Origin: Escherichia coli
GTDB lineage: Bacteria; Pseudomonadota; Gammaproteobacteria; Enterobacterales; Enterobacteriaceae
Assembly (NCBI RefSeq): GCF_030013595.1
Contig: NZ_CP122768.1
Reading direction: 5' to 3' (one strand)
Length of the DNA: 64,000 nucleotides
In this document: one piece after another, positions 1 to 64,000 of the stretch
How the letters are laid out: every line of letters starts with the position of its first letter
How positions within the stretch are numbered: the stretch's first letter is position 1
Position numbers and translations under genes: made by a program
The notes under the pieces: model-generated
What the model was told of the DNA's origin: nothing
Database searches by the model: none
Seen by the model: only the letters and a program-made list of their open reading frames with translations

Positions 1-103
1 ACTGTAATGCTCTGTTTGGTTCATTGCACCAGTTTAATGCTGCACTTTCGTTACCTTCAAAAAGATCAATAGCCTTTTGTATAACATCATTTTTTGTCAG
101 CAT
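1..103 (-). CDS. Partial ORF cut by window edge; N-terminal segment resembling DUF2384 (Xre/MbcA/ParS antitoxin C-terminal domain)
   Basis: Minus-strand translation from ATG at 101-103 reads MLTKNDVIQKAIDLFEGNESAALNWCNEPNRALQ, matching my recollection of the DUF2384 core (A..lFGg.e.A..WL..PnpaL). It overlaps the stop of the upstream Xre ORF in another frame and may be its frameshifted continuation. Confidence 0.35.
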   Translation of the reverse strand, partial: MLTKNDVIQKAIDLFEGNESAALNWCNEPNRALQ

Positions 104-419
104 GTTTTACACCTGAAGACGTTTTGAGTGCTTCGATAAGGCTACTTCGCTCTTCCTCTGTCATCCGAGATATGAGTAATGCAAGTTCTGCTGTTGTCTG
201 ATCATCACAAAAAAGGTAGTTCAACGGCACGTTTAACTCTGCTGCCATCCGTCGAAGCGTATCAATATCGGGGACATGGCGTCCTTTCTCATAATGATTC
301 ATACGACTGCTAGCCGATGCAGGATCAAAGCCAACAAGGAGACCCAGAGAGCGCTGTGATAAACCAGCCCTGCATCTCGCTTCCTTAAGTCGTTCTGGTA
401 TCGGATTTTTTTCAGACAC
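87..419 (-). CDS. Xre/Cro-C1 family helix-turn-helix transcriptional regulator (110 aa)
   Basis: ORF track; HTH_3-like segment LKEARCRAGLSQRSLGLLVGFDPASASSRMNHYEKGRHVPDIDTLRRMAAELNVPLNYLF. Does not match K-12 HipB from memory. The last codons run through an A6 tract (90-96) immediately before the stop. Confidence 0.8.
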   Translation of the reverse strand: MSEKNPIPERLKEARCRAGLSQRSLGLLVGFDPASASSRMNHYEKGRHVPDIDTLRRMAAELNVPLNYLFCDDQTTAELALLISRMTEEERSSLIEALKTSSGVKHADKK

Positions 420-503
420 TGATTCATCTTCATTGGCCTCGAATGCTTAGATTGTCTAAGTATCTGCCATTGTTGTATACTTAGCAATCCTAAGTTAATA
501 GCC

Positions 504-1076
504 TTGTTTTGTCATATGAATAGCCGAGTAACCAACCCTGAGTCGTACATATTTTCTGCAATCATCTTAATTGGCAAAGATAACTTCACCAGTAACGAAG
601 TAGCAAAAATTCTTATCGAGCGATTTTCACTTCCGAAAAATTATTTAAAGGCAAAAGCTTTTGCTTATAACCAAATTCAATCCCTGGTTAGAAAAGGATT
701 ATTAAACAAAGTAAGAAAAACAGGCGTGTATCAATATTTATACTCAGTCACAGCAGAATTCAATGTCGCAATAGAGTGCGTGAAATTAATTGAGGCAACC
801 CCAAAGTCTTCCTGTCAACTTGTTTCAAGTGCTACCAACCATGAACACAGAAATGTAAATATCCAAATAAAGTCTCTTATTGAAAAATACAGCAGTGAAT
901 TGGCGAAAGTATCAGGAGCAAAGGAGATTTATGAGGAATTGATAGTTGCTGTGCCGAGCAGGGAAAATGAATTCAGGAAGCTTTCTCTTGAACAAGAGAA
1001 AAAACACATCAAGATAAATGAAAAAATAAATACATTAATTGGAATTATTAATCAATCTCTTGCAGTAAGGCAATGA
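504..1076 (+). CDS. Hypothetical protein (190 aa), possible winged-helix DNA-binding N-terminus; divergent from the Xre gene
   Basis: ORF track; AT-rich codon usage; no recognisable catalytic motif. Alternative start at MNSRV (position 516). Confidence 0.5.
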   Translation: MFCHMNSRVTNPESYIFSAIILIGKDNFTSNEVAKILIERFSLPKNYLKAKAFAYNQIQSLVRKGLLNKVRKTGVYQYLYSVTAEFNVAIECVKLIEATPKSSCQLVSSATNHEHRNVNIQIKSLIEKYSSELAKVSGAKEIYEELIVAVPSRENEFRKLSLEQEKKHIKINEKINTLIGIINQSLAVRQ

Positions 1077-1110
1077 ATTTTAGCAAGTATTTGAAGCTAA
1101 ATGGAGTCAT

Positions 1111-1145
1111 GAAAAAGAGAGGGCAAAGCCGAACTCCGCCCTCTC
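1111..1145 (-). terminator. Candidate rho-independent terminator for minus-strand transcripts
   Basis: 8-bp stem GAGAGGGC/GCCCTCTC (1117-1124 / 1138-1145) with a 13-nt loop; on the minus strand it is followed by a U5 run (A-run 1112-1116 on plus). Loop is long, so weak. Confidence 0.3.
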
Positions 1146-1891
1146 CCGTCAAGCACTGATATATCTCATTAAAATGAGATTAACAGCGCGCACTCCTATA
1201 TGCTAGTCGTATATAAATATAATGTCAGCCAGTCCCGGATGCAACTCTTTAATGAAGTTCAGTACTCTCTTTTTTTAGTTATCGAAATGATAGTTGGTAC
1301 AAGGGAACACACGAAGAGGAAAATTGCGATGACTTTGACGCAGAGCATGTTGAGTCTATTATTGCGACCCTCGAAGCTCTGGATGCGTTAGATTTACGCC
1401 ACGGAAGATGGACTGTAAGTATCCCTCCAATAGTGCGACTCACTTACCCAGATTGTAAGTTCAAACGGTCGAAGGCACTAGATTCTGATAAGAATTTGAG
1501 GCGCATGAGTACAGGCATTCGATTGTCAGCTTCTGGGTAGTTGTGGGAATTCTGCTCAAAGTGCCGCTGGCCAAAACATATTGGGCGCTGGTCTGTGGCG
1601 GCAAAATGGTGTCACGTAAAAGATACAGATGTTCCAGTCTATTTTTGCCCAATAACGTGCCCCGGGTTCAGTTTTTTTGCTCGGGACTAAAACGCTTATC
1701 CAGATCAGCCGCCAGCTGTTCAATACTCTTCGTTGAGCCTTTATAAATATACCAATCAAACTGTTAAAAACTCGTTCAAATTCGACCAAATATTATTACT
1801 GGCTGATATTAGTTCGGTTAGGCAAAGCGCAACAAACAACTAAGAAGTGCGCCTCAAAAAATTAATTGTAAGGCGCCCCCCTAAAACACAT

Positions 1892-4219
1892 TTATTCTGT
1901 TATATTTCTTGGCAACATAGAAAAAGATGCTTGAGACAATCCTGCGCGCTTGAATTTATACCGTATATATGTTGACACTTCCATCTCATGGTTTGACAAC
2001 AAAATCTGACGATCTGAAAGCTCTACCCGTAACAAATCACTCAATGAAGCAATGTTAATCTCATCCATTGACTGTACTGGATCATCAATCAGTATAAATG
2101 GATTAAGCGCATATACCCTATTCAATGTTAGGAAAAATGCCAAACCTAATGATGCGATTTGCCCACTACTCATAGACAGGATTGCATCATGATCAGACTT
2201 CAGCGCAGTATTGAATTTGAGTATATCTCCTTTACCGCTCACTATAAACAAACCTAACCCACGCTGATAATTCTGTATGAGTCTTCCACTATATATATGG
2301 AATAACAGCTCTATATCACCAATAGTCTTTTTCGCATACTGTTTCGCAGTGTCGTCCAATTGCCGCCTAAGATTAACAATTTTTGCTTTTATTTTTTTGC
2401 CAGCTTCAATCCTAGAACTGAGCTTATCAAGCTCCGCTACTTTGGACTTGTACTCTTCGCTTTTGAATTTAGAATGAGCGGCTCTGAGATAGGATTCTTT
2501 ATTTTCAAAATCTGAAACACTAAGTGAGGTTATATCTGATGCGTTCAAGAAAGCCATCTCTAAGCTAGATGACCAGTCTAAAGGGAGCACATCCTTTTCT
2601 GGTTTTTTAGCTGTAGCAATAATCCCTTTTGCTTCATTAAACCGTAACAGCAGAGCTGCATCATCAGCCGTAAAACTAAGATCTTTTGATACGCCATAAT
2701 TTACCAACTGCAAAGCCACTTCACTTATGATTGAGAACTTAGATTCTGCTGCTGTGAGAGCCTTAAAAAGCACACTATCGAAATCTTTTGCAACTAGGTC
2801 ACGCTGCTGTGTGAATGCTGTTATCTGTAAATTTAGTAAGTCCTGTATTGACCTTACTGTCTCCTCCAACTTCTGGGCAGAAGCATCTATTTCAGATCGA
2901 ATTCTTTCCGCATTATTTACAGCGGCTTCCTCTAACGCAGCGTAAGTCGCCCATGATAACCCACAGAATGGACAACCGGAAATTTCCAAATCTTCACATT
3001 CTTGGTGTCGCCGCAGCAACTCTGCATGAGCATTTAGTAAATTTACAAGCTTTGCGTTCTTAGCTGCACTATCAGATTTAATTAGATCCCGTGCCTCAAT
3101 GAGACTATTTACACCAACCAAATCAGCAGCGTTCTTAAGACCGTTTAGGTCTACTTCATTTATCTCTGAAGCTGGCTTTCTGAATATCAAAAGATCATGA
3201 TCCAGCCCAACTAGCGTTGACTCCTTTACTTTCAGACCTTCATATCCAGCTACTTCAGAACCCAACTGAAGAGCCAACTTTATATCGACCTCTCTTTTTA
3301 AAAACGCATCAATATTACTATTAGCCTTTCTCGTCAGAACTTCATCAAAGTTCTGATATATTCTAAATATATTCCGTAATTCACGTATCAGAGTTTCAAT
3401 ATCTGTATCATTTACAGCCGATAGAGGCTGTTCAACATCCCAACCAGGTGACGGCGTCGCGGTACTTAACCGCTTGAAGTCAACGGAATTCTCGGCATCT
3501 TGAAACTGACCACTAAGCTGTTTAATTTTTTCATTCAACTCAGCCTGGAGGTCAGTATGCACTTTCCCCGTATAAGATTCCGTAATAATACTTTCTAACT
3601 CGGAGCAATATGATATCTGTCTCGTCAATTTATCGGTATTAATAAGATGCTCAATGCCTTTTTTTCTTTCAGTGGCATCCGTCGAGTACAGGTATCTATT
3701 CTGCCCTTGCTCAAGATAGTTCAATAAAGAGAAATTTTTTAAGAAGTTCTCTCCTAGAATACTCTCTAGTGCTTTAGAATCAAGACTCTCTCCAAACTTA
3801 TCGGAGTCTATACTGCTTATTTCGTAAAGCTTAAAAATAGAGAAGTTATCAGGTGCATTATTATCCGGGTTCGATAAATCCGCTATGGTAGCAACACGAG
3901 CTAGGAAAATTGACTCTCCTGAATCTTGATTTATGAGCTCAGCTCTAATAGCGATGTCGCCCTCTTTATTTCTATTCCAGTATATGTTTTCTTCAAATTG
4001 TTTTTTGCGCGAACGTTTTGCAACTGTTGCATCATTTGTATTGATAATTCTTTGTATAACGCCAGTAAACAAAAGCTCCAACGCATCAAATATGCTAGTT
4101 TTTCCAAAACCATTGGGGCCATCCAAGGTAATCATGGAGGCAGATCGAAAATCAATAGATGTATTTTCAAATGGCTTGAAATTTTCAATCTTGAGGCTGG
4201 ATATTTTCCATTTCTTCAT
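1892..4219 (-). CDS. SMC/Rad50-like ABC ATPase with coiled-coil and CxxC zinc-hook; candidate Lamassu LmuB-like (ABC-3C ATPase) component
   Basis: 775 aa. Walker A GPNGFGKTS (res 34-42), ABC signature MSSGQ, Walker B ILIDDP, H-loop LSNHE near the C-terminus; long central region with CPFC (res 416-419, nt 2963-2974) at about the midpoint. Start overlaps upstream gene stop by 35 nt. Confidence 0.85.
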   Translation of the reverse strand: MKKWKISSLKIENFKPFENTSIDFRSASMITLDGPNGFGKTSIFDALELLFTGVIQRIINTNDATVAKRSRKKQFEENIYWNRNKEGDIAIRAELINQDSGESIFLARVATIADLSNPDNNAPDNFSIFKLYEISSIDSDKFGESLDSKALESILGENFLKNFSLLNYLEQGQNRYLYSTDATERKKGIEHLINTDKLTRQISYCSELESIITESYTGKVHTDLQAELNEKIKQLSGQFQDAENSVDFKRLSTATPSPGWDVEQPLSAVNDTDIETLIRELRNIFRIYQNFDEVLTRKANSNIDAFLKREVDIKLALQLGSEVAGYEGLKVKESTLVGLDHDLLIFRKPASEINEVDLNGLKNAADLVGVNSLIEARDLIKSDSAAKNAKLVNLLNAHAELLRRHQECEDLEISGCPFCGLSWATYAALEEAAVNNAERIRSEIDASAQKLEETVRSIQDLLNLQITAFTQQRDLVAKDFDSVLFKALTAAESKFSIISEVALQLVNYGVSKDLSFTADDAALLLRFNEAKGIIATAKKPEKDVLPLDWSSSLEMAFLNASDITSLSVSDFENKESYLRAAHSKFKSEEYKSKVAELDKLSSRIEAGKKIKAKIVNLRRQLDDTAKQYAKKTIGDIELLFHIYSGRLIQNYQRGLGLFIVSGKGDILKFNTALKSDHDAILSMSSGQIASLGLAFFLTLNRVYALNPFILIDDPVQSMDEINIASLSDLLRVELSDRQILLSNHEMEVSTYIRYKFKRAGLSQASFSMLPRNITE

Positions 4220-4940
4220 GAATCAGAGTCTCGATTAGTTTGTCTGCTTCAATCCCAGATGCAGAAGCATTAAAGATTTTGAGATGAAGACCGGTCAATT
4301 TTTTCTCGGCGAGTGCTTCCTTTACATAAATATCAAGCGGCTTTAGTGAGCTTTCCTTAACAGGAACCTTTACAAATGGAAGCTTTATAAAAATTCTCGC
4401 CGCGACGCTATATAATGTAGGCGATAGTGGTTGATCTCGATATTCTGCAAACATCCTATCATCGACAACAATCGCTGAAACGCTTTCGAAGTTGTGCCCT
4501 TCTAACAACCTAAGCTCTTCCTCGCTGTAATAAAGAAAATATTTTTTAAAATAATATGGATTCTCTTCAATTCCAAACACCTTACTCTCAATTCCATTAA
4601 AATCAACTCGGTGCCTTAATTTATGCAAAATAATCAGATCGGTATTTTTATCGAAAGCAGGATCAGATTTGAATGTTTCAGGAGCATACAGTAACACTAA
4701 TTTATTCAGCACCTGCGGTGATGGTATATTTTCACACTCAACCACAGCGAGGAATCGCTTCCTATCTCCACTATCCTGACTAAAATAAGTCAAAGACTTA
4801 TAATCAACACCTTCAAGACCAGCTAAAGTTTCTCCTGCCGAATACTCTATGGTGACGTCATCTGCTTTAGAATAGTCGCCTGTATTAAACAAAGTAAACT
4901 CATGTTTCAAGGCAGCCTGTAGAACAATATCTTTAATCAT
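4185..4940 (-). CDS. Middle component (251 aa) of the three-gene ATPase operon; candidate LmuC/kleisin-like protein
   Basis: ORF track; overlaps the upstream gene by 8 nt and the downstream gene by 35 nt (translational coupling); AT-rich; no motif recognised by eye. Confidence 0.75.
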   Translation of the reverse strand: MIKDIVLQAALKHEFTLFNTGDYSKADDVTIEYSAGETLAGLEGVDYKSLTYFSQDSGDRKRFLAVVECENIPSPQVLNKLVLLYAPETFKSDPAFDKNTDLIILHKLRHRVDFNGIESKVFGIEENPYYFKKYFLYYSEEELRLLEGHNFESVSAIVVDDRMFAEYRDQPLSPTLYSVAARIFIKLPFVKVPVKESSLKPLDIYVKEALAEKKLTGLHLKIFNASASGIEADKLIETLIHEEMENIQPQD

Positions 4941-6195
4941 TCAACTTCACCCTCGCCTCTTCCTTTGAAATTATTTTTGCATCAAAGGCTTTAGTTATTT
5001 TGTTACGATCCTTACCCATCAATGAAAACTCATCTTCTACAGCATCCCGCGAAGCTCCGGTAGCTGCACAAAATCGCTCAGCGGGTGAAAAAATATTTGC
5101 TCTAGCTGCGATTAGCCATTGATATTCAACTAAGATATCTATCAGCTCTGGATCGCTTTTCAGCTGCTCTATTAGATCTTCAGCAAACCTATGCTCCCGT
5201 CGAGCATTGTCTGCCGAAATTGCTGTTGGCAAATAAAAATCTCCGGCAGAGCACCTATAGTAAGGAGGCTTTTGCTCACTCAGTGGCGCTTTATCTATAT
5301 CGTAGATCACATCCACATAATCATAAACACTGTTCTCACTCACGACCATTGTGGAAGATCCAAAACATAACGACTTCCACAACCATATAAATGGAGTATC
5401 ACCCAACTCTTTAATCTGATCGTAAACATTTGCAACTTTTTGAATAACAGTTCTATCTGCTGTTTTTTCCATTGTATTGGTATACCCATACAATGATTTA
5501 CAAACGGCCATCCTGGCTTGGAACATTTTGTATACAATGTCGTCTTCATGGGTAGCGGTGAGGCTTAATAACTCTACAATCTTCTCACTTTTTAAAGTTT
5601 GAGTAAACGCGGCTTGTGCGGCGCTCATTAACCCATCCTGATTGCACGCGTGTATATATATTACTTGAGCGGCAATATGACTCTGCAAAGCCTCGAACTT
5701 CAAATTCACTAAAAAATCACTGCAAGGTAACTCTTCGGAAACCAGGTACTTCTCAATTTTTGATTTCGTTTTTTCTTCAACATCTTGGAGATAGCAGTAA
5801 GGCAGTCCATCGTAAGTATAAAATTTAACGACATTCCCATTGCTGCCAACAAAATCAGAAGCATCATCAAGGCGCGCAGATGTATGAAAATATCTTTTGG
5901 TAGTCTTATCACACAACATATATGTAGATGCAGCTTTTTCGAGAGCCTCCCTATAGGCAGCTCTTTTATCATCTGCTAGCGCTTTTACCTGATGCGTAGA
6001 AACTGCAACTCCATTTTCAATTATCGAAAAATCATCAATGCTGTCGATTTGCAACTCAAACGACATTTTATTGAGCACACATTCTATGGAATGATAAAGC
6101 GCTAAATGCCCTTGATAAATAAACCCACTCCATGTAGGTGCAGCTGTATGAGGATGGGAGGAAGCCGATTTCGACATGCAATATGTCCTAGGCAA
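4933..6195 (-). CDS. Putative effector (420 aa) of the three-gene operon; candidate LmuA-like protein with possible N-terminal PD-(D/E)xK-type nuclease fold
   Basis: First gene of the minus-strand operon. N-terminal segment GFIYQGHLALYH...IDSIDDFSIIENGVAVSTHQVK contains a D...D...(E/Q)xK-like arrangement; assignment is by eye only. Alternative start at M7 (position 6177). Confidence 0.75.
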   Translation of the reverse strand: MPRTYCMSKSASSHPHTAAPTWSGFIYQGHLALYHSIECVLNKMSFELQIDSIDDFSIIENGVAVSTHQVKALADDKRAAYREALEKAASTYMLCDKTTKRYFHTSARLDDASDFVGSNGNVVKFYTYDGLPYCYLQDVEEKTKSKIEKYLVSEELPCSDFLVNLKFEALQSHIAAQVIYIHACNQDGLMSAAQAAFTQTLKSEKIVELLSLTATHEDDIVYKMFQARMAVCKSLYGYTNTMEKTADRTVIQKVANVYDQIKELGDTPFIWLWKSLCFGSSTMVVSENSVYDYVDVIYDIDKAPLSEQKPPYYRCSAGDFYLPTAISADNARREHRFAEDLIEQLKSDPELIDILVEYQWLIAARANIFSPAERFCAATGASRDAVEDEFSLMGKDRNKITKAFDAKIISKEEARVKLND

Positions 6196-6524
6196 ATTTA
6201 GAGACAGAGTCAGAAGTAACCTTCTAACTCAGTAGAATATGATCTTAATTTCTGTATCCGATGTTTATATTTTTTGTTGAACGCGCCCAGCGGCGTTATG
6301 AAAACTTCCTTGATTGTCATTTTTATGCATTCTCTTGATCGATAGGAATTTAAATCCCAAAAAGATTAAAAAAACACCCAAAAACGGATGTTTATTCGAC
6401 ACTGCCTGCGTGCCATGAGTGCACCGCCATCAATTAAATGGATCTTATCGAGTGATACTGTATATCACTGATGGTTTTTTACTCCATTCCCCTGAAAATG
6501 GACGCAACTTCCCCGATGCGGCTC

Positions 6525-7712
6525 TCAGCCGCACACCCGCTGTTGCGCCAGTGGCTCATGCATCAGGACCAGCTCTGTCAGACGGTAGCCCCGCTTCAGC
6601 CCCGTAAAACGCATCTGACATCCGCACAGGATGCACTTTAGCGGGTCAACCTTCAGTAACCGCTGATACATCCCTCTCCACCTGATTTGCATCGCCGTCT
6701 TTCTCACCGTCTCCGTTATGACGTACACAACATCTTCCAGTAACCGGCGCTTTACCGGACTCAGGAAACCGTAGTACCTCACCATACGGAACCCCTTATC
6801 CGCCACATGCCAGGAGAACCTTTCCATAAACTCATCACCACTCATCACCAGGTATTCTTCCCGTTTTGTCCGGTGACTGTTGTAACGCAGACCAATTTCA
6901 TCCTGACCAGCATAGTGCTCCAGACGGCTCATCGGCACCGGCGGTTTTTTCAGGTAAGAGCCGAAGTACACCGCCACATGTGTGGCGTTATCCATCACCC
7001 GGGATACGTTGACATTCCAGCCCCGCCGGTAATGACTGTCCAGGAAGCGATTCCAGTCCCGTCTGCTGCTTCCTTCAACTGCCAGCGCATCCGGTATCAC
7101 CAGCTCCGGGTATTTTCGTGACAGTAACCACGTTATCCTGTAACGCCACATGCTCATCACCTTACGGGCGTAAAAATGAAGGTTTTTCCAGGTGTGGTCT
7201 GGTGTCACGCCGCCGGCCGTTGTCGACAGGTGAATGTGCGGATGCCACTGCTGGTCACGTCCCCATGTGTGGATGACCGTGAATATCCCCGGCACCACAT
7301 CTGCCTGGCGGCAGATTTCCTGTATCACATCCGCAGCAATGCGGCTCATCTCTGCCAGTAACCACCGGTTGTGGAACACCAGGGACCAGTACTGGCAGGG
7401 AAGTGTGAACACAATATGCTGCCACGGACAGTCGGGAACCAGACTCAGCAGATACTGTATCCACTGTGCGCCAGCCTTCACTCCGCAGTGCGGGCAGGAG
7501 CGACTTTTACACCGGAAGCAGACCTTTTTTGTGTGGCAACAGTCCGGAGATGAACAGCACCACTGTGTGTACCCCATCAGCGTGGTTCCGCACGCCATGA
7601 TTTTTGTCACCGACTCAATGACTACCGGACGCACTGAACCTTCCGGTTGTTTCTCCAGCCAGTTAAGCCAGCGGTTTCCCTGCTGAAAAATGTCGGCAAA
7701 ACGGGGAAGCAT
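6525..7712 (-). CDS. tnpA: IS91-family transposase TnpA
   Basis: N-terminal Cys-rich zinc-binding region (CCSSPDCCH...CFRCKSRSCPHCG), HUH motif HPHIH, conserved Tyr-containing C-terminal region. Likely start at MLPRF (7712), sharing one nucleotide with the orf121 stop; ORF track extends to 7757. Confidence 0.85.
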   Translation of the reverse strand: MLPRFADIFQQGNRWLNWLEKQPEGSVRPVVIESVTKIMACGTTLMGYTQWCCSSPDCCHTKKVCFRCKSRSCPHCGVKAGAQWIQYLLSLVPDCPWQHIVFTLPCQYWSLVFHNRWLLAEMSRIAADVIQEICRQADVVPGIFTVIHTWGRDQQWHPHIHLSTTAGGVTPDHTWKNLHFYARKVMSMWRYRITWLLSRKYPELVIPDALAVEGSSRRDWNRFLDSHYRRGWNVNVSRVMDNATHVAVYFGSYLKKPPVPMSRLEHYAGQDEIGLRYNSHRTKREEYLVMSGDEFMERFSWHVADKGFRMVRYYGFLSPVKRRLLEDVVYVITETVRKTAMQIRWRGMYQRLLKVDPLKCILCGCQMRFTGLKRGYRLTELVLMHEPLAQQRVCG

Positions 7713-8077
7713 CAGAAGGGCGGGGGGACTCCGTCCGGCCAGTGAACCGTGCCACACTCCGGGCAGTACATGCCGCCGGCGCTGATACCGGCAAGAATGG
7801 TCGCAAACTCCCGCTCCGTGCAGCGGGCTATTTCAGGATACCCTTCGTCATCGACACGAACAAACCAGAAGACCAGCTTTTTGTTTCCGGCATCCACAAA
7901 GAAGGGAATATTCAGGTCTGCGCAGCACTCAACGGCATCGTCAAAATTATCAAAGCGCAGAGCTTCTGCGTCTTCTTCGTCAAAGAAGTCATCGTCGTGA
8001 AGCTTCACGACATAGCGGGGAAGTTTGCTTCTTTGAGGGGCAGGTTTTCGTTTACGGGGTTTAGCTGAACGGGACAT
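7712..8077 (-). CDS. IS91 accessory ORF (ORF121-like, 121 aa)
   Basis: 121-aa ORF immediately upstream of and overlapping tnpA, as in IS91. Confidence 0.65.
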   Translation of the reverse strand: MSRSAKPRKRKPAPQRSKLPRYVVKLHDDDFFDEEDAEALRFDNFDDAVECCADLNIPFFVDAGNKKLVFWFVRVDDEGYPEIARCTEREFATILAGISAGGMYCPECGTVHWPDGVPPPF

Positions 8078-8964
8078 ATAACTACCTGAAAGACAATGAT
8101 ATTGTCTGTTTTTATAACGGTAATTTCAGGCCATGACAAGCCGCAGCCGCCAAGCTGCCTACTCGAGCGATATCGCTATGATATCACCGAATGTAACATA
8201 CCTGTAGGGTCAAAAAAAGGGTCAGCCAAACATTCTGGAGTGTTCGGTATCGTTGGTACCATTCATGCAAAATGGACTTAAATCTTAAGAAAGACACTCC
8301 ATTAGCTTAAGCTTCCCTACCTTACCCTACCAATACACCTAGCCAGCCGTGAGAACGCTACCGCCATCAGAGGCATTAGTCCCGATTAAGTATCGATGCA
8401 ACCAAATGTTACCAAAATTCATGAATTGTTCAAGAAGGCAATCAGATAATCCCTAAAGCTTTATGGGCCTGGTTATGCGATTACATTGGGAAATGGTTCA
8501 TGAACAGAAGTAGAGCAAGCTGCCAAGAAATGCTCATAAGAGGCGAATTTCCTGTTAGTTCATGAAGCCACCTGGAAGTGAATTCATCTTTCTATTAAAA
8601 ATATTCATTTAAAGCAAAGAGATATGTCATCTGTGGTTTATGAACTGGATTCTCGCTCAACATAAGTTAAATGTGGTGGGTTTGTTCTTAAGTTCATGTG
8701 TTCCGCTCTTTCAGTAGCTTAACTGATGAATCAGTCAGCAGCTCTTGCCGTGCAAGCTACGCGGCGGTTCGTACCAGATTGGCCACCTCCATCTCCTGGT
8801 TCGCTTTCCCCTCCCCCCGGTAAACCTCACCCAACGTTAATTAATGATGTCAGTATGTGGGCGCTATCCTTGTATGTAAAATCCACTGACGATTATGCCC
8901 ATCTGTGAAAAAAACTCACAATGCCATTCGATGCATCTCCATACTGAACGAGGCGTTATCGTCT

Positions 8965-9864
8965 TTATCGCCCCGTAGTGGATATCAGAAAATCAATCAG
9001 GGCCTTCACTCTTTTCGTTTTACCCGCGTTTTTGGGGTAATAGAGATACACTGGCGGGTAGGTTTTCCAGTAGCTCTCCATCACCGGAATAAAGCGCTCC
9101 CTGTCCGGCTGTAACTGCCAGACAGGCTCAAACAAGCGCCCAATTCCCAGCCCGTTACGGATCCCGTCTGCCATAACGTCAATATCGTTGCTGATTAACT
9201 GCCCCGGCATCTCAACGGTCAACTGCTCACCGCGATCGTTCAGGAGCAGCGGAAGGATGCGGTTGTTGGTGATAAAACGGTAACCAATCAGCTGGTGATG
9301 ACAGAGATCTGCCGGCACTTCAGGCGTTCCATGTCGGGAGAGATACGCTGAGGATGCATATAATCCTTCACGAAACGGTTTCATTAACGGTCGGGCCACC
9401 ACCCCTCCCTCAAGAATATCGCCAAAACGGATCCCCAGATCAAAACGCTCTTTGATGATATTCACGGTACCGTCGTAGACCGAAATTTCTAACTGTATAC
9501 CCGGATATTGCTGACAGAATTCTGCCATCGCAGGCTTAAGAATTAACAGGTAGGCAAAACGCGAGAGCGTAATTCGCACCATCCCAGAGGGCTCCTGATG
9601 CTGGTCGCGAATGCTTTCAAGCGAGTTTTCCAGCGACTCCACCGCCGCAGCGGTCTGTTCCAGCAATAATTGACCGGTTTCCGTCAGCTCTATACGGCGG
9701 GTCGTACGCACAAAAAGCGGATGGCCGATATACTCTTCCAGCAGCTTTAGTGCATTGCTGACGGAGGGAGGCGTAATTTCCAGTTTCCTTGCGGCTGCCG
9801 AAATATTGCCCTCCCGCGCAATGCTCTGGAAGATGCGAATCTGGTTATAAAGAGCGTTATTCAT
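8965..9864 (-). CDS. LysR-family transcriptional regulator
   Basis: 299 aa; N-terminal HTH (ISAAARKLEITPPSVSNALKLLEE) and LysR substrate-binding domain; divergent from the downstream oxidoreductase operon. Confidence 0.9.
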   Translation of the reverse strand: MNNALYNQIRIFQSIAREGNISAAARKLEITPPSVSNALKLLEEYIGHPLFVRTTRRIELTETGQLLLEQTAAAVESLENSLESIRDQHQEPSGMVRITLSRFAYLLILKPAMAEFCQQYPGIQLEISVYDGTVNIIKERFDLGIRFGDILEGGVVARPLMKPFREGLYASSAYLSRHGTPEVPADLCHHQLIGYRFITNNRILPLLLNDRGEQLTVEMPGQLISNDIDVMADGIRNGLGIGRLFEPVWQLQPDRERFIPVMESYWKTYPPVYLYYPKNAGKTKRVKALIDFLISTTGR

Positions 9865-10000
9865 AATGTTTTCCTAAAGCAATTCTCGCCTGATTATTAA
9901 GTACAGTCTAAAAATGCTTAAGTCAATGACCCTCTAATCTTCCTGAAATACGCCTCTTATACTTTAGTCTCTTTCTACTACGACCTGAGTTCAGGAGACT

Positions 10001-10312
10001 ATGATGCGAATTTTATGTCTGGATATCCCTGCCCCTGGAGCATCGCTGGAGAAATATGCTCCGCACCTCAACGCTGAAGCGCTGCACGCCTGGGGATTGT
10101 ATAAATCAGGCTTCATCCGCGACATCTACTTCCGTCAGGACAGACCTGGCGTCGCTATTTTTCTTGAATGTGACTCTGTCGATGAAGCGATGAACGTTAT
10201 GGCCGAATTCCCGTTGGCAAAAGCAGGCTTACTAAGCTTCGAGTGTATACCGCTTGGCTCCTTTATTAACTGGGAAAATCTCTTCGCCGATGAATTTAAA
10301 AATAAAGAGTGA
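10001..10312 (+). CDS. Small alpha+beta-barrel protein (YciI/muconolactone isomerase/Dabb-like), 103 aa
   Basis: ORF track; size and operon position; product assignment is tentative. Stop overlaps the next gene start (ATGA-type). Confidence 0.55.
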   Translation: MMRILCLDIPAPGASLEKYAPHLNAEALHAWGLYKSGFIRDIYFRQDRPGVAIFLECDSVDEAMNVMAEFPLAKAGLLSFECIPLGSFINWENLFADEFKNKE

Positions 10313-11010
10313 GGACCGATATGAAACCTGCATATAAACCAGTGCTATGTGTCGTTTCCAGCCATCCGATTAAAGGCGCATCCGGTGTACCAACCGGTTT
10401 TTTCCTGGCCGAGCTGACTCATCCGCTGAAAGTACTGGAAGATGCCGGAATAAAAACAACAATAGCCAGTATTCGCGGGGGGCAGCCACCGGTGGATGGA
10501 TTTGACCTCAGCGACCCTGTTAACGCCTGGTACTGGAACGAAACCGATTTTCAGCAGCGCCTGGCAACAACACCTGCGTTATCCGAGCTGAAAGGTGCCG
10601 ATTACAGCGCAGTTTTCTTTGCAGGTGGTCATGGGACCATGTGGGATTTCCGTGATAATCAGGATGCCCAGCGTATTATCCGCGAAGTGTATGAAAGTGA
10701 TGGGATTGTCTCAGCCGTCTGCCACGGGCCTGCGGCATTGGTTGACGCAAAACTCAGTAGCGGCGAATACCTGATAAAAGGGAAAAATGTGGCGGCCTTT
10801 ACCAACAAGGAAGAGGAAGAAGTTCACACAACAGATGTGGTTCCCTTCCTGCTTGAAACCGCACTTCGCGAGCATGGTGCGCTTTATCATGAAGCTCCAA
10901 ACTGGTCTGAAAACGTGGTTACCGACGATCGCCTTATCACGGGGCAGAATCCCGCTTCAGCACATGGGGTTGGTGTGGCGCTGTTAAATGCACTCCGCCG
11001 GACAGCTTAA
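10309..11010 (+). CDS. DJ-1/PfpI (ThiJ) family type-1 glutamine amidotransferase-like protein
   Basis: 233 aa; nucleophile-elbow-like AVCHGPAAL motif typical of DJ-1/PfpI proteins. Confidence 0.75.
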   Translation: MRTDMKPAYKPVLCVVSSHPIKGASGVPTGFFLAELTHPLKVLEDAGIKTTIASIRGGQPPVDGFDLSDPVNAWYWNETDFQQRLATTPALSELKGADYSAVFFAGGHGTMWDFRDNQDAQRIIREVYESDGIVSAVCHGPAALVDAKLSSGEYLIKGKNVAAFTNKEEEEVHTTDVVPFLLETALREHGALYHEAPNWSENVVTDDRLITGQNPASAHGVGVALLNALRRTA

Positions 11011-11083
11011 TTAATTCATCGTTACTCACCTTACTTGGCCGGTTTAAGTCAGCCACGATCCGGCCTTTTTTCAGGAGCTGAAT

Positions 11084-12031
11084 ATGAAAACACTACCTCC
11101 AGTCGCACTAGGTACATGGTCCTGGAGCACAGGCTTTGCCGGCGGCGACACCGTCTTTGGTAATCATCTTTCTGATACTCAGATGGCAGAAGTGTTCACT
11201 GCGGCCATGAGTAAGGGCCTCAATCTCTGGGATACCGCAGCAGTATATGGTATGGGGAGTTCCGAGACTGTGCTGGGAGCATTAGTCCGTCAGTTTCCCC
11301 GCGAGAACATAATTTTATCCACCAAATTCACGCCGCAGATTGCGGACAAGCAGTCTGCGCAGCCTGTCAGCGATATGCTTGAGGCCAGCCTTGGGCGCCT
11401 GGGCGTGGACGCGATTGATATCTACTGGATCCATAATCCCCTCGACGTCGAAAAATGGACGCCAGGACTGATCCCACTTTTACAAAGCGGTAAGGTAAAA
11501 CGCGTAGGTGTTTCCAACCACAATCTGGCACAAATCAGACGCGCCAATGAAATCCTTAACGCTTCCGGTTATTCCCTCAGTGCAGTACAAAATCACTACA
11601 GCCTGCTCTATCGCGCTTCTGAAGAGGCCGGGATCCTTGATTATTGCCGACAAAATAACATCACGTTCTTTGCTTACATGGTCCTGGAGCAAGGCGCGCT
11701 CAGTGGTCGTTATGATTCAAATCATCCCATGCCTGCCGGGAGTGGCCGGGCCGAAAGTTATAACGCCGTACTGCCGCAGATAGAAAGACTAACCGCCGCC
11801 ATGAAAAAAATGGGAGCCGAAAGGAATGCCAGCGTGGCACAGATAGCCATCGCATGGGCTATTGCGAAAGGTACCCTTCCCCTCGTTGGTGCGACTAAAG
11901 TCCATCACGTTCTGGACGCCGCCTGCGCTTCAGACATCCAGTTACGCGATGAGGAAATCATCCTGCTGGAACAACTCGCCGCAGAGACCAGAGTGGATAC
12001 ACGAGGCGCCTGGGAAAAACCGATGGTGTAA
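11084..12031 (+). CDS. Aldo/keto reductase family oxidoreductase
   Basis: 315 aa; AKR-like sequence (LWDTAAVYGMGSSE..., ...GVSNHNLAQI...). Confidence 0.85.
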   Translation: MKTLPPVALGTWSWSTGFAGGDTVFGNHLSDTQMAEVFTAAMSKGLNLWDTAAVYGMGSSETVLGALVRQFPRENIILSTKFTPQIADKQSAQPVSDMLEASLGRLGVDAIDIYWIHNPLDVEKWTPGLIPLLQSGKVKRVGVSNHNLAQIRRANEILNASGYSLSAVQNHYSLLYRASEEAGILDYCRQNNITFFAYMVLEQGALSGRYDSNHPMPAGSGRAESYNAVLPQIERLTAAMKKMGAERNASVAQIAIAWAIAKGTLPLVGATKVHHVLDAACASDIQLRDEEIILLEQLAAETRVDTRGAWEKPMV

Positions 12032-12133
12032 AGCCCGTCCGGAACAGACTGTCATGAATGACACACACGAACGGGCTGTTCCGGGTGATTCTAATCTGTA
12101 TCACTTTTACTGCTTTGTATGAATGGTGAGAAT

Positions 12134-12812
12134 ATGAAAATCATTTGCCTCGAAGAAAATTATCTCGACAGCGAGTTAGGGCGAGCGTGTATGCCTGTTG
12201 CGCTTGAGCAGGCACCTTTCCTTGGCGACTGGGGGAAAACCGTCGCTGATGGTCATAATCCTGACCGACTCCCTGCTTTCCCGCTTTAATAAACTGAATG
12301 TGCCACTCTATCTTCATCCCGGGTTACCGCTTAAAAGCGTACAGCAGGCCTACTTCACGGGCTTCAGCGCAGAGGTCAACGCCAGGCTTTCTATGTTTGC
12401 CTGGGGCTGGCATCACGAAGCGGGGATCCATTTGTTGCGGCTGATGTTATCGGGTGCATTTGATAAATATCCCCACTTGCAGGTAATCAGTGGCCACTGG
12501 GGGGAGATGTTACCCTTCTGGCTCCAGCGTCTTGATGACAGCCTACCACTGGCTGCAACGGGTCTGTCACGCACGCTAACGAGAACCTTCCAGCAACACG
12601 TTTACGTTACCCCGTCAGGTATGCTGACACTGCCGCACTTCAAGTTTATCTACGCGTTAATGGGGGCTGAAAGGATCCTGTTCTCCGTCGATTATCCCTA
12701 TCAGACCCCTGGACGGTGTAAAAACCTTTATAGACAGTCTGCCCGTCAACAAGGCTGAAAAAGAGGCCATCGCGTTTCGCAATGCAGAACGTTTACTGGG
12801 CATCACGGTTTA
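12134..12812 (+). pseudogene. Disrupted amidohydrolase-2 family gene (frameshifted/truncated)
   Basis: Three consecutive frames carry pieces: MKIICLEENY... (12134-), the 186-aa ORF 12198-12758 (…ISGHWGEMLPFWLQRLDD…FSVDYPYQ…) and a C-terminal tail …KEAIAFRNAERLLGITV ending ~12812. No single intact ORF. Confidence 0.55.
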
Positions 12813-12963
12813 GTTCACCGTTTCATGATGACTGAGCACATTGTGATCAGCCGACAATTATTAGTTTTTGCCTAAAAGTGAATGAGCCTTTACTGCTCTA
12901 AAAAAATAATGTTGTCACTCTATACTGGATTTAATATTCACCAAAGATGTTTAACTGATTGAA

Positions 12964-13536
12964 ATGAAAAATATCCTTGTTATTTCAGGTCATCCTGAGC
13001 TTACCCATTCCGTCGCCAATGCCACTATTCTTGATGAAGTGGAGACCGCCCTTCCCGATGTTGAGATTCGTCGTCTGGACAGGCTCTATCCGGATGGCAA
13101 ATTCAACATCGCGGCGGAGCAGAAAAGCCTGCTCAGGGCCGATGTGATTGTCTGGCAGTTCCCTTTTTCCTGGTATGGGCTGCCAGGATTAATGAAAAAA
13201 TGGCTGGACGAGGTCTTTGTTCACGGCTTCGCGCATGGCTCAACGGCGAAACTGGGCGGTAAAAAGCTGATCCTCTCCTTTACAACGGGAGCGCCAGAGG
13301 AGCTCTATACCGTCGACAGTTTCTTTGGCCATACCATTGAAGAGTATCTTATTCCGTTCGAAACCACGGCAAGGCTGTGCAATCTTGAGCTGCTGGCGCC
13401 GGTTTATACCTGCGGTATCAGCTATGCCGACCGGGATGCCGACAAAATCGCGCAGCAAAAAACGCTTGCCCGGGAACACGCTTCAAGGCTTGTCGAACTG
13501 CTCAATTCCGTCGTGAATAATCCAGAGGGAGAATAA
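12964..13536 (+). CDS. Flavodoxin-like NAD(P)H dehydrogenase (quinone) family protein
   Basis: 190 aa; MKNILVISGHPE... N-terminus and size typical of NAD(P)H:quinone oxidoreductase / KefF-like proteins. Confidence 0.75.
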   Translation: MKNILVISGHPELTHSVANATILDEVETALPDVEIRRLDRLYPDGKFNIAAEQKSLLRADVIVWQFPFSWYGLPGLMKKWLDEVFVHGFAHGSTAKLGGKKLILSFTTGAPEELYTVDSFFGHTIEEYLIPFETTARLCNLELLAPVYTCGISYADRDADKIAQQKTLAREHASRLVELLNSVVNNPEGE

Positions 13537-13538
13537 CA

Positions 13539-14558
13539 ATGCAGTATACCCGGCTCGGTAAAAGTGACTTACTTGTTTCCCGCATCTGCATGGGATGCAT
13601 GGGGTTTGGCGATCCGTCGACGGGTCAGCATAGCTGGACGCTGGACGAAACAGCAAGCCGCGACATCATTCGCTATGGCCTTGAAAAGGGCATCAACTTT
13701 TACGATACCGCTATAGCCTACCAGAATGGCTCCAGTGAGCGATACGTTGGCCGGGCATTACGGGAGATGGCGAAACGCGATGATATCGTCCTGGCCACCA
13801 AGTTTCTGCCGCGAACCCCCGCACAAATTGCCGGAGGGATCAGCGGAAAAGAGGCAATCGCTCAATCCCTTGACCAGAGCCTGAAGAATCTGGGGATGGA
13901 CTATATCGACCTCTACATCTACCACATCTGGGATTACAACACGCCCATTATCGACGTGCTTGAAGCGTTACATACCGCTGTTACTGCTGGCAAAGTACGA
14001 GCTGTTGGTATTTCAAACTGCTATGCCTGGCAGCTGGCGAAGGCGAACGCCCTTGCTGAACGCGAAGGGCTGACGCCCTTTGTTTCCGTACAGAGCCACT
14101 ACAATCTAATTATGCGCGAAGATGAACGGGAGCTCTTCGGCCTGTGCACTGAGGATAATATCGCAATGACCCCCTATAGCGCGCTGGCCAGCGGCCGCCT
14201 CTCTCGTAAAGAAGGCTATACACGGCGAGCCACAGAGGATGACTATGCGCGTGGAAAATATGACAGCACGGCTGAACAGGATCGCAACATTATTGAGCGT
14301 GTAGCCGAACTGGCCGAACGTCATCTGGTGTCAATGACGGAAATATCTCTCGCTTGGCTGCTGACAAAAGTCACATCACCTGTCGTAGGGGCTACAAAAA
14401 AAGCTCATGTCGATGGCGCGGTAAACGCAGTAAATCTTCAACTAAGTCCGGAGGAAATTCAGTTTCTGGAAGAAACCTACCAGCCGCATGTTCTGACGGG
14501 GATCATGGCGCAAAATACGCCGCAAACGAAAGATGTTAAGCAGGTCTGGATGCGATAG
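13539..14558 (+). CDS. Aldo/keto reductase family oxidoreductase (Tas/YajO-like)
   Basis: 339 aa; AKR hallmarks (…INFYDTAIAYQNGSSE…, …GISNCYAWQ…). Confidence 0.85.
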   Translation: MQYTRLGKSDLLVSRICMGCMGFGDPSTGQHSWTLDETASRDIIRYGLEKGINFYDTAIAYQNGSSERYVGRALREMAKRDDIVLATKFLPRTPAQIAGGISGKEAIAQSLDQSLKNLGMDYIDLYIYHIWDYNTPIIDVLEALHTAVTAGKVRAVGISNCYAWQLAKANALAEREGLTPFVSVQSHYNLIMREDERELFGLCTEDNIAMTPYSALASGRLSRKEGYTRRATEDDYARGKYDSTAEQDRNIIERVAELAERHLVSMTEISLAWLLTKVTSPVVGATKKAHVDGAVNAVNLQLSPEEIQFLEETYQPHVLTGIMAQNTPQTKDVKQVWMR

Positions 14559-14673
14559 CCCTTATTCACTTTTCCTCCTCTCGTCTTTGAGAGCGCCAGT
14601 AGCGGTCGGTTACGTTCTTACCAGCACCAGTTGATCGAACGTCTTAAACAGTAATGTCAGTAAAAAGATCATC

Positions 14674-15399
14674 GTGAAAAAGACTTTTATGCTTTTAATT
14701 TGCATGCTAATAAGCAGCCCTGTCTTTGCAACAAAACCGGACGCGCCGAATAAGCCGGAGATGAATATCTTCGAGCTCGGCATCAGACCCGATCGGGACA
14801 ACGACTTTGCAGACGTGGCCAGACAGACGATTTCCGCTTCGGTTGATCATGAAGCTGGTACACTGGCGATGTATGCCCTGAAACGCAGCGACAATTCAGG
14901 TCAGGCATTCATGTTCGAACTCTATGAAAATGAGCGTGCTTATCGCAAACATCTCAATGCCGCCCCATACAAAGCATTCGCTGCTCGTGCACCTGACATT
15001 ATTGACAGGAAGAAGAAAATTACCCTGGAGCCACAGTTTCTGGGCGACAAACACATCATACCGAATGAACGAACTATCAATAATCTGGTGATCGTCGAAG
15101 TAAAGCCTGAATTTCAGAGCGAATTTAGAAACATCGTCCTTCCTGAAATGGTCGAGTCGCTCAAAGTAGAGAAAGGCGTGTTAGCCATGTATGCCGGTAC
15201 AGATTCAGAGACTCCAAAACGATGGTATTTCTATGAGATTTACGCCAGTGAGGAGGATTATCAACTGCACCGACAAACGCTGCACTTCCTGGATTACCTC
15301 AGGCAAACGGCGCATATGAGCGCCAGGAAGGACGCAATCCCGGTAAAACCGGTATTTCTTCGTAACAAAGGCGGAATCAAACAGGAGCCGCAACGTTGA
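14674..15399 (+). CDS. Secreted tandem ABM (antibiotic-biosynthesis-monooxygenase-like) domain protein
   Basis: 241 aa; N-terminal signal-peptide-like MKKTFMLLICMLISSPVFA; two repeats of similar length, each with an ...AMYAL/AMYAG...YE.Y...Y..H pattern. Confidence 0.65.
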   Translation: MKKTFMLLICMLISSPVFATKPDAPNKPEMNIFELGIRPDRDNDFADVARQTISASVDHEAGTLAMYALKRSDNSGQAFMFELYENERAYRKHLNAAPYKAFAARAPDIIDRKKKITLEPQFLGDKHIIPNERTINNLVIVEVKPEFQSEFRNIVLPEMVESLKVEKGVLAMYAGTDSETPKRWYFYEIYASEEDYQLHRQTLHFLDYLRQTAHMSARKDAIPVKPVFLRNKGGIKQEPQR

Positions 15400-15414
15400 C
15401 CAGTAAGGATTAAC

Positions 15415-16218
15415 ATGAAAAGCGTACTTGCAGCAGCGGCTATGTCGCTTGTTATTTCTGATTTTGCCAATGCTGAGGAAACAAGAGGTAAAGCTATGAT
15501 GAAAATAGAACCGTCAGCGATTTCGGAAGCTGATATTCGTTCCGTCTCACCGGCTCTCGCGCGCTTTGGTCGCGAAGCTATTACTGAAGATCTGTGGACA
15601 CGCGACGCCCTCTCACCGAGGGATCGTAGTGTGGTGACCGTCGCCATGCTGATTGCCCGCAACCAGCCTGCCGAGCTTAAGCACTATATTGACGTCGCTC
15701 TCGATAGCGGCGTGACGCCAGCGGAATTATCAGAAATCATTACCCATCTGGCGTTCTACTCAGGTTGGCCAAATGCAATGTCAGCCGTCAGCGTGACCAA
15801 AGCAGTATTTGAAACTCGTGGCGTCACGGCAGATGCACTTCCTGAAGCTTCTCCGGACCTGCTTCCTCTCAATCAGGAAGCAGAAAAGCAGCGTTCAGAG
15901 ACAGTGGAAAAAAATGTTGGCCCAATATCTCCAGGCCTGGTTAAATTCACTGCTGATCCACTCTTCCTGGATCTCTGGCAAAGACCCGCGCTGAAACCCC
16001 GCGACAGAAGCCTGATTACGGTCAGCGCCTTAATCGCATCCGGACAGAGCGCGCAGATTGGCTATCACCTCAATAGAGCAATGGATAATGGACTTTCTGT
16101 TGAGGAAGCTGGTGAGATCGTTACCCAGGCCGCCTTCTATGCTGGCTGGCCAAACGCATTTACCGCTGCTCCGGTTGTGGGAGAGGTGCTAAACAATCGA
16201 TCATCGAGTAAAAGGTAA
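15415..16218 (+). CDS. Tandem carboxymuconolactone-decarboxylase (CMD) family protein, possibly exported
   Basis: 267 aa; two repeats each with ...LW.R.ALSPRDRS..TVA.LIA... and ...HL.RA.D.G...E..E...H.AFY.GWPNA... motifs; hydrophobic N-terminus. Confidence 0.7.
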   Translation: MKSVLAAAAMSLVISDFANAEETRGKAMMKIEPSAISEADIRSVSPALARFGREAITEDLWTRDALSPRDRSVVTVAMLIARNQPAELKHYIDVALDSGVTPAELSEIITHLAFYSGWPNAMSAVSVTKAVFETRGVTADALPEASPDLLPLNQEAEKQRSETVEKNVGPISPGLVKFTADPLFLDLWQRPALKPRDRSLITVSALIASGQSAQIGYHLNRAMDNGLSVEEAGEIVTQAAFYAGWPNAFTAAPVVGEVLNNRSSSKR

Positions 16219-16632
16219 CATTACTGAACACTAAAACCTGACGCACATCACAAAATTAGAACGATCAGTTCATGAACCAACAGACGTGACATCGAGTGAT
16301 TTATGGACAGCGTTTAACACAGTTATGAACCAAAACTGAGTTCATAACTGTGAGTTTGAATCGTCATTTGATTAATATCCATTTAAAACAGTTTGTTATG
16401 CTGTTTCTGGTGCTGAAGTCAATTATGTATATCCCTCAAACCCAGAATAGTTAAATGGAATTTGAGTGATGCGAAGCGATTTTACGGTCGTCGTTATTAC
16501 TTCAGGGTTCCAGAACATAAAGCCTCTCCTCTTTCATGATTGGCCTGTGCATACCGGATATAGGCTGGCTGGTATGCAGGTTTGCCGTTTGCCGCATCTT
16601 CCCTGCGTTGAAGAGTCAGGCTGGCAAACCGC

Positions 16633-16887
16633 GTGCAAATGAACACCCCCTCTTTCCATCAACACTTCAGACAGCTTGCGGGAATGAGTCCACTCCGGTA
16701 TCAGAAATGGCTACGCCTCAATGAAGCCAGGCGACTGATGCTGAATGAACATTACGATGTCACCACTGCAGCCTATGCTGTCGGTTACGAAAGCTTATCC
16801 CATTTCAGTCGGGAATATTCGCGGATGTTTGGAGAGTCACCTAAGAGAGATATTGCCAGGTTAAGAAAGTCTGTCGGTCAGCTTTAA
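16633..16887 (+). pseudogene. yneL: AraC-family regulator remnant (C-terminal HTH only), yneL-like
   Basis: 84-aa ORF carrying only an AraC C-terminal HTH (…FHQHFRQLAGMSPLRYQKWLRLNEARRLML…LSHFSREYSRMFGESP…); no N-terminal domain upstream. Matches the position of the K-12 yneL remnant next to the yde fimbrial genes. Confidence 0.6.
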
Positions 16888-17320
16888 TAAACCCTGCACT
16901 TATCTGTTTAAAGCAATTCCGTGTTAGTTACACCAGGCAAACATTAACTATGGCTAATGATTTATAGCCATATAAACCATTGGTCGCTCTTGACCTTTCC
17001 TGACACTTCCCTTGTTCGCAATAATATTCTGTTTAGTCGCTGTTTATAAATAACATGCATAATGAAATCGTAATGTTATTTAGCGACATAAAATGTCTTT
17101 GCAAATACTCTCTACAACAAGTGCTGCAATAAACTTGTTGTGATTAGGTGTCCTTGTAATTTAAAGATATTATCGTTCTTCGTGAAATGTAATAACCCTG
17201 GAAACTATATTCTCAGGGCAATATCCCATCAAGAATGATTCTTGTTTTATAAGCAATAACAGAATGACTTAATTGTTAACTTTCTTTATTCAGCTACTTA
17301 AATATAAATTTTGGAGAATT

Positions 17321-27980: not shown

Positions 27981-29663
27981 ATGAAGTCTGCATTAAAGAA
28001 AAGTGTCGTAAGTACCTCGATATCTTTGATACTGGCATCTGGTATGGCTGCATTTGCTGCTCATGCGGCAGATGATGTAAAGCTGAAAGCAACCAAAACA
28101 AACGTTGCTTTCTCAGACTTTACGCCGACTGAATACAGTACCAAGGGAAAGCCAAATATTATCGTACTGACTATGGATGATCTTGGTTATGGACAACTTC
28201 CTTTTGATAAGGGATCTTTTGACCCAAAAACAATGGAAAATCGTGAAGTTGTCGATACCTACAAAATAGGGATAGATAAAGCCATTGAAGCTGCGCAAAA
28301 ATCAACGCCGACGCTCCTTTCATTAATGGATGAAGGCGTACGTTTTACTAACGGCTATGTGGCGCACGGTGTTTCCGGCCCCTCCCGCGCCGCAATAATG
28401 ACCGGTCGAGCGCCCGCCCGCTTTGGTGTCTATTCCAATACCGATGCTCAGGATGGTATTCCGCTAACAGAAACTTTCTTGCCTGAATTATTCCAGAATC
28501 ATGGTTATTACACTGCAGCAGTAGGTAAATGGCACTTGTCAAAAATCAGTAATGTGCCGGTACCGGAAGATAAACAAACGCGTGACTATCATGACAACTT
28601 CACCACATTTTCTGCGGAAGAATGGCAACCTCAAAACCGTGGCTTTGATTACTTTATGGGATTCCACGCTGCAGGAACGGCATATTACAACTCCCCTTCA
28701 CTGTTCAAAAACCGTGAACGCGTCCCCGCAAAAGGTTATATCAGCGATCAGTTAACCGATGAGGCAATTGGCGTTGTTGATCGTGCCAAAACACTTGACC
28801 AGCCTTTTATGCTTTACCTGGCTTATAATGCTCCGCACCTGCCAAATGATAATCCTGCACCGGAGCAATATCAGAAGCAATTTAATACTGGTAGTCAAAC
28901 AGCAGATAACTACTACGCTTCCGTTTATTCTGTTGATCAGGGTGTAAAACGCATTCTCGAACAACTGAAGAAGAACGGACAGTATGACAATACTATTATT
29001 CTCTTTACCTCCGATAATGGTGCGGTTATCGATGGTCCTCTGCCGCTGAACGGGGCGCAAAAAGGCTATAAGAGTCAGACCTATCCTGGCGGTACTCACA
29101 CCCCAATGTTTATGTGGTGGAAAGGAAAACTTCAACCCGGTAATTATGACAAGCTGATTTCCGCAATGGATTTCTACCCGACAGCTCTTGATGCAGCCGA
29201 TATCAGCATTCCAAAAGACCTTAAGCTGGATGGCGTTTCCTTGCTGCCCTGGTTGCAAGATAAGAAACAAGGTGAGCCACATAAAAATCTGACCTGGATA
29301 ACCTCTTATTCTCACTGGTTTGATGAGGAAAATATTCCCTTCTGGGATAATTACCACAAATTTGTCCGCCATCAGTCAGACGATTACCCGCATAACCCCA
29401 ACACCGAGGATTTAAGCCAATTCTCTTATACGGTGAGAAATAACGATTATTCGCTAGTCTATACAGTAGAAAACAATCAGTTAGGTCTCTACAAACTGAC
29501 GGATCTACAGCAAAAAGATAACCTTGCCTCCGCGAATCCGCAGGTCGTTAAAGAGATGCAAGGCGTGGTAAGAGAGTTTATCGACAACAGCCAGCCACCG
29601 CTTAGCGAGGTAAATCAGGAGAAGTTTAACAATATCAAGAAAGCACTAAGCGAAGCGAAATAA
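27981..29663 (+). CDS. ydeN: Sulfatase YdeN
   Basis: 560 aa from MKSALKK; signal peptide; sulfatase motif region …VSGPSRAAIMTGR… (site of the formylglycine-forming residue). Confidence 0.9.
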   Translation: MKSALKKSVVSTSISLILASGMAAFAAHAADDVKLKATKTNVAFSDFTPTEYSTKGKPNIIVLTMDDLGYGQLPFDKGSFDPKTMENREVVDTYKIGIDKAIEAAQKSTPTLLSLMDEGVRFTNGYVAHGVSGPSRAAIMTGRAPARFGVYSNTDAQDGIPLTETFLPELFQNHGYYTAAVGKWHLSKISNVPVPEDKQTRDYHDNFTTFSAEEWQPQNRGFDYFMGFHAAGTAYYNSPSLFKNRERVPAKGYISDQLTDEAIGVVDRAKTLDQPFMLYLAYNAPHLPNDNPAPEQYQKQFNTGSQTADNYYASVYSVDQGVKRILEQLKKNGQYDNTIILFTSDNGAVIDGPLPLNGAQKGYKSQTYPGGTHTPMFMWWKGKLQPGNYDKLISAMDFYPTALDAADISIPKDLKLDGVSLLPWLQDKKQGEPHKNLTWITSYSHWFDEENIPFWDNYHKFVRHQSDDYPHNPNTEDLSQFSYTVRNNDYSLVYTVENNQLGLYKLTDLQQKDNLASANPQVVKEMQGVVREFIDNSQPPLSEVNQEKFNNIKKALSEAK

Positions 29664-29675
29664 CTAAACCTTCAT

Positions 29676-29699
29676 GCGGCGGATTTTTCCGCCGCCTTA
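29676..29699 (+). other. Hairpin between ydeN and ydeM
   Basis: GCGGCGGA-tttt-TCCGCCGC stem-loop, weak U tract; 16 bp upstream of the ydeM start. Confidence 0.35.
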
Positions 29700-29714
29700 T
29701 TGAGCGAGATAGCG

Positions 29715-30872
29715 ATGCACGTTACAGCCAAGCCCTCCAGTTTTCAATGTAATCTCAAATGTGATTACTGTTTTTACCTTGAAAAAGAGTCGCAGTTTAC
29801 TCATGAAAAATGGATGGATGACAGCACTCTGAAAGAGTTCATCAAACAATATATCGCAGCGTCTGGCAATCAGGTCTATTTTACCTGGCAAGGCGGTGAA
29901 CCCACTCTGGCTGGCCTGGATTTTTTCCGTAAAGTTATTCACTATCAACAACGCTATGCCGGCCAAAAACGAATTTTTAATGCATTACAAACGAATGGCA
30001 TTTTATTGAATAATGAATGGTGTGCCTTTCTCAAAGAACATGAGTTTCTGGTTGGTATCTCGATCGATGGCCCCCAGGAGCTACATGACCGCTACAGACG
30101 CAGTAATTCAGGTAACGGTACTTTTGCAAAAGTGATAGCAGCCATCGAGCGTCTGAAATCATATCAAATAGAGTTTAATACGTTAACCGTCATTAATAAC
30201 ATTAATGTCCATTACCCTCTTGAGGTTTATCATTTTTTAAAATCTATCGGCAGTAAACATATGCAATTTATCGAATTGCTCGAAACCGGGACGCCGAATA
30301 TTGATTTCAGTGGTCATAGTGAGAACACATTCCGTATCATTGATTTTTCTGTGCCTCCTACGGCTTATGGCAAGTTTATGTCGACCATTTTTATGCAATG
30401 GGTTAAAAACGATGTGGGTGAAATTTTCATCCGTCAGTTTGAAAGCTTTGCCAGCCGTTTTTTGGGGAATGGGCATACCAGTTGTATTTTCCAGGAGTCC
30501 TGCAAGGATAATCTGGTTGTTGAAAGTAATGGAGACATTTACGAATGCGACCATTTTGTCTATCCACAGTACAAAATTGGAAACATTAATAAATCTGAAC
30601 TTAAAACGATGAACAGTGTACAACTGACAGCGCAAAAAAAACGGATTTCAGCGAAATGTCAGCAATGTGCATATAAACCTATCTGCAATGGCGGTTGCCC
30701 TAAGCATCGTATTACTAAAGTAAACAATGAGACTGTTTCCTATTTTTGCGAAGGTTATAAAATCCTTTTTTCAACCATGGTACCTTATATGAACGCCATG
30801 GTGGAGTTAGCCAAGAACAGAGTACCGCTTTACCACATCATGGATGTTGCAAGACAAATGGAGAATAATTAA
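29715..30872 (+). CDS. ydeM: Anaerobic sulfatase-maturating radical SAM enzyme YdeM
   Basis: 385 aa from MHVTAKPSS; CxxxCxxC radical-SAM motif (CNLKCDYC) and C-terminal Cys clusters. Confidence 0.9.
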
Positions 30873-31162
30873 TAACGCTCCCTCTTTGCTCCAGTCTTAG
30901 CTTCGTTCTTATGGCCTTAACAAGACACCCGACATAAATTACTGTTGGGTGTTTCGTCATCATCATCTTCCCTTGCGAAAATTCTGACTTACGTGGTATG
31001 CGTCAGGGCATTAGCAATACCCTTGATTATCAATAGCATAACCATAACCACTGAAAATTAAAAAATTCTTTATATTTCATATTGTTAAATGATACTTAAA
31101 TAAATTTCATCAGTAAATCATTGCCATAGATAATCATTGGATGGCACAATCAATTTTCGCTA

Positions 31163-32848
31163 ATGATAACCATTCCCATTACGTTTCGTATGTTGATAGC
31201 AAAGTATCTCTGTCTGCTGAAGCCCTTTTGGCTGCGTAAGAATAATAAAACTTCAGTGCTGTTAATCATTATTATCCTCGCCATGATCCTTGGCGTTGTT
31301 AAAATTCAGGTCTGGTTAAACGACTGGAATAATGATTTTTTCAATGCGCTAAGCCAGAAAGAAACCGATAAGCTTTGGCAGCTTGTTCTTTGGTTCCCTG
31401 CCCTGCTGGGGATCTTTGTATTAATATCCGTAAACAAAACATGGTTAATTAAACTACTGACAATTCGCTGGCGCGAATGGTTAACAGATTACTACCTTAA
31501 TCGCTGGTTTGCAGATAAAAACTACTACTTCACGCAGATCTACGGTGAGCATAAAAATACAGATAACCCTGACCAACGTATCGCTGAAGACATTCTCTTA
31601 CTGATCAGCAAAACGCTCAGCCTTTCATTTGGCTTCATCCAGTCACTTAGCATGCTGATCACCTTTACCGTTATTCTTTGGCAAAGCGCGGGTACGCTCT
31701 CATTCACTGTTGGTGGAACTGAATGGAATATCCAGGGGTATATGGTCTATACCGTCGTGCTCATTGTGATCGGTGGAACTTTATTTACCCATAAGGTTGG
31801 CAAACGTATTCGTCCGCTTAATGTGGAAAAACAACGTAGCGAAGCGACATTTCGAACTAATCTTGTGCAGCATAATAAGCAGGCAGAACTGATTGCGCTA
31901 AGCAATGCTGAGTCTTTACAACGCCAGGAGTTGAGCGACAATTTTCATACCATTAAAGAGAACTGGCATCGTTTAATGAATCGTCAGCGCTGGCTTGATT
32001 ACTGGCAGAATATTTATTCGCGCTCGCTTAGCGTTCTTCCCTACTTTCTGTTATTGCCACAGTTTATTAGCGGACAGATCAATCTGGGCGGACTGATGAA
32101 ATCGCGCCAGGCATTTATGCTGGTATCGAACAATTTAAGCTGGTTTATTTATAAATATGACGAACTCGCTGAACTGGCTGCGGTTATCGATCGCTTGTAT
32201 GAGTTCCATCAACTCACCGAACAGCGCCCTACGAATAAGCCAAAAAATTGCCAACATGCGGTTCAAGTGGCTGACGCGAGTATTCGTACTCCTGATAATA
32301 AGGTTATATTAGAGAACCTGAACTTTCATGTTTCGCCAGGCAAATGGCTCTTACTGAAAGGTTACTCTGGTGCGGGAAAAACCACACTGCTTAAAACATT
32401 ATCCCACTGCTGGCCGTGGTTTAAAGGTGATATTTCGTCTCCTGCTGACAGTTGGTATGTGTCACAAACACCGTTAATCAAAACCGGCTTACTGAAAGAG
32501 ATAATTTGTAAAGCACTTCCCTTGTCCGTAGACGATAAATCGTTGAGCGAAGTACTGCATCAGGTTGGTCTGGGGAAATTGGCTGCGCGTATTCATGACC
32601 ACGATCGCTGGGGAGATATTCTTTCCAGCGGCGAAAAACAACGTATCGCCCTGGCACGATTAATTTTACGACGTCCGAAATGGATATTTCTTGACGAAAC
32701 TACCTCTCATCTTGAGGAACAAGAGGCTATCCGCTTACTGCGTTTAGTGCGTGAAAAACTACCCACAAGCGGCGTCATTATGGTTACACATCAACCCGGT
32801 GTCTGGAACCTGGCTGATGATATTTGTGACATTAGCGCGGTTTTATAA
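31163..32848 (+). CDS. yddA: ABC transporter fused permease/ATPase YddA
   Basis: 561 aa; N-terminal TM segments plus C-terminal ABC ATPase (GYSGAGKTT Walker A, LSSGEKQR signature). Confidence 0.9.
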   Translation: MITIPITFRMLIAKYLCLLKPFWLRKNNKTSVLLIIIILAMILGVVKIQVWLNDWNNDFFNALSQKETDKLWQLVLWFPALLGIFVLISVNKTWLIKLLTIRWREWLTDYYLNRWFADKNYYFTQIYGEHKNTDNPDQRIAEDILLLISKTLSLSFGFIQSLSMLITFTVILWQSAGTLSFTVGGTEWNIQGYMVYTVVLIVIGGTLFTHKVGKRIRPLNVEKQRSEATFRTNLVQHNKQAELIALSNAESLQRQELSDNFHTIKENWHRLMNRQRWLDYWQNIYSRSLSVLPYFLLLPQFISGQINLGGLMKSRQAFMLVSNNLSWFIYKYDELAELAAVIDRLYEFHQLTEQRPTNKPKNCQHAVQVADASIRTPDNKVILENLNFHVSPGKWLLLKGYSGAGKTTLLKTLSHCWPWFKGDISSPADSWYVSQTPLIKTGLLKEIICKALPLSVDDKSLSEVLHQVGLGKLAARIHDHDRWGDILSSGEKQRIALARLILRRPKWIFLDETTSHLEEQEAIRLLRLVREKLPTSGVIMVTHQPGVWNLADDICDISAVL

Positions 32849-32885
32849 AAACAATAAAAGCCCTGCTGTACGGAGATAAAAATAA

Positions 32886-35258
32886 ATGAAGCGAGTTCTT
32901 ATTCCTGGCGTCATTTTATGTGGCGCTGATGTGGCGCAGGCCGTCGATGACAAAAACATGTACATGCATGTTTTTGAAGAGATGACGGTCTATGCTCCTG
33001 TCCCTGTACCCGTAAACGGCAATACGCATTACACCAGTGAAAGCATCGAGCGTTTACCGACCGGGAATGGCAATATCAGCGATCTGCTGAGAACCAACCC
33101 TGCTGTGCGCATGGATTCAACGCAAAGTACCTCGTTGAACTAGGGAGATATTCGCCCGGAGAAAATCTCTATTCACGGTGCGTCGCCCTACCAGAATGCC
33201 TATTTGATTGATGGTATTAGTGCAACTAATAACCTGAACCCAGCGAATGAGTCCGATGCCAGTAGTGCAACCAATATTAGCGGGATGTCACAGGGGTATT
33301 ATCTAGATGTCAGCTTACTTGACAATGTGACGCTTTATGACAGTTTTGTGCCGGTTGAATTTGGTCGCTTCAATGGCGGGGTAATTGATGCAAAGATCAA
33401 ACGCTTCAATGCTGATGATAGCAGCGTGAAACTGGGTTATCGCACTACGCGTTCGGACTGGTTAACATCGCATATCGATGAGAATAACAAGAGCGCATTT
33501 AATCAAGGTTCTTCAGGAAGTACTTATTACTCTCCAGATTTTAAAAAGAACTTTTATACCTTGTCGTTTAATCAGGAACTGGCTGATAACTTCGGCGTTA
33601 CCGCCGGTTTATCGCGCCGCCAGTCTGATATCACCCGCGCGGATTATGTTTCGAATGACGGCATTGTCGCCGGTCGGGCACAGTATAAAAACGTTATCGA
33701 TACCGCAGTGAGCAAATTTACCTGGTTTGCCAGCGACCGCTTTACCCACGATTTAACATTAAAATATACCGGCTCCAGTCGTGATTATAATACCAGCACC
33801 TTCCCGCAGTCTGATCGTGAAATGGGTAATAAATCCTACGGTCTGGCATGGGATATGGATACGCAGCTCGCAAGGGCCAAACTACGTACCACCGTTGGTT
33901 GGGATCATATTAGTGATTATACCCGTCACGATCATGACATCTGGTACACCGAACTTTCATGTACATATGGTGATATTACAGGGCGTTGCACCCGTGGCGG
34001 ATTAGGACACATTTCCCAGGCTGTAGATAATTACACCTTCAAAACACGCCTGGACTGGCAAAAATTCACCGTGGGTAATGTTTCGCATCAACCCTACTTC
34101 GGCGCGGAATACATCTATTCCGATGCATGGACTGAACGCCATAACCAGTCTGAATCCTATGTGATTAATGCTGCCGGAAAGAAAACTAACCATACCATTT
34201 ACCATAAAGGTAAAGGCAGCCTGGGAATTGACAACTACACGCTGTATATGGCGGATCGCATTAGCTGGCGTAATGTGTCATTAATGCCCGGCGTGCGGTA
34301 TGACTATGACAACTATCTGTCAAACCACAATATCTCCCCGCGCTTTATGACGGAATGGGATATTTTTGCTGATCAAACCTCAATGATTACCGCCGGTTAT
34401 AACCGTTACTATGGCGGGAATATTCTTGATATGGGATTACGTGATATCCGCAATAGCTGGACGGAATCGGTATCAGGAAATAAAACCCTGACGCGTTATC
34501 AGGATTTGAAAACACCTTATAACGATGAACTGGCAATGGGGTTGCAGCAGAAAATCGGTAAGAACGTTATTGCGCGTGCAAACTATGTTTATCGTGAAGC
34601 GCATGATCAAATCAGTAAAAGCAGTCGTACCGACAGCGCGACTAAAACCACCATTACTGAATATAACAACGACGGCAAAACCAAAACGCATTCGTTCAAC
34701 CTCAGTTTTGAACTGGCCGAACCCCTGCATATCAGCCAGGTAGATATTAACCCGCAAATTGTCTTTAGCTATATCAAGAGCAAGGGCAACTTGTCGTTAA
34801 ACAATGGTTATGAGGAAAGCAATACCGGCGATAACCAGGTGGTTTATAACGGTAATCTGGTCTCTTACGATAGCGTTCCAGTGGCAGATTTTAATAACCC
34901 ATTAAAGATCTCCTTAAACATGGATTTCACGCATCAACCGAGCGGGTTGGTGTGGGCGAATACGCTGGCCTGGCAAGAAGCGCGTAAAGCTCGCATTATC
35001 CTGGGTAAGACGAATGCGCAATACATCAGCGAATATTCAGATTACAAGCAGTATGTTGACGAAAAACTGGATAGCAGCCTGACCTGGGACACCCGCTTGT
35101 CCTGGACGCCACAATTTCTGAAACAACAAAACCTGACGATCAGTGCCGATATTCTCAATGTACTGGATAGCAAAACCGCGGTTGATACAACGAATACCGG
35201 TGTGGCGACCTACGCCAGTGGCCGTACTTTCTGGCTTGATGTCAGCATGAAATTTTAA
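32886..35258 (+). pseudogene. yddB: TonB-dependent outer-membrane receptor YddB interrupted by an in-frame amber codon
   Basis: N-terminal 85-aa ORF (signal peptide) ends at a stop at 33141-33143; the same frame continues (GDIRPEKISIHGASPYQNAYLIDG…) into the 684-aa ORF 33204-35258. Single in-frame nonsense codon rather than a frameshift. Confidence 0.8.
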
Positions 35259-35302
35259 TAGTTCGGATTTTACTTAACCGGGTAAATTTGCCCGGTTTTC
35301 GC

Positions 35303-38098
35303 ATGGAGATAATTATGAGAAACCTCTGTTTCTTACTGACGTTAGTGGCAACTCTGTTGCTCCCCGGGCGACTGATTGCCGCCGCCTTACCGCAGGATGA
35401 AAAGTTAATTACCGGGCAACTGGACAATGGCTTGCGATATATGATTTATCCGCATGCTCAACCAAAGGATCAGGTAAATTTATGGCTGCAAATTCATACG
35501 GGTTCATTGCAGGAAGAAGACAATGAGCGCGGCGTGGCTCATTTTGTAGAACATATGATGTTTAACGGCACAAAAACATGGCCGGGTAATAAAGTCATCG
35601 AAACATTTGAGTCAATGGGCCTGCGCTTTGGTCGCGATGTTAATGCCTATACCAGCTATGACGAAACGGTGTATCAGGTAAGTTTGCCGACTACGCAGAA
35701 ACAAAATCTGCAACAAGTGATGGCAATATTCAGTGAATGGGGTAATGCCGCAACCTTTGATAAACTCGAAGTAGACGCTGAACGCGGCGTAATTACTGAG
35801 GAATGGCGTGCCCATCAGGATGCGAAATGGCGCACCTCTCAGGCGCGCCGCCCTTTCCTGCTGGCAAATACCCGTAATTTAGAGCGTGAACCTATCGGCC
35901 TGATGGATACTGTCGCCACGGTCACACCGGCACAATTGCGCCAATTTTATCAACGCTGGTATCAACCAAATAATATGACCTTTATCGTGGTCGGCGATAT
36001 CGACAGTAAAGAAGCGCTGGCGCTGATTAAGGATAATTTAAGTAAGCTTCCGGCTAACAAAGCAGCTGAAAATCGCGTCTGGCCGACAAAAGCCGAAAAT
36101 CACCTGCGCTTTAATATCATTAATGATAAAGAAAACCGGGTGAACGGCATCGCACTCTATTATCGCCTGCCAATGGTACAAGTGAACGATGAGCAAAGCT
36201 TTATCGAACAAGCTGAATGGAGCATGTTAGTTCAGCTGTTCAATCAACGTCTGCAGGAACGCATACAGTCGGGCGAGTTGAAGACTATTTCTGGCGGCAC
36301 TGCGCGCAGCGTTAAAATTGCACCCGATTATCAGTCGCTGTTTTTCCGTGTAAATGCACGAGACGATAATATGCAGGATGCTGCGAATGCATTAATGGCA
36401 GAGTTGGCAACTATTGATCAGCATGGTTTTTCTGCTGAAGAACTCGATGATGTCAAATCTACCCGCCTCACCTGGCTGAAAAATGCGGTTGATCAGCAAG
36501 CTGAACGTGATTTACGTATGCTGACCAGTCGCCTGGCATCCAGCTCATTAAATAATACGCCGTTCTTGTCGCCGGAAGAGACATATCAACTTTCGAAACG
36601 TCTGTGGCAGCAAATTACCGTGCAAAGTCTGGCGGAAAAATGGCAGCAGTTAAGAAAGAACCAGGATGCATTTTGGGAGCAAATGGTAAAAAATGAGGTT
36701 GCTGCCAAAAAAGCATTGTCTCCTGCGGCTATCCTGGCGCTGGAAAAAGAGTACGCCAACAAAAAGCTGGCGGCTTACATCTTCCCAGGCAGAAATTTAT
36801 CGTTAACAGTAGACGCTGACCCACAGGCGGAAATTAGCAGCAAAGAAACGCTGGCTGAGAATCTGACATCATTAACACTTTCCAATGGTGCCAGGGTTAT
36901 TCTGGCAAAATCCGCGGGTGAAGAGCAAAAGCTACAAATTACTGCCGTATCTAATAAAGGCGATTTAAGTTTCCCTGCGCAGCAAAAATCACTTATCGCG
37001 CTGGCAAATAAAGCAGTAAGCGGAAGCGGCGTTGGTGAACTCTCCTCTTCCAGCCTGAAACGCTGGAGTGCGGAAAACTCGGTAACCATGAGCAGTAAAG
37101 TCAGTGGCATGAATACGTTGCTCTCCGTTAGCGCGCGGGCTAATAACCCTGAACCTGGTTTCCAGTTGATTAACCAGCGAATCCCCCACAGCACGATTAA
37201 CAACAATATTTGGGCATCGCTACAAAATGCTCAAATTCAGGCGTTGAAAACGCTCGACCAGCGTCCAGCGGAGAAATTCGCCCAGCAGATGTATGAGACG
37301 CGCTATGCTGATGACCGCACGAAATTACTGCAAGAAAATCAGATTGCACAGTTTACTGCCGCAGATGCGCTGGCTGCCGATCGCCAGTTGTTTTCATCTC
37401 CAGCGGATATCACGTTTGTCATTGTCGGTAATGTCGCAGAAGACAAACTCGTGGCGTTAATTACGCGTTACTTAGGATCAATCAAACACTCTGATTCGCC
37501 ATTAGCCGCAGGTAAACCATTAACTCGCGCGACGGACAACGCATCGGTTACTGTAAAAGAACAAAATGAACCTGTGGCACAGGTTTCACAGTGGAAGCGT
37601 TATGATTCCCGGACACCGGTTAATCTGGCGACGCGTATGGCGCTCGATGCTTTTAACGTCGCACTGGCAAAAGATCTACGCATTAATATTCGTGAACAGG
37701 CCTCTGGGGCATACAGCGTTTCTTCTCGCCTCTCGGTTGATCCTCAGGCCAAAGATATCAGTCATTTGCTGGCTTTTACTTGTCAACCGGAACGACATGA
37801 TGAACTGTTAACGTTAGCGAATGAAGTGATGGTTAAGCGTCTGGCTAAAGGGATCAGTGAGCAAGAACTGAACGAATACCAGCAAAACGTTCAGCGCAGC
37901 CTCGATATCCAACAGCGTAGCGTTCAACAATTAGCGAACACCATTGTAAATAGTCTTATTCAATATGACGATCCTGCAGCATGGACTGAGCAGGAGCAAT
38001 TGTTGAAACAAATGACGGTAGAGAATGTTAACACTGCCGTTAAACAATATCTTTCTCATCCGGTGAATACCTATACCGGAGTATTATTGCCAAAATAA
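35303..38098 (+). CDS. pqqL: Periplasmic M16-family zinc protease PqqL
   Basis: About 931 aa; HFVEH inverted zinc-binding motif; signal peptide; K-12 synteny. Start 35303 (MEIIM) versus 35315 (MRNL) not resolved. Confidence 0.9.
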   Translation: MEIIMRNLCFLLTLVATLLLPGRLIAAALPQDEKLITGQLDNGLRYMIYPHAQPKDQVNLWLQIHTGSLQEEDNERGVAHFVEHMMFNGTKTWPGNKVIETFESMGLRFGRDVNAYTSYDETVYQVSLPTTQKQNLQQVMAIFSEWGNAATFDKLEVDAERGVITEEWRAHQDAKWRTSQARRPFLLANTRNLEREPIGLMDTVATVTPAQLRQFYQRWYQPNNMTFIVVGDIDSKEALALIKDNLSKLPANKAAENRVWPTKAENHLRFNIINDKENRVNGIALYYRLPMVQVNDEQSFIEQAEWSMLVQLFNQRLQERIQSGELKTISGGTARSVKIAPDYQSLFFRVNARDDNMQDAANALMAELATIDQHGFSAEELDDVKSTRLTWLKNAVDQQAERDLRMLTSRLASSSLNNTPFLSPEETYQLSKRLWQQITVQSLAEKWQQLRKNQDAFWEQMVKNEVAAKKALSPAAILALEKEYANKKLAAYIFPGRNLSLTVDADPQAEISSKETLAENLTSLTLSNGARVILAKSAGEEQKLQITAVSNKGDLSFPAQQKSLIALANKAVSGSGVGELSSSSLKRWSAENSVTMSSKVSGMNTLLSVSARANNPEPGFQLINQRIPHSTINNNIWASLQNAQIQALKTLDQRPAEKFAQQMYETRYADDRTKLLQENQIAQFTAADALAADRQLFSSPADITFVIVGNVAEDKLVALITRYLGSIKHSDSPLAAGKPLTRATDNASVTVKEQNEPVAQVSQWKRYDSRTPVNLATRMALDAFNVALAKDLRINIREQASGAYSVSSRLSVDPQAKDISHLLAFTCQPERHDELLTLANEVMVKRLAKGISEQELNEYQQNVQRSLDIQQRSVQQLANTIVNSLIQYDDPAAWTEQEQLLKQMTVENVNTAVKQYLSHPVNTYTGVLLPK

Positions 38099-38360
38099 TA
38101 ACAGCCCCGTCAACACCTCGTTGGCGGGGATTTTAGCAATATTCGCTATTTTTATGTAATAATTTTATAAATGCGTTCAAAATAATAACCAAGTACTAAT
38201 AGTGATATTTTAAGGACTGATTTTTACGTGATAATTCAGGAGGCGTAGAAAGCGCATAAAAATAACAACATAAAACACTTTACCACCACCAAAAAATTCT
38301 CTATTGCATTGTTTTTTAATGAAAAAGCATTATTCTCGTAATATTTCACGATAAATAACA

Positions 38361-38380
38361 TTAGGATTTTGTTATTTAAA
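38361..38380 (+). promoter_or_regulatory. GAD box (GadE/GadX-RcsB binding site) upstream of gadB
   Basis: Exact TTAGGATTTTGTTATTTAAA, the 20-bp gad box as I recall it, ~80 bp upstream of the gadB start. Confidence 0.7.
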
Positions 38381-38459
38381 CCCGAGTCCTTTGCACTTGC
38401 TTACTTTATCGATAAATCCTACTTTTTTAATGCGATCCAATCATTTTAAGGAGTTTAAA

Positions 38460-39860
38460 ATGGATAAGAAGCAAGTAACGGATTTAAGGTCGGAACTACT
38501 CGATTCACGTTTTGGTGCGAAGTCTATTTCCACTATCGCAGAATCAAAACGATTTCCGCTGCACGAAATGCGCGATGATGTCGCATTCCAGATTATCAAT
38601 GACGAATTATATCTTGATGGCAACGCTCGTCAGAACCTGGCCACTTTCTGCCAGACCTGGGACGACGAAAATGTCCATAAGTTGATGGATTTATCCATTA
38701 ACAAAAACTGGATCGACAAAGAAGAATATCCGCAATCTGCAGCAATCGACCTGCGTTGCGTAAACATGGTTGCCGATCTGTGGCATGCGCCTGCGCCGAA
38801 AAATGGTCAGGCCGTTGGCACCAACACCATTGGTTCTTCCGAGGCCTGTATGCTCGGCGGGATGGCGATGAAATGGCGTTGGCGCAAGCGTATGGAAGCT
38901 GCAGGCAAACCAACGGATAAACCAAACCTGGTGTGCGGTCCGGTGCAAATCTGCTGGCATAAATTCGCCCGCTACTGGGATGTGGAGCTGCGTGAGATCC
39001 CTATGCGCCCCGGTCAGTTGTTTATGGACCCGAAACGCATGATTGAAGCCTGCGACGAAAACACCATCGGCGTGGTGCCGACTTTCGGCGTGACCTACAC
39101 CGGTAACTATGAGTTCCCGCAACCGCTGCACGATGCGCTGGATAAATTCCAGGCCGACACCGGTATCGACATCGACATGCACATCGACGCCGCCAGCGGT
39201 GGCTTCCTGGCACCGTTCGTCGCCCCGGATATCGTCTGGGACTTCCGCCTGCCGCGTGTGAAATCGATCAGTGCTTCAGGCCATAAATTCGGTCTGGCTC
39301 CGCTGGGCTGCGGCTGGGTTATCTGGCGTGATGAAGAAGCGCTGCCGCAGGAACTGGTGTTCAACGTTGACTACCTCGGTGGTCAGATTGGGACTTTCGC
39401 CATCAACTTCTCCCGCCCGGCGGGTCAGGTAATTGCACAGTACTATGAATTCCTGCGCCTCGGTCGTGAAGGCTATACCAAAGTACAGAACGCCTCTTAC
39501 CAGGTTGCCGCTTATCTGGCGGATGAAATCGCCAAACTGGGGCCGTATGAGTTCATCTGTACCGGTCGCCCGGACGAAGGCATCCCGGCGGTTTGCTTCA
39601 AACTGAAAGATGGTGAAGATCCGGGATACACCCTGTACGACCTCTCTGAACGTCTGCGTCTGCGCGGCTGGCAGGTTCCGGCCTTCACTCTTGGCGGTGA
39701 AGCTACCGACATCGTGGTGATGCGCATTATGTGTCGTCGCGGCTTCGAAATGGACTTTGCTGAACTGTTGCTGGAAGACTACAAAGCCTCCCTGAAATAT
39801 CTCAGCGACCACCCGAAACTGCAGGGTATTGCCCAGCAGAACAGCTTTAAACATACCTGA
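38460..39860 (+). CDS. gadB: Glutamate decarboxylase beta
   Basis: 466 aa from [26 protein letters not shown]-dependent decarboxylase; identified as gadB rather than gadA by gadC immediately downstream. Confidence 0.95.
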
Positions 39861-39880
39861 TAACGTTTAACGGTAACGGT

Positions 39881-39913
39881 GTCCCGAAACGAACCCGTTT
39901 CGGGACAATTTCC
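39881..39913 (+). terminator. Hairpin/terminator between gadB and gadC
   Basis: Perfect 10-bp stem GTCCCGAAAC / GTTTCGGGAC with 6-nt loop, followed by AATTTCC. Confidence 0.55.
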
Positions 39914-40015
39914 AAAGTCTGTTCACTGGCATTAGCAACGGAAAATATTGTTCTGAATACGCTTCAGAACAAAACAGGTGCGGTTCCGACAGGAATACCG
40001 TTTTAGGGGGATAAT

Positions 40016-41551
40016 ATGGCTACATCAGTACAGACAGGTAAAGCTAAGCAGCTCACATTACTCGGATTCTTTGCCATAACGGCATCGATGGTAATGGCTG
40101 TTTATGAATACCCTACCTTCGCAACATCGGGCTTTTCATTAGTCTTCTTCCTGCTATTAGGCGGGATTTTATGGTTTATTCCCGTGGGACTTTGTGCTGC
40201 GGAAATGGCCACCGTCGACGGCTGGGAAGAAGGTGGTGTCTTCGCCTGGGTATCAAATACTCTGGGGCCGAGATGGGGATTTGCAGCGATCTCATTTGGC
40301 TATCTGCAAATCGCCATTGGTTTTATTCCGATGCTCTATTTCGTGTTAGGGGCACTCTCCTACATCCTGAAATGGCCAGCGCTGAATGAAGACCCCATTA
40401 CCAAAACTATTGCAGCACTCATCATTCTTTGGGCGCTGGCATTAACGCAGTTTGGTGGCACGAAATACACGGCGCGAATTGCTAAAGTTGGCTTCTTCGC
40501 CGGTATCCTGTTACCTGCATTTATTTTGATCGCATTAGCGGCTATTTATTTGCACTCCGGTGCCCCCGTTGCTATCGAAATGGATGCGAAGACCTTCTTC
40601 CCTGACTTCTCTAAAGTGGGCACCCTGGTTGTATTTGTTGCCTTCATTTTGAGTTATATGGGGGTAGAAGCATCTGCAACCCACGTCAATGAAATGAGCA
40701 ACCCAGGGCGCGACTATCCGTTGGCTATGTTATTGCTGATGGTGGCGGCAATCTGCTTAAGCTCTGTTGGCGGTTTGTCTATTGCGATGGTCATTCCGGG
40801 TAATGAAATCAACCTCTCCGCAGGGGTAATGCAAACCTTTACCGTTCTGATGTCCCATGTGGCACCGGAAATTGAGTGGACGGTTCGCGTGATCTCCGCA
40901 CTGCTGTTGCTGGGTGTTCTGGCGGAAATCGCCTCCTGGATTGTTGGTCCTTCTCGCGGGATGTATGTCACAGCGCAGAAAAACCTGCTGCCAGCGGCAT
41001 TCGCTAAAATGAACAAAAATGGCGTACCGGTAACGCTGGTCATTTCGCAGCTGGTGATTACTTCTATCGCGTTGATCATCCTCACCAATACCGGTGGCGG
41101 TAACAACATGTCCTTCCTGATCGCACTGGCGCTGACGGTGGTGATTTATCTGTGTGCTTATTTCATGCTGTTTATTGGCTACATTGTGTTGGTTCTTAAA
41201 CATCCTGACTTAAAACGCACATTTAATATCCCTGGTGGTAAAGGGGTGAAACTGGTCGTGGCTGTTGTCGGTCTGCTGACTTCAATTATGGCGTTTATTG
41301 TTTCCTTCCTGCCGCCGGATAACATCCAGGGTGACTCTACCGATATGTATGTTGAATTACTGGTCGTTAGTTTCCTGGTGGTACTTGCCCTGCCCTTTAT
41401 TCTCTATGCTGTTCATGATCGTAAAGGCAAAGGGAATACCGGCGTCACTCTGGAGCCAATCAACAGTCAGAACGCACCAAAAGGTCACTTCTTCCTGCAC
41501 CCGCGTGCACGTTCACCACACTATATTGTGATGAATGACAAGAAACACTAA
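40016..41551 (+). CDS. gadC: Glutamate:GABA antiporter
   Basis: 511 aa; multi-TM APC-family transporter; K-12 synteny. Confidence 0.95.
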
Positions 41552-41575
41552 CCATGTCTGAATGGTTATAAGATA

Positions 41576-41606
41576 AGGGAGCGATAATTCATCGCTCCCT
41601 TTTTCG
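41576..41606 (+). terminator. Rho-independent terminator after gadC
   Basis: AGGGAGCGAT-aattc-ATCGCTCCCT followed by TTTTTCG. Confidence 0.7.
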
Positions 41607-41681
41607 TGCTTGCTGTCGTATTGACTTAACCGGGATAAGTACGAGAATGAGCGCACATCTGTTTACCGGAAACCAGCACAT

Positions 41682-43001
41682 ATGGATATCTGCTCCCGAA
41701 ACGAGAAATTAGCGATTAGAAGACCAGCGATACTGGTTGCACTGGCACTTTTACTGTGTAGTTGTAAAAACACGCCTCCAGAGTCCATGGTGACACCACC
41801 AGCGGGTTCAAAGCCACCAGCCACGACGCAACAATCGTCACAACCGATGCGTGGCATCTGGCTGGCCACGGTGTCTCGCCTCGACTGGCCACCGGTTTCC
41901 TCGGTTAACATTAGTAACCCCACCAGCCGGGCCCGTGTACAACAACAGGCGATGATCGACAAACTGGATCATCTGCAACGTCTCGGCATAAACACGGTCT
42001 TTTTCCAGGTCAAGCCGGACGGTACCGCCCTGTGGCCATCAAAAATTTTGCCGTGGTCCGATCTTATGACCGGAAAGATTGGTGAAAATCCAGGTTACGA
42101 TCCGCTGCAATTTATGCTCGACGAAGCCCACAAGCGTGGGATGAAAGTACACGCCTGGTTTAACCCCTATCGTGTATCGGTTAATACGAAGCCCGGTACT
42201 ATCAGGGAACTGAATAGCACCCTGTCTCAACAACCAGCGAGCGTCTATGTGCAACACCGCGACTGGATCAGAACGTCCGGCGATCGCTTTGTCCTCGACC
42301 CGGGCATCCCTGAAGTTCAGGACTGGATCACATCAATAGTCGCGGAAGTGGTTTCCCGCTATCCGGTAGATGGCGTGCAGTTTGACGACTATTTCTATAC
42401 TGAGTCACCAGGTTCACGGCTAAATGATAACGAAACGTACCGCAAATACGGAGGCGCATTTGCGTCAAAAGCAGACTGGCGGCGCAACAATACTCAGCAG
42501 TTAATTGCGAAGGTATCGCACACCATTAAAAGCATTAAGCCGGAAGTCGAATTTGGCGTTAGCCCGGCAGGCGTGTGGCGTAACCGATCACACGATCCGC
42601 TCGGTTCCGATACCCGAGGCGCGGCAGCCTATGACGAATCCTACGCTGACACCCGTCGATGGGTGGAACAAGGATTGCTGGATTACATTGCTCCCCAAAT
42701 TTACTGGCCGTTCTCACGGAGTGCCGCACGTTATGACGTTTTGGCAAAATGGTGGGCGGATGTCGTTAAACCGACCAGGACCCGCCTGTATATCGGTATC
42801 GCCTTCTATAAAGTGGGTGAACCTTCAAAGATAGAGCCAGACTGGATGATTAACGGCGGCGTACCGGAACTGAAAAAGCAGCTCGATCTTAACGATGCTG
42901 TACCCGAAATTAGCGGCACCATCTTGTTCCGTGAGGACTATCTGAATAAACCGCAGACTCAACAAGCGGTCAGCTATCTGCAAAGTCGTTGGGGCAGTTA
43001 A
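41682..43001 (+). CDS. yddW: Glycoside-hydrolase-family lipoprotein YddW (DigH)
   Basis: 439 aa; lipobox-like LLLCSC; K-12 synteny. Confidence 0.9.
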   Translation: MDICSRNEKLAIRRPAILVALALLLCSCKNTPPESMVTPPAGSKPPATTQQSSQPMRGIWLATVSRLDWPPVSSVNISNPTSRARVQQQAMIDKLDHLQRLGINTVFFQVKPDGTALWPSKILPWSDLMTGKIGENPGYDPLQFMLDEAHKRGMKVHAWFNPYRVSVNTKPGTIRELNSTLSQQPASVYVQHRDWIRTSGDRFVLDPGIPEVQDWITSIVAEVVSRYPVDGVQFDDYFYTESPGSRLNDNETYRKYGGAFASKADWRRNNTQQLIAKVSHTIKSIKPEVEFGVSPAGVWRNRSHDPLGSDTRGAAAYDESYADTRRWVEQGLLDYIAPQIYWPFSRSAARYDVLAKWWADVVKPTRTRLYIGIAFYKVGEPSKIEPDWMINGGVPELKKQLDLNDAVPEISGTILFREDYLNKPQTQQAVSYLQSRWGS

Positions 43002-43377
43002 ATTCCCATTCTTACTTTGTAACAAGCCGGTGCTTTACCCACTGGCTTGTTACCCTCGTGAAATATCCCACTAGCAATCATGCTTACATAAGTCAAATTA
43101 ACCACACAATTAACCACACTTAGTTAAACAGCCATAATTCCCCTAATAAAAATGTATGAATATGAAAAAACATACGATATTCGCTGTCACCGAAAAATAA
43201 TTACGATGGGCTATACTCTTCTGAAGAACAGTAGCGTAGATTGAAACTGTCCTAAGTCGCTTATTTGTTTTCAGTATATCTTCATATTTCAGGAGAATAT
43301 GGTGCAGTTAGTCGATCTCGCACGTTGCGTTTCGTTTTGATTCCGTCTGCTTTTCCAGCCTTATAAGGGTGTGAATT

Positions 43378-44760
43378 ATGGAGATGTATTTTAAAAGAAT
43401 GAAAGATGAGTGGACCGGGCTTGTCGAACAAGCAGATCCGCTCATTCGTGCTAAAGCCGCGGAAATTGCCGTTGCGCATGCCCATTATCTGAGTATTGAG
43501 TTTTACCGAATTGTCCGTATCGACCCGCATGCCGAAGAATTCTTGAGTAATGAACAAGTTGAGCGGCAGTTGAAAAGTGCGATGGAACGCTGGATTATTA
43601 ACGTGCTTTCTGCCCAGGTTGACGATGTCGAAAGGCTAATACAAATCCAGCATACCGTTGCGGAAGTGCATGCCCGCATAGGAATCCCGGTAGAAATTGT
43701 CGAGATGGGGTTTCGGGTGCTGAAAAAAATCCTCTATCCAGTCATCTTCTCTTCGGATTATTCCGCCGCAGAAAAACTTCAGGTCTACCATTTCTCTATT
43801 AACAGTATTGATATCGCGATGGAAGTGATGACCCGCGCGTTTACCTTTAGTGACAGTAGTGCCTCAAAGGAAGATGAAAACTATCGTATCTTCTCGTTAC
43901 TGGAAAACGCCGAAGAAGAAAAAGAACGGCAAATAGCCTCAATACTTTCATGGGAAATAGATATTATCTATAAAGTCCTGCTGGATTCTGATTTAGGCAG
44001 TAGTTTGCCTTTAAGCCAGGCTGATTTTGGCCTGTGGTTTAACCATAAAGGTCGACATTATTTTAGCGGCATAGCCGAAGTGGGCCATATCTCCCGTTTG
44101 ATTCAGGATTTCGACGGTATTTTCAATCAAACCATGCGTAACACCAGGAATTTGAATAACAGAAGTCTGCGGGTGAAATTTTTATTACAGATAAGAAATA
44201 CCGTATCGCAAATTATTACCTTGCTGCGTGAATTGTTTGAAGAAGTATCGCGCCACGAAGTCGGTATGGATGTACTGACGAAATTACTTAACCGCCGTTT
44301 CCTGCCGACTATCTTCAAACGCGAAATTGCCCATGCCAACCGGACCGGTACATCGCTGTCAGTGCTGATTATTGACGTTGATAAATTCAAAGAGATCAAC
44401 GATACGTGGGGCCATAACACTGGCGATGAAATTCTGCGTAAAGTCTCTCAGGCCTTTTATGACAACGTCCGCAGTAGTGATTATGTTTTCCGCTACGGGG
44501 GCGATGAATTTATCATTGTTTTGACTGAAGCTTCGGAAAACGAAACGTTACGTACCGCAGAACGTATTCGCAGTCGGGTGGAGAAAACCAAACTGAAAGC
44601 CGCAAACGGCGAAGATATTGCCCTCTCACTTTCCATCGGTGCCGCCATGTTTAATGGTCATCCTGACTATGAGCGCCTCATTCAAATAGCCGATGAAGCT
44701 CTGTATATCGCCAAAAGACGAGGTAGAAACCGTGTTGAACTCTGGAAAGCCAGTCTTTAG
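43378..44760 (+). CDS. dosC: Globin-coupled diguanylate cyclase DosC
   Basis: 460 aa; C-terminal GGDEF domain (RYGGDEF); K-12 synteny. Confidence 0.95.
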   Translation: MEMYFKRMKDEWTGLVEQADPLIRAKAAEIAVAHAHYLSIEFYRIVRIDPHAEEFLSNEQVERQLKSAMERWIINVLSAQVDDVERLIQIQHTVAEVHARIGIPVEIVEMGFRVLKKILYPVIFSSDYSAAEKLQVYHFSINSIDIAMEVMTRAFTFSDSSASKEDENYRIFSLLENAEEEKERQIASILSWEIDIIYKVLLDSDLGSSLPLSQADFGLWFNHKGRHYFSGIAEVGHISRLIQDFDGIFNQTMRNTRNLNNRSLRVKFLLQIRNTVSQIITLLRELFEEVSRHEVGMDVLTKLLNRRFLPTIFKREIAHANRTGTSLSVLIIDVDKFKEINDTWGHNTGDEILRKVSQAFYDNVRSSDYVFRYGGDEFIIVLTEASENETLRTAERIRSRVEKTKLKAANGEDIALSLSIGAAMFNGHPDYERLIQIADEALYIAKRRGRNRVELWKASL

Positions 44761-44784
44761 ATGCGCCAGGATGCAGAGGTAATC

Positions 44785-47184
44785 ATGAAGCTAACCGATG
44801 CGGATAATGCCGCCGATGGCATTTTTTTCCCCGCCCTTGAGCAAAATATGATGGGCGCGGTGTTAATTAACGAAAATGATGAAGTGATGTTTTTCAACCC
44901 CGCCGCAGAGAAGCTCTGGGGGTACAAACGTGAAGAAGTCATTGGCAATAACATTGATATGCTGATTCCGCGGGATTTGCGTCCTGCGCATCCTGAATAC
45001 ATTCGTCATAACCGTGAAGGCGGTAAAGCGCGCGTCGAGGGGATGAGTCGGGAGCTGCAGCTGGAGAAAAAAGACGGCAGTAAAATCTGGACCCGTTTTG
45101 CGCTATCGAAAGTGAGCGCCGAGGGGAAAGTTTATTACCTGGCGCTGGTACGGGATGCCAGCGTAGAAATGGCGCAAAAAGAACAGACCCGACAATTGAT
45201 TATTGCCGTTGACCATCTCGACCGACCAGTGATTGTCCTCGATCCGGAACGCCATATTGTGCAGTGCAATCGTGCATTTACCGAAATGTTTGGTTACTGC
45301 ATTAGCGAAGCCAGCGGTATGCAGCCCGATACACTCCTGAACATTCCAGAATTCCCTGCCGATAACCGCATTCGTTTACAACAGTTGCTTTGGAAAACCG
45401 CCCGCGATCAGGACGAATTTCTGCTATTGACGCGCACCGGTGAAAAAATCTGGATTAAAGCCTCTATCAGCCCGGTTTATGACGTGCTCGCGCATCTGCA
45501 GAACCTGGTAATGACTTTCTCGGATATCACCGAAGAACGGCAAATCCGCCAGCTTGAAGGCAATATTCTCGCCGCCATGTGCAGCAGCCCGCCATTTCAT
45601 GAAATGGGGGAAATCATTTGTCGTAACATCGAATCTGTACTCAACGAATCGCATGTTTCGCTGTTCGCGCTGCGCAACGGGATGCCGATACACTGGGCGT
45701 CATCTTCGCACGGTACAGAAGTTCAAAATGCGCAAAGCTGGTCAGCGACCATTCGTCAGCGTGATGGCGCGCCGGCGGGGATCCTGCAAATTAAAACCTC
45801 GTCAGGAGCAGAAACCAGCGCCTTTATCGAACGCGTGGCAGATATCAGCCAGCATATGGCCGCGCTGGCGCTGGAACAGGAAAAAAGCCGTCAGCATATT
45901 GAACAACTCATCCAATTTGATCCGATGACCGGTCTGCCAAATCGCAATAACCTGCACAATTACCTCGATGACCTGGTCGACAAAGCCGTCTCTCCGGTGG
46001 TCTATCTCATCGGTGTTGACCATATTCAGGATGTGATTGATAGCCTTGGCTATGCGTGGGCCGATCAGGCATTGCTGGAAGTGGTCAATCGCTTTCGTGA
46101 AAAACTCAAACCGGATCAGTATCTCTGTCGTATCGAAGGTACGCAGTTTGTCCTCGTGAGCCTCGAAAACGACGTCAGTAACATTACCCAGATCGCCGAT
46201 GAGCTACGGAATGTGGTCAGCAAGCCGATAATGATTGACGATAAACCATTCCCGCTTACCTTGAGTATTGGCATCAGCTACGACGTGGGTAAAAACCGCG
46301 ATTACCTGCTCTCCACTGCTCACAATGCAATGGATTATATTCGCAAAAATGGCGGTAACGGCTGGCAGTTCTTCAGCCCGGCGATGAACGAAATGGTAAA
46401 AGAGCGTTTGGTTTTAGGCGCGGCGCTGAAAGAAGCAATTAGCAATAACCAACTGAAACTGGTTTACCAGCCACAAATCTTCGCAGAAACGGGTGAACTG
46501 TACGGCATCGAAGCCCTTGCTCGCTGGCACGATCCCCTGCATGGTCATGTGCCCCCTTCACGGTTTATTCCTCTCGCAGAAGAGATCGGTGAAATCGAAA
46601 ATATTGGACGCTGGGTCATCGCGGAAGCTTGCCGTCAGTTAGCAGAATGGCGTAGCCAGAATATTCATATCCCGGCGTTATCCGTTAACTTGTCGGCGTT
46701 GCACTTTCGCAGTAATCAGCTGCCTAATCAGGTGTCTGATGCAATGCACGCCTGGGGTATTGACGGCCACCAGCTGACGGTGGAAATCACGGAAAGCATG
46801 ATGATGGAACACGATACCGAAATCTTTAAGCGCATTCAGATCCTGCGCGATATGGGCGTGGGTTTATCGGTAGATGATTTTGGCACGGGCTTTTCCGGAT
46901 TATCCCGCTTAGTCAGTCTTCCGGTAACGGAAATCAAAATTGACAAAAGTTTTGTCGATCGTTGTCTGACCGAAAAACGCATCCTTGCCTTACTTGAAGC
47001 CATTACCAGCATTGGGCAAAGCCTTAATTTAACCGTCGTGGCGGAAGGCGTCGAAACCAAAGAGCAATTTGAGATGCTACGCAAGATCCACTGTCGCGTT
47101 ATTCAGGGATATTTCTTTTCCCGCCCCCTGCCCGCCGAAGAAATTCCAGGCTGGATGAGCAGTGTGTTACCGCTGAAAATCTGA
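44785..47184 (+). CDS. dosP: Haem-PAS c-di-GMP phosphodiesterase DosP
   Basis: 799 aa from MKLTDADNAADG; PAS domains, degenerate GGDEF and EAL domain. ORF track extends 24 nt upstream. Confidence 0.95.
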   Translation: MKLTDADNAADGIFFPALEQNMMGAVLINENDEVMFFNPAAEKLWGYKREEVIGNNIDMLIPRDLRPAHPEYIRHNREGGKARVEGMSRELQLEKKDGSKIWTRFALSKVSAEGKVYYLALVRDASVEMAQKEQTRQLIIAVDHLDRPVIVLDPERHIVQCNRAFTEMFGYCISEASGMQPDTLLNIPEFPADNRIRLQQLLWKTARDQDEFLLLTRTGEKIWIKASISPVYDVLAHLQNLVMTFSDITEERQIRQLEGNILAAMCSSPPFHEMGEIICRNIESVLNESHVSLFALRNGMPIHWASSSHGTEVQNAQSWSATIRQRDGAPAGILQIKTSSGAETSAFIERVADISQHMAALALEQEKSRQHIEQLIQFDPMTGLPNRNNLHNYLDDLVDKAVSPVVYLIGVDHIQDVIDSLGYAWADQALLEVVNRFREKLKPDQYLCRIEGTQFVLVSLENDVSNITQIADELRNVVSKPIMIDDKPFPLTLSIGISYDVGKNRDYLLSTAHNAMDYIRKNGGNGWQFFSPAMNEMVKERLVLGAALKEAISNNQLKLVYQPQIFAETGELYGIEALARWHDPLHGHVPPSRFIPLAEEIGEIENIGRWVIAEACRQLAEWRSQNIHIPALSVNLSALHFRSNQLPNQVSDAMHAWGIDGHQLTVEITESMMMEHDTEIFKRIQILRDMGVGLSVDDFGTGFSGLSRLVSLPVTEIKIDKSFVDRCLTEKRILALLEAITSIGQSLNLTVVAEGVETKEQFEMLRKIHCRVIQGYFFSRPLPAEEIPGWMSSVLPLKI

Positions 47185-47197
47185 CAAATTCCTCTCG

Positions 47198-47217
47198 CCC
47201 GCACTCGCGGGTTTTCA
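47198..47217 (+). terminator. Candidate terminator after dosP
   Basis: CCCGC-actc-GCGGG short stem followed by TTTTCATTT. Confidence 0.4.
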
Positions 47218-47441
47218 TTTAACGTGACACTGTCACTTAAATACTGTGATTTCAGCTACGATTCCGGGAGATTCCTTCCTTAACTTCCCCTCTTGCACCA
47301 AAACTGCACTACGCTGCACAAATGTTGATCAAAAGTTAAAAAATATAACTTTAAGCCAGCATTCTGGCGCTTATCCCGGCATGGCATGAGATCTGCATAA
47401 GCGGAAAGCGCAGCAATTTTTGTCTTATACAGGAACTGTTT

Positions 47442-48023
47442 ATGTCGGATACCACCGAACTGGTTGATTTAGCCGTGATCTTCCCTGATCTGGAGATCGA
47501 ACTGAAATACGCCTGCGCTGATAACATCACAGGTAAAGCTATTTATCAGCAAGCGCGTTGTCTGTTACACAAGGATGCGATTACCGCGCTGGCGAAAAGT
47601 ATCAGTATCGCCCAGCTGTCAGGCTTACAACTGGTGATTTACGATGCGTATCGCCCACAACAAGCACAGGCGATGTTGTGGCAAGCCTGCCCAGACCCGC
47701 AATATGTTGTTGATGTGGCGGTCGGTTCTAATCACAGCCGTGGCACGGCGATCGACCTGACGCTTCGTGATGAGCACGGGAACATCCTGGATATGGGCGC
47801 AGAGTTCGATGAAATGCACGAACGTTCCCATGCATATCACCCTTCCGTTCCACCCGCCGCTCAGCGCAATCGGCTGTTGCTGAATGCGATTATGACTGGT
47901 GGCGGTTTTGTCGGTATCTCCAGCGAATGGTGGCACTTCGAATTACCCCAGGCAGCGAGTTACCCACTGCTCGCTGATCAATTCACCTGTTTTATATCCC
48001 CAGGCACACAGCACGCCAGTTAA
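47442..48023 (+). CDS. ddpX: D-Ala-D-Ala dipeptidase
   Basis: 193 aa; VanX-like zinc dipeptidase (SxHxxGxAxD pattern in …SNHSRGTAIDL…). Confidence 0.95.
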   Translation: MSDTTELVDLAVIFPDLEIELKYACADNITGKAIYQQARCLLHKDAITALAKSISIAQLSGLQLVIYDAYRPQQAQAMLWQACPDPQYVVDVAVGSNHSRGTAIDLTLRDEHGNILDMGAEFDEMHERSHAYHPSVPPAAQRNRLLLNAIMTGGGFVGISSEWWHFELPQAASYPLLADQFTCFISPGTQHAS

Positions 48024-48036
48024 TCAGGAAACTGCC

Positions 48037-49587
48037 ATGAAGAGATCGATACCGTTTCGTCCTACATTGCTCGCGATCGTCCTTGCCACAACAATGCCGG
48101 TTGCGCACGCCGCCGTACCAAAAGATATGCTGGTGATTGGTAAGGCCGCCGATCCACAAACCCTCGACCCAGCGGTGACAATTGATAATAACGACTGGAC
48201 AGTGACCTACCCGTCTTATCAGCGACTGGTTCAGTACAAAACGGACGGTGATAAAGGCTCAACCGACGTTGAAGGCGATCTGGCGAGTAGCTGGAAAGCG
48301 TCTGACGATCAAAAAGAGTGGACGTTCACCCTGAAGGACAATGCTAAATTTGCCGATGGCACACCTGTCACTGCCGAAGCAGTAAAACTCTCTTTTGAGC
48401 GGTTACTAAAAATCGGCCAGGGGCCAGCAGAAGCATTTCCCAAAGATTTAAAGATTGATGCTCCCGACGAACATACAGTGAGGTTTACCCTTAGCCAGCC
48501 ATTCGCACCGTTCCTCTACACGCTGGCGAATGACGGTGCATCCATTATCAATCCGGCGGTCTTAAAGGAGCATGCGGCGGATGATGCCCGTGGTTTCCTC
48601 GCGCAAAATACCGCTGGCTCCGGACCGTTTATGCTGAAAAGCTGGCAAAAAGGTCAGCAATTAGTTCTGGTGCCAAATCCGCATTACCCCGGCAATAAAC
48701 CGAATTTCAAACGGGTATCGGTAAAAATTATCGGTGAAAGTGCCTCCCGTCGCCTGCAGCTCTCCCGTGGCGACATTGACATTGCCGATGCGCTGCCGGT
48801 GGATCAACTCAACGCACTGAAGCAGGAAAACAAAGTCAATGTGGCAGAGTATCCGTCACTGCGCGTCACCTATCTGTATCTGAATAACAGCAAAGCGCCA
48901 CTTAATCAGGCGGATTTGCGTCGGGCCATTTCCTGGTCTACCGATTATCAGGGCATGGTTAACGGCATTCTGAGTGGTAACGGAAAACAGATGCGCGGCC
49001 CGATTCCGGAAGGCATGTGGGGATACGATGCGACGGCAATGCAATACAACCATGACGAAACGAAAGCCAAAGCCGAATGGGATAAAGTGACGAGCAAACC
49101 CACCAGCCTGACGTTTCTCTATTCTGATAATGATCCGAACTGGGAGCCTATTGCTCTGGCGACACAATCCAGTCTCAACAAGCTGGGCATCAATGTGAAG
49201 CTGGAAAAGCTGGCGAACGCCACCATGCGCGACAGAGTGGGTAAAGGTGATTACGACATCGCGATTGGCAACTGGAGTCCGGATTTTGCCGACCCGTATA
49301 TGTTTATGAATTACTGGTTTGAGTCAGACAAAAAAGGTCTGCCGGGTAACCGCTCGTTCTATGAAAACAGTGAGGTCGATAAGCTACTGCGCAATGCGCT
49401 AGCGACCACCGACCAGACGCAGCGTACCCGGGACTACCAGCAGGCACAGAAAATCGTCATTGATGACGCTGCTTATGTGTACCTGTTCCAGAAAAACTAC
49501 CAACTGGCGATGAACAAAGAGGTGAAAGGCTTTGTGTTCAATCCCATGCTGGAACAGGTCTTCAATATCAATACCATGAGTAAATAA
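48037..49587 (+). CDS. ddpA: D-Ala-D-Ala ABC transporter periplasmic binding protein
   Basis: 516 aa from MKRSIPFRP with signal peptide; family-5 SBP; ORF track extends upstream. Confidence 0.9.
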   Translation: MKRSIPFRPTLLAIVLATTMPVAHAAVPKDMLVIGKAADPQTLDPAVTIDNNDWTVTYPSYQRLVQYKTDGDKGSTDVEGDLASSWKASDDQKEWTFTLKDNAKFADGTPVTAEAVKLSFERLLKIGQGPAEAFPKDLKIDAPDEHTVRFTLSQPFAPFLYTLANDGASIINPAVLKEHAADDARGFLAQNTAGSGPFMLKSWQKGQQLVLVPNPHYPGNKPNFKRVSVKIIGESASRRLQLSRGDIDIADALPVDQLNALKQENKVNVAEYPSLRVTYLYLNNSKAPLNQADLRRAISWSTDYQGMVNGILSGNGKQMRGPIPEGMWGYDATAMQYNHDETKAKAEWDKVTSKPTSLTFLYSDNDPNWEPIALATQSSLNKLGINVKLEKLANATMRDRVGKGDYDIAIGNWSPDFADPYMFMNYWFESDKKGLPGNRSFYENSEVDKLLRNALATTDQTQRTRDYQQAQKIVIDDAAYVYLFQKNYQLAMNKEVKGFVFNPMLEQVFNINTMSK

Positions 49588-49588
49588 C

Positions 49589-50611
49589 GTGACCTTCTGG
49601 AGCATTTTACGCCAACGCTGCTGGGGGCTGGTGCTCGTGGTGGCGGGCGTCTGCGTGATTACGTTTATTATCTCGCACCTGATCCCCGGCGATCCGGCGC
49701 GGTTACTGGCGGGTGACCGCGCCAGCGATGCTATCGTGGATAATATTCGCCAGCAACTGGGACTGGACCAGCCACTGTATGTACAGTTTTACCGCTACGT
49801 CAGCGACCTGTTTCAGGGTGACCTGGGAACATCCATTCGTACCGGGCGTCCGGTGCTGGAAGAGTTGCGCATATTTTTCCCGGCGACGCTGGAACTGGCT
49901 TTTTGTGCCCTGCTGCTGGCACTCCTGATTGGCATCCCGCTGGGCATACTCTCTGCAGTCTGGCGAAATCGCTGGCTGGATCATCTGGTGCGAATAATGG
50001 CCATTACCGGAATCTCCACACCTGCGTTCTGGCTTGGGCTGGGCGTCATTGTGCTGTTTTATGGTCATCTGCAAATTCTTCCCGGCGGCGGAAGGCTTGA
50101 TGACTGGCTGGATCCACCAACGCACGTTACCGGCTTTTATCTGCTCGATGCGCTGCTTGAAGGTAACGGTGAAGTCTTCTTCAATGTGCTGCAACATCTC
50201 ATCTTACCGGCATTAACGCTGGCGTTCGTTCACCTGGGGATTGTCGCCCGCCAGATCCGCTCAGCGATGCTGGAACAATTGAGTGAAGATTACATTCGTA
50301 CCGCCCGGGCCAGCGGCTTGCCCGGCTGGTATATCGTTTTATGTTATGCGCTACCCAATGCGTTGATCCCCTCGATTACCGTATTGGGTCTGGCGCTGGG
50401 CGATTTGTTGTATGGCGCAGTGCTCACCGAAACCGTTTTTGCCTGGCCCGGAATGGGTGCATGGGTAGTAACATCAATACAGGCGCTCGACTTCCCGGCA
50501 GTGATGGGCTTTGCCGTCGTGGTTTCATTTGCTTATGTGCTGGTCAACCTGGTGGTGGATTTGCTCTATTTGTGGATTGATCCGCGTATCGGACGTGGAG
50601 GTGGTGAATGA
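49589..50611 (+). CDS. ddpB: D-Ala-D-Ala ABC transporter permease
   Basis: 340 aa; DppB-like permease; GTG start per ORF track. Confidence 0.9.
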   Translation: MTFWSILRQRCWGLVLVVAGVCVITFIISHLIPGDPARLLAGDRASDAIVDNIRQQLGLDQPLYVQFYRYVSDLFQGDLGTSIRTGRPVLEELRIFFPATLELAFCALLLALLIGIPLGILSAVWRNRWLDHLVRIMAITGISTPAFWLGLGVIVLFYGHLQILPGGGRLDDWLDPPTHVTGFYLLDALLEGNGEVFFNVLQHLILPALTLAFVHLGIVARQIRSAMLEQLSEDYIRTARASGLPGWYIVLCYALPNALIPSITVLGLALGDLLYGAVLTETVFAWPGMGAWVVTSIQALDFPAVMGFAVVVSFAYVLVNLVVDLLYLWIDPRIGRGGGE

Positions 50612-51504
50612 TGCTAAGCGAGGAAACGTCCGCCGTACGCCCACAAAAACAAACGCGATTTAACGGTGCAAAACTGGTATGGATGCTGAAAGGCAGTCCG
50701 CTCACCGTGACCGGCGCAGTCATCATTGTATTAATGCTACTGATGATGATTTTTTCACCGTGGCTGGCGACGCATGATCCCAACGCCATTGATTTAACCG
50801 CCCGCCTTTTGCCGCCTTCTGCGGCGCACTGGTTTGGCACCGATGAAGTGGGACGCGATCTGTTTAGCCGCGTACTGGTCGGCAGTCAGCAATCAATTCT
50901 CGCCGGATTAGTGGTGGTCGCCATTGCAGGTATGATGGGGTCGCTACTCGGGTGTCTATCCGGTGTGCTTGGCGGACGCGCAGACGCGATTATCATGCGC
51001 ATCATGGACATTATGCTGTCGATTCCTTCGCTGGTGCTGACAATGGCACTGGCAGCCGCTCTCGGGCCGAGTTTGTTTAACGCCATGCTGGCGATTGCTA
51101 TTGTGCGAATTCCCTTTTATGTGCGCCTGGCGCGGGGGCAAACATTAGTTGTTCGCCAGTACACTTACGTTCAGGCGGCGAAAACCTTTGGTGCGTCGCG
51201 TTGGCATCTGATCAACTGGCATATTTTACGTAACTCCCTGCCGCCGCTGATTGTGCAGGCATCGCTGGATATCGGTAGCGCGATTTTAATGGCCGCCACG
51301 TTGGGATTTATTGGCCTGGGTGCTCAACAACCGAGTGCTGAATGGGGGGCGATGGTGGCGAATGGTCGCAACTATGTGCTCGATCAATGGTGGTATTGCG
51401 CATTTCCGGGGGCAGCGATTTTGCTTACCGCCGTCGGGTTTAATCTCTTTGGCGATGGTATTCGCGATCTGCTTGACCCGAAAGCAGGAGGAAAGCAGTC
51501 ATGA
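50608..51504 (+). CDS. ddpC: D-Ala-D-Ala ABC transporter permease
   Basis: 298 aa; DppC-like permease; 4-nt overlap with ddpB. Confidence 0.9.
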   Translation: MMLSEETSAVRPQKQTRFNGAKLVWMLKGSPLTVTGAVIIVLMLLMMIFSPWLATHDPNAIDLTARLLPPSAAHWFGTDEVGRDLFSRVLVGSQQSILAGLVVVAIAGMMGSLLGCLSGVLGGRADAIIMRIMDIMLSIPSLVLTMALAAALGPSLFNAMLAIAIVRIPFYVRLARGQTLVVRQYTYVQAAKTFGASRWHLINWHILRNSLPPLIVQASLDIGSAILMAATLGFIGLGAQQPSAEWGAMVANGRNYVLDQWWYCAFPGAAILLTAVGFNLFGDGIRDLLDPKAGGKQS

Positions 51505-52487
51505 CCCAACCCGTTCTGGACATTCAACAGCTGCATTTGAGTTTCCCCGGTTTTAACGGCGACGTTCACGCGCTCAACAATGTGTCATTGAAAATCAACC
51601 GCGGTGAAATTGTCGGTCTGGTGGGAGAATCCGGCTCGGGTAAATCAGTCACTGCAATGTTGATTATGCGTCTGTTACCGACGGGCAGTTATTGCGTACA
51701 TCGGGGACATATTTCACTGCTGGGAGAAGATGCTCTTAACGCTCGGGAAAAGCAGCTTCGTCAGTGGCGCGGCGCACGAGTGGCGATGATCTTTCAGGAA
51801 CCGATGACCACCCTTAATCCGACACGTCGAATAGGTCTTCAGATGATGGACGTGATCCGCCATCATCAACCAATAAGTCGTCGGGAAGCCAGAGCTAAAG
51901 CGATTGCCCTGCTGGAAGAGATGCAAATCCCGGATGCCGTGGAAGTTATGTCGCGCTATCCGTTTGAGCTTTCAGGTGGTATGCGCCAGCGGGTAATGAT
52001 TGCACTGGCATTCTCCTGCGAGCCGCAGTTGATTATTGCCGACGAACCGACTACGGCGCTGGACGTCACGGTACAGTTGCAGGTACTGCGTCTGCTTAAA
52101 CATAAAGCCCGCGCCAGTGGAACTGCGGTACTGTTCATCAGCCATGATATGGCCGTGGTGTCGCAACTGTGCGATAGCGTTTACGTGATGTATGCCGGAA
52201 GCGTGATTGAAAGCGGCGTGACGGCAGACGTTATCCATCATCCCCGGCATCCGTATACCATTGGTTTGCTGCAATGCGCACCGGAACATGGAATACCGCG
52301 CCAGCCATTACCCGCTATTCCGGGGACGGTACCAAACCTCACCCATTTGCCTGACGGCTGCGCTTTTCGCGATCGTTGCTATGCGGCAGGTGCACAGTGT
52401 GAAAACGTCCCGGCGCTGACAGCGTGTGGTGACAACAACCACCGCTGCGCCTGTTGGTATCCTCAGCAGGAGGTCATTAGTGTCTGA
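51501..52487 (+). CDS. ddpD: D-Ala-D-Ala ABC transporter ATP-binding protein
   Basis: 328 aa; Walker A GESGSGKS, signature LSGGMRQR. Confidence 0.9.
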   Translation: MTQPVLDIQQLHLSFPGFNGDVHALNNVSLKINRGEIVGLVGESGSGKSVTAMLIMRLLPTGSYCVHRGHISLLGEDALNAREKQLRQWRGARVAMIFQEPMTTLNPTRRIGLQMMDVIRHHQPISRREARAKAIALLEEMQIPDAVEVMSRYPFELSGGMRQRVMIALAFSCEPQLIIADEPTTALDVTVQLQVLRLLKHKARASGTAVLFISHDMAVVSQLCDSVYVMYAGSVIESGVTADVIHHPRHPYTIGLLQCAPEHGIPRQPLPAIPGTVPNLTHLPDGCAFRDRCYAAGAQCENVPALTACGDNNHRCACWYPQQEVISV

Positions 52488-53406
52488 CACGTTATTAACG
52501 TTACGCGACGTCCATATCAATTTCCCGGCCCGAAAAAACTGGCTTGGTAAAACTACGGAACATGTTCATGCCATCAATGGTATTGATTTACAGATCCGTC
52601 GTGGTGAAACCTTAGGGATCGTCGGTGAGTCAGGCTGCGGCAAAAGCACCCTCGCACAGCTTTTAATGGGTATGCTGCAACCGAGCCACGGGCAGTACAT
52701 CTGTTCAGGATCACAACGCATTATGCAGATGGTGTTTCAGGACCCGCTCTCTTCGCTTAATCCGCGCTTACCGGTGTGGCGCATCATCACGGAACCGCTC
52801 TGGATTGCTAAGCGTAGTAGTGAACAACAGCGGCGAGCGTTGGCAGAGGAGCTGGCTGTGCAGGTGGGTATTCGTCCGGAGTATCTCGACCGCTTGCCTC
52901 ATGCGTTCTCAGGCGGGCAGCGGCAACGTATCGCCATTGCCAGAGCACTCTCTTCGCAGCCTGACGTGATTGTGCTTGATGAACCAACCTCGGCGCTGGA
53001 TATCTCCGTGCAGGCGCAGATCCTCAATTTACTGGTAACGCTACAGGAAAATCGCGAGCTGACTTATGTGCTGATTTCACACAATGTCTCCGTGATACGT
53101 CATATGAGCGATCGGGTGGCGGTGATGTATCTCGGACAGATTGTGGAACTAGGAGACGCGCAACAGGTGCTGACAGCTCCGGCACATCCATACACCCGAT
53201 TATTGCTGGATTCCCTCCCCGCCATTGATAAACCGCTGGAGGAAGAATGGGCATTACGTAAAACGGATCTACCAGGAAACCGCACGTTGCCACAAGGCTG
53301 TTTTTTCCGCGAACGCTGCCCTCTGGCAACCCACGGATGTGAAGTCCGGCAATCATTAACAATAAGTGAGGACGGACGTGAGATCCGGTGCTGGCGGGCG
53401 CTGTAG
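52480..53406 (+). CDS. ddpF: D-Ala-D-Ala ABC transporter ATP-binding protein
   Basis: 308 aa from GTG (VSDTLLTLRD) overlapping the ddpD stop; Walker A GESGCGKS, signature FSGGQRQR. Confidence 0.9.
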   Translation: MSDTLLTLRDVHINFPARKNWLGKTTEHVHAINGIDLQIRRGETLGIVGESGCGKSTLAQLLMGMLQPSHGQYICSGSQRIMQMVFQDPLSSLNPRLPVWRIITEPLWIAKRSSEQQRRALAEELAVQVGIRPEYLDRLPHAFSGGQRQRIAIARALSSQPDVIVLDEPTSALDISVQAQILNLLVTLQENRELTYVLISHNVSVIRHMSDRVAVMYLGQIVELGDAQQVLTAPAHPYTRLLLDSLPAIDKPLEEEWALRKTDLPGNRTLPQGCFFRERCPLATHGCEVRQSLTISEDGREIRCWRAL

Positions 53407-53461
53407 AGACGCTAACAACGCATCAGGCAATCACGCGCCTGACGCGTCATCCGGCAACGCT

Positions 53462-53893
53462 TTACGATTTCAACTGGTAATCCAGCGTAATTTCCGCTTT
53501 CAGTACCTGTGAAACCGGACATCCTGCTTTTGCTTTCTGGATGATGCCGTCAAAGGTAGAGGCATCAATACCCGGCACCGCAACTTCGATCTTCAGTGCG
53601 ATTTTAGTAATCGCAAAACCGGCATCCACTTTATCCAGCGACACATCGGCGGTGGTATCAATCGATGTTGGCGTGAATCCCGCTTCCCCCAGCATTAATG
53701 AAAGCGCCATTGAGAAACATGCGGCATGCGCTGCGCCAATCAGTTCTTCAGGGTTGGTTCCTTTTTCGCCTTCAAAACGCGTGTTAAATCCATACGGCTG
53801 TTGGTTCAGCACGCCGCTCTCGGTGGATACTGTTCCCTTCCCGCGTTTGATATCGCCTTCCCAGTGTGCCTGACCTTTCTTATGGATTGTCAT
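53462..53893 (-). CDS. osmC: Osmotically inducible peroxiredoxin OsmC
   Basis: 143 aa; OsmC/Ohr family; convergent with ddpF as in K-12. Confidence 0.95.
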   Translation of the reverse strand: MTIHKKGQAHWEGDIKRGKGTVSTESGVLNQQPYGFNTRFEGEKGTNPEELIGAAHAACFSMALSLMLGEAGFTPTSIDTTADVSLDKVDAGFAITKIALKIEVAVPGIDASTFDGIIQKAKAGCPVSQVLKAEITLDYQLKS

Positions 53894-54237
53894 TGTTGCT
53901 CTCCTGTGGGCTTAAAAAGGAAATTATAGACTACGTGAGAAACAGCACGAGGATAAGCAGGATATTCCGAATAAAATCCGGCGAAAACATTATATCTGTA
54001 CTTAAATTAAATTCCCACAATAGATAACAGGAAATATATGACTCAAAAGATATTGTATCAATATTAATCGATTCACACCAATAACAATCCCTATCAATAT
54101 CATAGTGTTAAAATATAAAACTCATCAACCAGGACTAATCTTAACAACGAAGCGGCAAATATTTGCCATGCTGAATGTGCTTTATAAATCTGCGATCCGT
54201 AGCAGACGCCATAAATACACAGACACGGAGAATCACT

Positions 54238-54453
54238 ATGTTTACTTATTATCAGGCAGAAAATTCAACAGCAGAACCCGCTCTGGTTAATGCCATTGAG
54301 CAAGGCCTTCGGGCAGAGCACGGTGTTGTCACTGAAGATGACATTCTCATGGAGCTGACCAAATGGGTGGAAGCTTCTGATAACGACATCCTCAGTGATA
54401 TCTACCAGCAAACGATCAATTATGTGGTCAGTGGCCAGCACCCTACGCTTTAA
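54238..54453 (+). CDS. bdm: Biofilm-dependent modulation protein
   Basis: 71 aa from MFTYYQAENSTAEPALV; matches recalled K-12 Bdm. Confidence 0.9.
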   Translation: MFTYYQAENSTAEPALVNAIEQGLRAEHGVVTEDDILMELTKWVEASDNDILSDIYQQTINYVVSGQHPTL

Positions 54454-54554
54454 GGTGCTATGCTTGATCGGCAACCTAATTTAGGGGTTTAGCACGTGTT
54501 TCTTCGCTACGGCGATGTTGTCCTTAAAACTAGCAACAGGATTGAGGAGTTAAA

Positions 54555-54692
54555 ATGAAATCGAACCGTCAGGCACGTCATATTCTTGGACTGGACCATA
54601 AAATTTCTAACCAGCGCAAAATAGTTACCGAAGGTGACAAATCCAGCGTGGTAAATAACCCAACCGGCAGAAAACGCCCCGCTGAAAAGTAA
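54555..54692 (+). CDS. sra: Stationary-phase ribosome-associated protein Sra (RpsV)
   Basis: 45 aa [45 protein letters not shown]; below the 60-aa ORF track cut-off; GGAG RBS upstream. Confidence 0.9.
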
Positions 54693-54721
54693 TTCATAAC
54701 CATCAGTCCTCAATGACGATT

Positions 54722-54757
54722 AAACACCATTGCCTGCGCAATGGTGTTTTTGTTTTT
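54722..54757 (+). terminator. Rho-independent terminator after sra
   Basis: AAACACCATTG-cctgcg-CAATGGTGTTT followed by TTTGTTTTT. Confidence 0.7.
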
Positions 54758-54848
54758 ATCTGCTTTATACTTGGGGCCGACGCCCTGGCGGTAAAGCAAA
54801 GACGATAAAAGCGTGCCAGGGATGGATATTCAAAAAAGAGTGAGTGAC

Positions 54849-56546
54849 ATGGAACCAAAAACAAAAAAACAGCGTTCGCTTTATATTCCTTACGCTGGCC
54901 CTGTACTGCTGGAATTTCCGTTGTTGAATAAAGGCAGTGCCTTCAGCATGGAAGAACGCCGTAACTTCAACCTGCTGGGGTTACTGCCGGAAGTGGTCGA
55001 AACCATCGAAGAACAAGCGGAACGAGCATGGATCCAGTATCAGGGATTCAAAACCGAAATCGACAAACACATCTACCTGCGTAACATCCAGGACACCAAC
55101 GAAACCCTCTTCTACCGTCTGGTAAACAATCATCTTGATGAGATGATGCCTGTTATTTATACCCCAACCGTCGGCGCAGCCTGCGAGCGTTTTTCTGAGA
55201 TCTACCGCCGTTCACGCGGCGTGTTTATCTCTTACCAGAACCGCCACAATATGGACGATATTCTGCAAAACGTGCCGAACCATAATATTAAAGTGATTGT
55301 GGTGACTGACGGCGAACGTATTCTGGGGCTTGGTGACCAGGGCATCGGCGGGATGGGCATTCCGATCGGTAAACTGTCGCTCTATACCGCTTGTGGCGGC
55401 ATCAGCCCAGCGTATACCCTTCCGGTGGTGCTGGATGTCGGGACGAATAACCAACAGCTGCTTAACGATCCGCTGTATATGGGCTGGCGTAATCCGCGTA
55501 TCACTGACGACGAATACTATGAATTCGTTGATGAATTTATCCAGGCTGTGAAACAACGCTGGCCGGACGTACTGTTGCAGTTTGAAGACTTCGCACAAAA
55601 AAATGCGATGCCGTTACTTAACCGCTATCGCAATGAAATTTGTTCTTTTAACGATGACATTCAGGGCACCGCGGCGGTAACGGTCGGCACACTGATCGCA
55701 GCCAGCCGCGCGGCGGGTGGTCAGTTAAGCGAGAAAAAAATCGTCTTCCTTGGCGCAGGTTCAGCGGGATGCGGCATTGCCGAAATGATCATCGCCCAGA
55801 CCCAGCGCGAAGGATTAAGCGAGGAAGCGGCGCGGCAGAAAGTCTTTATGGTCGATCGCTTTGGCCTGCTGACGGACAAGATGCCGAACCTGCTGCCTTT
55901 CCAGACCAAACTGGTGCAGAAACGCGAAAACCTCAGTGACTGGGATACCGACAGCGATGTGCTGTCACTGCTGGATGTGGTGCGCAATGTAAAACCAGAT
56001 ATTCTGATTGGCGTCTCAGGACAGACCGGGCTGTTTACGGAAGAGATCATCCGTGAGATGCATAAACACTGTCCGCGTCCGATCGTGATGCCGCTGTCTA
56101 ACCCGACGTCACGCGTGGAAGCCACACCGCAGGACATTATCGCCTGGACCGAAGGTAACGCGCTGGTCGCCACTGGCAGTCCGTTTAACCCAGTGGTATG
56201 GAAAGATAAAATCTACCCTATCGCCCAGTGTAACAACGCCTTTATTTTCCCGGGCATCGGGCTGGGCGTTATTGCTTCCGGCGCGTCACGTATCACCGAT
56301 GAGATGCTGATGTCGGCAAGTGAAACGCTTGCTCAGTATTCGCCGCTGGTCCTGAACGGCGAAGGTCTGGTACTACCGGAACTGAAAGATATTCAGAAAG
56401 TCTCCCGCGCAATTGCCTTTGCGGTTGGCAAAATGGCGCAGCAGCAAGGCGTGGCTGTGAAAACGTCTGCCGAAGCTCTGCAACAGGCCATTGATGATAA
56501 TTTCTGGCACGCCGAATACCGCGACTACCGCCGTACCTCCATCTAA
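54849..56546 (+). CDS. maeA: NAD-dependent malic enzyme
   Basis: 565 aa from [18 protein letters not shown]; malic enzyme family; ORF track extends 12 codons upstream. Confidence 0.95.
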
Positions 56547-56679
56547 GCCTGCGCCCGGTGGTGAAAGCTGCCGGGCAATGTTCCTCTCCCTTTTTCAGAT
56601 CTCATCCATACTGGGTAGTGGCGAATAAATCTCATTTGCCTCACCTGCTATGCAGAACATCATCCGAAAAGGAGGAACT

Positions 56680-57690
56680 ATGAAGGCTGCGGTTGTTACG
56701 AAGGATCATCATGTTGACGTTACGGATAAAACACTGCGCTCACTGAAACATGGCGAAGCCCTGCTGAAAATGGAGTGTTGTGGTGTATGTCATACCGATC
56801 TTCATGTTAAGAATGGCGATTTTGGTGACAAAACCGGCGTAATTCTGGGCCATGAAGGCATCGGTGTGGTGGCAGAAGTTGGCCCAGGTGTCACCTCATT
56901 AAAACCAGGCGATCGTGCCAGCGTGGCGTGGTTTTACGAAGGATGCGGTCATTGCGAATACTGTAACAGTGGTAACGAAACGCTCTGCCGTTCAGTTAAA
57001 AATGCCGGATACAGCGTTGATGGCGGGATGGCGGAAGAGTGCATCGTGGTGGCGGATTACGCGGTAAAAGTGCCAGATGGCCTGGACTCGGCGGCGGCCA
57101 GCAGCATTACCTGTGCAGGGGTCACCACCTACAAAGCCGTTAAGCTGTCAAAAATTCGTCCAGGGCAGTGGATTGCTATCTACGGTCTTGGCGGTCTGGG
57201 TAACCTCGCCCTGCAATACGCGAAGAATGTCTTTAACGCGAAAGTGATCGCCATTGATGTCAATGATGAGCAGTTAAAACTGGCAACCGAAATGGGCGCT
57301 GATTTAGCGATTAACTCACGCACTGAAGACGCCGCCAAAATTGTGCAGGAAAAAACCGGTGGCGCTCACGCCGCGGTGGTGACAGCGGTAGCTAAAGCTG
57401 CGTTTAACTCGGCGGTTGATGCTGTACGAGCAGGCGGTCGTGTTGTGGCTGTCGGTCTGCCGCCGGAGTCTATGAGCCTGGACATCCCACGCCTTGTGCT
57501 GGATGGTATTGAAGTGGTCGGTTCGCTGGTCGGCACGCGCCAGGATCTCACCGAAGCCTTCCAGTTTGCCGCCGAAGGCAAAGTGGTACCGAAGGTCGCC
57601 CTGCGTCCGTTAGCGGACATCAACACCATCTTTACTGAGATGGAAGAAGGCAAAATCCGTGGCCGTATGGTGATTGATTTCCGCCGCTAA
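56680..57690 (+). CDS. adhP: Alcohol dehydrogenase, propanol-preferring
   Basis: 336 aa from [11 protein letters not shown]; zinc-ADH motifs (GHEGIG, CxxCxxC); K-12 synteny. Confidence 0.95.
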
Positions 57691-57835
57691 GAGGCCTTTG
57701 CTGCGACTGCCATGTTCGGGTCGCAGCATCGCACACTCTCCAACATGAAATGGCTAAATGGATTATTGTTGCGTAGGAAGGAACAATAATGATAGTGTTC
57801 CTGGTGAAGGAACGCTACTGAGAGTAAAGACACTA

Positions 57836-58120
57836 ATGAAAATGGCCAATCATCCCCGCCCGGGGGACATTATTCAGGAATCACTGGACGAACTTAATGT
57901 CAGCCTGCGCGAGTTTGCCAGAGCAATGGAAATTGCGCCCTCAACGGCAAGCCGATTGCTGACCGGAAAAGCAGCTTTGACACCAGAAATGGCGATTAAA
58001 CTTTCCGTGGTGATCGGCAGTTCGCCGCAAATGTGGCTGAATCTGCAAAACGCCTGGAGTCTGGCAGAGGCAGAAAAAACGGTGGATGTGTCGCGATTAC
58101 GCCGTCTGGTTACGCAATAA
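57836..58120 (+). CDS. yddM: HigA-like Xre-family antitoxin homologue YddM
   Basis: 94 aa from [14 protein letters not shown] region; no HigB-sized ORF fits in the 145 bp upstream. Confidence 0.85.
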
Positions 58121-58150
58121 AAAAATGGCGCTTCTTAAAGCGCCATTTTC
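58121..58150. terminator. Bidirectional rho-independent terminator between convergent yddM and fdnI
   Basis: AAAAA-TGGCGCTT-ctta-AAGCGCCA-TTTTC: stem flanked by an A-run and a T-run. Confidence 0.65.
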
Positions 58151-58170
58151 AGCTTAAAGTTCAAAAGAGA

Positions 58171-58824
58171 TTATATCCCTTCTTCACTCTCTTTTTTCGC
58201 TTCTGCCTTCTCGATTTCACGATACCAGCGCGGATGGTGTTTCTTCGCCCAGCGACGGCTCACCTTTCCTTCGATCATCCCTTTAATCGATCCTTTCACC
58301 CAGAATGCCATATACATATGGATCAGGATGGCGTGGATCAGGATGATACCCGCAGCCGCGTGGATCAGCAGGCTATAACGGACAACCTGTATCGGGAAGT
58401 ACTGCGCAAAGTACGGACGCCAGATAATCACCCCGGTCACCAGCAGCACGAAAATCATGCTCATGATCGACCAGAACATCATCTTTTGCCCGGCGTTGTA
58501 CTTACCAACATCCGCCACTTTGTGCTCATTGCCTTTTAATACTTCGACAATGTTCAACAGCCACGGAATATCTTTCTTATCCGGGATGTTGTGATGCACA
58601 AAACGCACAAACATAAACATCAGCGCGACGAAAATCGCAATGCCGAAGAACGGGTGCAAAATGCGCCCCATCTGCGGCGTACCGAAGGTTTGCGTCAGCC
58701 ATTGCAGCGTCGGGAAGAAGAACGAAATCCCGGACAGCGCCACCAGGAAGAAGCAAATCACCACGGTCCAGTGACAGGCGCGATCAATAAATTTGGTGCG
58801 CACAATCATTTTCGACTTACTCAT
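58171..58824 (-). CDS. fdnI: Formate dehydrogenase-N cytochrome b556 subunit
   Basis: 217 aa from [12 protein letters not shown]; 4 TM helices with haem-ligand His; overlaps fdnH by 8 nt. Confidence 0.95.
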
Positions 58825-59701
58825 GATGATCCTCCTCGTCATCGTCCACTTCCTTATTCGGGCCAATACCGATGTAGTGGAAAATCAACCCGGCAAAAGT
58901 GGCAATAAAGCCAGCCGCTGCCAGCGGTTTCAACGCGCCTTTCCACAGGCTTACCGAGGTGTCGATCTTCGGATCTTTCGGCAGACCGTGATACAGCTCC
59001 GGCTGATCGGCATGATGCAGCACGTACATGACATGCGTACCACCGACCCCTTCCGGGTTGTAGACGCCAGCATGTTCGTAACCACGCGCTTTCAGTTTCG
59101 CCACGCGCTGTTCCGCCAGCTCCAGCATCTCCTTCTTGGTACCGAAGTGGATAGCCCCGGTCGGACAGGTTTTCACACAAGCCGGTTCCTGGCCGACGCT
59201 GACGCGATCGACGCAGAGCGTGCATTTATATACCCGGTTATCCTCTTTGTTGAGGCGCGGAATATTAAACGGACACCCGGCAATGCAGTAACCACAGCCG
59301 ATGCAGTTTTCCGACTGGAAATCGACAATCCCGTTAGCGTACTGAATGATTGCACCAGCAGACGGGCACGCCTTCAGGCAGCCCGGAGCTTCACAGTGCA
59401 TACAGCCGTCTTTACGGATCAGCCACTCCAGCTTGCCGTTCTGTTCGGTTTCGCTAAAGCGCATCACCGTCCAGGACTTGGCGCTCAGATCGGCGGGGTT
59501 ATCGTAAACCCCGACGCAGTGCCCCACTTCATCACGGATGTCGTTCCACTCCGAACACGCCACCTGACAGGCTTTACAACCGATACAGGTGGAAACGTCG
59601 ATAAGTTTCGCGACTTCTGCTTTGTAATCACGCACCTGAGAAGGCGGCGTGATGGAGTTAGTTGCGGACCTTTTGATAATGTCCTGCGTTTCCATAGCCA
59701 T
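58817..59701 (-). CDS. fdnH: Formate dehydrogenase-N iron-sulfur subunit
   Basis: 294 aa; four CxxCxxCxxxC ferredoxin-type clusters; C-terminal TM anchor. Confidence 0.95.
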
Positions 59702-59713
59702 CTGTTCGCCCCC

Positions 59714-62700
59714 TTACGCCTTCTCAATGTTGACTAAGAACGCTTTATATTCCGGCGTTTGCGAGTTTGCATCACCGACATTCGGCGTCAGAGTGTTAGC
59801 GATATAACCTTTACGCGCGACACCCTCAAAGCCCCAGTGGATTGGAATACCCACCGTTTCAACCTGCTGACCGTTTACATTCAGCGGCTTCAGACGGCGC
59901 GTTACCACAGCCACCGCGCGGATAAAGCCACGCTTGCTGGATACGGTGACACGGTCGCCATTGGCGATGCCTTTCGCCGCCGCCAGCGTTTCGCTGATTT
60001 CCACAAACTGTTCCGGCTGAGCAATGGCGTTGAGCAATGCATGCTTAGTCCAGGTGTGGAAGTGCTCGGTCAAACGATAGGTCGTACCCACATACGGGAA
60101 CTGCTCTTTTTTACCCATCCGCAGCGCGTCTTGTTCATACAGACGAACGACCGGGTTAGACACCACGTTCGGATGCAGCGGGTTAGTGCCCAGCGGCGTT
60201 TCAATTGGCTCGTAGTGTTCCGGGAACGGACCTTCCGCCATTTTGTTGATGGCAAACAGGCGTCCCATCCCTTCCGGCTGCATGATAAACGGTCCGGTTG
60301 GCGTACCTGGCGCGGCATTGCCGAAGTCAGGAATATCGTTACCCGTCCACTTGCTGCCGTTCCACTGGATCAGCATCCGTTTCGGATCCCACGGTTTACC
60401 GTTGATATCCGCCGAAGCACGGTTGTAGAGTACGCGACGGTTGAGCGGCCACGCCCAGGCCCATCCCAGCGTATTCCCCAGACCGGACGGGTCGGAGTTA
60501 TCGCGGTTAGCCATCTGGTTGCCCTGCTCTGTCCAGCTACCGGTGTAGATCCAGCAAGACGATGCGGTTGTACCGTCATCACGCAGATGCGCAAAGCTAC
60601 TCAGCAACTGACCTTTCTTCGCAATCAGCACGCCATTAGCATCATAGAGATCTTCCAGCGCATAGCCGTTATTCTCTTTCGCCACTTCGTCAGACTGCGG
60701 TTCGTGCGGCTGCTTGTAGTTCCAGCTCATCTTCATCAGCGGTTCTACGCCTTTACCACCTTCGGCCTGGTACAGCTCGCGCAGATGATGGTAGATACCC
60801 GCCAGAATTTCGCCGTCGTTACGCGCTTCGCCCGGCGCGTCCTGACCTTTCCAGTGCCACTGCAACCAGCGACCGGAGTTAGCAATAGAACCATCTTCTT
60901 CAGCAAAGCAGGTCGAAGGCAGACGGAATACTTCAGTCTGAATAGACGCCGGATCGACATCGTTCGACTCGCCGTGGTTCTGCCAGAAGGTAGAAGTTTC
61001 AGTCACCAGCGGATCGATTACCACCATGTACTTCAGCTTGCTCAGGCAGCTCACCACTTTGTTTTTGTCCGGGAAGGACGCAACCGGGTTAAAGCCCTGG
61101 CAGAAATAACCGGTGACTTTGCCTTCGTCCATCATGTTGAAATACTTGATGACGTCGTAGGTCTGGTCCCACTTCGGCAGCCAGTCGTAGCCCCAGTTGT
61201 TCTCTTTTTGCGCGGCATCGCCGTAGAAAGATTTCATCAGGCTAACGAAGAACTTCGGATAGTTGCTCCAGTAGTTCACCTGATCAGCCAGCGTCGCTTT
61301 CGGCGTATTCGCTTCCAGATACGACTGCAAATCAACCTGTTTTTCTGACGGCAGCGTCAGATAACCCGGCAGGCTGGTTGAGAGCAGACCTAAGTCGGTC
61401 AGGCCCTGAATGTTGGAGTGACCACGCAATGCGTTCACGCCGCCACCAGCCATACCCATGTTACCGAGCAGCAATTGGATCATCGCCATGGTGCGGATGT
61501 TCTGCGCACCCACGGTGTGCTGCGTCCAGCCCAGCGCGTACAGGAAGGTGGTAGTGCGATCCGGCGCGCTGGTGGAGGCCAGCACTTCACACACTTTCAG
61601 GAAGTCGGCTTTTGGCGTACCGCAGATGTTTTCAACGACGTCCGGCGTGTAGCGGGAAACGTGCTCTTTCAGCAAGTTCCACACACAGCGCGGATGAGTC
61701 AGTGTTTCATCGCGTTTCGCATAGCCGTTTTCATCGAACTGATAGTTCCAGGACGATTTATCGTACTGGCGTTTTTCAGCGTCATAACCGCTGAACAGGC
61801 CATCTTCGAAAGCAAAATCATCACGCACCAGCAGGCTGGCGTTGGTGTAATGCTTAACGTATTCGGCGTTGATTTTGTTGTTTTCGATCAGGTAGCGCAA
61901 AACGCCAGACAGGAACGTAATGTCCGTACCGGAACGAATAGGTGCGTAAATATCCGCCACAGAAGCGGTACGCGTAAAACGGGGATCGACAACGATCAAG
62001 GTTGCATCGTTGTTGTTTTTCGCTTCCATCGCCCAGCGGAAACCGACGGGATGCGCTTCCGCAGCGTTACCACCCATCACCATTACGACGTTAGCGTTTT
62101 TGATATCCACCCAGTGGTTGGTCATCGCACCGCGACCAAATGTTGGAGCAAGACTTGCTACCGTTGGTCCGTGTCAGACGCGCGCCTGGTTGTCTACCGC
62201 CAGCATCCCGAGGGAGCGGGCAAATTTTTGAGTCAGCATCCCGGTTTCGTTGCTGGCACCGGAGGCACACAGCATACCGGTAGAAAGCCAACGGTTTACC
62301 GTTACGCCCTGCTCGTTCTTTTCAATAAAGTTAGCGTCACGGTCAGCTTTCATCAGCTTCGCAATACGGGAGAATGCTTCTTCCCAGCTAATGCGCTGCC
62401 ATTTGTCAGAACCTGGCGCACGATATTCCGGGTAGCGCAGACGGTTTTCGCTGTTGACGTAATCCAGCAAACCGGCCCCTTTCGGGCACAGCGCACCACG
62501 GCTTACCGGATGATCCGGGTCACCTTCAATGTGATAAATCGCTTCTCTGGCGTTTTTCGCGCCATCACCCAGGCTATACATCAATAGCCCGCAACCTACG
62601 GAACAATATGTGCAGGTGTTACGGATCTCTTTAGCGCGTAATAATTTGTAGTTTCGCGCCTGAGCCAGTGCTTGCTTCGGGGCAAAGCCCAATGCCGCTA

Positions 62701-62761
62701 CCGTTGTTCCAGCCATACCGCCCGCGCAGATTTTAAAAAATTGTCTGCGACTGACGTCCAT
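59714..62761 (-). CDS. fdnG: Formate dehydrogenase-N catalytic selenoprotein subunit (Sec codon read-through)
   Basis: Two ORFs (62174-62761 and 59714-62125) in the same frame joined by an in-frame TGA at 62174-62176; Tat signal (SRRQFFK); joined product ~1015 aa matches recalled FdnG (…DNQARV-U-HGPTVASLAPTFGRGAMTNHW…). Confidence 0.95.
62128..62176 (-). other. Selenocysteine UGA codon (62174-62176) with downstream SECIS-type hairpin region
   Basis: In-frame TGA followed on the mRNA by CACGGACCAACGGUAGCAAGUCUUGCUCC…, which can form a stem-loop immediately 3' of the UGA as expected for a bacterial SECIS. Confidence 0.8.
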
Positions 62762-62992
62762 TGCTTTCCTCTTTTTTCAGGGGTATTACTGCGCGAGGAA
62801 ACTAACAGTAAAATTCTGAATCTTTTTGCGCGAAATCAAAAAGAACACGTGTTTGCCACAAAATAATCCGCCTGCGCAAATTGACCTACCTCAATAGCGG
62901 TAGAAAAACGCACCACTGCCTGACAGGCCAGTTAAAAAAATGCTATAAAATTCAGCTTAATTTTTAACGGCAAGAGAGACAAAACAGCGAGC

Positions 62993-64000: not shown

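Follow-up and report, generated by a model that had tools for sequence, protein, structure and literature searches.

GInts, described in 2017 (PMC5385486), are site-specifically inserted islands. At their 5' end lies a four-gene operon whose products are two tyrosine recombinases, a third protein of large size and a small, helical one; variable cargo comes next, then a short AT-rich 3' end with conserved stretches, and imperfect direct repeats of 10–17 nt lie on the flanks. GInts excise as circles in a process that needs all four genes, and the reference GinA-D proteins are from Pseudomonas. They are reported from 7.5% of the replicons of Escherichia (PMC10214605). The insertion targets published for GInts lie within or beside protein genes (such as an ABC transporter gene, ssb or nrdA), with dif unmentioned, and their authors did not find a common feature in the 3' ends (PMC5385486). 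SEs (strand-biased circularising integrative elements) and GMT (Gamma-Mobile-Trio) islands also have multi-recombinase modules at the left end and defence genes among their cargo; imperfect inverted motifs (C/C') that follow a 6-bp spacer logic mark their termini, and their target sites are few. The GMT preprint makes no mention of dif. IMEXs (CTXphi, TLCphi, CUS/Ypf-type filamentous phages and the gonococcal genetic island) use dif as their integration site, where they line up in tandem and restore a working dif; they lack recombinases and use a dif-like attP with XerC and XerD arms. The dif site is the single site that a circular chromosome cannot do without, and to our knowledge the only elements previously known to land there were ones that borrow XerC/D.

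Here we analysed a window of 64,000 nt from Escherichia coli, in which a sequence-only reading had noted palindromes on both sides of a LysR gene cluster (coordinates are those of the window, on the plus strand unless stated; palindromes and the inverted repeat are given without strand). The window lies in the E. coli terminus adjoining dif, in the order hipA-dif-...-yneL. The comparison with strains lacking the cluster, which that reading had proposed, revealed two tandem inserts: island A, ending at 8672, and a LysR module at 8673–16456. In 3,437 of 5,426 E. coli genomes the site is empty, with dif contiguous with CATGTCTGAGTG and all of the motifs absent, and both the strain comparisons and the family-B alignment place the breakpoints exactly after GTTAAAT. 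The last bases of each insert, ...(A/T)AGTTAAAT, copy the outer XerD arm of dif; at the right boundary AGTTAAAT stands alone, in direct orientation relative to dif, and the chromosomal flank beyond it, on the yneL/AraC-remnant side (16457–16700), is joined straight to dif in empty-site strains. Immediately to the left of island A, dif is perfect in three related loci (L002, L003 and L005); in a fourth (L001) a perfect dif adjoins the left side of the LysR module. The direct repeats pair TTATGTTAAAT of dif with ATAAGTTAAAT in family A (9 of 11 positions) and with AATAGTTAAAT in family B (7 of 11).

The right-hand part of island A fills positions 1–8672 and is 99.8–99.9% identical to the islands after hipA-dif in L002 and L003; the window does not reach its four-gene recombinase module or dif, both of which are upstream. 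The cargo comprises an Xre/antitoxin pair, ABC-three-component defence genes and an IS91-family insertion (6345–8161). In strain LR-48 the last base of the island is the equivalent of 8672, and the yneL flank follows directly. Its conserved AT-rich 3' end (attR side; 8288–8672, about 330–385 nt) is 72–79% identical to 3' ends with unrelated cargo (retron Ec78, TIR, type I R-M, Gabija-like), and the GC content of this end and of its LysR-module equivalent (16209–16456) is 0.40–0.44, against about 0.51 in the adjacent LysR-module cargo. Counting back from the island end, the region holds a distal palindrome, AATTCATGAATT, at −255 (8416–8427; partly conserved in relatives), the perfect palindrome GTTCATGAAC at −177 (8496–8505), a GTTCATGAAG unit at −114 (8558–8567), the AT-rich block AATATTCATTTAAAGCA (8600–8616; counterpart AATATCCATTTAAAACA at 16374–16390 in the LysR module), a core-proximal inverted unit, (G)TTTATGAAC, on the minus strand (8636–8645), which reads ATGAAC, then 20 nt, then GTTAAAT, and the terminal sequence AACATAAGTTAAAT (8659–8672), invariant in family A and the breakpoint in strains LR-48 and WP9-S17. 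Among eight family-A right ends with different cargo, GTTCAT.AA at −114 is invariant and the best-conserved distal site; the TGAA of YATGAAC at −34 is likewise invariant in all eight (L039 reads GTGAAG), as is AACATAAG.TAAAT, and one comparison showed YATGAA at −34 in all family-A ends. The position equivalent to the 8496–8505 palindrome is occupied in three of the eight and is not universal. The unit at 8636–8645 mirrors TTCATR at +21 of left ends. The closing GTTAAAT (8666–8672) matches the final 7 nt of dif exactly and is probably the crossover region.

The LysR module (8673–16456) is a 7.8-kb insert that has family-B ends and no recombinase genes. Pfam assigns its cargo to a LysR regulator (8965–9864, minus strand), a DJ-1/PfpI protein, two aldo-keto reductases, a flavodoxin-like reductase, an ABM monooxygenase and a CMD-family protein. 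The module is missing from the empty site and from LR-48, and adjoins a perfect dif in WP9-S17. Its first 66 nt (8673–8738) are the left-end remnant of a family-B element, with 89–91% identity to the 65 nt that directly follow dif, or a preceding island, in L005, L025 and L027, whose left ends run on into recombinase genes; in the module this end is truncated after 66 nt, inside an IHF-like box, with a TTCATG half-site at +21 (8693–8698). The conserved 3' end (attR side; 16209–16456, about 250 nt) begins at the stop codon of the CMD gene, and its right 210–250 nt are 70–74% identical to the family-B ends of L004, preceded by Hachiman/restriction cargo, and L005, a small recombinase-only element. 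It closes with AAACCCAGAATAGTTAAAT (16438–16456), the last bases of which are the dif-derived GTTAAAT; these 19 nt are invariant in three of three family-B ends, and the flanks diverge immediately beyond them. A Providencia element terminates in AACCCAGAATAGTTAAAT. The LysR module is a recombinase-less derivative of a family related to that of island A, and the 'LysR cluster' of the window should be recorded as an integrative module without recombinases and not treated as core chromosome.

The palindrome GTTCATGAAC is exact at 8496–8505 and at 16268–16277 (−189 from the end of the LysR module), just where the sequence-only reading had placed it. These are the only two copies in 64 kb (0.08 expected), and none of 100 shuffled windows held two or more. 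The close variants that had been listed at 8558–8567 (GTTCATGAAG) and 8636–8645 (GTTTATGAAC) each carry one mismatch; for the one at 8692–8700 the sequence is present, but it amounts to a half-site, AGTTCATGT. At one mismatch the count across the window is five against 2.2 expected, unremarkable alone, and the significance of the motifs comes from their clustering and their conservation in related sequences. All ten exact copies of GTTCATGAAC in 652 kb of DNA compared lie 167–190 nt before the right end of an element; at the 16268 palindrome TCATGAAC is invariant across the family-B alignment, and the Providencia element has a counterpart, GGTTCATGAACC, at −167. The inverted repeat proposed at 16320–16350 is perfect and has arms of 13 rather than 11 nt, CACAGTTATGAAC-N9-GTTCATAACTGTG (16318–16352; arms 16318–16330 and 16340–16352, 9-nt spacer), a 13-9-13 layout that resembles those of loxP and FRT. 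Its inner arms are invariant in three of three family-B ends.

In an unbiased hexamer test, GTTCAT/ATGAAC is the most over-represented hexamer in nine right ends with differing cargo (30 occurrences against 1.8 expected, z = 21) and occurs in all nine. Of 24 left ends from about 10 genera, 21 have TTCAT(G/A) starting at exactly +21 from the junction, behind 20-nt spacers that are otherwise dissimilar. Many of these ends are relatives of each other, so that the counts do not stand for independent events. The few right ends from outside E. coli come from Providencia, Citrobacter and E. whittamii. Extra copies of the unit lie 90–255 nt inside right ends, as palindromes or as the 13-9-13 inverted repeat, and an IHF-like site (WATCAR-N4-TTR) is found at +47/48 in 10 of 19 left ends. 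The core-proximal right position of family B has TTATGTAT instead of YATGAAC, offset by 1 nt.

In autonomous members, dif is directly followed by a module of four genes: two encode tyrosine recombinases, one a protein of ~800 aa and one a helical protein of ~145 aa. We saw this module outside the window, in the relatives L002, L003 and L005, and at least 15 loci have open reading frames of ~460, ~520, 790–860 and 145–170 aa in fixed order, starting ~80–300 nt past dif in most loci and ~0.7–2.5 kb past it in three Vibrio/Photobacterium loci. Pfam Phage_integrase matches genes 1 and 2 of the module only. TGFR..E, HxPRH and Y residues are invariant in the third protein, the profile of which had no match among solved structures; the fourth is predicted to be all-helical (pLDDT 82), and a fold search with it returned no match. 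The recombinases of families A and B are homologous (33–36% identity). A host-type dif in the same orientation lies directly upstream in 19 of 25 loci found via the second recombinase, and the dif-adjacent loci belong to Enterobacter, Citrobacter, Klebsiella, Pectobacterium, Psychrobacter, Vibrio, Photobacterium, Shewanella, Providencia and Serratia.

We consider it probable that the window holds two tandem islands at the outer edge of the dif XerD arm, with the palindromes being copies of a (G)TTCAT(G/A)A unit and its complement, a unit that forms part of the ends of this island family. Judged from sequence, the motifs are most likely binding sites for the islands' recombination proteins. Of the options offered by the sequence-only reading, insert-end remnants or recombination sites are supported and operator sites are not. 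Operators of a regulator of the LysR cluster (the LysR protein, the neighbouring AraC-type remnant or a cargo regulator) would fit short perfect palindromes, which are typical of dimeric helix-turn-helix operators, in non-coding DNA flanking the cluster on both sides. However, the motifs are conserved at island ends that have no LysR cluster (retron, Hachiman, TIR, R-M), and the left set is present without the cluster in LR-48 and missing in WP9-S17, where the cluster adjoins dif. The motifs at 8416–8698 and 16268–16352 also lie outside the divergent promoter region between the LysR regulator and the operon (9865–10000), where LysR-type operators would be expected, and a search for promoter-like sites next to them found none; operators are very unlikely. 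The same strain comparison bears on the idea that the motifs bracket one 7.3-kb element as the terminal inverted repeats of a transposon-like element. Similar sequences do flank the cluster, in both orientations since they are palindromic, but the left set (8416–8645) is the 3' end of a separate upstream island and travels with island A independently of the cluster, which leaves the half-site at 8693–8698 and the right-hand set as the only motifs of the LysR module itself. Positions 8673–16456 encode no transposase, and there is no target-site duplication beyond the shared dif-derived GTTAAAT; we give this picture, which the strain comparison contradicts, almost no weight. Chance similarity in AT-rich intergenic DNA could account for a one-mismatch count about twice the expectation, but scarcely for the exact copies, the top-ranked hexamer, the fixed positions and the invariance across diverged ends, and is extremely improbable.

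A different reading takes the modules to be Xer-dependent, as IMEXs or dif modules, with ends that are XerC/D substrates and palindromes that are cer/psi-like accessory sequences. Both inserts end in a copy of the end of the XerD arm (with the 9/11 match in family A), the LysR module encodes no recombinase, filamentous prophages, which are true IMEXs, occupy the same dif in L001, and arms of ~200–350 nt are reminiscent of the 180-nt arms of cer/psi. Against this, a search for dif-like 28-mers allowing three mismatches found no second full dif in the window, the ends in the family-A and family-B alignments have a partial XerD arm only, with no XerC arm or central region, and autonomous members carry their own four-gene recombinase module right at the junction. 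The motif is also unlike any XerC/D, ArgR or ArcA site known to us, and we regard Xer dependence as quite improbable. Alternatively, the repeats could work as DNA or RNA structures and not as protein-binding sequence, forming a terminator, or a hairpin while an intermediate of transfer or replication is single-stranded. In single-stranded DNA the 13-9-13 repeat can form a hairpin (−13.1 kcal/mol, z = −5.9), and strand-biased circularisation has been reported for the related SE elements (PMC10214605). The 10-nt palindromes, however, do not fold, the core-proximal units are single-copy and 46 nt apart, and the changes in the outer arms of the L004 counterpart are uncompensated while the inner sequence is kept. 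No terminator-like site or Rfam match was found, and a structural role seems very doubtful.

A unit 20 nt inside GTTAAAT at family-A right ends and another 21 nt inside the left junction together predict a dyad at the circular junction, which would read YATGAAC-N20-GTTAAAT-N19/20-(G)TTCATR and be centred on TTAA; given the TTATGTAT variant and its 1-nt offset in family B, this model is strictly valid for family A only. The units would be bound by island-encoded recombination proteins, helped by the IHF-like site at +48 of the left end, and would assemble a synaptic complex for integration at dif and for excision. Crossover inside GTTAAA(T) would then regenerate dif at the left junction. The islands may recognise the site with dif-bound XerD as the landmark. 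The LysR module would be decayed, or else able to move only when mobilised in cis or trans. By analogy only, lambda-type attP likewise flanks a short crossover region with repeated short units at fixed distances, one arm holding distal copies and the other an IHF-consensus site; the island ends differ in using one hexamer both proximally and distally, and three recombinase-like proteins are available.

Like GInts, the dif islands have a ginABCD-like 5' operon (in relatives), an AT-rich conserved 3' end and imperfect flanking direct repeats, a likeness of organisation; they differ in that their 3' ends show a specific repeated unit at fixed spacing. They resemble SEs in their recombinase modules, defence cargo, terminal motifs and small number of target sites, but we did not assign them to the SEs/GMT islands because the gene order differs (intA-tfp-intB-srap against int-int-large-small) and NCBIfam GmtY scores 22 bits against a cut-off of 340. 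They are not IMEXs either: autonomous members have their own recombinases, and only the outer 7–9 nt of the XerD arm are common to dif and the island ends. The dif (pdif) modules of Acinetobacter plasmids are bounded by two complete inverted XerC/XerD site pairs, an arrangement not found here. On sequence alone, the LysR module can be likened to the CIMEs of the Streptococcus ICESt1/CIME accretion model, which comes from another element class, in having att-type ends without recombination genes and lying in tandem with an autonomous relative at the same target. The literature that we searched contained neither dif targeting by such islands nor the TTCATR end motif. We tentatively suggest that these islands form an undescribed, widespread GInt-like lineage that uses dif as attB, inserts at the edge of the XerD arm, rebuilds dif, builds tandem arrays, has a TTCATR-dyad att and carries passenger modules. 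This suggestion covers arrays at the terminus, with cargo for defence and for metabolism, in Enterobacterales, Vibrionales, Alteromonadales and Moraxellaceae, att sites of the form YATGAAC-N20-GTTAAAT-N20-TTCATR plus distal palindromes, and recombinase-less passengers such as the LysR cluster that persist and are mobilisable in cis or trans.

The dif site is the landing pad of an island family common to many Gammaproteobacteria, and the palindromes of the window are probably conserved end-motifs of two such islands and putative recombinase-binding sites. If this is true, the same 7 nt are the target of a family that has multi-recombinase machinery of its own, leaves dif intact and accumulates in arrays. 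Such a family would explain the variability of the E. coli terminus next to hipA, where a contiguous empty junction was not obtained in about one-third of complete E. coli genomes, the build-up of defence systems there (ABC-3C, retron Ec78, Hachiman and TIR) and the presence of metabolic modules at the terminus, such as the LysR cluster. The TTCATR units would be the first candidate recognition elements for GInt-type 3' ends, and would offer a simple signature with which to delimit such islands in genomes.

The palindrome GTTCATGAAC has two exact copies in the 64-kb window, at 8496–8505 and 16268–16277, as the sequence-only reading had described. With 0.08 exact copies expected by chance and two copies in 0 of 100 shuffles, the feature is real and non-random. 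The close variants reported at 8558 and 8636 are present, each with one mismatch, and an extra palindrome, AATTCATGAATT, lies at 8416–8427. The proposed variant at 8692–8700 proved to be a half-site only, with a TTCATG unit at 8693–8698 and no full palindrome. The inverted repeat near 16320 is indeed perfect, with 13-nt arms (16318–16330 and 16340–16352) around a 9-nt spacer (13-9-13), slightly longer than had been claimed. Neither promoters nor terminators associated with the motifs were found when the surroundings of both clusters were scanned, and an Rfam scan of 8000–17000 gave no match.

The window consists of E. coli replication-terminus DNA, which in annotated relatives is ordered hipB, hipA, dif, a variable segment, yneL (an AraC remnant) and fimbrial/yde genes. 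Because it begins inside an island downstream of dif, the window contains no dif at ≤3 mismatches. Searching 5426 complete E. coli genomes with a synthetic junction of dif and the yneL-side flank found it uninterrupted in 3437, several at 100% identity, and this empty site, with dif joined straight to the flank, carries none of the motifs. In strain LR-48, the island after dif ends in ...CTCAACATAAGTTAAAT (window 8672) and is followed directly by the yneL flank, the LysR cluster being absent; in WP9-S17, a perfect dif is followed at once by GTGGTGGGTTTG... (window 8673 onward), giving the LysR cluster without that island. These arrangements mean that the window holds two tandem inserts: the end of a defence-cargo island (island A, to 8672) and, independent of it, the LysR module (8673–16456). 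The right boundary of the module, ...AAACCCAGAATAGTTAAAT, was set by three diverged homologues whose flanks differ right after GTTAAAT, and island A and the LysR module each terminate by repeating the final 7 nt of dif (GGTGCGCATAATGTATATTATGTTAAAT). The left-hand palindromes (8416–8645) fall within the final 260 nt of island A and the right-hand ones within the final 190 nt of the LysR module. Comparison with strains lacking the cluster thus located the boundaries and overturned the view that the motifs bracket one LysR cluster, since the left set belongs to the end of island A and the right set to the end of the module. The suggestion of insertion ends or recombination sites was right in kind: the motifs sit at island ends and are missing from the empty site.

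The six bases right after dif or attR vary by lineage (CATGTC, CATGTT or TGGATT, and GGAATT in the window, at 16457–16462; also LR-48 13847–13852 and comparison loci L006 14292–14297 and L034 384–389), and the bases beyond them (TGAGTGATGCGAAG) are conserved. The variable bases could have been left by repeated rounds of insertion and excision in which the overlap was 6 nt. At the WP9-S17 locus (NZ_AP022287, 1–6010 of the fetched sequence), a filamentous prophage (Zot-like, DUF2523, pIV secretin) and the LysR module flank a perfect dif on opposite sides; the site is therefore shared by GInt-like modules and a true Xer-dependent element. More tandem arrays occur in E. coli and Citrobacter (L004, NZ_CM129877, 15001–15400 and 26400–26665; L036, 700–800; L025, 6400–6540), where the right end abuts the next island's left end, with three added bases (AAT) between them in L036.

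The final 232 nt of the LysR module, which represents one of two related island families (family B), were used as the query in a sensitive search and matched 62 E. coli records at 60–80% identity. Two were inspected: in L004 the end follows Hachiman and restriction genes, with the next island's integrase beyond, and in L005 it closes a small element with recombinase genes only. Aligned with the module's own end, these share as invariant the palindrome (TCATGAAC), the inner inverted-repeat arms (CACAGTTATGAAC and AGTTCATAA) and the final 19 nt. Queried likewise, the end of island A (family A) matched 273 records, including 65 plasmid places. Among eight family-A ends compared, with ABC-3C, retron Ec78, TIR, type I R-M, toxin–antitoxin and plasmid-remnant cargo, GTTCAT.AA at −114 (counted back from the right end), TGAA of YATGAAC at −34 and AACATAAG.TAAAT are invariant, and the palindrome at −177 is perfect in three. 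When hexamers were counted without bias in nine right ends, GTTCAT/ATGAAC came top (30 seen versus 1.8 expected, in 9/9), followed by TTCATG/CATGAA and TCATGA. Every one of the 10 exact copies of GTTCATGAAC in the 652 kb of fetched DNA, including one in Providencia, is located 167–190 nt inward of the right end of an element. The window's own two right ends align weakly when compared directly, their kinship being clear only via intermediate relatives; few right ends were captured from other genera, where the elements mostly exceed the 10-kb flank.

ColV-type plasmids hold a 117-nt family-A right-end fragment ending CAACATAAGTTAAAT (L008, plasmid NZ_CP041920, 571–730), joined directly to left-end-like sequence with TTCATGAA at +21; the join is either a captured circular junction or what remains of a right-end/left-end junction. 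A conserved segment with YCATGAAC-N20-GTTCATAG is common to islands in Citrobacter, Klebsiella and Pectobacterium (L010 ~15790, L011 ~11300, L012 ~17490) and may represent a further type of site in this island family.

Spacing at the ends is fixed. TTCAT(G/A) begins exactly 21 nt past the junction in 21 of 24 left ends, including that of the LysR module (8693), with GTACAT in Shewanella and TTCACG in one Pectobacterium as variants, and the 20 nt in between differ among sub-families. Family-A right ends have ATGAAC, exactly 20 nt and then GTTAAAT. From this left and right spacing, a circular junction would read YATGAAC-N20-GTTAAAT-N19/20-(G)TTCATR, predicted as ...AACATAAGTTAAAT followed by AACCTCC... 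in a strain with an intact module such as LR-48, and would form an inverted pair with its axis through the TTAA of GTTAAAT. The symmetry is strict in family A only, because family B has TTATGTAT at the core-proximal right position, shifted by one nucleotide. The IHF consensus WATCAR-N4-TTR is found at +47/48 in 10 of 19 left ends. In the right arm, the distal copies hold comparable places in families A and B: the palindrome at −177 and −189, the forward unit at −114 and −116, and an AT-rich block, AATATYCATTTAAARCA, at −73 and −83, respectively.

The first 65 nt of the LysR module are ~90% identical to family-B left ends from E. coli, Citrobacter and Enterobacter cloacae, and its last 210–250 nt are 70–74% identical to family-B right ends. 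No recombinase genes were found in the module, and beyond +66, a point within the IHF-like box, it is no longer homologous to family-B left ends. The most fitting interpretation of the module is a family-B element that has lost its recombination genes, perhaps comparable by analogy to a cis-mobilisable element. Of 5426 genomes, ~545 have the module's conserved 3' end and 423 the near-complete module region. In UMNK88 (14643–14977 of the fetched locus) only the last 335 nt remain, comprising the C-terminal end of the CMD gene and the 3' end, after another island; this remnant shows deletion from the left within arrays. Within island A, 6345–8161 is a ~1.8-kb GC-rich (0.55) insertion relative to the otherwise 99.9% identical islands of L002 and LR-48. 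It encodes an IS91-family Y2 transposase (ORF 6525–7757, minus strand; Pfam Y2_Tnp and Zn_Tnp_IS91), and the flanking alignments overlap by 11 bp.

Autonomous members begin ~80–300 nt after dif in most loci (0.7–2.5 kb in three Vibrio/Photobacterium loci) and open with four genes encoding proteins of ~460, 520, 790–860 and 145–170 aa. The first and second are tyrosine recombinases (Pfam); the third and fourth matched no family in Pfam or NCBIfam. An alignment of third proteins (~790–860 aa) has invariant TGFR..E, HxPRH, GR and Y residues, which look like a complete tyrosine-recombinase catalytic set; a profile of 13 of these proteins gave only noise against PDB sequences. According to published descriptions, GinC/Tfp lack the RHRY motif. 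The AlphaFold model of the fourth protein is all-helical (pLDDT 82), and because a Foldseek search of the PDB gave no match, the idea of a recognisable HTH palindrome-binder is unsupported. Second and third proteins are 36% and 33% identical between families A and B. Scanning one genome per species with the second-protein alignment identified 25 loci from Enterobacter, Citrobacter, Klebsiella, Pectobacterium, E. whittamii, Xenorhabdus, Serratia, Providencia, Psychrobacter, Vibrio, Photobacterium and Shewanella. Nineteen of the 25 modules have, at their left end, a dif in the same orientation whose XerC arm is typical of the taxon (most of the other six have too short an upstream sequence to judge), and XerD-side dif targeting is therefore a property of the lineage. 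L002 (347–480) and LR-48 (2543–2680) combine one cargo and right end, 99.8–99.9% identical to the window, with two different left ends and recombinase modules; left end AGCCTACGATGG... also occurs in E. whittamii and AACCTCCATGGG... in Enterobacter. Such sharing implies modular exchange between island families.

These data bear on what else the motifs might be. That they serve as operators for LysR or AraC proteins, as the sequence-only reading had allowed, is very improbable: the motifs are conserved in islands with unrelated cargo, their left set occurs independently, and promoters are lacking nearby. Structural hairpins are just as doubtful, given that the short palindromes do not fold and that the long repeat in L004 has uncompensated changes in its outer arm. 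It is also quite unlikely that the inserts are Xer-dependent modules, as their ends lack the XerC arm and central region, and the inverted repeats of a single transposon, excluded by the strain comparison, deserve almost no credence.

We instead attribute the palindromes to the way in which the ends of two dif-targeting GInt-like islands, standing in tandem, are built. The likeness to GInts is one of organisation: a 5' four-gene operon, then cargo and a 3' end rich in AT, the whole flanked by imperfect repeats. A survey reports GInts in 7.5% of Escherichia replicons (PMC10214605), and the authors who described them state that the 3' ends showed no common feature (PMC5385486). The islands do not belong with the SE/GMT elements, given their different gene order and a GmtY score far under the cut-off; nor are they IMEXs, because they encode their own recombinases and have no full dif-like attP. 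In the open-access literature we found neither a link of GInts or any self-encoded multi-recombinase island to dif nor a description of a defence hotspot at hipA/dif, an absence that is weak evidence.

By analogy with lambda-type and Xer accessory architectures and with the GInt model of 6–7-nt staggered cuts (PMC5385486), the TTCATR units are most likely binding sites for the islands' recombination proteins. Crossover would take place within GTTAAA(T), with protomers set in place around it by the core-proximal TTCATR pair. An accessory arm would be made up of the distal palindromes together with the 13-9-13 repeat, and the left arm would be bent by IHF. dif would be restored at attL because the exchanged segment is presumably identical in both partners. 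The TTCATR motif opens up a testable model for the way these islands recognise dif as well as their own ends.

Follow-up and report, generated by a model that had tools for sequence, protein, structure and literature searches.

The 64,000-nucleotide stretch of Escherichia coli DNA analyzed here (contig NZ_CP122768.1; "the window") carries, between positions 8965 and 16218, a divergent LysR gene, eight intact genes on the same strand, and one dead Amidohydro_2 gene. The cluster is a horizontally acquired E. coli accessory island of small redox and detoxification enzymes and amounts to a fairly ordinary stress operon, so far uncharacterized; our literature search found no paper on it. A sequence-only reading of the window had already named genes of this cluster, and each of them was found in place with strong Pfam matches. 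That reading had overlooked the first gene of the operon and the signal peptides of the ABM and CMD proteins. The genes are as follows.

8965 to 9864, minus strand: LysR-family transcriptional regulator, 299 amino acids, divergent from the operon (Pfam HTH_1, 6.9e-22; LysR_substrate, 2e-26)
10001 to 10312, plus strand: small protein, 103 amino acids, no Pfam family, predicted muconolactone isomerase (MIase)/YCII-like ferredoxin fold
10309 or 10321 to 11010, plus strand: DJ-1/PfpI protein of the yeast Hsp31/glyoxalase III class (Pfam, 3.5e-16)
11084 to 12031, plus strand: aldo-keto reductase 1 (AKR1), 315 amino acids (Pfam, 6e-57), with DTAxxYG, TK, and NHY motifs in the translation
12134 to 12813, plus strand: Amidohydro_2 pseudogene, LigW/gamma-resorcylate decarboxylase-like, delimited by alignment to the intact Enterobacter mori gene
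12964 to 13536, plus strand: Flavodoxin_2 NAD(P)H-dependent (quinone) oxidoreductase (Flav2), KefF/MdaB/NQO1-like, 190 amino acids (Pfam, 4.7e-40)
13539 to 14558, plus strand: aldo-keto reductase 2 (AKR2), 339 amino acids (Pfam, 3e-70), with DTAxAYQ, TK, and SHY motifs
14674 to 15399, plus strand: tandem-ABM protein, 241 amino acids from GTG 14674 (Pfam, two ABM stretches, 1.7e-25)
15415 to 16218, plus strand: tandem-CMD (PcaC-like) protein, 267 amino acids (Pfam, two CMD stretches, 4.5e-37)

Three gene pairs are closely packed. The small gene ends inside the DJ-1 gene or at most 8 nt before it, AKR2 begins 2 nt after the Flav2 stop, and ABM and CMD are 15 nt apart, which points to translational coupling or cotranscription within the pairs. 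Several of the other gaps measure 73 to 150 bp, and the ABM-CMD pair is preceded by one of 115 bp. No protein of the cluster reached an NCBIfam equivalog cutoff, so every activity named below is a family-level guess.

The small protein had no match by sequence in Pfam, NCBIfam, or the PDB and belongs to a family of its own, with about 715 representative clusters at 50% identity. Weak matches to MIase (38 of 57) and YCII (42 of 57) among its relatives fall below the Pfam threshold, as does that of the window protein to YCII (E = 0.25). The best folds for its AF2 model (pLDDT, 95.3) were ClcF, TftG, HI0828, and MIase (TM, ∼0.7), and a profile alignment, itself weak (E = 0.67), placed a near-invariant Glu opposite ClcF Glu27. 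The protein may resemble muconolactone isomerase, ClcF, and TftG (and YCII) in fold and in the aligned Glu but shares only 15 to 20% sequence identity with them. We rejected the name "superoxide dismutase," under which it appears in NCBI and UniRef, because no SOD family matched it in Pfam or NCBIfam and its predicted fold is MIase/YCII-like.

The DJ-1 gene may start at GTG 10309, in which case it overlaps the end of the small gene, or at ATG 10321, as in RefSeq. Its relatives in the PDB include 4p5p, 1u9c, yeast Hsp31, and Candida Glx3. In an alignment with yeast Hsp31, the AVCHGP elbow and a Glu of the cluster protein fall on C138, H139, and E170, which we take to be the triad of the yeast protein. 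The DJ-1_PfpI domain and the aligned Cys-His-Glu suggest kinship with the Hsp31-class glyoxalase III proteins (yeast Hsp31/YDR533c, Candida Glx3, and E. coli HchA). Unlike these, the cluster protein invariably has the small MIase/YCII-like protein as a partner, joined outside E. coli by the decarboxylase. Its score of 66.6 bits, against an NCBIfam cutoff of 365, shows that it is no HchA orthologue.

Both aldo-keto reductases have an Aldo_ket_red domain with the Asp-Tyr-Lys-His catalytic tetrad, as judged from Pfam and the motifs. YdjG, the nearest NCBIfam model for AKR1, does not describe them (118 and 125 bits against a cutoff of 550). The PDB relatives of Flav2 are GSP14, KefF, NQO1, and MdaB. 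We place it in the general Flavodoxin_2 family only, since it scored 149.4 bits against a KefF cutoff of 210 and the cluster holds no kefC.

The last two products are probably exported, as judged from their N termini. The ABM protein has a predicted Sec signal peptide, MKKTFMLLICMLISSPVFA, with cleavage before TK, and E. mori, Dickeya, and Xanthomonas retain this hydrophobic segment; the RefSeq start (around position 14704 of the window) would shorten it. The CMD protein also has a predicted signal peptide and matches PDB entry 4g9q (2e-73). It belongs to the CMD domain family but cannot be called PcaC (115.3 bits against a cutoff of 155.7), nor is it an AhpD-type CMD protein with a CxxC motif, as it has no cysteine at all.

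The sequence-only reading was right that the amidohydrolase gene is a pseudogene but wrong in taking the lesion for a simple frameshift. Relative to the intact E. mori gene, the window copy has a 356-bp internal deletion (3 × 118 + 2; junction 12266/12267) spanning codons ∼45 to 163, which leaves ∼119 codons missing, as well as one extra C in the run at 12706 to 12709 and a change of the metal ligand His9 to Asn. The deleted segment was found in none of 5,426 complete E. coli genomes, and the pseudogenes of different E. coli alleles carry further, independent indels. The complete TIM barrel with its metal ligands (an N-terminal E-x-H, His, and Asp), absent from the window copy, is present in the E. 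mori orthologue, and 30 orthologues all have E7, E8, H9, H180, and D305. No NCBIfam model covers the intact orthologues. In the PDB, the intact protein matches 3nur (7e-73) and LigW, gamma-resorcylate decarboxylase, and 2,3-dihydroxybenzoate decarboxylase (1e-47 to 5e-41), relatives that are nonoxidative hydroxyarylic-acid decarboxylases. With the EEH...H...D pattern kept, the orthologue appears to resemble these enzymes, salicylate decarboxylase, and the uncharacterized 3nur protein; the E. coli copy differs from all of them in being deleted, frameshifted, and altered at His9.

Intact versions of the cluster, for which the sequence-only reading had proposed a comparative search, occur on E. 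mori plasmids and in Rahnella, Pantoea, Serratia, and Dickeya. The small, DJ-1, and amidohydrolase genes are grouped in 32 of the 38 species that have an orthologous amidohydrolase, at least 56% identical, and are found together in none of ∼40 species with more distant homologues. This conserved triad indicates that E. coli lost a core member, which bears out the earlier suggestion of a partly decayed pathway.

The regulator has an N-terminal HTH_1 domain and a C-terminal LysR substrate-binding domain (Pfam) and is an orthologue of no named LTTR; the nearest NCBIfam model is YafC, at 163 bits against a cutoff of 470. The upstream regions of the first gene and of Flav2 contain the following putative control elements.

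9893 to 9915, plus strand: P1 operator, ATTATTA-N9-TAAAAAT, an imperfect dyad with a T-N11-A core, 29 nt from the LysR start codon
9932 to 9963, plus strand: P1 promoter core, a conserved CTCTAATCTT block (9932 to 9941) and a TATACT −10 hexamer (9958 to 9963)
12857 to 12879, plus strand: P2 operator, ATTATTA-N9-TAAAAGT, in a register identical to that of P1
Within 12857 to 12926, plus strand: P2 promoter core, a CTCTAA block (12896 to 12901) and a TATACT −10 hexamer (12921 to 12926)

The two boxes have the same orientation and lie 64 to 65 nt upstream of TATACT (65 nt in P1), with CTCTAA at an equal offset. In the 64-kb window, the LTTR-type box ATTATTA-N8-CTAAA was found just twice, where 0.01 matches would be expected, a count made with a pattern derived from these very sites, so that the support comes from other genera. 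Both operators are kept in E. coli, E. mori, Dickeya, Rahnella, Pantoea, Rouxiella, and Serratia. P1-type sites lie 111 to 112 nt upstream of the small gene in six further Enterobacterales, and the CTCTAATCTT and TATACT blocks of P1 are conserved across genera. A P2-type site precedes the Flavodoxin_2 gene by 107 to 111 nt in Dickeya, E. mori, Rahnella, Pantoea, Rouxiella, Serratia, Rodentibacter, Aggregatibacter, and Ursidibacter, a range that extends to the Pasteurellaceae. Six other Enterobacterales have exactly two sites per locus, the second one 107 to 109 nt before Flav2, and Rouxiella has one additional match elsewhere in the locus. In Klebsiella, the P1 operator stands between LysR and a shorter operon. 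A simple sigma-70 consensus promoter and terminator scan returned nothing above chance and called neither P1 nor P2; such a scan is expected to miss a promoter that depends on an activator and has a poor −35 region, as P1 would. The CTCTAATCTT block, located near −35, is a possible activation site.

A T-N11-A dyad near −65, ahead of the target promoter and conserved in orthologous loci, is what is expected of an LTTR site. The domain architecture, the divergent layout, and the dyad ahead of a −10 hexamer with a poor −35 are shared with classical LTTR activator/operon pairs (CatR/catBCA, BenM, CbnR, and AaeR), and the box overlaps the upstream region of the regulator's own gene, as in autoregulated LTTRs. 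The cluster differs from the classical pairs in having two separate promoters with the box in the same register. LysR would probably bind the predicted ATTATTA-N9-TAAAWAT box (T-N11-A core), centered ∼65 nt ahead of each of two nearly identical activator-type promoters. These features support the common LysR control that the sequence-only reading had proposed, apparently exerted through two matching promoters. The cluster probably consists of at least two transcription units; since both promoters carry related conserved operators, their regulation appears related rather than unrelated. No operator was found upstream of ABM-CMD.

The genes could also be unrelated oxidoreductase genes placed together by chance and regulated independently, with LysR controlling at most its adjacent neighbor. 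The 73- to 150-bp gaps, the lack of a shared promoter in the consensus scan, and the variable gene content among taxa (E. mori and Dickeya have an extra DUF1330 gene and a second Flavodoxin_2 gene) are in line with this idea. However, Dickeya retains the gene order at 57 to 85% protein identity, the operator occurs at two positions in constant register in at least nine genera, and the triad stays together in 32 of those 38 species. We already disfavor chance juxtaposition and regard it as very improbable.

The island lies beside a yneL remnant and a fimbrial operon and is present in 516 of the 5,426 complete E. coli genomes (∼10%). It is 91% identical to an E. mori plasmid, and the corresponding Rahnella rivi proteins are 86 to 98% identical, all of which fits a horizontal origin. 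Synteny is conserved in Dickeya, Paraburkholderia, and Xanthomonas. The E. mori locus additionally has an inserted OYE alkene reductase gene and an HxlR regulator gene. In comparison with E. mori, the dN/dS ratio over the eight intact genes ranges from 0.016 (the small gene) to 0.23, with 0.058 for LysR, which reflects purifying selection.

Loss of the decarboxylase might have left the rest of the island useless, a remnant decaying by drift. Carriers are all fixed for the deletion, the pseudogene has gathered further independent indels, ∼17% of carriers have a truncated island (at least 80% of it is covered in 428 of the 516), and in some strains only a 93-bp CMD remnant is left. Among five E. 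coli alleles, polymorphic codons in Flav2 and AKR2 are often amino acid changing (8:6 and 8:2 changing to silent, respectively), an excess that could stem from weaker constraint following loss of the decarboxylase. Yet none of the eight other open reading frames is shortened in the window or in the four other alleles examined, the five alleles encode identical small and DJ-1 proteins, and the pooled ratio of 33 changing to 41 silent codons is well below the neutral expectation of ∼3:1. Moreover, neither the operators nor the −10 boxes are damaged in the window, and Klebsiella maintains a chromosomal version with neither DJ-1 nor amidohydrolase, indicating that the reductase/CMD part can stand alone. 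We therefore consider a functionally irrelevant remnant fairly unlikely.

We favor, with moderate confidence, an acquired two-promoter LTTR regulon for inducible detoxification of phenolic, quinone, and carbonyl compounds from which the decarboxylase has been lost. P1 would drive the small MIase/YCII-like protein, the Hsp31-class DJ-1 protein, AKR1, and formerly the LigW/gamma-resorcylate-type nonoxidative decarboxylase. P2 would drive the KefF/MdaB-like NAD(P)H quinone reductase and AKR2, and probably also the exported tandem-ABM and tandem-CMD proteins. The most likely role would be to detoxify, on induction, a phenolic acid or the quinone and reactive-carbonyl species derived from it, with the work divided between the cytoplasm (reduction and glyoxalase-type chemistry) and the periplasm. 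The 356-bp deletion would have destroyed the decarboxylase in the form that reached E. coli, and the remainder may serve as a general quinone- and carbonyl-reducing set without the substrate-specific first step. The suggested stress function (quinone, carbonyl, or phenolic) and the candidate inducers derive from family-level annotation.

Alternatively, the cluster may be, or may have been, an aromatic catabolic pathway, a variant of the beta-ketoadipate route, given its MIase-like, CMD-like, aromatic-acid decarboxylase, and monooxygenase-like proteins. The MIase/ClcF-like fold of the small protein with its aligned catalytic Glu, PcaC and PcaDC as the best models for the CMD protein, and the likeness of the intact amidohydrolase to LigW and to the gamma-resorcylate and 2,3-dihydroxybenzoate decarboxylases fit such a pathway. 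Its other parts were missing: we found no ring-cleavage dioxygenase, cycloisomerase, enol-lactonase, coenzyme A (CoA)-transferase, thiolase, or transporter among the open reading frames of the cluster and related loci. The PcaC and MIase scores lie under curated cutoffs, the CMD and ABM signal peptides misfit a cytoplasmic pathway, and the neighboring reductases are typical of detoxification. This makes a catabolic pathway improbable.

The inducible detoxification regulon finds its closest analogy in quinone and electrophile regulons (E. coli MdaB, KefF, WrbA, YgiN, and NemA; Bacillus subtilis MhqR/YodB), which likewise combine a Flavodoxin_2 quinone reductase-like enzyme, a YgiN-like ABM protein, and aldo-keto reductases under one regulator. 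The OYE alkene reductase and HxlR genes inserted in the E. mori locus add to this likeness. In contrast to those regulons, the regulator here is an LTTR and not of the MarR, DUF24, or TetR type, the ABM and CMD proteins have predicted export signals, and genes for an MIase/YCII-like protein and a decarboxylase are present.

The genes of the cluster, or island (8965-16218), are listed below; ORFs were identified by ORF listing and Pfam, and the amidohydrolase remains were delimited by alignment to the Enterobacter mori gene.

8965-9864, minus strand, LysR regulator
10001-10312, plus strand, small 103-aa protein, the first plus-strand gene (ORF listing; no Pfam family)
10309 or 10321-11010, plus strand, DJ-1/PfpI protein
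11084-12031, plus strand, aldo-keto reductase 1 (AKR1)
12134-12813, plus strand, Amidohydro_2 remains, between AKR1 and the Flavodoxin_2 gene
12964-13536, plus strand, Flavodoxin_2 oxidoreductase
13539-14558, plus strand, aldo-keto reductase 2 (AKR2)
14674-15399, plus strand, two-ABM-domain protein
15415-16218, plus strand, two-CMD-domain protein

A sequence-only reading had described a LysR-controlled cluster of redox and detoxification enzymes with a decayed amidohydrolase in its middle. The feature is real and was largely correctly read: ORF listing and Pfam place every gene it named where it put them, but it overlooked the first plus-strand gene (10001-10312). The stop codon of that gene overlaps the DJ-1 start or sits at most 8 nt from it. 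Antisense ORFs within the cluster genes are the usual embedded ORFs, without support, and a gathering-threshold Rfam scan of 8000-17500 gave zero matches to RNA families.

The amidohydrolase, described as frameshifted, is indeed inactivated, and alignment to the E. mori gene defines three lesions. An internal stretch of 356 bp is missing (junction 12266/12267, codons ∼45 to 163), which breaks the frame; the conserved N-terminal E-E-H reads E-E-N; and the run at 12706-12709 has an extra C. This last lesion is confined to the window allele among the E. coli alleles compared. Even sensitive blastn gave zero matches to the 356-bp segment among the complete E. coli genomes, and no intact amidohydrolase gene was found in these genomes; the deletion is therefore fixed among island carriers. 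Secondary lesions differ among the other E. coli alleles: three have a 2-bp deletion, a 26-bp insertion is present in one, and one allele has no secondary lesion at all, a pattern of neutral decay that began with one founding deletion. Codons that survive have a dN/dS of 0.105 against E. mori, so most of the divergence is older than the inactivation. By sequence, the intact enzyme is predicted to belong to the nonoxidative hydroxyarylic acid decarboxylases: its best PDB relative is 3nur (7e-73), followed by LigW and the gamma-resorcylate, 2,3-DHBA, and salicylate decarboxylases (1e-47 to 1e-30), and residues E7, E8, H9, H180, and D305 are invariant across 30 orthologues.

An inactivated gene at the center might suggest that the island is a dead remnant. 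This is the less likely explanation, as the window and four other E. coli alleles all have full-length copies of the remaining eight ORFs, which show dN/dS values of 0.016 to 0.23 against E. mori. The five E. coli alleles have 41 silent and 33 amino acid-changing polymorphic codons, with no variation in the small and DJ-1 proteins. The Flavodoxin_2 and AKR2 genes look less constrained (6 silent and 8 changing codons and 2 silent and 8 changing codons, respectively, in five alleles, which are small numbers). We read the island as retained with some erosion rather than in wholesale decay. Polymorphism is unusually high at the 3′ end of the CMD gene (16100-16300), with 92 to 100% identity in E. 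coli and 23 silent polymorphic codons among the five alleles.

Control by the LysR-type regulator (LTTR) was examined through the intergenic regions. Between the LysR gene and the operon, ATTATTAAGTACAGTCTAAAAAT (9893-9915) forms an imperfect dyad with a T-N11-A core, followed by a conserved CTCTAATCTT block at offset 39 from the operator box and a TATACT −10 hexamer at offset 65 (9958-9963); we call this region P1. The second region, P2, lies within the 150-bp gap ahead of the Flavodoxin_2 gene and carries ATTATTAGTTTTTGCCTAAAAGT (12857-12879), with CTCTAA at offset 39, as in P1, and TATACT at offset 64 (12921-12926). The pattern ATTATTA-N8-CTAAA has exactly 2 matches on both strands of the 64-kb window, against 0.01 expected; since it was derived from the very two sites counted, the real test is the comparison with other genera. 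Exactly two operator matches, at orthologous positions, occur in Dickeya, and exactly two each in Rahnella, two Pantoea species, and two Serratia species; Rouxiella has two plus one unrelated match elsewhere in the locus. In Rahnella, Pantoea, Serratia, and Rouxiella, the operators lie 111 to 112 nt ahead of the small gene and 107 to 109 nt ahead of the Flavodoxin_2 gene. E. mori has both orthologous sites and a third copy adjoining LysR. The second-type operator is kept 107 to 111 nt ahead of Flavodoxin_2 in Rodentibacter, Aggregatibacter, and Ursidibacter, and the first-type operator is kept in a shorter cluster of Klebsiella pneumoniae. Intergenic sequence between the conserved operator and promoter blocks has diverged. 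Such phylogenetic footprints are good evidence for two LTTR-dependent promoters and support the common LysR control proposed by the sequence-only reading, with the cluster probably transcribed as more than one unit. A consensus sigma-70 and terminator scan of 8700-16700 gave matches no commoner than in shuffled sequences and left the intergenic promoters unmarked; P1 and P2 were missed, as expected of promoters whose −35 elements are weak. No operator box precedes the ABM-CMD pair, for which read-through from P2 and a promoter of its own are both conceivable.

An amidohydrolase profile run against a single genome from each species gave 80 loci. Both the small-protein and DJ-1 genes lay within 6 kb in 32 of the 38 loci with an amidohydrolase at least 56% identical, usually directly upstream on the same strand, and a LysR gene was nearby in most of the 32. 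Around the more distant homologues (∼40), the small protein was found in none and the DJ-1 gene in two. The Pseudomonas kilonensis unit consists only of LysR and, on the other side, small protein, DJ-1, and amidohydrolase, with unrelated flanking genes. From this synteny, the amidohydrolase is one of three core genes and not a peripheral passenger, which strengthens the suggestion that the pathway is partly decayed. At least 32 species from the Gamma-, Beta-, and Alphaproteobacteria keep the triad, usually with an LTTR gene adjoining it; many of these species are plant or animal associated. The genes around the triad do vary (AKRs, Flavodoxin_2 or FMN reductases, ADHs, ABM, CMD, cupin, and DUF1330), as a chance juxtaposition of unrelated genes might, but given the recurrent triad and the shared operators we consider that explanation less likely.

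The K. pneumoniae cluster (locus L090, 2456-6271) has LysR on one side and small protein, Flavodoxin_2, AKR, and CMD genes on the other, with the same operator and without DJ-1, amidohydrolase, or ABM; this shorter version shows that cluster modules recombine. The E. mori plasmid locus (L002) carries an OYE-type alkene reductase ORF (348 aa) and an HxlR-type regulator between LysR and the operon (6928-8899), an insertion flanked on both sides by the operator, the two copies differing at several bases. The OYE-type ORF is missing from the PLSDB gene table.

The small protein had zero significant sequence matches in Pfam, NCBIfam, or PDB, and its fold was assigned through a family alignment, an AF2 model, and Foldseek. 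The family comprises about 715 clusters at 50% identity, with weak MIase and YCII matches among the relatives. The model (pLDDT, 95.3) matches ClcF, TftG, HI0828, and muconolactone isomerase at a TM score of about 0.7, and a near-invariant Glu aligns, in a weak alignment, with ClcF Glu27, the position altered by mutation in PDB 3zo7. The 102/103-aa product (10001-10312; L090, 3521-3829) is named “superoxide dismutase” in NCBI and UniRef, with the UniRef variant “Superoxide dismutase, iron,” across E. coli, Klebsiella, Enterobacter, and Leclercia. The small-protein cluster includes CAR12974.1 from E. coli UMN026. We rejected this identity, as the protein has no SOD homology and the wrong (MIase/YCII-like) fold; the label is probably a propagated misannotation.

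None of the cluster's proteins reached an NCBIfam equivalog cutoff. The DJ-1 protein falls, by sequence comparison, in the yeast Hsp31/glyoxalase III class with the Cys-His-Glu positions kept, and the catalytic motifs of both AKRs are visible in their translations. The Flavodoxin_2 protein resembles KefF, GSP14, MdaB, and NQO1 among PDB entries; an identity as KefF was rejected, as the score is below the KefF cutoff and there is no KefC partner. The ABM and CMD proteins are each a tandem duplication, with unannotated structural genomics entries as their closest structures. AhpD-type peroxidase chemistry was rejected for the CMD protein, which has zero cysteines. Both N termini carry basic-hydrophobic-AxA-type segments, and E. 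mori, Dickeya, and Xanthomonas conserve them; both proteins are probably periplasmic. For ABM, the predicted export requires the GTG start at 14674 and not the RefSeq start. With the former, the predicted signal peptide is canonical, and E. mori and Dickeya conserve it; the latter (14704) cuts off the basic N region and half of the predicted hydrophobic core. A relative of hydroxyarylic acid decarboxylases might point to an aromatic catabolic pathway. We rejected this less likely reading, as ring-cleavage and downstream enzymes are absent and CMD and ABM are predicted to be exported.

We infer function throughout from families, synteny, and sequence conservation. On balance, we favor an LTTR-activated, two-promoter detoxification regulon for phenolic acid, quinone, or reactive carbonyl stress, horizontally acquired, whose substrate-specific decarboxylase was lost in E. 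coli. More tentatively, a module of three enzymes not yet described together, with one specific hydroxy-aromatic or heteroaromatic acid as its target, may consist of the small protein (which would be of isomerase/lyase type and not an SOD), the Hsp31-class DJ-1 protein, and the LigW-like decarboxylase; E. coli would then carry a natural decarboxylase-null version, the rest being kept or repurposed for general quinone and carbonyl defense. An LTTR-controlled stress or detoxification operon is a known kind of system, and the cluster challenges no established concept; the dual operator, the conserved triad, the predicted exported ABM/CMD pair, and the misannotated small protein are modestly new. 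No publications on the cluster were found in the searchable literature. If correct, the analysis gives an unstudied accessory island, present in about one-tenth of E. coli genomes and in many plant- and host-associated Proteobacteria, its regulator, its operator sequence, and two promoters. It also flags a widely propagated misannotation (a 102-aa ferredoxin-fold protein called “superoxide dismutase”), offers a conserved triad (MIase/YCII-like, DJ-1, and LigW-like decarboxylase) whose substrate could be found by a simple enzyme panel, and provides a clean case of a core pathway gene lost while accessory reductases are kept.

The island region is 99.0 to 99.5% identical in 516 of 5,426 complete E. 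coli genomes, where it is chromosomal; it is essentially full length in 428 of the carriers and truncated in about 17%. In strain SC418, it is bordered on one side by hipBA and an ISNCY remnant and on the other by a yneL-like AraC remnant, a ydeQRS-type fimbrial operon, and ydeP. Most E. coli lack the island, and their backbone homology restarts at ∼16450, ∼16678, or ∼16910. A comparative search, the check proposed with the sequence-only reading, found intact versions on E. mori plasmids, where the cluster has 91% nucleotide identity and an intact amidohydrolase. In Rahnella rivi, of a different family, the cluster proteins are 86 to 98% identical. This distribution and these identities indicate an accessory cluster that is mobile and sits in a variable hot spot of the chromosome. 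A few island-less strains retain a 93-bp 3′ CMD-gene remnant beside the yneL remnant (locus L006, 5005-5097).

The three restart points suggest repeated deletions at the hot spot. Parts of the cluster also occur without the rest: an ABM-gene fragment (14695-15107; 91% identity) on Klebsiella plasmids and a CMD-gene fragment (15844-16277; 94% identity) on 60- to 74-kb E. coli plasmids. GTTCATGAAC-like palindromes lie in the left flank (8494-8508, 8552-8566, and 8638-8659) and the right flank (16265-16283 and 16318-16352), where a perfect 13-bp hairpin (16318-16330/16340-16352) closely follows the CMD gene. These palindromes may represent a terminator, regulator sites, or mobile-element relics. 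A role as the boundaries of a mobile unit was considered; the right-hand copies fall in sequence that island-less strains have as well. The segment at 1-8077, covered at >80% in no complete E. coli genome, has a low GC content (39%). Matching genomes annotate it as an AAA ATPase and “ABC-three component system” proteins, a candidate defense system, after which come an IS91-family transposase-like ORF (6525-7757) and a 121-aa ORF (7712-8077). On the other side, an 84-aa C-terminal HTH_18/AraC fragment of a truncated AraC-family gene (yneL-like; 16633-16887) precedes a fimA-type fimbrial operon (from 17273).

Follow-up and report, generated by a model that had tools for sequence, protein, structure and literature searches.

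Enzymes of the ABM and CMD families are usually treated as cytoplasmic. In E. coli the Flavodoxin_2-fold NAD(P)H quinone reductase MdaB and the ABM-fold, cofactor-free quinol monooxygenase YgiN, the latter a single-domain cytoplasmic homodimer of ∼104 amino acids, reportedly operate together in a quinone redox cycle, while PcaC and AhpD are characterised branches of the CMD family and have its all-helical fold. Chains in which the domain occurs twice are represented by crystal structures, 3MCS (Fusobacterium nucleatum FN1347) and 3F44 (Lactobacillus acidophilus) for ABM and 4G9Q (Sinorhizobium meliloti) for CMD, the last carrying the name '4-carboxymuconolactone decarboxylase' by similarity only; no papers on the three structures were found in the literature. 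A full-text search for the export, localisation or function of such tandem proteins returned no paper, experiment or proteomic detection, and three matches were set aside as irrelevant: in one a cytoplasmic ABM protein turned up in the periplasm proteome of Novosphingobium, another dealt with a CxxC-type CMD protein that belongs to the S. meliloti ECF41 regulon, and in the third YgiN contaminated an asparaginase drug. For periplasmic enzymes with a nucleotide cofactor there is a precedent in glucose-fructose oxidoreductase of Zymomonas, which is exported in folded form by the Tat system and works in the periplasm.

The locus considered here lies in a 64,000-nucleotide window of E. coli DNA, the whole stretch that was analysed, and contains two adjacent + strand genes for internally duplicated proteins that we refer to as ABM2 (positions 14674..15399, a 241-residue precursor with a predicted mature length of ∼222) and CMD2 (15415..16218, 267 residues, predicted mature length ∼247). 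Pfam finds two PF03992 (ABM) stretches in the former (E 1.7e-25, 89.4 bits against a gathering cut-off of 23.1) and two PF02627 (CMD) stretches in the latter (E 4.5e-37, 126.4 bits against 23), and in both cases the halves are homologous to each other, with 25% identity over 96 amino acids (E 9e-13) in ABM2 and 43% over 98 amino acids (E 1e-31) in CMD2, so that the duplications proposed in the preliminary description are real. The tandem architectures as such are already known from the crystal structures. An AlphaFold2 model of ABM2 (pLDDT 93.9) superimposes on 3F44 and 3MCS in Foldseek with target-normalised TM scores of 0.93-0.96 and rmsd values of 1.3-1.6 Å, and the sequence matches both (E 3e-26 for 3MCS, 5e-19 for 3F44), placing ABM2 by full-length sequence and by fold in the tandem-ABM structural family, albeit with an identity of only about 26%. 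CMD2 matches 4G9Q over residues 25-262 with an E value of 2e-73, which fixes its fold; the two proteins are roughly 50% identical, as judged by eye from the alignment, and the 4G9Q gene, too, has ABM and AKR genes beside it in a cluster with LysR. Domain 1 of CMD2 has a motif of the H-x-A-x-Y-x-G-x-P type. Both domains of 4G9Q keep the His of an I-T-H-L-A-x-Y motif, whereas domain 2 of the E. coli protein has Gln.

Database names would assign the two proteins to better known enzymes. ABM2 is a 'putative quinol monooxygenase' in the PGAP annotation and 'quinol monooxygenase YgiN' in other records, CMD2 is called '4-carboxymuconolactone decarboxylase', and the best NCBIfam matches are the LsrG and PcaC models, so one might take CMD2 for a true PcaC of the β-ketoadipate pathway and ABM2 for an LsrG-type or antibiotic-biosynthesis enzyme. 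We consider this highly improbable. The scores fall well under the equivalog cut-offs, 115.3 bits against 155.7 for PcaC (TIGR02425) and 55.6 against 135 for LsrG (the P-DPD isomerase, NF007791); the cluster contains neither pcaB/D/I/J/F nor lsr genes and there are no polyketide genes nearby; and the β-ketoadipate pathway is cytoplasmic and its PcaC single-domain. An AhpD-type alkylhydroperoxidase is rejected as well, as CMD2 has no CxxC motif and its mature part contains no cysteine at all. CMD2 shares its fold with PcaC and AhpD and differs from them in being duplicated, predicted to be exported, free of cysteine and without pca or ahpC neighbours.

Both precursors begin with a segment that has the anatomy of a Sec signal peptide, taken here as a basic n-region, a hydrophobic core of 7-15 or more residues and small uncharged residues at positions -3 and -1, and evaluated with a heuristic of our own and by eye. 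In ABM2 the leader (14674..14730, + strand) reads MKKTFMLLICMLISSPVFA and is followed by TK: K2 and K3 form the n-region, the uncharged core spans 16 residues, a helix-breaking Ser-Pro precedes the site and V-F-A leads to predicted cleavage after A19, giving a product that would begin TKPD. The CMD2 leader (15415..15474, + strand), MKSVLAAAAMSLVISDFANA followed by EE, has the same n/h/c organisation with a basic K2, an uncharged core of 13 residues and A-N-A before predicted cleavage after A20, the product in this case beginning EETR. AlphaFold2 confidence is low over residues 1 to ∼27 of ABM2, where the leader has pLDDT values of 56-67, and below 50 over residues 1-28 of CMD2, so that in the models both leaders appear to lie outside the fold; in ABM2 the segment is also missing from Gram-positive homologues and from 3MCS and 3F44, which align from their residues 6-8 and have no leader. 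Other classes of leader were considered and rejected. The 'LLIC' of ABM2 does not fit a lipobox (L-[AS]-[GA]-C), having Ile at -1 and a Cys in whose place orthologues have G, W, F or Y, and CMD2 lacks the Cys of a lipoprotein; neither E. coli leader contains the RR of a Tat signal, defined as the twin-arginine motif S/T-R-R-x-F-L-K in the n-region.

These leaders exist only if translation starts where we have placed it, and the alternative, that the true starts lie downstream (ATG 14689 or 14704 for ABM2, Met27 or Met28 for CMD2) and leave both proteins in the cytoplasm, deserves a careful look, as does its weaker form in which both isoforms are made. The RefSeq (PGAP) model of ABM2 has 231 residues and starts at ATG 14704 (M11), within the hydrophobic core, other records have 236 residues, and several homologues are called as 212-residue ABM2 or 240-residue CMD2 proteins. 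Moreover, our ABM2 start is a GTG (14674) preceded by AAAGA, a Shine-Dalgarno sequence weaker than those in the related loci L010 and L012, and in Aeromonas caviae a stop codon breaks the CMD2 leader, the reading frame restarting at MMK. A conserved Met-Met directly after the CMD2 leader could permit a leaderless isoform. The pattern of conservation nevertheless speaks for the upstream starts. GTG is used in E. coli and most Enterobacterales, where a stop codon lies in frame just a few codons ahead of it, and ATG in L012, L007 and Aeromonas. This M/V-K start, together with an upstream AAGGA-type Shine-Dalgarno sequence, can be followed from Enterobacterales to L007, where identity is down to 35%, while orthologues do not keep M6 and M11 (P0115 has V6, P0030 has L11), which contradicts the downstream RefSeq start. 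An Aeromonas ABM2 called as 211 residues has an upstream in-frame ATG with a Shine-Dalgarno sequence that restores a full leader, and initiation at M11 would give a cytoplasmic protein that still carried half of a hydrophobic core. For CMD2 the ATG at 15415 has the best Shine-Dalgarno sequence (TAAGGA) and agrees with RefSeq. Downstream starts are thus quite improbable in our judgement, and the refuting condition named in the preliminary description, true starts beyond the hydrophobic segments, does not appear to hold. The GTG and the weakened Shine-Dalgarno sequence do suggest that expression of ABM2 may be low.

Given upstream starts, the segments could still be uncleaved signal-anchors that hold the enzymes in the inner membrane on its periplasmic side. 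The cleavage sites are predicted ones and the c-region of CMD2 contains an Asp (SDFANA), but cores of 13 (CMD2) and 16 (ABM2) residues are shorter than a transmembrane helix, a Ser-Pro helix breaker stands before the ABM2 site, and small residues at -3 and -1 (VFA, AQA, ANA, AHA) are kept among very divergent leaders, so that we regard anchoring as improbable, if slightly less so than the downstream starts. The reading of the N-termini as signal-peptide-like, offered earlier for this DNA, is borne out by their n/h/c anatomy and its conservation across orthologues, and they are very probably cleavable Sec leaders.

We surveyed 80 genomic homologues of ABM2, 55 proteobacterial and 25 Gram-positive. 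By a strict but crude heuristic, used for the counts since a looser version wrongly flagged the cytoplasmic AKR2 of the cluster, a leader is present in 47 of the 55 Proteobacteria and in none of the 25 Gram-positives (Fisher p = 4e-14), and as six of the eight proteobacterial negatives have a leader that is obvious by eye the proteobacterial figure rises to about 53 of 55. For CMD2, with homologue searches of at least 8000 proteins each, the leader is positive in 100 of 118 enterobacterial-type proteins, and 4G9Q-type matches look alike; the native S. meliloti protein of 4G9Q (P0391) begins with the Sec-type leader MKRLFAPLIGVMMMTASNAGA, followed by QQPN. Across Enterobacterales and 4G9Q-type proteins the CMD2 leader is conserved as a feature and variable in sequence, and in general the leaders diverge freely with retention of layout and of the small -3 and -1 residues. 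A minority lack an intact leader, among them the Aeromonas caviae CMD2 mentioned above and the CMD2 proteins of Yersinia frederiksenii, Psittacicella and Enterobacter soli, which are called without one. A fusion protein in the order signal peptide, CMD2, ABM was also found (P0438), and one Yersinia CMD paralogue carries a lipobox, MSGC. Judged from these sequences, export would be the norm for the ABM2 and CMD2 subfamilies in Proteobacteria and not an oddity of this E. coli locus, and the earlier suggestion that periplasmic tandem versions are unusual finds no support. We consider it very likely that ABM2 and CMD2 are exported.

The two genes end a cluster that is much larger than the MdaB/YgiN pair, including AKR, Amidohydro_2, DJ-1 and CMD2 genes, and that shares with it the pairing of Flavodoxin_2 and ABM. 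A LysR-family regulator (8965..9864, - strand, Pfam HTH_1 and LysR_substrate) is transcribed divergently from the cluster, which opens on the + strand with a gene for a conserved 103-residue protein (10001..10312) that has no Pfam match at E<=0.001 and a faint YCII-like match at E 0.25, and that recurs as 'hyp102' beside DJ-1 in 16 loci, always paired with the DJ-1 gene. There follow, all on the + strand, a DJ-1/PfpI family protein (10309..11010, PF01965, E 3.5e-16), also a cluster member in relatives; an aldo-keto reductase of 315 residues, AKR1 (11084..12031, PF00248, E 6e-57); a pseudogene of the Amidohydro_2 (ACMSD) superfamily (12134..12815, approximate ends); an 'ISGHP'-type Flavodoxin_2 protein resembling NAD(P)H quinone oxidoreductases (12964..13536, PF02525, E 4.7e-40); and a second aldo-keto reductase, AKR2, of 339 residues (13539..14558, PF00248, E 3e-70). 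The DJ-1, AKR1, ISGHP-type Flavodoxin_2 and AKR2 proteins have no leader, and the same holds for every cofactor enzyme that survives in the window. A scan of 9700-16700 for promoters and terminators gave nothing above shuffled expectation.

Two genes of the cluster have suffered damage. In tblastn searches an intact L007 protein matches the Amidohydro_2 pseudogene in three reading frames without about residues 92-209, indicating an internal deletion; an ORF fragment (12198-12758) matches PF04909, and in L010 the gene is intact (344 residues). Directly upstream of ABM2 lies a relic of a second, 'IVSHPYP'-type Flavodoxin_2 paralogue (14571..14654, + strand), consisting of the last 27 codons, FPPLVFESASSGRLRSYQHQLIERLKQ, and the stop. 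It agrees at 89% of its residues with the C-terminal end of the Rahnella rivi Flavodoxin_2 (L018; tblastn, E 3.6e-14), and at the nucleotide level 112 nt align at 89% identity. In L015, L018 and L020 a full gene of this type occupies the position between AKR2 and ABM2, and the cluster is undamaged in species such as Rahnella rivi, Enterobacter sichuanensis and Pantoea gossypiicola.

With these losses part of the cluster has decayed, a process that has gone further in other E. coli, so that the pathway may be non-functional in this strain. One can ask whether ABM2 and CMD2 are simply remnants that have stayed intact while the accessory cluster around them decays and that no longer serve a useful purpose. 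Besides the amidohydrolase pseudogene and an exported Flavodoxin_2 reduced to 27 codons, this explanation is favored by strain CFSAN018748, where truncation has gone further in the genes for DJ-1, AKR1 and the amidohydrolase, by the restriction of the cluster to 505 of 5426 complete E. coli genomes (∼9%) and by the Shine-Dalgarno sequence of ABM2, weakened relative to L010 and L012. Set against it are the ABM2 and CMD2 reading frames themselves, which are not shortened and show 97-99% conservation in hundreds of E. coli records, and the smaller versions of the module in other genera that are apparently complete, namely LysR-Flavodoxin_2-CMD2 and LysR-Flavodoxin_2-YCII-AKR-ABM2. On balance we think it unlikely that the two genes are mere leftovers, although among the alternatives weighed here this one carries the most weight.

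The case for such a module comes from relatives. In nearly all of the 80 loci ABM2 adjoins genes for Flavodoxin_2, YCII, AKR, Amidohydro_2, CMD, LysR or DJ-1 proteins, with Flavodoxin_2 beside it in most, and a divergent LysR gene adjoins the homologous cluster in most proteobacterial loci. The cluster recurs from Streptococcus to Sinorhizobium and is common in plant- and animal-associated Enterobacterales, Pasteurellaceae, Neisseriaceae, Xanthomonadales, rhizobia and streptococci. Several partners carry leaders of their own, in this case of the Tat type: 6 of 13 proteobacterial Amidohydro_2 copies (SRRRIFL, NRRQFL and similar) as opposed to 0 of 21 Gram-positive ones, IVSHPYP-type Flavodoxin_2 proteins (e.g. 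DRRTFVK, TRREFI), of which 9 of 13 have a leader as opposed to 1 of 31 of the ISGHP type with a leader of any kind, and a Sinorhizobium AKR, with NRRTLL. Leaders of the Sec type on cofactor-free proteins and of the Tat type on cofactor-bearing ones are the pattern that real export would be expected to produce, and the Zymomonas oxidoreductase offers a precedent for Tat-type leaders on Flavodoxin_2, AKR and Amidohydro_2 proteins, although its fold and pathway are different. These leaders suggest that cluster members are periplasmic in Gram-negative bacteria and cytoplasmic in Gram-positive ones, and we hold with considerable confidence that ABM2 and CMD2 belong to a conserved two-compartment module.

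In our proposed explanation the ABM2 and CMD2 precursors would be exported by Sec and processed by signal peptidase I, ABM2 after VFA19 and CMD2 after ANA20, to yield soluble periplasmic enzymes, each a single-chain pseudo-dimer of its fold and each from a family that requires no cofactor. By comparison with YgiN, ABM2 would then be a fused two-domain chain with a predicted signal peptide. The full cluster, presumed to be controlled by LysR, would have the order 103-residue protein, DJ-1, AKR, Amidohydro_2, Flavodoxin_2, AKR, exported Flavodoxin_2, ABM2, CMD2. In Gram-negative bacteria the leaderless ISGHP-type Flavodoxin_2, most AKRs and DJ-1 would form a cytoplasmic half, where NAD(P)H is available and would presumably be used, while the IVSHPYP-type Flavodoxin_2, Amidohydro_2 and sometimes an AKR would reach the periplasm by Tat, with ABM2 and CMD2 arriving by Sec. 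In the present strain this module would be partly decayed, the amidohydrolase being a pseudogene and the exported Flavodoxin_2 deleted, with ABM2 and CMD2 intact. The chemistry may consist of processing a redox-active aromatic compound (quinone, quinol or phenolic acid) before or during entry into the cell.

The earlier proposal that an exogenous compound is processed in the envelope gains from the conserved LysR-linked cluster of reductases and hydrolases and from the Tat and Sec leaders in relatives, while detoxification, its narrower claim, is conjectural. The quinone reading derives from the Flavodoxin_2 and ABM pairing, which parallels the cytoplasmic MdaB/YgiN cycle, and a point against the analogy is that a periplasmic Flavodoxin_2 or AKR would be without free NAD(P)H. 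By this analogy a quinone or phenolic substrate class is a tentative assignment, rather less probable than the alternatives taken together. Somewhat more doubtful still is the most specific version, in which a LysR sensor activates a phylum-spanning and as yet undescribed pathway, split between an NAD(P)H-linked cytoplasmic half and a periplasmic half made of folds usually regarded as cytoplasmic, among them a flavin-containing Flavodoxin_2 and a metal-dependent Amidohydro_2. Quinones or phenolics would then be processed in the periplasm, and the flavin reductase there would operate independently of free NAD(P)H. As a whole, an exported ABM2 and CMD2 pair at the end of a conserved split module, possibly devoted to quinone or phenolic chemistry, is the explanation that we favor and believe to be probably correct.

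Current database names, together with the RefSeq start of ABM2, mask the probable periplasmic location of both proteins. If export is true there would be a small-molecule defence or catabolic route with cofactor-free steps outside the cytoplasmic membrane, and, with a flavoprotein and an amidohydrolase exported by Tat as partners, one would have to ask how electrons are supplied in the periplasm. Within E. coli the matter is of modest weight, the cluster being a partly decayed accessory island that about 9% of the complete genomes carry. The cluster is common across many bacterial groups, however, and characterisation of one member would therefore annotate thousands of genes.

Two plus-strand ORFs are present in the window precisely as the preliminary description placed them within 14674-16218, the first (ABM2) at 14674-15399 with a GTG start and 241 aa and the second (CMD2) at 15415-16218 with an ATG start and 267 aa. 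The tandem architectures claimed for them are borne out by Pfam, which finds two ABM stretches in ABM2 (E 1.7e-25) and two CMD stretches in CMD2 (E 4.5e-37), and the internal duplication is equally clear, the halves being homologous at 25% identity over 96 residues in ABM2 (E 9e-13) and 43% over 98 residues in CMD2 (E 1e-31). Structural-genomics projects have already deposited proteins of both architectures in the PDB, without publication: ABM2 matches 3MCS (E 3e-26) and 3F44 (E 5e-19), and CMD2 matches 4G9Q (E 2e-73). The AlphaFold2 model of ABM2 (pLDDT 93.9) superposes on 3F44 and 3MCS at a target-normalised TM of 0.93-0.96. Domain 1 of CMD2 carries the motif I-T-H-L-A-x-Y-x-G-W-P, with an invariant His (H111). 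The equivalent His of domain 2 is Gln in E. coli (residues 236-238 VTQ, window 16120-16128) and in about half of enterobacterial homologues (57/105), whereas 81 of 82 4G9Q-type proteins have His there; because of this replacement domain 2 may be relaxed or non-catalytic in E. coli.

Both proteins were also said to open with hydrophobic, signal-peptide-like sequences, and the anatomy of a leader can indeed be read in each. ABM2 begins MKKTFMLLICMLISSPVFA and continues, after the predicted cleavage site, with TKPDAP, while CMD2 begins MKSVLAAAAMSLVISDFANA and continues likewise with EETRGK. Each leader has a basic n-region, small residues at -3 and -1 and an uncharged hydrophobic core, of 16 residues in ABM2 and 13 in CMD2, shorter than a membrane helix needs. 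In the AlphaFold2 models neither residues 1 to ~27 of ABM2 (pLDDT 56-67) nor residues 1-28 of CMD2 (pLDDT below 50) belong to the folded domains. A twin-arginine motif is absent from both E. coli leaders. Lipoprotein signals were considered and rejected, the Cys of 'LLIC' in ABM2 having Ile at -1 and orthologues showing G, W, F or Y instead, and CMD2 being a protein without any Cys. We infer that both precursors would leave by Sec and be cleaved after A19 (ABM2) and A20 (CMD2), and that the mature proteins would act as soluble periplasmic enzymes.

This reading would fail if the true starts lay downstream of the hydrophobic segments, which appears to be the case for neither gene. The CMD2 start at ATG 15415 is correct; it has a Shine-Dalgarno sequence, TAAGGA, 6 nt upstream and RefSeq concurs. 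For ABM2 the RefSeq/PGAP model starts at ATG 14704 (M11, 231 aa); elsewhere the gene is recorded from ATG 14689 (M6, 236 aa). Both of these starts fall inside the predicted signal peptide and would cut its hydrophobic core. Comparison with relatives favors GTG 14674. GTG-AAA opens the ORF at one shared position in Enterobacter, Pantoea, Pectobacterium, Rahnella, Raoultella, Yersinia, Serratia and Erwinia, with an in-frame stop a few codons 5' of it, and the same position is ATG in Aeromonas and at two further homologous loci (L007 and L012). An AAGGA-type Shine-Dalgarno sequence precedes this start, as AAAAGGA in the homologous locus L010 and as a weakened AAAAAGA in E. coli. M/V1-K2 is conserved and M6 and M11 are not (V6 in homologue P0115, L11 in P0030). 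Because these data favor GTG 14674, the RefSeq ABM2 model is probably truncated.

Searched exhaustively, a set of 1.84 billion representative proteins yielded only 494 ABM2 relatives at E <= 1e-3, and those of tandem length form two classes, one of about 240-260 aa whose N-terminal extensions are leader-like and vary greatly and one of about 215-225 aa that begins right at the first beta-strand. A genome scan, keeping one genome per species, gave 80 loci, in which a crude heuristic detects a leader in 47/55 proteobacterial copies (Enterobacterales, Pasteurellaceae, Neisseriaceae, Xanthomonadales, Acinetobacter, Cardiobacterium, Lautropia) versus 0/25 Gram-positive copies (Streptococcus, Staphylococcus, Coriobacteriia, Faecalicoccus; Fisher p = 4e-14). 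Among the eight proteobacterial misses a leader is visible by eye in six, and the other two have no upstream start codon. For CMD2 the heuristic is positive in 100 of 118 enterobacterial-type homologues among the matches listed. Nearly all of the best 120 relatives of 4G9Q, from alpha- and gammaproteobacteria, open MK-hydrophobic-A-x-A/QQPN (the slash marking predicted cleavage), as does the native S. meliloti protein behind that structure, and many shorter gene calls among them begin within the leader. A few CMD2 copies are without one; at the Aeromonas caviae locus (L004) a degraded leader, VKGVIIEAVMSFIANANETRG (8920-9003), terminates at a stop codon and the ORF resumes at a conserved Met-Met directly after it, making this copy a pseudogene or else a variant that naturally lacks a leader. 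The suggestion that periplasmic tandem ABM and CMD proteins are unusual finds no support in these leader counts, which indicate that export would be the norm for both subfamilies in Gram-negative bacteria.

ABM2 and CMD2 are the last genes of a cluster read divergently from a LysR gene on the minus strand of the window (8965-9864). At the head of this cluster stands a conserved 103-aa protein without a Pfam family (10001-10312; faint YCII match, E 0.25), whose stop overlaps the GTG start of a DJ-1/PfpI gene (10309-11010), a pair that heads the cluster in 16 other loci too. There follow an aldo-keto reductase (AKR 1, 11084-12031), an Amidohydro_2 pseudogene (~12134-12815) in three reading frames with an internal deletion and about 118 codons lost, a Flavodoxin_2 gene of the 'ISGHP' type (12964-13536) and AKR 2 (13539-14558). 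The cluster at L010 is intact, with an Amidohydro_2 of 344 aa. Within the 115-nt spacer between AKR 2 and ABM2, 14571-14654 encodes FPPLVFESASSGRLRSYQHQLIERLKQ and a stop, the last 27 codons of a second, 'IVSHPYP'-type Flavodoxin_2, 89% identical to its Rahnella rivi orthologue in protein (E 3.6e-14) and 89% in DNA over 112 nt. A full Flavodoxin_2 gene occupies this position in Enterobacter sichuanensis, Rahnella rivi and Pantoea gossypiicola, which together with the relic argues that the ancestral enterobacterial cluster ended with three predicted leader-bearing proteins, Flavodoxin_2, ABM2 and CMD2. E. coli has lost the 'IVSHPYP' Flavodoxin_2 and has a broken Amidohydro_2, and other E. coli strains show further losses.

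The region is accessory: of 5426 complete E. coli genomes, 505 contain a 2-kb stretch around ABM2 and CMD2, with identities of 90-99.7%. Plasmids account for 8 of the 511 places that match, and some E. coli thus carry all or part of the cluster on a plasmid. In strain CFSAN018748 the stretch has hipBA on one side and the yneL/ydeQRS fimbrial genes on the other. The window differs from that strain upstream of the LysR gene in having, instead of hipBA, an IS91-family transposase (6525-7757, minus strand; Y2_Tnp + Zn_Tnp_IS91) and a candidate anti-phage effector (4933-6195, minus strand) that combines a Cap4-nuclease-like N-terminus with the ABC-3C CTD1 domain. Downstream of CMD2 lie a low-GC segment (16219-16630, 0.43) without a long ORF, an AraC-family C-terminal fragment (16633-16887, a yneL-like pseudogene) and, from 17273 onward, a chaperone-usher fimbrial operon (fimA-like, chaperone, usher, ydeS/R/Q).

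Across the 80 loci, whose neighboring genes were identified with phmmer seeds, ABM2 is flanked almost always by members of one set: LysR, Flavodoxin_2, YCII, AKR, Amidohydro_2, CMD, DJ-1 and the 103-aa protein. In most Gram-positive loci Amidohydro_2 lies immediately 5' of ABM2; the CMD gene of the Gram-positives encodes one domain and no leader. Taken alone, CMD2 keeps the same company, its loci comprising LysR, Flavodoxin_2, CMD2 and a cyclophilin-like protein in Klebsiella, LysR, AKR and CMD2 in Pseudomonas, and LysR, ABM, ABM, AKR, CMD2, DUF2255, AKR, GSDH and cupin at the Sinorhizobium 4G9Q locus. A metagenomic protein of 381 aa (P0438, JGI metagenome 3300078620) is a single-chain fusion of signal peptide, tandem CMD and ABM domain, and its gene neighbors include cupin, cyclophilin-like-2 and DUF2255/F420H2-quinone-reductase-like genes.

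No other independent evidence favors a periplasmic role as strongly as the predicted leaders on other cluster members. The 'ISGHP' Flavodoxin_2 bears one in 1/31 cases and the 'IVSHPYP' paralogue in 9/13, often with a clear twin-arginine motif: DRRTFVK (Chelonobacter), DRRKLL (Eikenella), TRREFI (Actinobacillus), SRREVI (Testudinibacter) and HRRTLL (L007). Amidohydro_2 has twin-arginine leaders (SRRRIFL, NRRQFL, SRRHFL, NRRNFL) in 6/13 proteobacterial versus 0/21 Gram-positive loci. Directly 5' of the 4G9Q orthologue in Sinorhizobium medicae (L013, 4754-5926) a 390-aa AKR carries the twin-arginine leader MTNRRTLLGAGLGLAAASLVSTTSASA (NRRTLL); a Tat-exported AKR, if true, would be unusual. At the Sinorhizobium 4G9Q locus the cupin has a Sec-type leader and the single-domain ABM and GSDH have hydrophobic leader-like N-termini, and in the Klebsiella operon the Flavodoxin_2, CMD2 and cyclophilin-like proteins are all leader-bearing. 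Just 5' of CMD2 in Pseudomonas orientalis (L014, 5863-5982) a 39-codon ORF encodes a Tat-like leader alone, DRRNFLIAGSGVLLAATSFAFS, probably all that is left of an exported gene since deleted. Sec leaders are found on the cofactor-free folds (ABM, CMD) and Tat leaders on flavin-, metal- or nucleotide-binding partners, the partition expected of real export.

Three familiar identities were rejected: PcaC for CMD2 (115.3 versus an equivalog cut-off of 155.7 bits, and no pca neighbors), an AhpD-like enzyme for CMD2, because it has neither CxxC nor any cysteine, and LsrG for ABM2 (55.6 bits versus a cut-off of 135). Characterized ABM and CMD enzymes need no cofactor, as would suit a compartment that lacks NAD(P)H and ATP. 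Tat-exported glucose-fructose oxidoreductase, with its tightly bound nucleotide, may offer a precedent for how a periplasmic Flavodoxin_2 or AKR would be reduced. The pairing of Flavodoxin_2 with ABM would mirror MdaB/YgiN of E. coli, reportedly a proposed quinone reductase / quinol monooxygenase cycle (Adams & Jia 2005). ACMSD-type amidohydrolases are decarboxylases, hydratases and lactonases of aromatic acids, and by analogy they, the AKRs and DJ-1 may point to redox-active aromatic electrophiles; a quinone or phenolic substrate class is a tentative assignment, to which we give somewhat less than an even chance. Enterobacterial carriers include Pantoea, Erwinia, Dickeya, Pectobacterium, Serratia, Rahnella, Enterobacter and Klebsiella, many of which are plant-associated genera.

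The folds, tandem architectures and families of ABM2 and CMD2 are already known and their leaders have probably been flagged by automated pipelines; a full-text literature search found no paper on their localization, function or cluster. What appears new is a conserved LysR module that would be cytoplasmic in Gram-positives and split across the membrane in Gram-negatives, along with an apparent Sec/Tat partition that tracks cofactor content. For this window the finding is real but modest: two intact enzymes, probably periplasmic, that close an accessory cluster already in partial decay.

Follow-up and report, generated by a model that had tools for sequence, protein, structure and literature searches.

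The short AraC-type reading frame located between the dif side and the F9 fimbrial genes of the 64,000-nt stretch of Escherichia coli DNA analyzed here (the window) is the known pseudogene yneL, i.e., the C-terminal 88 codons of a lost AraC-type regulator. With a probability of roughly 85%, it is a dead fragment of a dif-proximal module that was eroded differently in each lineage, and an accessory block was added later at the end of dif, the dimer-resolution site of the chromosome. The window as a whole represents the terminus region of E. coli, from the hipA/dif side to the F9 fimbrial operon (ydeQRST) and ydeP, and holds three scars of a single module that collapsed through two internal deletions. 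The remnant is part of the variable dif flank and not of the fimbrial locus. The stub itself was already annotated (as yneL, or as a partial helix-turn-helix gene by PGAP); what can now be given is its origin, namely, the C-terminal end of an AraC_N-type regulator whose gene once formed a pair with that of an alpha/beta hydrolase beside dif. The papers that could be searched describe neither this origin nor the non-nested scar patterns, nor do they mention the end of dif as a place of insertion.

The identity of the stub is supported by profile, alignment, and annotation evidence. Its open reading frame (16633-16887, plus strand) encodes 84 aa from a GTG start, with the frame open from 16612; the earliest start codons, GTG at 16633 and ATG at 16639, correspond to residues 221 and 223 of an intact relative. 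Membership of the AraC-type HTH group was judged by the profiles PF12833 and PF00165, and the stub matches Pfam HTH_18 with an E-value of 3.9e-22 (78.8 bits, cut-off 33.6) and HTH_AraC with an E-value of 1.3e-8. In strain Ecol_316, which is 99.3% identical to the window in the stub region, PGAP labels the counterpart of window 16621-16887 as 'helix-turn-helix transcriptional regulator, incomplete, missing N-terminus'. Aligned with the intact E. coli protein WP_000622442.1, the stub shows 90% amino acid identity from L217 to the end, and at the nucleotide level it is 85-90% identical to the intact genes of other genera and of the argW island. The initial annotation was thus right in recognizing only the C-terminal HTH of an AraC-type regulator, but its start at 16536 does not hold: the ATG at that position opens a 62-aa ORF (16536-16724) in a frame that differs from the HTH frame; the ATG also overlaps the start codon of a minus-strand DUF2255 gene scar. 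Homology to the AraC gene at the DNA level starts exactly at 16621 (Table 1).

Table 1. Features of the dif flank in the window, and the parts of the module kept by each type of E. coli genome, the latter in coordinates of the Klebsiella-type locus L006
Feature	Position	Strand	Description
GTTAAAT	8666..8672	+	junction of the two-recombinase/ABC-3C island and the LysR...CMD block
Accessory block	8673..16449	.	bounded by the two GTTAAAT heptamers
GTTAAAT, last 7 nt of the dif XerD arm	16450..16456	+	right junction of the accessory block; O157/K-12 homology starts at 16450
DUF2255 gene 5'-end scar	16464..16537 (about)	-	start codon 16537-16535; ~first 25 codons, with a 15-nt internal deletion
Alpha/beta-hydrolase gene scar	16559..16618	-	residues 225-244 of 364; 60 bp
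AraC-family pseudogene remnant (yneL-type)	16621..16887	+	codons 217-304 of a 304-aa AraC_N + HTH_18 regulator, plus stop codon
Right edge of the eroded module	16888..16907	.	B2-type homology begins at 16908, 16923 or 16987
Kept in K-12 type	L006: DUF2255 5' end; 5859-5940; 8178-8399		5859-5940, spacer + hydrolase 3' end; 8178-8399, regulator with 1-nt frameshift
Kept in window/O157 type	L006: DUF2255 5' end; 6295-6354; 8121-8399		regulator from 8121
Kept in B2 type (APEC)	L006: 6197-6297		the only part kept, abutting the F9 upstream region; regulator DNA absent
Kept in fourth class	L006: 8203-8399		the only part kept

An N-terminal domain that might have been overlooked upstream of the stub is absent in every frame. 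All three frames are interrupted by stops, AraC_N (PF06719) is missing, no Pfam family is matched by the ORFs upstream of the stub, and the DNA there belongs to other genes on the opposite strand. From the stub, 216 of 304 residues are gone, among them the entire AraC_N domain. In the intact relative, residues 196-294 are covered by alignments with AraC-type DNA-binding domains of solved structure; the bipartite DNA-binding domain (~99 residues, two HTH motifs) is likewise incomplete in the stub, which begins at residue 217: its first 21 residues are missing, or 25-27 if translation starts at the GTG or ATG, corresponding to the first helix and part of the first HTH. A continuation of the AraC frame upstream of 16621 through stops, suggested by likenesses ('YRI', 'ASSLR', 'VEE') to a Klebsiella-type 128-aa ORF, was rejected, as BLAST identifies this DNA as a minus-strand hydrolase fragment; the resemblance is due to imperfect microhomology at the deletion junction (GCGTTGAAGAG vs GCGTCGAGGAA). 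A naturally short regulator family was also considered, as all matches of an initial protein search were shorter than 155 aa. An exhaustive profile search returned relatives of typically 300-320 aa with the matched region at the C-terminus, and the short entries turned out to be pseudogene ORFs, contig ends, or frameshifted assemblies, with many split genes in loci L004-L007.

Intact close relatives are 304-309 aa in length and combine AraC_N (PF06719; residues 31-182, E 1.1e-44) with HTH_18 (residues 217-291), the architecture of the AraC_N-type AraC/XylS regulators of ~300-320 aa. The E. coli regulator YqhC is a studied example of this type. Unlike in YqhC, whose partner is an aldehyde reductase, the original partner of the stub was an alpha/beta hydrolase, joined by DUF2255 in some loci. 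Intact relatives were recovered from the E. coli argW/intS island, Citrobacter youngae, two Enterobacter species, and Klebsiella michiganensis, and are transcribed divergently from the hydrolase gene in the order DUF2255 (minus; in some loci), hydrolase (minus), and regulator (plus); the Klebsiella-type DUF2255 ORF matches Pfam DUF2255 with an E-value of 1.5e-37. Divergent transcription is the usual layout of an AraC-type regulator and its target, and by analogy with other such pairs the intact regulator presumably controlled the hydrolase operon.

The linkage of this module to dif is widespread. An intact hydrolase/regulator pair lies 0.1-3.5 kb to the right of dif, oriented like the E. coli scars, in C. 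youngae, Enterobacter vonholyi, Enterobacter sp. MGH 24, and Klebsiella-type loci; the pairs of K. michiganensis and of the E. coli argW island have no dif nearby. The cross-genus survey is thin, with four loci obtained from the contig scan. Intact modules are 88-95% identical between genera, which seems high for vertically inherited or core genes, and the module may itself spread horizontally and have reached the dif flank repeatedly. Downstream of the intact pairs, DeoR/FGGY/DeoC genes or AcrB-type and other genes are found, and never fimbrial genes in the loci examined. A nine-locus alignment shows that the downstream flanks diverge in every genus ~12 nt past the stop codon, and in the window homology to other genera ends at 16899, 12 bp past the stop codon of the stub. 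An attachment site at this right end, past the AraC stop codon, was considered and dropped, the same alignment showing only flank divergence within ~12 nt. The argW/intS island carries a second, horizontally acquired copy of the module (L012 9076-12520, E. coli BS90R-A): the hydrolase and AraC genes are both intact, a partial iron-containing alcohol dehydrogenase gene has entered the space between them, and the intS integrase gene and tRNA-Arg lie alongside. This copy, with the regulator WP_000622442.1 (304 aa), is present in 86 E. coli genomes and is closest to the Citrobacter copies (96% amino acid identity). The intact copies, i.e., those in other genera and in the argW island of these 86 genomes, can be used to study the function that was lost.

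In the window, both other genes of the module have left traces directly upstream of the regulator fragment, with nucleotide matches of 91-94% over 45-60 nt (E-values from 1e-11 to 1e-20). The hydrolase scar is 93.3% identical to L006 6295-6354 and 94.5% identical to L012 9438-9492 of the argW island in blastn, and 85% identical over 20 aa in tblastn (E 2.5e-8). For the DUF2255 scar, blastn aligns 16493-16537 at 91% (45 nt) to L006 5710-5753, with a gapped alignment reaching ~16464, and tblastn recovers aa 1-28 (E 2e-4). The same three scars with the same junctions follow directly after dif in O157-type genomes that are free of the accessory block.

Compared to K-12, the stub shares locus, strand, and gene of origin with yneL (b1506). 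The K-12-type locus reads hipB-hipA-[partial HTH pseudogene]-ydeT-ydeS-ydeR-ydeQ-ydeP, and the remnant lies between hipA/dif and the F9 genes, on the strand of the operon, in the gene orders of K-12-type genomes, O157, and Ecol_316. The assignment to the position of K-12 yneL is thereby upheld, with a 95% nucleotide match over window 16678-17142 between hipA and ydeT. The two alleles are truncated differently: K-12 yneL starts at residue 236 (window 16678), 19 codons later than the window allele with its start at 217, and is frameshifted by a 1-nt deletion, whereas the window allele is in frame. Upstream, the window allele has a hydrolase fragment where K-12 has a spacer piece, and unlike K-12 yneL it is separated from dif by inserted DNA.

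Scar patterns were expressed in the coordinates of L006, and three types and a fourth class can be distinguished (Table 1). No set is nested within any other, and no pattern can therefore have arisen from another one, which implies a complete module in the common ancestor that was deleted separately per lineage. By this comparison of sequences, erosion appears to be independent in each lineage, and the module would predate the split of K-12, O157, and B2. An intact module at dif is absent from every E. coli genome sampled, and the ancestral state is a reconstruction and not an observation. Among 5426 complete genomes, 4278 carry some form of the remnant (1191 the long form, ~3000 the short form), and 1148 (~21%) carry none; window 16451-16899 has no match in ~21% of genomes. 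Erosion of the module is still under way: in a further allele, found on 87 contigs, the hydrolase scar has been deleted between two AGGCTGGC repeats. The three non-nested patterns offer a cheap and phylogenetically informative lineage marker at the replication terminus. As a separate observation, the B2 scar (L009 6890-6990, APEC) and the window scar at 16559-16618 are adjacent, non-overlapping pieces of the hydrolase gene, with breakpoints that meet within 0-3 nt (…CAGTTTAT | TATAGGCTGG…); local microhomology may have produced this by coincidence, or both breakpoints may go back to a single older break or insertion.

The boundary of the accessory DNA coincides with dif. The 28-mer GGTGCGCATAATGTATATTATGTTAAAT is the experimentally confirmed E. 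coli dif (PMC3025954), which lies in the yneL-hipA spacer (10.1101/2025.09.02.673814). It occurs ~80 bp past hipA in K-12, O157, Ecol_316, APEC, U14A, strain 1105, HCP5S3_I2, and LR-48; no more than ~10 nt separate its last base from the DUF2255 scar in O157 and K-12. In the sampled matches of a search that hit 5385 genomes, hipA-dif homology ends at the last base of dif, whatever comes next. A dif-like 28-mer (at most 9 mismatches) was sought across the window, and none was found; hipBA and dif lie outside it, ~4.7 kb to the left by comparison with HCP5S3_I2.

The window does keep the last 7 nt of dif, GTTAAAT, at the right junction of the accessory block. This block encodes a LysR regulator (minus strand), a hypothetical protein, DJ-1/PfpI, an aldo-keto reductase, amidohydrolase fragments, a flavodoxin-like NAD(P)H oxidoreductase, an aldo-keto reductase, an ABM monooxygenase, and a carboxymuconolactone decarboxylase (CMD), and no recombinase gene. 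In Ecol_316, the same block is placed directly between an intact dif and the scars, and it is absent from O157, K-12, and B2 types. The earlier view that the region upstream of the remnant is accessory is borne out, as 459 of the 5426 complete E. coli genomes carry the LysR...CMD junction and the remnant sits in older DNA. Other parts of that view need to be revised. Rather than starting immediately upstream of the remnant, the accessory region ends at 16449/16450, 171 bp before the AraC homology, with two scars in between. The break for which the remnant was proposed as a landmark coincides with the dif site of other E. coli genomes; the stub is valid as a landmark, but the landmark of the breakpoint itself is dif. 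Nor does the remnant lie just inside a conserved block, as B2-type genomes lack it and match the window only from 16908, 16923 or 16987 onward; the universally shared edge of the fimbrial block is at 16908-16987. Strain-specific DNA annotated in this region should be interpreted not as random rearrangement but as insertions that target a defined position next to a sequence essential for chromosome maintenance; such insertions also shift dif relative to its neighbors. Within the block, the amidohydrolase gene (12198-12758) is fragmentary: its 186-aa ORF covers only positions 128-253 of the Amidohydro_2 profile, and Ecol_316 annotates the gene as two overlapping pieces. The cargo of the block is therefore itself decaying.

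Taken together, the favored course of events is as follows. Ancestral E. coli carried DUF2255 (minus), the alpha/beta-hydrolase gene (minus), and the divergent 304-aa AraC_N + HTH_18 regulator gene (plus) immediately to the right of dif, and deletions that differed between lineages then destroyed this module. In the window/O157 type, one deletion fused the spacer between the DUF2255 and hydrolase genes to mid-hydrolase sequence, and another connected hydrolase codon 225 with regulator codon 217, both presumably aided by short imperfect repeats. The accessory block was inserted later at the outer end of dif (core GTTAAAT), which pushed the scars at least 7.8 kb away from dif; the mechanism was most likely site-specific recombination like that of the neighboring two-integrase island. 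The stub itself probably does nothing and serves as a historical marker.

That the stub might still act as a stand-alone small HTH protein under selection, in the manner of MarA or SoxS, is very improbable, even though the 84-aa ORF is intact in the window/O157 type, is 90% identical to intact relatives at the protein level, and corresponds in K-12 to a gene with array expression. Such a mini-regulator would lack the first 21-27 of ~99 residues of its DNA-binding domain; the commonest allele, that of the K-12 type, is even shorter and frameshifted, and 21% of genomes do without the stub. Remnant alleles are moreover enriched in non-synonymous changes. Between the window and O157 remnants dN/dS is 0.40 (12 differences, 6 amino acid changes), a value not significantly different from 0.1 or 1, and both of the two differences between the window and Ecol_316 stubs are non-synonymous, although these numbers are small. 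The lower dN/dS of 0.07-0.19 between the stub and intact genes mostly reflects its past as a working gene. No promoter-like site was found between 16150 and 16633, nor a terminator upstream of the remnant; an Rfam search returned no family, and no Shine-Dalgarno sequence is obvious by eye before GTG 16633 or ATG 16639. K-12 yneL has a regulated microarray signal and no known function in a published survey (PMC9308461), and it is without known function elsewhere as well (10.1101/2025.09.02.673814); in view of this microarray signal, yneL may be transcribed. The stub is almost certainly without function and probably makes no functional protein.

Two other origins were weighed against the dif-proximal module. 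The initial annotation saw the remnant as the ancestral edge of the fimbrial locus, and a relic of the regulator of the F9 (ydeQRST) operon would fit its position 434 bp upstream of the fimA-like major subunit gene, on the same strand, and its being the annotated feature nearest to the operon in most E. coli. This origin is nevertheless as improbable as a surviving mini-regulator. Intact relatives adjoin an alpha/beta hydrolase and never fimbrial genes in the loci examined, the neighbors of the remnant in the window itself are hydrolase and DUF2255 scars, the F9 operon is intact in B2 strains that have no remnant, and homology to other genera stops 12 bp past the stop codon. Least probable is that the remnant is not older resident DNA but arrived with the accessory block, representing the final, decayed gene of the LysR...CMD element. 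In its favor, the Klebsiella-type locus L008 has a LysR regulator and aldo-keto reductases beside a truncated copy of the same AraC gene. However, O157-type genomes without the block have the identical three scars and junctions directly after dif, and the GTTAAAT end of the block sits upstream of the scars. In L008, furthermore, the LysR and reductase genes are on the opposite side of dif from the remnant, and the DNA homology of this cargo to the window block amounts to a 40-nt match only. Erosion of a dif-proximal hydrolase/regulator module is thus favored over both.

How the block reached the end of dif can be considered in light of its neighbor. Window 1-8672 forms the right-hand part of a second island, which ends at GTTAAAT and carries an ABC-3C defense system, consisting of an AAA ATPase, MComp1, and a CTD1/Cap4-nuclease protein (genes 1892-4219, 4185-4940, and 4933-6195, all on the minus strand). 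A 1817-bp insertion at 6345-8161, absent from HCP5S3_I2 and LR-48, encodes an IS91-family (Y2_Tnp / Zn_Tnp_IS91) transposase (6525-7757, minus strand). The left end of the island, as seen in LR-48 and HCP5S3_I2, directly adjoins dif and encodes two tyrosine recombinases (456 and 516 aa) and a 788-aa protein; its right end falls exactly at the position of window 8672 in LR-48, among other genomes. Beyond the terminal GTTAAAT, LR-48 continues with K-12-type scars, and HCP5S3_I2 and the window with the LysR block; finding one element at the same 7 nt in two different backgrounds speaks for site-specific insertion. A AGTTCATGAAC-type palindromic motif occurs six times in the 64-kb window against 1.3 expected, a count that none of 100 shuffles reaches, and all six copies lie within 180 bp of the two right ends, which ties the block, although it lacks a recombinase, to the family of the island. 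Together with a perfect 13-nt inverted repeat (CACAGTTATGAAC/GTTCATAACTGTG) at 16318-16352, the motif marks 8495-8646, 8687-8698, and 16267-16278. Motif and repeat may be binding sites of a recombinase.

Several known types of element resemble these islands in part. In integrative mobile elements exploiting Xer (IMEX; e.g., the CTX and TLC phages and the gonococcal island), tandem arrays of foreign DNA likewise build up at dif and leave a functional dif on one side. They differ from the elements described here, in which the junctions of the window block are at or after the last dif base with the 7-nt repeat alone, and the neighboring island has two tyrosine recombinases of its own. Xer-mediated insertion of the block was considered on this model and set aside, as the crossover falls outside the central region of dif and the right junction has GTTAAAT alone. 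E. coli CEA106S (NZ_CP166722.1), unlike the window blocks, has a zonular-occludens-toxin (Zot) family gene after hipA and a homology break 12 nt inside dif, the pattern expected of an XerCD-integrated filamentous phage. The nearest described elements are the Gamma-Mobile-Trio (GMT) islands, which resemble the left island in having one end that encodes a tyrosine recombinase, an integrase, and a further protein, in their defense cargo (ABC-3C in the left island), and in inserting into a specific short site; in the description consulted, dif is not named as a target (10.1101/2023.03.28.534373). Against NCBIfam, the left island reaches only 22.1 bits for GmtY (cut-off 340) and 89.5 bits for 'integrase_1' (cut-off 350), GmtZ and GmtX have no match in it, and the 788-aa third protein has no family match. 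In the B2-type loci L009, L010, and L011, dif is followed by the same ~200 bp, which are similar to the left end of the islands with two recombinases in LR-48 and HCP5S3_I2; the cargo beyond differs, i.e., an SDR oxidoreductase gene, nothing, and a 5.8-kb hydrolase/AEC/CMD/LysR block, respectively. This suggests that the B2 slots are filled by decayed relatives of the two-recombinase islands.

Tentatively, these observations can be read jointly, as a possibility with the odds still against it: the outer end of dif (GTTAAAT, XerD arm) would, in E. coli and related bacteria, be a dedicated attachment site for islands that use their own pair of tyrosine recombinases and not XerCD. Such islands would spare dif, stack in tandem, and carry ABC-3C or redox/detoxification cargo, with the LysR...CMD block, which has the same AGTTCATGAAC-type end motif, as a recombinase-less member. 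If this is true, repeated insertion and imprecise loss would explain the lineage-specific whittling of the dif-proximal module, including yneL. Nothing specific on islands that target the dif flank in E. coli was found in the library searched.

Lastly, the F9 operon downstream of the remnant is itself undeleted in the window. Window 17143-20424, covering the F9 major subunit, the chaperone, and the 5' part of the usher gene, is the segment missing from K-12-type genomes, in which ydeT represents a truncated usher. The window usher gene (18999-21651) has one extra base at ~19415 relative to Ecol_316 (CACCACCA vs CACCA-CT), which splits it into ORFs 18999-19448 and 19387-21651, as either a frameshift pseudogene or a sequencing error.

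Follow-up and report, generated by a model that had tools for sequence, protein, structure and literature searches.

An apparently inherited amber codon at a former Dcm site in Escherichia coli yddB and its recurrence on independent haplotypes

The gene yddB, which encodes a FusA-like TonB-dependent outer-membrane transporter, is interrupted by a single in-frame amber codon in the 64-kb stretch of E. coli DNA analysed here, which is referred to as the window. Taken as a whole, the observations are best explained by an inherited C-to-T change that turned the codon for Gln-86 into an amber codon, probably through deamination at a Dcm site, in a recent event by which YddB was lost. We give this reading a probability of about 0.88. 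The same nonsense change is found on several distant yddB haplotypes, where it has arisen independently at least four times.

Translation of the locus reveals a gene of 790 codons that runs from an ATG at 32886 to a TAA at 35256-35258 and contains exactly one internal stop, the TAG of codon 86, where the ancestral codon is CAG (Gln) and the change within the gene is C256T. The features on which the argument depends are the following.

32886..35258, plus strand: yddB pseudogene, FusA-like TonB-dependent outer-membrane transporter, full length save for one amber codon
33141..33143, plus strand: amber codon TAG, codon 86, recognised by translation and by alignment to CAG alleles
33140..33144, plus strand: former Dcm site, now CTAGG, which is CCAGG in all CAG alleles examined; the mutated base is 33141
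32886..33143, plus strand: truncated product of 85 aa, identical to STE01820.1 / UniRef100_A0A376HA72
33204..35258, plus strand: mechanical downstream ORF of 684 aa from the ORF list, with a TTG start at codon 107; deposited as a separate 'gene', STE01821.1

A sequence-only reading of the window had described a frame that is continuous except for one stop after residue 85, and had placed a glutamine at this position in the K-12 protein. The in-frame amber codon is confirmed by translation, and codon 86 of K-12 is indeed CAG. The comparison with other strains that it had proposed finds CAG in K-12 MG1655 and in the three nearest alleles, all of them intact at this codon. The stop is therefore a C-to-T change against the consensus at gene position 256 rather than a random stop codon in a frame that is no real gene. 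The gene itself is widespread: of 5,426 complete E. coli genomes, 4,641 have a megablast match to it, with identities of 95-99.8%. K-12 b1495 and the yddB of the window are 97.9% identical in nucleotide sequence across all 2,373 nt, and K-12 YddB matches PDB 6OFR (E=0), a structure that covers residues 29-790. The Dcm-site context of the mutation, its recurrence in unrelated lineages and its prior public deposition were all absent from the earlier reading.

The local gene order, ydeN, ydeM, yddA, yddB, pqqL, gadB, gadC, is the same in K-12 and in the closest complete genome. In agreement with the description of yddB as the partner gene of yddA and pqqL, it lies between the two, both of which are intact and retain complete Pfam domain sets.

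31163..32848, plus strand: yddA, intact, 561 aa, with ABC_membrane_2/SbmA_BacA and ABC_tran domains; first gene of the yddA-yddB-pqqL operon
35315..38098, plus strand: pqqL, intact, 927 aa, with M16 peptidase domains; 3' of the amber codon on the same transcript
31160..31177, minus strand: putative Fur box GGGAATGGTTATCATTAG, overlapping the yddA start

The three genes have been described as co-transcribed and regulated by Fur, and the putative Fur box of the window is an exact copy of the one reported for strain CFT073 (PMC3855560). The system they encode contributes to the fitness of uropathogenic E. coli during systemic infection (PMC3855560). YddB has been characterised as a FusA-like transporter whose external binding site is large, and PqqL as a periplasmic M16 protease, and the deletion of yddB had no phenotype in iron-limited LB (PMC6793856). 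A scan for promoter and terminator consensus sequences around yddA-pqqL returned counts no higher than those in shuffled sequence.

The position of the stop suggests that little of the transporter could be made. The Pfam Plug domain corresponds to residues 47-161 of YddB, and codon 86 lies inside it, ahead of any barrel strand. The product of 85 residues would comprise what is probably a signal peptide, then the N-terminal extension and some 39 residues of the plug, with no barrel, and in a Pfam search of each yddB fragment alone neither of them reaches a match. An uninterrupted frame for signal peptide, plug and 22-strand barrel is lacking from the yddB of the window. No ribosome-binding site is evident at the in-frame starts that follow, the TTG of codon 107 and the ATG of codon 134, and since the products of re-initiation would be devoid of a signal peptide, a functional YddB transporter could not be expected from them either. 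With a stop inside the plug and no barrel, YddB is almost certainly null in this strain. Translation would halt after 85 residues, and the Fur-regulated YddA-YddB-PqqL system, which has been proposed to act in protease-associated protein import, is predicted to be without its outer-membrane component in the strain. A further effect on pqqL is plausible, given that this gene, intact as it is, may be under-expressed owing to Rho-dependent polarity over the roughly 2.1 kb of yddB mRNA left untranslated. For annotators, the consequence is that yddB should be marked as a pseudogene in the window strain.

The changed base sits exactly in a Dcm motif, and such motifs account for about 70% of the errors in some nanopore consensus assemblies (PMC6591954), so that the TAG might be thought a nanopore miscall at a Dcm-methylated CCWGG in a genome that really carries CAG. 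This explanation appears highly improbable. The closest complete genome, NZ_CM149870.1, is 99.92% identical to the window, from which it differs by 31 single-base differences. The window has 173 CCWGG sites, of which a single one is changed between the two, by C256T itself; the other 30 differences fall elsewhere, a distribution that does not support a motif-driven artefact. Moreover, TAG is present in all of four further assemblies of the lineage (L009, L010, L014 and L015, taken from NCBI and from SRA-run assemblies), each of them separated from the window by 1-4 nt in about 12 kb. In the public protein collections, which draw on several sources, the exact 85-aa product is encoded on 99 contigs and the exact 684-aa product on 39, and the two have been deposited under the adjacent accessions STE01820.1 and STE01821.1. 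Conversely, TAG at codon 86 occurs in only one of the 4,641 complete genomes with yddB, which is a poor fit to a systematic error at the motif. In that one genome, DLI.5a, RefSeq also annotates yddB as a pseudogene ('internal stop').

The real and inherited nature of the stop is further supported by a later substitution. The synonymous change C1593A is common to the window and L014 and absent from the rest of the TAG clade; it is thus nested within that clade, which indicates that the stop was inherited through later divergence. As for age, what separates the yddB of the window from its nearest CAG allele is C256T, one synonymous change on the window side and two changes on the side of the CAG allele. 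A distance of so few changes agrees with the suggestion, made from the sequence alone, that the gene was inactivated recently. Judged from these alleles, the Q86* event is recent and fixed in a small clade. The allele is already present in public databases, and its presence in the window strain is a case of ordinary strain-level gene loss.

Several other features of the window and of its relatives were observed in the course of these comparisons. A ydeT-type fimbrial usher gene (18999-21651, plus strand) carries a frameshift near 19390-19450 that divides PapC_N between an ORF at 18999-19448 and an ORF at 19387-21651, the latter with Usher and PapC_C; together with yddB, it brings the disrupted outer-membrane protein genes of the window to two. 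An insertion of roughly 1.8 kb at 6344-8162, containing an IS91-family transposase ORF (6525-7757, minus strand), is absent from NZ_CM149870.1. The 9.6 kb at 12122-21776 carry KefF-like, aldo-keto reductase and PcaC-like genes together with fimA/fimC-like fimbrial genes, and their place is taken in NZ_CM149870.1 by an ISVsa5 (IS4-like) copy beside a truncated fimF. That genome (L001/L004) has two internal stops in the aligned region, one being W322* in yddB (TGG to TAG, window position 33850) and the other lying in a LysR-family regulator (window 8965-9864) which is intact in the window, where position 9495 is G and the relative has A. With Q86* included, nonsense changes make up 3 of the 31 single-base differences that separate the genomes. 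A 9-bp indel, GCGCCATTT, is found at 58140-58148 against the closest genome, just upstream of the fdnI 3' end, in the gap after yddM according to the annotation of the relative. Lastly, window positions 1-6200 correspond to L004 12367-18711, an island annotated in the relative as an AAA family ATPase and 'ABC-three component system' proteins; the copy in the relative adjoins Xre/MbcA-type antitoxin and integrase genes as well as hipBA, and the island may be a defence island.

The sequence context of C256T points to the mechanism by which it arose. The change affects the inner cytosine of a Dcm site, the base that Dcm methylates, AAC-CAG-GGA having become AAC-TAG-GGA (CCAGG to CTAGG), and CCAGG is present in every CAG allele examined. 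An in-frame CAG within CCAGG is reportedly a classic amber hotspot in lacI, as described by Coulondre et al. in 1978. At such sites, the deamination of 5-methylcytosine gives rise to a T:G mismatch in CTWGG/CCWGG that is normally corrected by Vsr in very-short-patch repair (PMC2715241). In yddB, a 5-methylcytosine at codon 86 would have been deaminated to thymine and would have escaped this repair, and we consider it likely, from the motif and the type of base change, that C256T originated in this way.

Retrieval of contigs coding for precisely the 85-aa product yielded additional carriers of the allele. The TAG haplotypes comprise the window clade, L007/L013, L011, DLI.5a, L008 and L012, which are 31-55 nt apart; the distance from the yddB of the window is 55 nt for L007/L013, 38 nt for L011 and 49 nt for DLI.5a. 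For two of these haplotypes an intact allele was found from which TAG can be derived in a single step, given that C256T is the sole difference between L007 and the intact yddB of the complete genome ZJ3920, and likewise between L011 and the intact yddB of strain 2018-166. The yddB of DLI.5a differs from that of K-12 by 2 nt, C256T and one other base, and since this K-12-like haplotype is 49 nt distant from that of the window, its TAG represents an independent event. A common short recombination tract was considered as the source of TAG and excluded, because two SNPs in the immediate flanks, one 7 nt before position 256 and one 17 nt after it, vary among the TAG carriers and because of the two single-step TAG alleles. 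From these comparisons, C256T has arisen independently at least four times (in the window clade, L007/L013, L011 and DLI.5a), and probably six when L008 and L012 are counted. The allele offers a clear case, from natural strains, of homoplasy in an amber codon at a Dcm site, with a known mutational mechanism, and it cautions against assuming common descent whenever different lineages share a nonsense allele.

These haplotypes also bear on whether functional full-length YddB is still made, with a suppressor tRNA of the supE/supF type or efficient read-through carrying translation past the amber codon. The yddB of the window is fully intact apart from the TAG, as this explanation would have it. 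However, the intactness of the gene beyond the stop is accounted for by the youth of the lineage, in which the stop has been followed by only one further substitution, and it is therefore uninformative on constraint. Other carriers of the stop show further decay: L008 and L012 each have a different extra 1-nt deletion downstream of Q86*, as expected of a gene that is dead after the stop, and DLI.5a pairs Q86* with an IS insertion in yddA. Together, the deletions and the yddA insertion argue that no selection keeps the gene in carriers of the stop. Natural isolates seldom have strong amber suppressors, and the basal read-through of UAG is around 1% or less. No tRNA genes were found by ARAGORN in the 64-kb window. 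The production of full-length YddB through the amber codon is accordingly given a very small probability, and amber suppression in the window strain seems unlikely from what the other carriers of the stop show.

To return to the loss of YddB through a Dcm-site mutation, the frequency of comparable alleles was surveyed in the 5,426 complete genomes with composite queries, made of 47-mers with a transition-derived TAG at CAG or TGG codons in five haplotype versions, such that only mutant alleles seed megablast. In the Dcm-site query, junction-breaking bases were added and no 28-mers were common with wild-type alleles. An earlier version of the Dcm query had matched 201 genomes, and was discarded since about 190 of these were an artefact of wild-type 28-nt seeds across a segment junction (query 90-141). 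The cleaned query matched 11 of the 5,426 complete genomes, at 7 of the 9 sites (codons 86, 280, 353, 378, 651, 734 and 740). The non-Dcm query, which has no junction breakers and thus gives an upper bound, matched 35 of the 5,426 (22 with the same allele, Q722*), at about 9 of 25 sites. Across both queries, at least 46 complete genomes carry a transition-derived amber codon in yddB. The difference between 7 of 9 Dcm-type sites and about 9 of 25 non-Dcm sites in complete genomes is borderline (Fisher p=0.052), in a comparison that is conservative because the non-Dcm count is an upper bound.

Truncation products were also counted as exact matches in a collection of 15 billion proteins, where the numbers of contigs are confounded by clonal descent.

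Q86*, Dcm: 99 contigs (common N-terminus) and 110 (K-12-type N-terminus)
Q103*, non-Dcm: 16 contigs
Q136*, non-Dcm: 35 and 34 contigs
W192*, non-Dcm: 16 contigs
Q230*, non-Dcm: 25 contigs
Q246*, non-Dcm: 45 contigs
Q266*, non-Dcm: 22 contigs
W280*, Dcm: 26 and 7 contigs

Among the truncations looked up, Q86* is the commonest, with the same confounding by clonal descent. The other Dcm site, W280*, is not elevated, with 33 contigs against 16-69 for the six non-Dcm sites. The frequency of Q86* fits a mutational hotspot, and the class effect across Dcm sites is not uniform.

The abundance of inactivated alleles raises the question of whether the loss of YddB has been selected, as an escape from a phage, a bacteriocin or a host factor that uses the receptor. 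Several observations are in line with this possibility, beginning with the presence of Q86* on at least four independent backgrounds and with the sister genome HCP5S3_I2, which has its own W322*. Public truncation products were found for every CAG or TGG codon looked up. Insertion sequences have also entered the operon, with IS2 interrupting yddB in strain tcmA_3 (H169, NZ_CP059835.1) and ISKpn26 splitting yddA in DLI.5a (L006, NZ_CP103972.1, 2846-5731), alongside Q86*; furthermore, 785 of the 5,426 complete genomes have no megablast match to yddB. TonB-dependent transporters are in addition frequent targets of antibacterial proteins (PMC6793856). Set against this, each nonsense allele is rare, and removing yddB leaves growth in vitro unaltered (PMC6793856). 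In the literature searched, neither a phage nor a colicin using YddB as its receptor, nor a report of yddB as a pseudogene, was found, and one phage-receptor paper merely tabulates yddB among membrane-protein genes. A dispensable, niche-specific gene with a mutable site would explain the data equally well through neutral loss. Selection for yddB nonsense alleles is consequently regarded as rather unlikely, and still somewhat less credence is given to recurrent positive selection for receptor loss in which the Dcm site at codon 86 would serve as a high-rate 'off' route; an adaptive loss of yddB is speculative. If it were true, the distribution of natural yddB-null strains could point to the ligand or the exploiter of the YddB-PqqL import system. 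The gene yddB is in any case dispensable and frequently inactivated.

With regard to known systems, the closest point of reference is YddB of K-12 (b1495; PDB 6OFR), which the gene of the window resembles in length, in frame, in its neighbours yddA and pqqL and in the Fur box. The two differ at codon 86, which is CAG in K-12 and TAG in the window, where only an N-terminal fragment of 85 residues can be made and the gene is therefore a pseudogene. Among natural alleles, the yddB of DLI.5a (NZ_CP103972.1) is likewise an 'internal stop' pseudogene in RefSeq, with the identical C256T, and yet it resides on a K-12-like haplotype unlike that of the window. The yddB of HCP5S3_I2 (NZ_CM149870.1) bears the same RefSeq label, but its stop is W322* at a non-Dcm TGG codon. 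The likeness to the Dcm amber hotspots reported for lacI extends to the motif, to the inner C as the base affected, to the C-to-T change and to the conversion of CAG to TAG, and Q86* additionally recurs on independent backgrounds. Whereas the lacI hotspots were seen in a reporter assay, Q86* of yddB occurs in natural populations.

Follow-up and report, generated by a model that had tools for sequence, protein, structure and literature searches.

The analysed window is a stretch of 64,000 nucleotides of the Escherichia coli chromosome (positions are counted from its first letter). Its closest complete genome is that of the pig isolate HCP5S3_I2, with 99.9% identity over 25 kb. The glutamate decarboxylase operon gadB-gadC is found here in the gene order yddA-yddB-pqqL-gadB-gadC-digH-dosC, as in K-12 and other E. 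coli. Between pqqL and gadB lies an intergenic region of 361 bp with 30% G+C, which contains a GAD box. The following features were assigned:

38105..38134, + strand: terminator-like hairpin with U-run (10-bp stem, 5-nt loop, -18.6 kcal/mol, z = -4.6, then AUUUU)
38213..38232, + strand: candidate GadX/GadW-type motif, fitting AKGKCTGWTWTTWWYMYVAK (PMC4918353) with 2 mismatches
38361..38380, + strand: GAD box TTAGGATTTTGTTATTTAAA, exact; activator site of the gadBC promoter and, by PMC2887963, site of the RcsB/GadE heterodimer
38397..38402, + strand: putative -35 hexamer TTGCTT, assigned by homology; same as in K-12, with 16 bp between it and the box
38410..38422, + strand: RcsB box-like element CGATAAATCCTAC with putative borders, adjoining or overlapping the -10; putative site for repression by activated RcsB
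38420..38425, + strand: putative -10 hexamer TACTTT, 17 bp after the putative -35 and identical to K-12 gadB and gadA
about 38433..38434, + strand: predicted transcription start, computed from the box centre (38370.5) and the 63 bp of PMC2887963
38448..38453, + strand: Shine-Dalgarno sequence AAGGAG, read off directly, with 6 nt to the ATG
38460..39860, + strand: gadB, glutamate decarboxylase B, intact; product the same as K-12 GadB at 466/466 aa
40016..41551, + strand: gadC, glutamate:GABA antiporter, intact; 508/511 aa identical to K-12 GadC, no gaps

The gadB reading frame is contained in frame within a longer ORF (38391-39860), and matching genomes annotate 38460-39860 as gadB. The encoded protein is also identical to K-12 GadA at 461 of 466 positions, the differences being N-terminal substitutions: K-12 GadA begins with MDQKLLTDFRS, whereas the gene downstream of the box has the GadB N-terminus. 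Identity as gadA was rejected on the basis of these GadB-type residues, the presence of gadC downstream and the synteny with pqqL. The box thus precedes a glutamate decarboxylase operon with GadB 100% and GadC 99% identical to K-12.

The hairpin at 38105-38134 is located directly 3' of pqqL, the stop codon of which ends at 38098, and separates pqqL from the gadB promoter. Such a stable structure after pqqL fits a promoter of its own for gadBC.

Several other features of the window were recorded by comparison with HCP5S3_I2. In yddB (32886-35258), which encodes a TonB-dependent receptor and lies 5' of pqqL, an in-frame TAG was present at codon 86 (33141-33143; Q86*). The codon is CAG in K-12 and strain 118UI. 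Codon 86 is intact in HCP5S3_I2, where a different nonsense codon occurs at 322; two separate inactivation events thus seem to have hit yddB in very closely related strains. At approximately 6345-8161, an insertion of about 1.8 kb was found that is missing at the same site in HCP5S3_I2. It matches IS91-family transposase elements at 99.5-99.8%, and most places of these elements (3002 of 3473) are on E. coli plasmids. A 9.65-kb stretch (12123-21775) carries fimbrial usher and chaperone genes, aldo/keto reductases, a carboxymuconolactone decarboxylase-family gene and others; in its place HCP5S3_I2 has a copy of the IS4-like element ISVsa5, truncating fimF. For the segment 1-6344, HCP5S3_I2 annotates Xre/MbcA-type antitoxin-like genes, an AAA family ATPase and two 'ABC-three component system' proteins, and its counterpart there adjoins integrase genes and hipBA. 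This segment may be a defence or mobile island.

The 20-mer TTAGGATTTTGTTATTTAAA was re-read at 38361-38380 on the plus strand with 20/20 positions identical (0 mismatches). It was the sole match in the window on either strand, even when 3 mismatches were allowed (0.01 expected from shuffled sequences). The sequence equals the published consensus of the GadE site, TTAGGAttTTgTTATTTAAa (PMC4918353), and the G of the left half-site is kept (GG of TTAGGA at 38364-38365). From the end of the box to the gadB ATG at 38460 the distance is 79 nt, and the first box base lies 99 nt 5' of the A. The sequence-only reading, which had placed an exact box at these positions about 80 bp upstream of gadB, was therefore correct as to sequence, coordinates and distance. 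The comparison with the K-12 gadB promoter that it had named as a check likewise returned an identical box.

The left half of the box, TTAGGATTT, was found at two further places in the window, 23982-23990 (minus strand) and 63668-63676 (plus strand). The total of three copies compares with 0.63 expected, and 3 of 100 shuffles reached this number. One of the extra copies lies on the opposite strand, 28 nt 5' of the ATG of ydeP. In the window search with up to 3 mismatches, neither copy was part of a full GAD box.

The geometry of the promoter follows published work. The GAD box was described as a 20-bp consensus centred 63 bp 5' of the gadA and gadBC transcription starts and located 16 bp 5' of the gadA -35 (PMC2887963). 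In the window, the gap between the box and the putative -35 is likewise 16 bp, and the predicted transcription start would give a leader of about 26-27 nt. A simple sigma-70 scan did not call the gadB promoter, and the putative hexamers fit only about 7 of 12 positions. This is as expected for a weak, activator-dependent promoter, and the -35 and -10 were therefore placed by homology and published spacing. Just 5' of the -10, a second RcsB box mediates repression, and gadB is reported to keep it except for C instead of G at the left end (PMC2887963). The corresponding region reads CGATAAATCC in the window and GGATAAATCC in gadA; the left end is C in the window, as predicted for gadB, versus G in K-12 gadA.

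Comparison of the whole 361-bp intergenic region with K-12 yielded 20 differences, 19 of which fall between -343 and -115 relative to the ATG. These distal differences are substitutions or indels and leave the box untouched. From 38346 to the ATG, only one difference was detected, at 38382 (C here, A in K-12), two bases past the box. K-12 thus has the same 20-mer at the same distance from the ATG and between the same neighbours, pqqL and gadB-gadC. The element of the K-12 gadBC promoter is reportedly the GAD box of Castanie-Cornet & Foster 2001 and Ma et al. 2003. As such, the box found here is an already known, textbook element and an ordinary find.

The K-12 gadA promoter also contains the identical 20-mer and has the TTGCTT -35, the RcsB-box core GATAAATCCTAC and the -10 region in common with gadB. 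Four blocks are shared by the two K-12 promoters, namely the 20-mer, TTGCTT, GATAAATCCTACTTTTTTA and the ribosome-binding region. In contrast, the sequence 5' of the box and the 16-bp spacer 3' of it are unrelated between gadA and gadB. Since the box is identical while its flanks have strongly diverged, the 20-mer behaves as a constrained, discrete unit rather than as one piece of a long homogenised tract.

The GadE motif from ChIP-exo, TTARGAWWWWAAATA (PMC4918353), agrees with the box in its left half TTAGGA and the following A/T run, but the right half of the box, GTTAT, does not fit AAATA. Owing to this right half, the gadB box was missed when the window was searched with TTARGAWWWWAAATA at up to 2 mismatches. 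The search returned 8 matches with 4.7 expected, which is within chance, and the motif was rejected as a finder of more sites.

Conservation within the species was assessed with a 31-mer (38350-38380) consisting of 11 gadB-specific bases and the box. It was present in 5364 of 5426 complete E. coli genomes (about 99%), and 5365 of the 5366 31-mer records were at 99% identity or more. In addition, seven gadB promoters chosen across the identity range were compared (K-12, O157:H7 and others down to 93%). Over approximately 110 bp, from 38350 up to the ATG and including the box, all seven were invariant, save at 38381-38383. These three positions directly 3' of the box read CCC in the window and ACC, CAC or CCA in other E. 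coli. In the mouse isolate MSI001 (NZ_CP076645.1), the match to the gadB promoter ends at the equivalent of 38393, a position that falls between box and -35; a second match place exists in the same record. This suggests an insertion or rearrangement parting the box from the core promoter in that strain.

For distribution beyond the species, a set of 100,044 species, each represented by one genome (298 Gb in all), was searched on both strands for the exact 20-mer. Within Escherichia it occurred eight times, in E. coli, E. albertii, E. whittamii and Escherichia sp. E1V33. All eight copies lie 79-80 nt before a start of the gadA type (MDQKLL) or the gadB type (MDKKQV), and a 1-nt length difference in a T-run was noted at three of these loci. 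The box precedes a gadA-type gene in E. albertii and E. whittamii and both genes in Escherichia sp. E1V33, and the flanks have diverged. Three more exact copies were obtained from unrelated metagenome-assembled genomes of Lentisphaeria and Bacteroidales, with no gad gene adjoining. A few chance matches are expected for an AT-rich 20-mer in 298 Gb searched on both strands, and these three look like chance. The GAD box is thus genus-specific, gad-specific and essentially fixed within E. coli.

Binding at the box has been characterised on the gadA promoter of K-12 and was carried to gadB by sequence conservation (PMC2887963). In that work, MBP-GadE alone gave no protection, whereas GadE together with RcsB protected -50 to -76, and the M1 G-to-C change in the box abolished both binding and GadE-dependent activation (PMC2887963). 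GadE activates gadA and gadBC over 50-fold, and GadX under 2-fold (PMC4918353). On these data, which stem mainly from gadA of K-12, the most likely mechanism would be that an RcsB/GadE heterodimer occupies the box near -63, GadE by itself being unable to bind. Once bound, the heterodimer would switch on the genes for glutamate decarboxylase and the antiporter at low pH or in stationary phase, and the second RcsB site beside the -10 would repress them under strong Rcs activation. The same mechanism would operate in the present strain if functional gadE and rcsB are encoded elsewhere in its genome.

The sequence-only reading had further taken the box as support for intact GadE-dependent acid-resistance regulation in this strain. 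The exact box, its published geometry and the intact gadB and gadC agree with the claim as far as the cis site and the operon go. It goes too far in that gadE and rcsB lie outside the window and the box is invariant across the species. The term GadE-dependent is incomplete, as it is GadE paired with RcsB, and not GadE by itself, that binds the site (PMC2887963). No gadE, gadX or gadW was found in the window by tblastn with the K-12 proteins; the only matches were to the AraC-family paralogue YdeO (26817-27578). In K-12, the acid fitness island that holds gadE, gadX and gadW lies about 2 Mb from this locus, and rcsB also maps elsewhere. With gadE and rcsB outside, intact regulation in the strain cannot be read from the window, and an element carried by about 99% of E. 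coli genomes gives no means of telling a strain with working regulation from one without. The genes ydeP, safA and ydeO (24018-27578), located about 11 kb 5' of gadB, are all full-length. They belong to the EvgAS > YdeO > GadE cascade (PMC4222967) and lend modest extra support to GadE-dependent regulation here.

Three other explanations for an exact box at this locus were weighed. An AT-rich 20-mer could match by chance and have no regulatory meaning; the low G+C content of the intergenic region and the exact copies without a gad gene in three unrelated metagenome genomes among 298 Gb would be in keeping with this. However, only 0.01 matches are expected in the window even at 3 mismatches, the position is orthologous to that of the characterised K-12 box, and the surrounding promoter is identical to K-12 save 38382, which leaves chance a negligible probability. 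Alternatively, the exactness of the box could stem from homogenisation by gene conversion between gadA and gadB instead of selection on a binding site, given that GadA and GadB are 99% identical in protein and that the promoters have common blocks of identity. A conversion tract would, however, not spare exactly the flanks on both sides of the box, which have strongly diverged between gadA and gadB. The exact box with diverged flanks also occurs in E. albertii, E. whittamii and Escherichia sp. E1V33, and function is lost on mutating the conserved G (PMC2887963). Gene conversion is accordingly considered very improbable, if less so than chance.

The third explanation concerns not the box itself but its use: it could be intact and silent if a trans component outside the window (gadE, rcsB, rpoS or the EvgA-YdeO cascade) were defective. 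The location of gadE, gadX and gadW outside the window would allow for this, as would the near-invariance of the box in E. coli, which says nothing on trans factors, and the lineage does have nearby pseudogenes such as yddB with Q86*. On the other hand, the cascade members inside the window, ydeP, safA and ydeO, are full-length, and neither gadB (100%) nor gadC (99%) exhibits decay relative to K-12, which would be unexpected after a long time without expression. A silent box is hence regarded as unlikely, though the least so of the three. The preferred reading takes the site for the canonical gadBC GAD box of E. coli and the RcsB/GadE mechanism for its best explanation; nothing in the sequence speaks against this reading, and it is held with high confidence.

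The distal part of the promoter merits separate mention. The GadX/GadW-type motif at 38213-38232 is the only such match in the window. It has 2 mismatches compared to 1 in the K-12 gadB promoter, due to a T-to-A change at 38216, a conserved K position; this change is one of the 19 distal differences from K-12. A frozen proximal RcsB/GadE module next to an unusually diverged distal promoter might speculatively point to altered GadX/GadW or H-NS input and a retuned switch-on of gadBC in this lineage; from the sequence comparison, we consider this a long shot.

Taken as a whole, the analysis confirms the correct annotation of a known regulatory site and an intact gadBC operon with its proximal promoter. 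A near-universal element is no evidence on the regulatory state of one strain; that state hinges on gadE, rcsB, rpoS and the EvgA-YdeO cascade, which are mostly encoded elsewhere in the genome.

Follow-up and report, generated by a model that had tools for sequence, protein, structure and literature searches.

The yddM gene of Escherichia coli: an orphan HigA-family antitoxin at a locus that has lost its toxin gene

Why does yddM, which encodes a HigA-like protein, stand in the Escherichia coli chromosome without a toxin gene beside it? A preliminary description of the locus proposed that yddM is a solitary antitoxin homologue, possibly the remnant of a toxin-antitoxin pair or a regulator. We analyzed the gene in a 64,000-nucleotide stretch of E. 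coli DNA (hereafter the window, to which all unqualified coordinates refer), in complete E. coli genomes and at orthologous loci of other species. The orphan status and origin of yddM have already been published and the structure of its product has already been solved; the presence of the antitoxin partner alone in HS and K-12 at this locus, known as TA20, was published in 2020 (PMC7232551). Because the antitoxin-only state of K-12 and HS is in the literature, the added value of the present work is modest. It consists of the frequencies of the toxin states, outgroup evidence for an ancestral toxin, the near-exact deletion of the toxin ORF, and a conserved two-operator architecture.

Results

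YddM belongs to the HigA family

The window comes from an E. coli chromosome. It matches strain 2012C-4221 with 100% identity over the query and K-12 with 96.4%. The gene order is maeA and adhP on the plus strand, then yddM on the same strand (Table 1), then fdnI, fdnH, and fdnG on the minus strand. Because adhP, stop codon included, ends at 57690 and yddM starts with an ATG at 57836, the gap measures exactly 145 bp (57691-57835), the length given in the preliminary description; the start given there for the feature, 57691, is the first base of this gap and not of yddM. Among the neighboring genes, adhP of strain UTME-13 contains an internal stop and has been annotated as a pseudogene, and an IS200-family insertion lies within the 1-kb region in some strains (APEC17, PRO_A-1505-6W-A_ESBL). 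The fdnG frame (59714-62125, minus strand) is listed only from an internal ATG, as 803 aa, and the annotated gene is 3048 nt long in related records; the short frame is consistent with the in-frame UGA selenocysteine codon known from formate dehydrogenase-N.

Upon comparison with the NCBIfam equivalog TIGR02607 ("HigA family addiction module antitoxin"), YddM scored 93.7 bits (curated cutoff 47.7, E 4.5e-27), and residues 3-81 aligned with profile positions 1-80 of 81, a match over the full profile. Pfam HTH_3 was found at residues 14-65 with 39.1 bits (cutoff 23). The two matches bear out the earlier reading of YddM as an Xre/HigA-like protein. Across all 94 residues, YddM is 100% identical to PDB entries 2ICP/2ICT, "antitoxin HigA," which come from E. 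coli CFT073 (PMC6987408). Comparison of the CFT073 structure with the PaHigA dimer gave a Z of 12.6 and an rmsd of 1.2 A over 87 C-alpha atoms, and its HTH motif is N-terminal (PMC6987408). The HTH_3 match and the identity to 2ICP/2ICT thus assign to YddM an XRE-type N-terminal HTH fold and a structured dimer. A 120-aa extension of the ORF from an ATG at 57758 was rejected: it adds no domain and crosses the conserved operator region described below, and the records that we inspected annotate yddM as 285 nt and 94 codons.

Table 1. Sequence features at the yddM locus, in window coordinates
Feature	Start	End	Strand	Description
Stem-loop after the adhP stop codon	57699	57728	+	TGCTGCGAC, 12 nt, GTCGCAGCA; 9-nt perfect inverted repeat
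Operator-like palindrome O1	57767	57785		TGTTGCG-TAGGA-AGGAACA; overlaps the putative -35
Putative weak sigma-70 promoter	57769	57796	+	TTGCGT (57769-57774), 16 nt, GATAGT (57791-57796)
Operator-like palindrome O2	57796	57814		TGTTCC-TGGTGAA-GGAACG; right after the putative -10, over the likely transcription start
Deletion scar	57831	57840	+	CACTA/ATGAA; site of the 279-nt toxin ORF in toxin-bearing strains, from alignment with the intact allele
yddM	57836	58120	+	Orphaned 94-aa HigA-family antitoxin/XRE helix-turn-helix protein; 94 codons plus TAA
Hairpin between convergent yddM and fdnI	58124	58147		10-bp perfect, AATGGCGCTT-CTTA-AAGCGCCATT; read from sequence

The window contains no toxin gene

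A HigB-type toxin needs ∼279 nt, and so the 145-bp gap has no room for one, as had been argued from its length. We also looked for a small toxin ORF that might have been missed in the gap and found none. Translation in six frames yielded only three gap ORFs of at least 25 aa, namely 25 aa on the plus strand (57712-57789) and 48 and 28 aa on the minus strand, and none of them resembles HigB. A lenient tblastn search of the whole 64-kb window with the cognate HigB described below (E up to 100, word size 2) returned only noise, the gap included, with a best E of 0.14 at 4394-4495, and revealed no toxin remnant at the locus. The earlier view of yddM as a solitary antitoxin homologue therefore agrees with both the ORF listing and the tblastn search.

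In the window, no HigB/PF05015 gene lies directly upstream of the antitoxin in a toxin-first operon, and the intact, co-transcribed toxin of a functional type II module (higBA) is missing because its ORF has been deleted. The locus should not be classed as a toxin-antitoxin system; YddM is a member of the HigA family by descent that is orphaned here. One could still suppose that the system works with an unrecognized toxin, encoded by one of the small gap ORFs or elsewhere and paired in trans. We give this almost no credence: the gap is an old promoter region rather than coding sequence, toxin DNA is single-copy in toxin-bearing genomes and was not found in toxin-less ones at megablast sensitivity, and yddM has been deleted in K-12 both in the Keio collection and by lambda-Red.

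A toxin gene precedes yddM in other E. coli and in other species

Strain CB6886 has a gene of 279 nt between adhP and yddM that overlaps yddM by 1 nt, ending on the A of the yddM start codon. The 92-aa product of this gene matches the Pfam PF05015 HigB-like toxin family with 64.4 bits and aligns end to end with the archetypal HigB endoribonuclease of Proteus vulgaris Rts1 (4MCT_B, E 8e-32), with which it shares a C-terminal YEDYH. Of 5426 complete E. coli genomes, 1331 contain DNA of this toxin, in one copy each and always at the yddM locus; the type strain ATCC 11775, Nissle 1917, and ExPEC strains are among them. CB6886, E20, and AR_0013 encode the same YddM protein as the window next to an intact toxin, and on the strength of this identity the window protein has presumably kept the capacity to bind and neutralize the cognate HigB.

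Not all of these toxin genes are intact. In strain 1162C, the toxin gene (record positions 1977-2254) has a 1-nt deletion at about codon 33 that causes a frameshift. The same 278-nt span was seen in 16 of 40 evenly spaced rows of the toxin-bearing set, EC958 and O25b:H4-ST131 strains among them; from these spans, ∼40% of toxin-bearing E. coli probably carry the 1162C frameshift, which we infer to be the ST131 allele. The toxin of bat isolate A3 (record positions 701-970) lacks residues QVK owing to a 9-nt in-frame deletion.

We determined the frequency of the toxin-less state using a 100-nt probe centered on the yddM start of the window. The junction is common to 4002 of 5426 complete E. coli genomes (∼74%), and in toxin-bearing genomes the probe matched only from 5 nt before the yddM ATG onward. 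Together, the 4002 genomes with the junction and the 1331 with the toxin account for all 5333 genomes matched by the probe, which implies that E. coli is essentially biallelic at this locus. The toxin-less allele is present in the window, K-12, O157:H7, O91, and O103:H2.

For the outgroup comparison we used 30 loci from other species of Enterobacterales with YddM orthologues of at least 57% identity. A full-length HigB gene with the same spacing was located directly upstream at 24 of them. All four Escherichia loci, E. albertii and a cryptic-clade strain included, have the toxin and are flanked by adhP and fdnI. Citrobacter has a full-length toxin at 10 of 12 loci, with fdnI adjoining the pair at all 12, and an upstream HigB is also found in Cedecea, Buttiauxella, Pluralibacter, Enterobacter, Chimaeribacter, and Erwinia. 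In Citrobacter sp. FP75, C. portucalensis, and two Xenorhabdus species, the toxin gene has suffered a truncation or frameshift, and Chimaeribacter californicus lacks it altogether; the toxin has decayed several times independently while the antitoxin was kept.

The presence of HigB upstream at 24 of 30 loci of other species, including all four Escherichia, marks the toxin-bearing state as ancestral. If the toxin-bearing allele were instead a recent insertion, the outgroups would be expected to lack it, and the data point the opposite way. The preliminary description had called for a synteny comparison, and the PF05015 toxin upstream of yddM in 1331 of 5426 E. coli genomes and at 24 of 30 loci elsewhere, together with its deletion in the window, supports the suggestion made there that yddM is the remnant of a toxin-antitoxin pair.

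The toxin ORF was removed almost exactly

Alignment with the intact allele placed the scar of the deletion immediately around the yddM start (Table 1). The pentamer ATGAA is found twice, once at the start of the toxin and once at that of yddM (ATG AAA); the likely true toxin start is ATG ATA ATG AAT, and the Pfam alignment begins at residue 4. Two placements of the breakpoints fit about equally well. An ATGAA/ATGAA placement removes 272 nt, and a CAC/CAC placement, which joins the CAC of toxin codon 7 to the CAC-TGA at the toxin end, removes 255 nt. Recombination between the ATGAA repeats would put the yddM ATG at the position of the former toxin ATG. The O91-type toxin-less allele reads CACTGATG, resembling the toxin 3' end, and the flanking 20 nt have diverged, so that the breakpoints can be placed either way. 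The Shine-Dalgarno sequence for yddM, a GAGGA within the toxin 3' end, went with the deletion, and for this reason yddM expression may be low.

Between the toxin-less and toxin-bearing alleles, adhP is 96%, yddM 98.9%, and fdnI 99.7% identical. Two segments of the gap, the 33 nt to the left of the O1 repeat (57729-57761) and the 21 nt to the right of O2 (57815-57835), could not be aligned to any toxin-bearing allele, and no homology to either segment was detected in the toxin-bearing E. coli allele or in the promoters of other species. This implies that the toxin-less allele is no one-step derivative of the present intact allele and that its history goes beyond one simple deletion. A blastn-short search for the source of the left flank, covering both strands of the intact locus and the whole window, returned only chance matches of 8-11 nt. 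A likeness of ACATGAAATGGCTAAATGG to the yddM start TGATGAAAATGGCCAATCA was considered as the origin of the flank and dropped, as it was not significant.

A further form of the gap was seen in O157:H7 strain TR01, where record positions 1102-1246 correspond to 57691-57835 of the window. This singleton (1 of 5426 genomes) has the same length of 145 bp and is chimeric. Its left flank is of the intact type, its 29-bp O1 palindrome is of the window type, and it retains the final 47 nt of higB, but it lacks both O2 and the promoter -10. Other O157:H7 genomes have the window-type allele, unlike TR01. The TR01 allele is either an independent rearrangement, a recombinant, or an assembly artifact, and an inversion was rejected as its explanation upon inspection of the sequence.

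The gap retains the putative control region of the former operon

Two operator-like palindromes, O1 and O2, are found in the gap on either side of a -10-like sequence (Table 1). O1 lies within a longer perfect inverted repeat at 57762-57790 (ATTATTGTT, 11 nt, AACAATAAT). We compared 24 promoter sequences from at least nine genera and obtained the consensus TGTTgCg-N5-cGgAACA .. tgaTAnt .. GTTCC-N7-GGAACA. The O1 half-sites TGTTgCg and cGgAACA are conserved among these sequences, the O2 pattern GTTCC-N7-GGAAC is at least 90% conserved, and the -10-like block tgaTAnt between the operators is conserved across genera. Within the 64-kb window, the operator pattern matched only O1, O2, and one chance site with two mismatches. 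A manual count from the alignment of the control core (57767-57814) gave 39 of 49 positions in common with the intact E. coli allele; of the 10 that differ, 7 are in the operator spacers.

A strict scan for consensus promoters and terminators over 57600-58250 on both strands called 0 sites, and hence the promoter assignment comes from cross-species conservation alone. On this basis, TTGCGT-16-GATAGT is the putative promoter of the former higB-yddM operon and now of yddM by itself, and we infer O1 and O2 to be its operators. A table of sigma70 RNA polymerase binding sites contains a K-12 entry between yddM and adhP, labeled "Internal Promoter" and given with no hexamers (PMC3946193).

The 11-nt spacer between the 9-bp repeats ATTATTGTT and AACAATAAT is polymorphic. 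It reads GCGTAGGAAGG in the window, K-12, and O157 and is exactly reverse-complemented (CCTTCCTACGC) in three toxin-less strains, O91 RM7190, S19-141, and VCSW8; in other genera, the O1 spacer is oriented as in the window. This inversion probably arose by a hairpin or template switch. The stem-loop after adhP, when the window is set beside RM7190, S19-141, and VCSW8, likewise comes in two alleles that differ in the loop and in an extended stem, GCTGCGAC-TGCCATGTTCGG-GTCGCAGC versus GCTGCGAGTGCCAGTCCTGGTGTCGCAGC, a difference that looks like quasi-palindrome remodeling.

The adhP stem-loop is kept in both toxin-less and toxin-bearing alleles, and it was left uncalled by the terminator scan because it has no T-run. 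It is probably the end or a stabilizer of the adhP transcript and as such the upstream limit of the yddM control region. On the other side of yddM, the hairpin shared with fdnI is likely a bidirectional terminator whose A/T runs favor fdnI on the minus strand. This hairpin was not called by the scan of 57600-58250 either, and an Rfam search of 57500-58300 gave only sub-threshold sRNA matches, all over this hairpin, the best with 28.8 bits against a gathering cutoff of 50. The yddM-fdnI spacer (58121-58170 in the window) measures 50 bp in the window, ∼228 bp in O157 and others, and 406 bp in K-12. The excess in K-12 is a tandem duplication of a ∼178-bp unit with REP-like palindromes (gcctgatgcgctacgcttatcaggcctac; gccggataaggcgttcacgccgcatccggca), and the three lengths thus correspond to 0, 1, or 2 copies of a REP/BIME unit.

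yddM is intact in all toxin-less genomes sampled

If yddM had been functionless since the loss of the toxin, it should be slowly decaying, and several points fit such a neutral relic. Antitoxins are necessarily lost after toxins, so that orphan antitoxins are expected transitional states; toxins have been inactivated repeatedly next to a retained antitoxin, as in 1162C, Citrobacter sp. FP75, C. portucalensis, Xenorhabdus, and Chimaeribacter californicus; yddM is dispensable in K-12, as the Keio and lambda-Red deletions attest; and the original ribosome-binding site disappeared with the deletion. The sequences themselves argue otherwise. Among nine toxin-less yddM sequences, we counted 10 segregating sites in 285 nt, of which eight are synonymous and two non-synonymous, against a neutral expectation of ∼76% non-synonymous (binomial P = 3.3e-4). 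Both non-synonymous changes, E80A and T93A near the C terminus, occur in one O157:H7 strain, and the same protein is encoded in 7 of the 9 toxin-less genomes sampled, K-12, O91, and an O157:H7 strain included, as well as in toxin-bearing strains.

The diversity of yddM within the toxin-less class, ∼3.5%, indicates that the deletion is not recent, yet every sampled copy is intact, while adhP has acquired an internal stop in one sampled strain. The operator half-sites, too, have been kept while the spacers between them changed. Taken together, these data favor purifying selection on yddM, although the test is weak, with nine sequences, most polymorphic sites shared with toxin-bearing alleles, and recombination able to import variants that had already been filtered. 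We accordingly judge it unlikely that yddM is a functionless relic.

Discussion

Toxin loss, HigA family membership, identity to a solved HigA dimer structure, and a retained operator architecture come together at this locus. The explanation that we consider probable is that a toxin-first higB-higA operon was inherited vertically and lost its toxin by deletion, that yddM is its antitoxin gene, and that the product of yddM persists under selection as a self-repressing HTH protein with minor regulatory roles. An operon of this kind stands between adhP and fdnI in Escherichia. In the lineage of the window, which makes up ∼74% of complete E. coli and includes K-12 and O157:H7, an almost exact deletion of the toxin ORF has left the yddM start codon at the former toxin start, behind the original operon promoter and two palindromic operators. 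The YddM dimer may still bind O1 and O2 and repress its own weak promoter, and, in the absence of the toxin, YddM would be a small XRE-type DNA-binding protein with few secondary targets. Selection, and not mere lack of time for decay, would have kept the gene intact.

HigA antitoxins are autorepressors. Because they are, and because K-12 YddM has ChIP-exo binding data, regulation by YddM is compatible with an origin as a relic antitoxin, and the two readings are not mutually exclusive. K-12 YddM was profiled by ChIP-exo, with RNA-seq, as a candidate transcription factor (PMC6237786). A CRISPRi/a single-cell screen described differentially expressed genes consistent with YddM binding sites along with new connections (bioRxiv 10.64898/2025.12.20.695731), and a genetic-interaction map ties yddM to stress regulators (PMC9283627). 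The only K-12 deletion phenotype that we found is the hypersusceptibility of the Keio yddM mutant to epetraborole, which was reported uncomplemented (PMC12457515).

YddM might also be maintained as an anti-addiction or immunity protein that neutralizes HigB from plasmids, from phages, or from the ∼25% of E. coli with higB. Chromosomal CcdA is an established case of such protection, and a like role has been proposed for orphan antitoxins (reviewed in PMC7354431); the cognate toxin circulates within E. coli, and HigB homologues were found on 539 plasmid records (99 from Escherichia) and in Escherichia phage GER2. However, homologues on true plasmids, of the Rts1 type, are at most 56.5% identical to the cognate toxin, among the three plasmid-record matches above 90% is a 4.9-Mb record, evidently a chromosome, and the best phage match, in GER2, is 60.9% identical. 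Toxin-antitoxin pairs are usually insulated from one another (PMC7354431), and cross-neutralization at such a distance is unproven. Immunity as the reason for the retention of yddM is, to our minds, quite improbable, and we return to the self-repressing regulator as the preferred reading.

A bolder reading, doubtful but not far-fetched, is that the locus is a long-lived polymorphism of E. coli in which HigB is present in ∼15%, frameshifted in ∼10%, and deleted in ∼74% of genomes while the antitoxin is fixed and near-invariant, with orphan YddM actively maintained either as a domesticated regulator with a small regulon or as standing immunity. If this is true, standing immunity would mean that a higB gene regained from mobile elements, or from other E. 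coli through recombination, does no harm in the presence of YddM, and small templated rearrangements of the operators, such as the inversion of the 11-bp spacer between 9-bp inverted repeats, could tune YddM expression.

For annotation, the locus is best described as an orphan antitoxin after deletion of its toxin and as neither a toxin-antitoxin system nor a regulator that arose de novo. It offers a natural example of the order of decay, in which the toxin is lost first and the antitoxin is kept, and the intact, frameshifted, and deleted states segregate at one locus within one species. With these three states, one could ask whether orphan antitoxins are under selection, as regulators or for anti-addiction, or are simply slow to decay.

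Comparison with known systems

The closest counterpart of the locus is parE-2/higA-2 (TA20) of AIEC NRG857c and UPEC CFT073, which has the same position and the same antitoxin, with a 279-nt toxin gene and a 285-nt antitoxin gene overlapping by 1 nt; the window differs from it in the missing toxin gene. A parallel exists at the AIEC ybaQ locus, where an upstream toxin of the PF05015 family is kept (parE-1/higA-1, TA19) and K-12 and HS have the antitoxin alone (PMC7232551). YbaQ of K-12 (PDB 2EBY) is an orphan HigA-like XRE protein that YddM matches with E 5.6e-9, and it too is treated as an uncharacterized transcription factor. It differs from YddM in its locus and in its length of 113 aa.

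HigB-HigA of Rts1 from P. vulgaris (PDB 4MCT/4MCX) belongs to the same families and shares the toxin-first order. YddM matches Rts1 HigA with E 1e-18, and the toxin missing from the window aligns end to end with Rts1 HigB at ∼56% identity, as measured by tblastn against the same toxin on a Providencia plasmid. Whereas Rts1 higBA is plasmid-borne and complete, the yddM module is chromosomal, stably placed beside fdnGHI across genera, and has lost its toxin. The Rts1 higBA promoter reportedly also has two operators, a point ascribed to Schureck et al. 2014.

Lastly, the ccd system of Erwinia chrysanthemi, which acts against the ccd of the F plasmid, exemplifies a chromosomal antitoxin able to neutralize a related incoming toxin (PMC7354431), and YddM could act alike. 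It is set apart from ccd by the relatives that its toxin has on mobile elements, of which the closest found have no more than 56.5% identity when on true plasmids and 61% when on a phage; a close mobile counterpart was not found.
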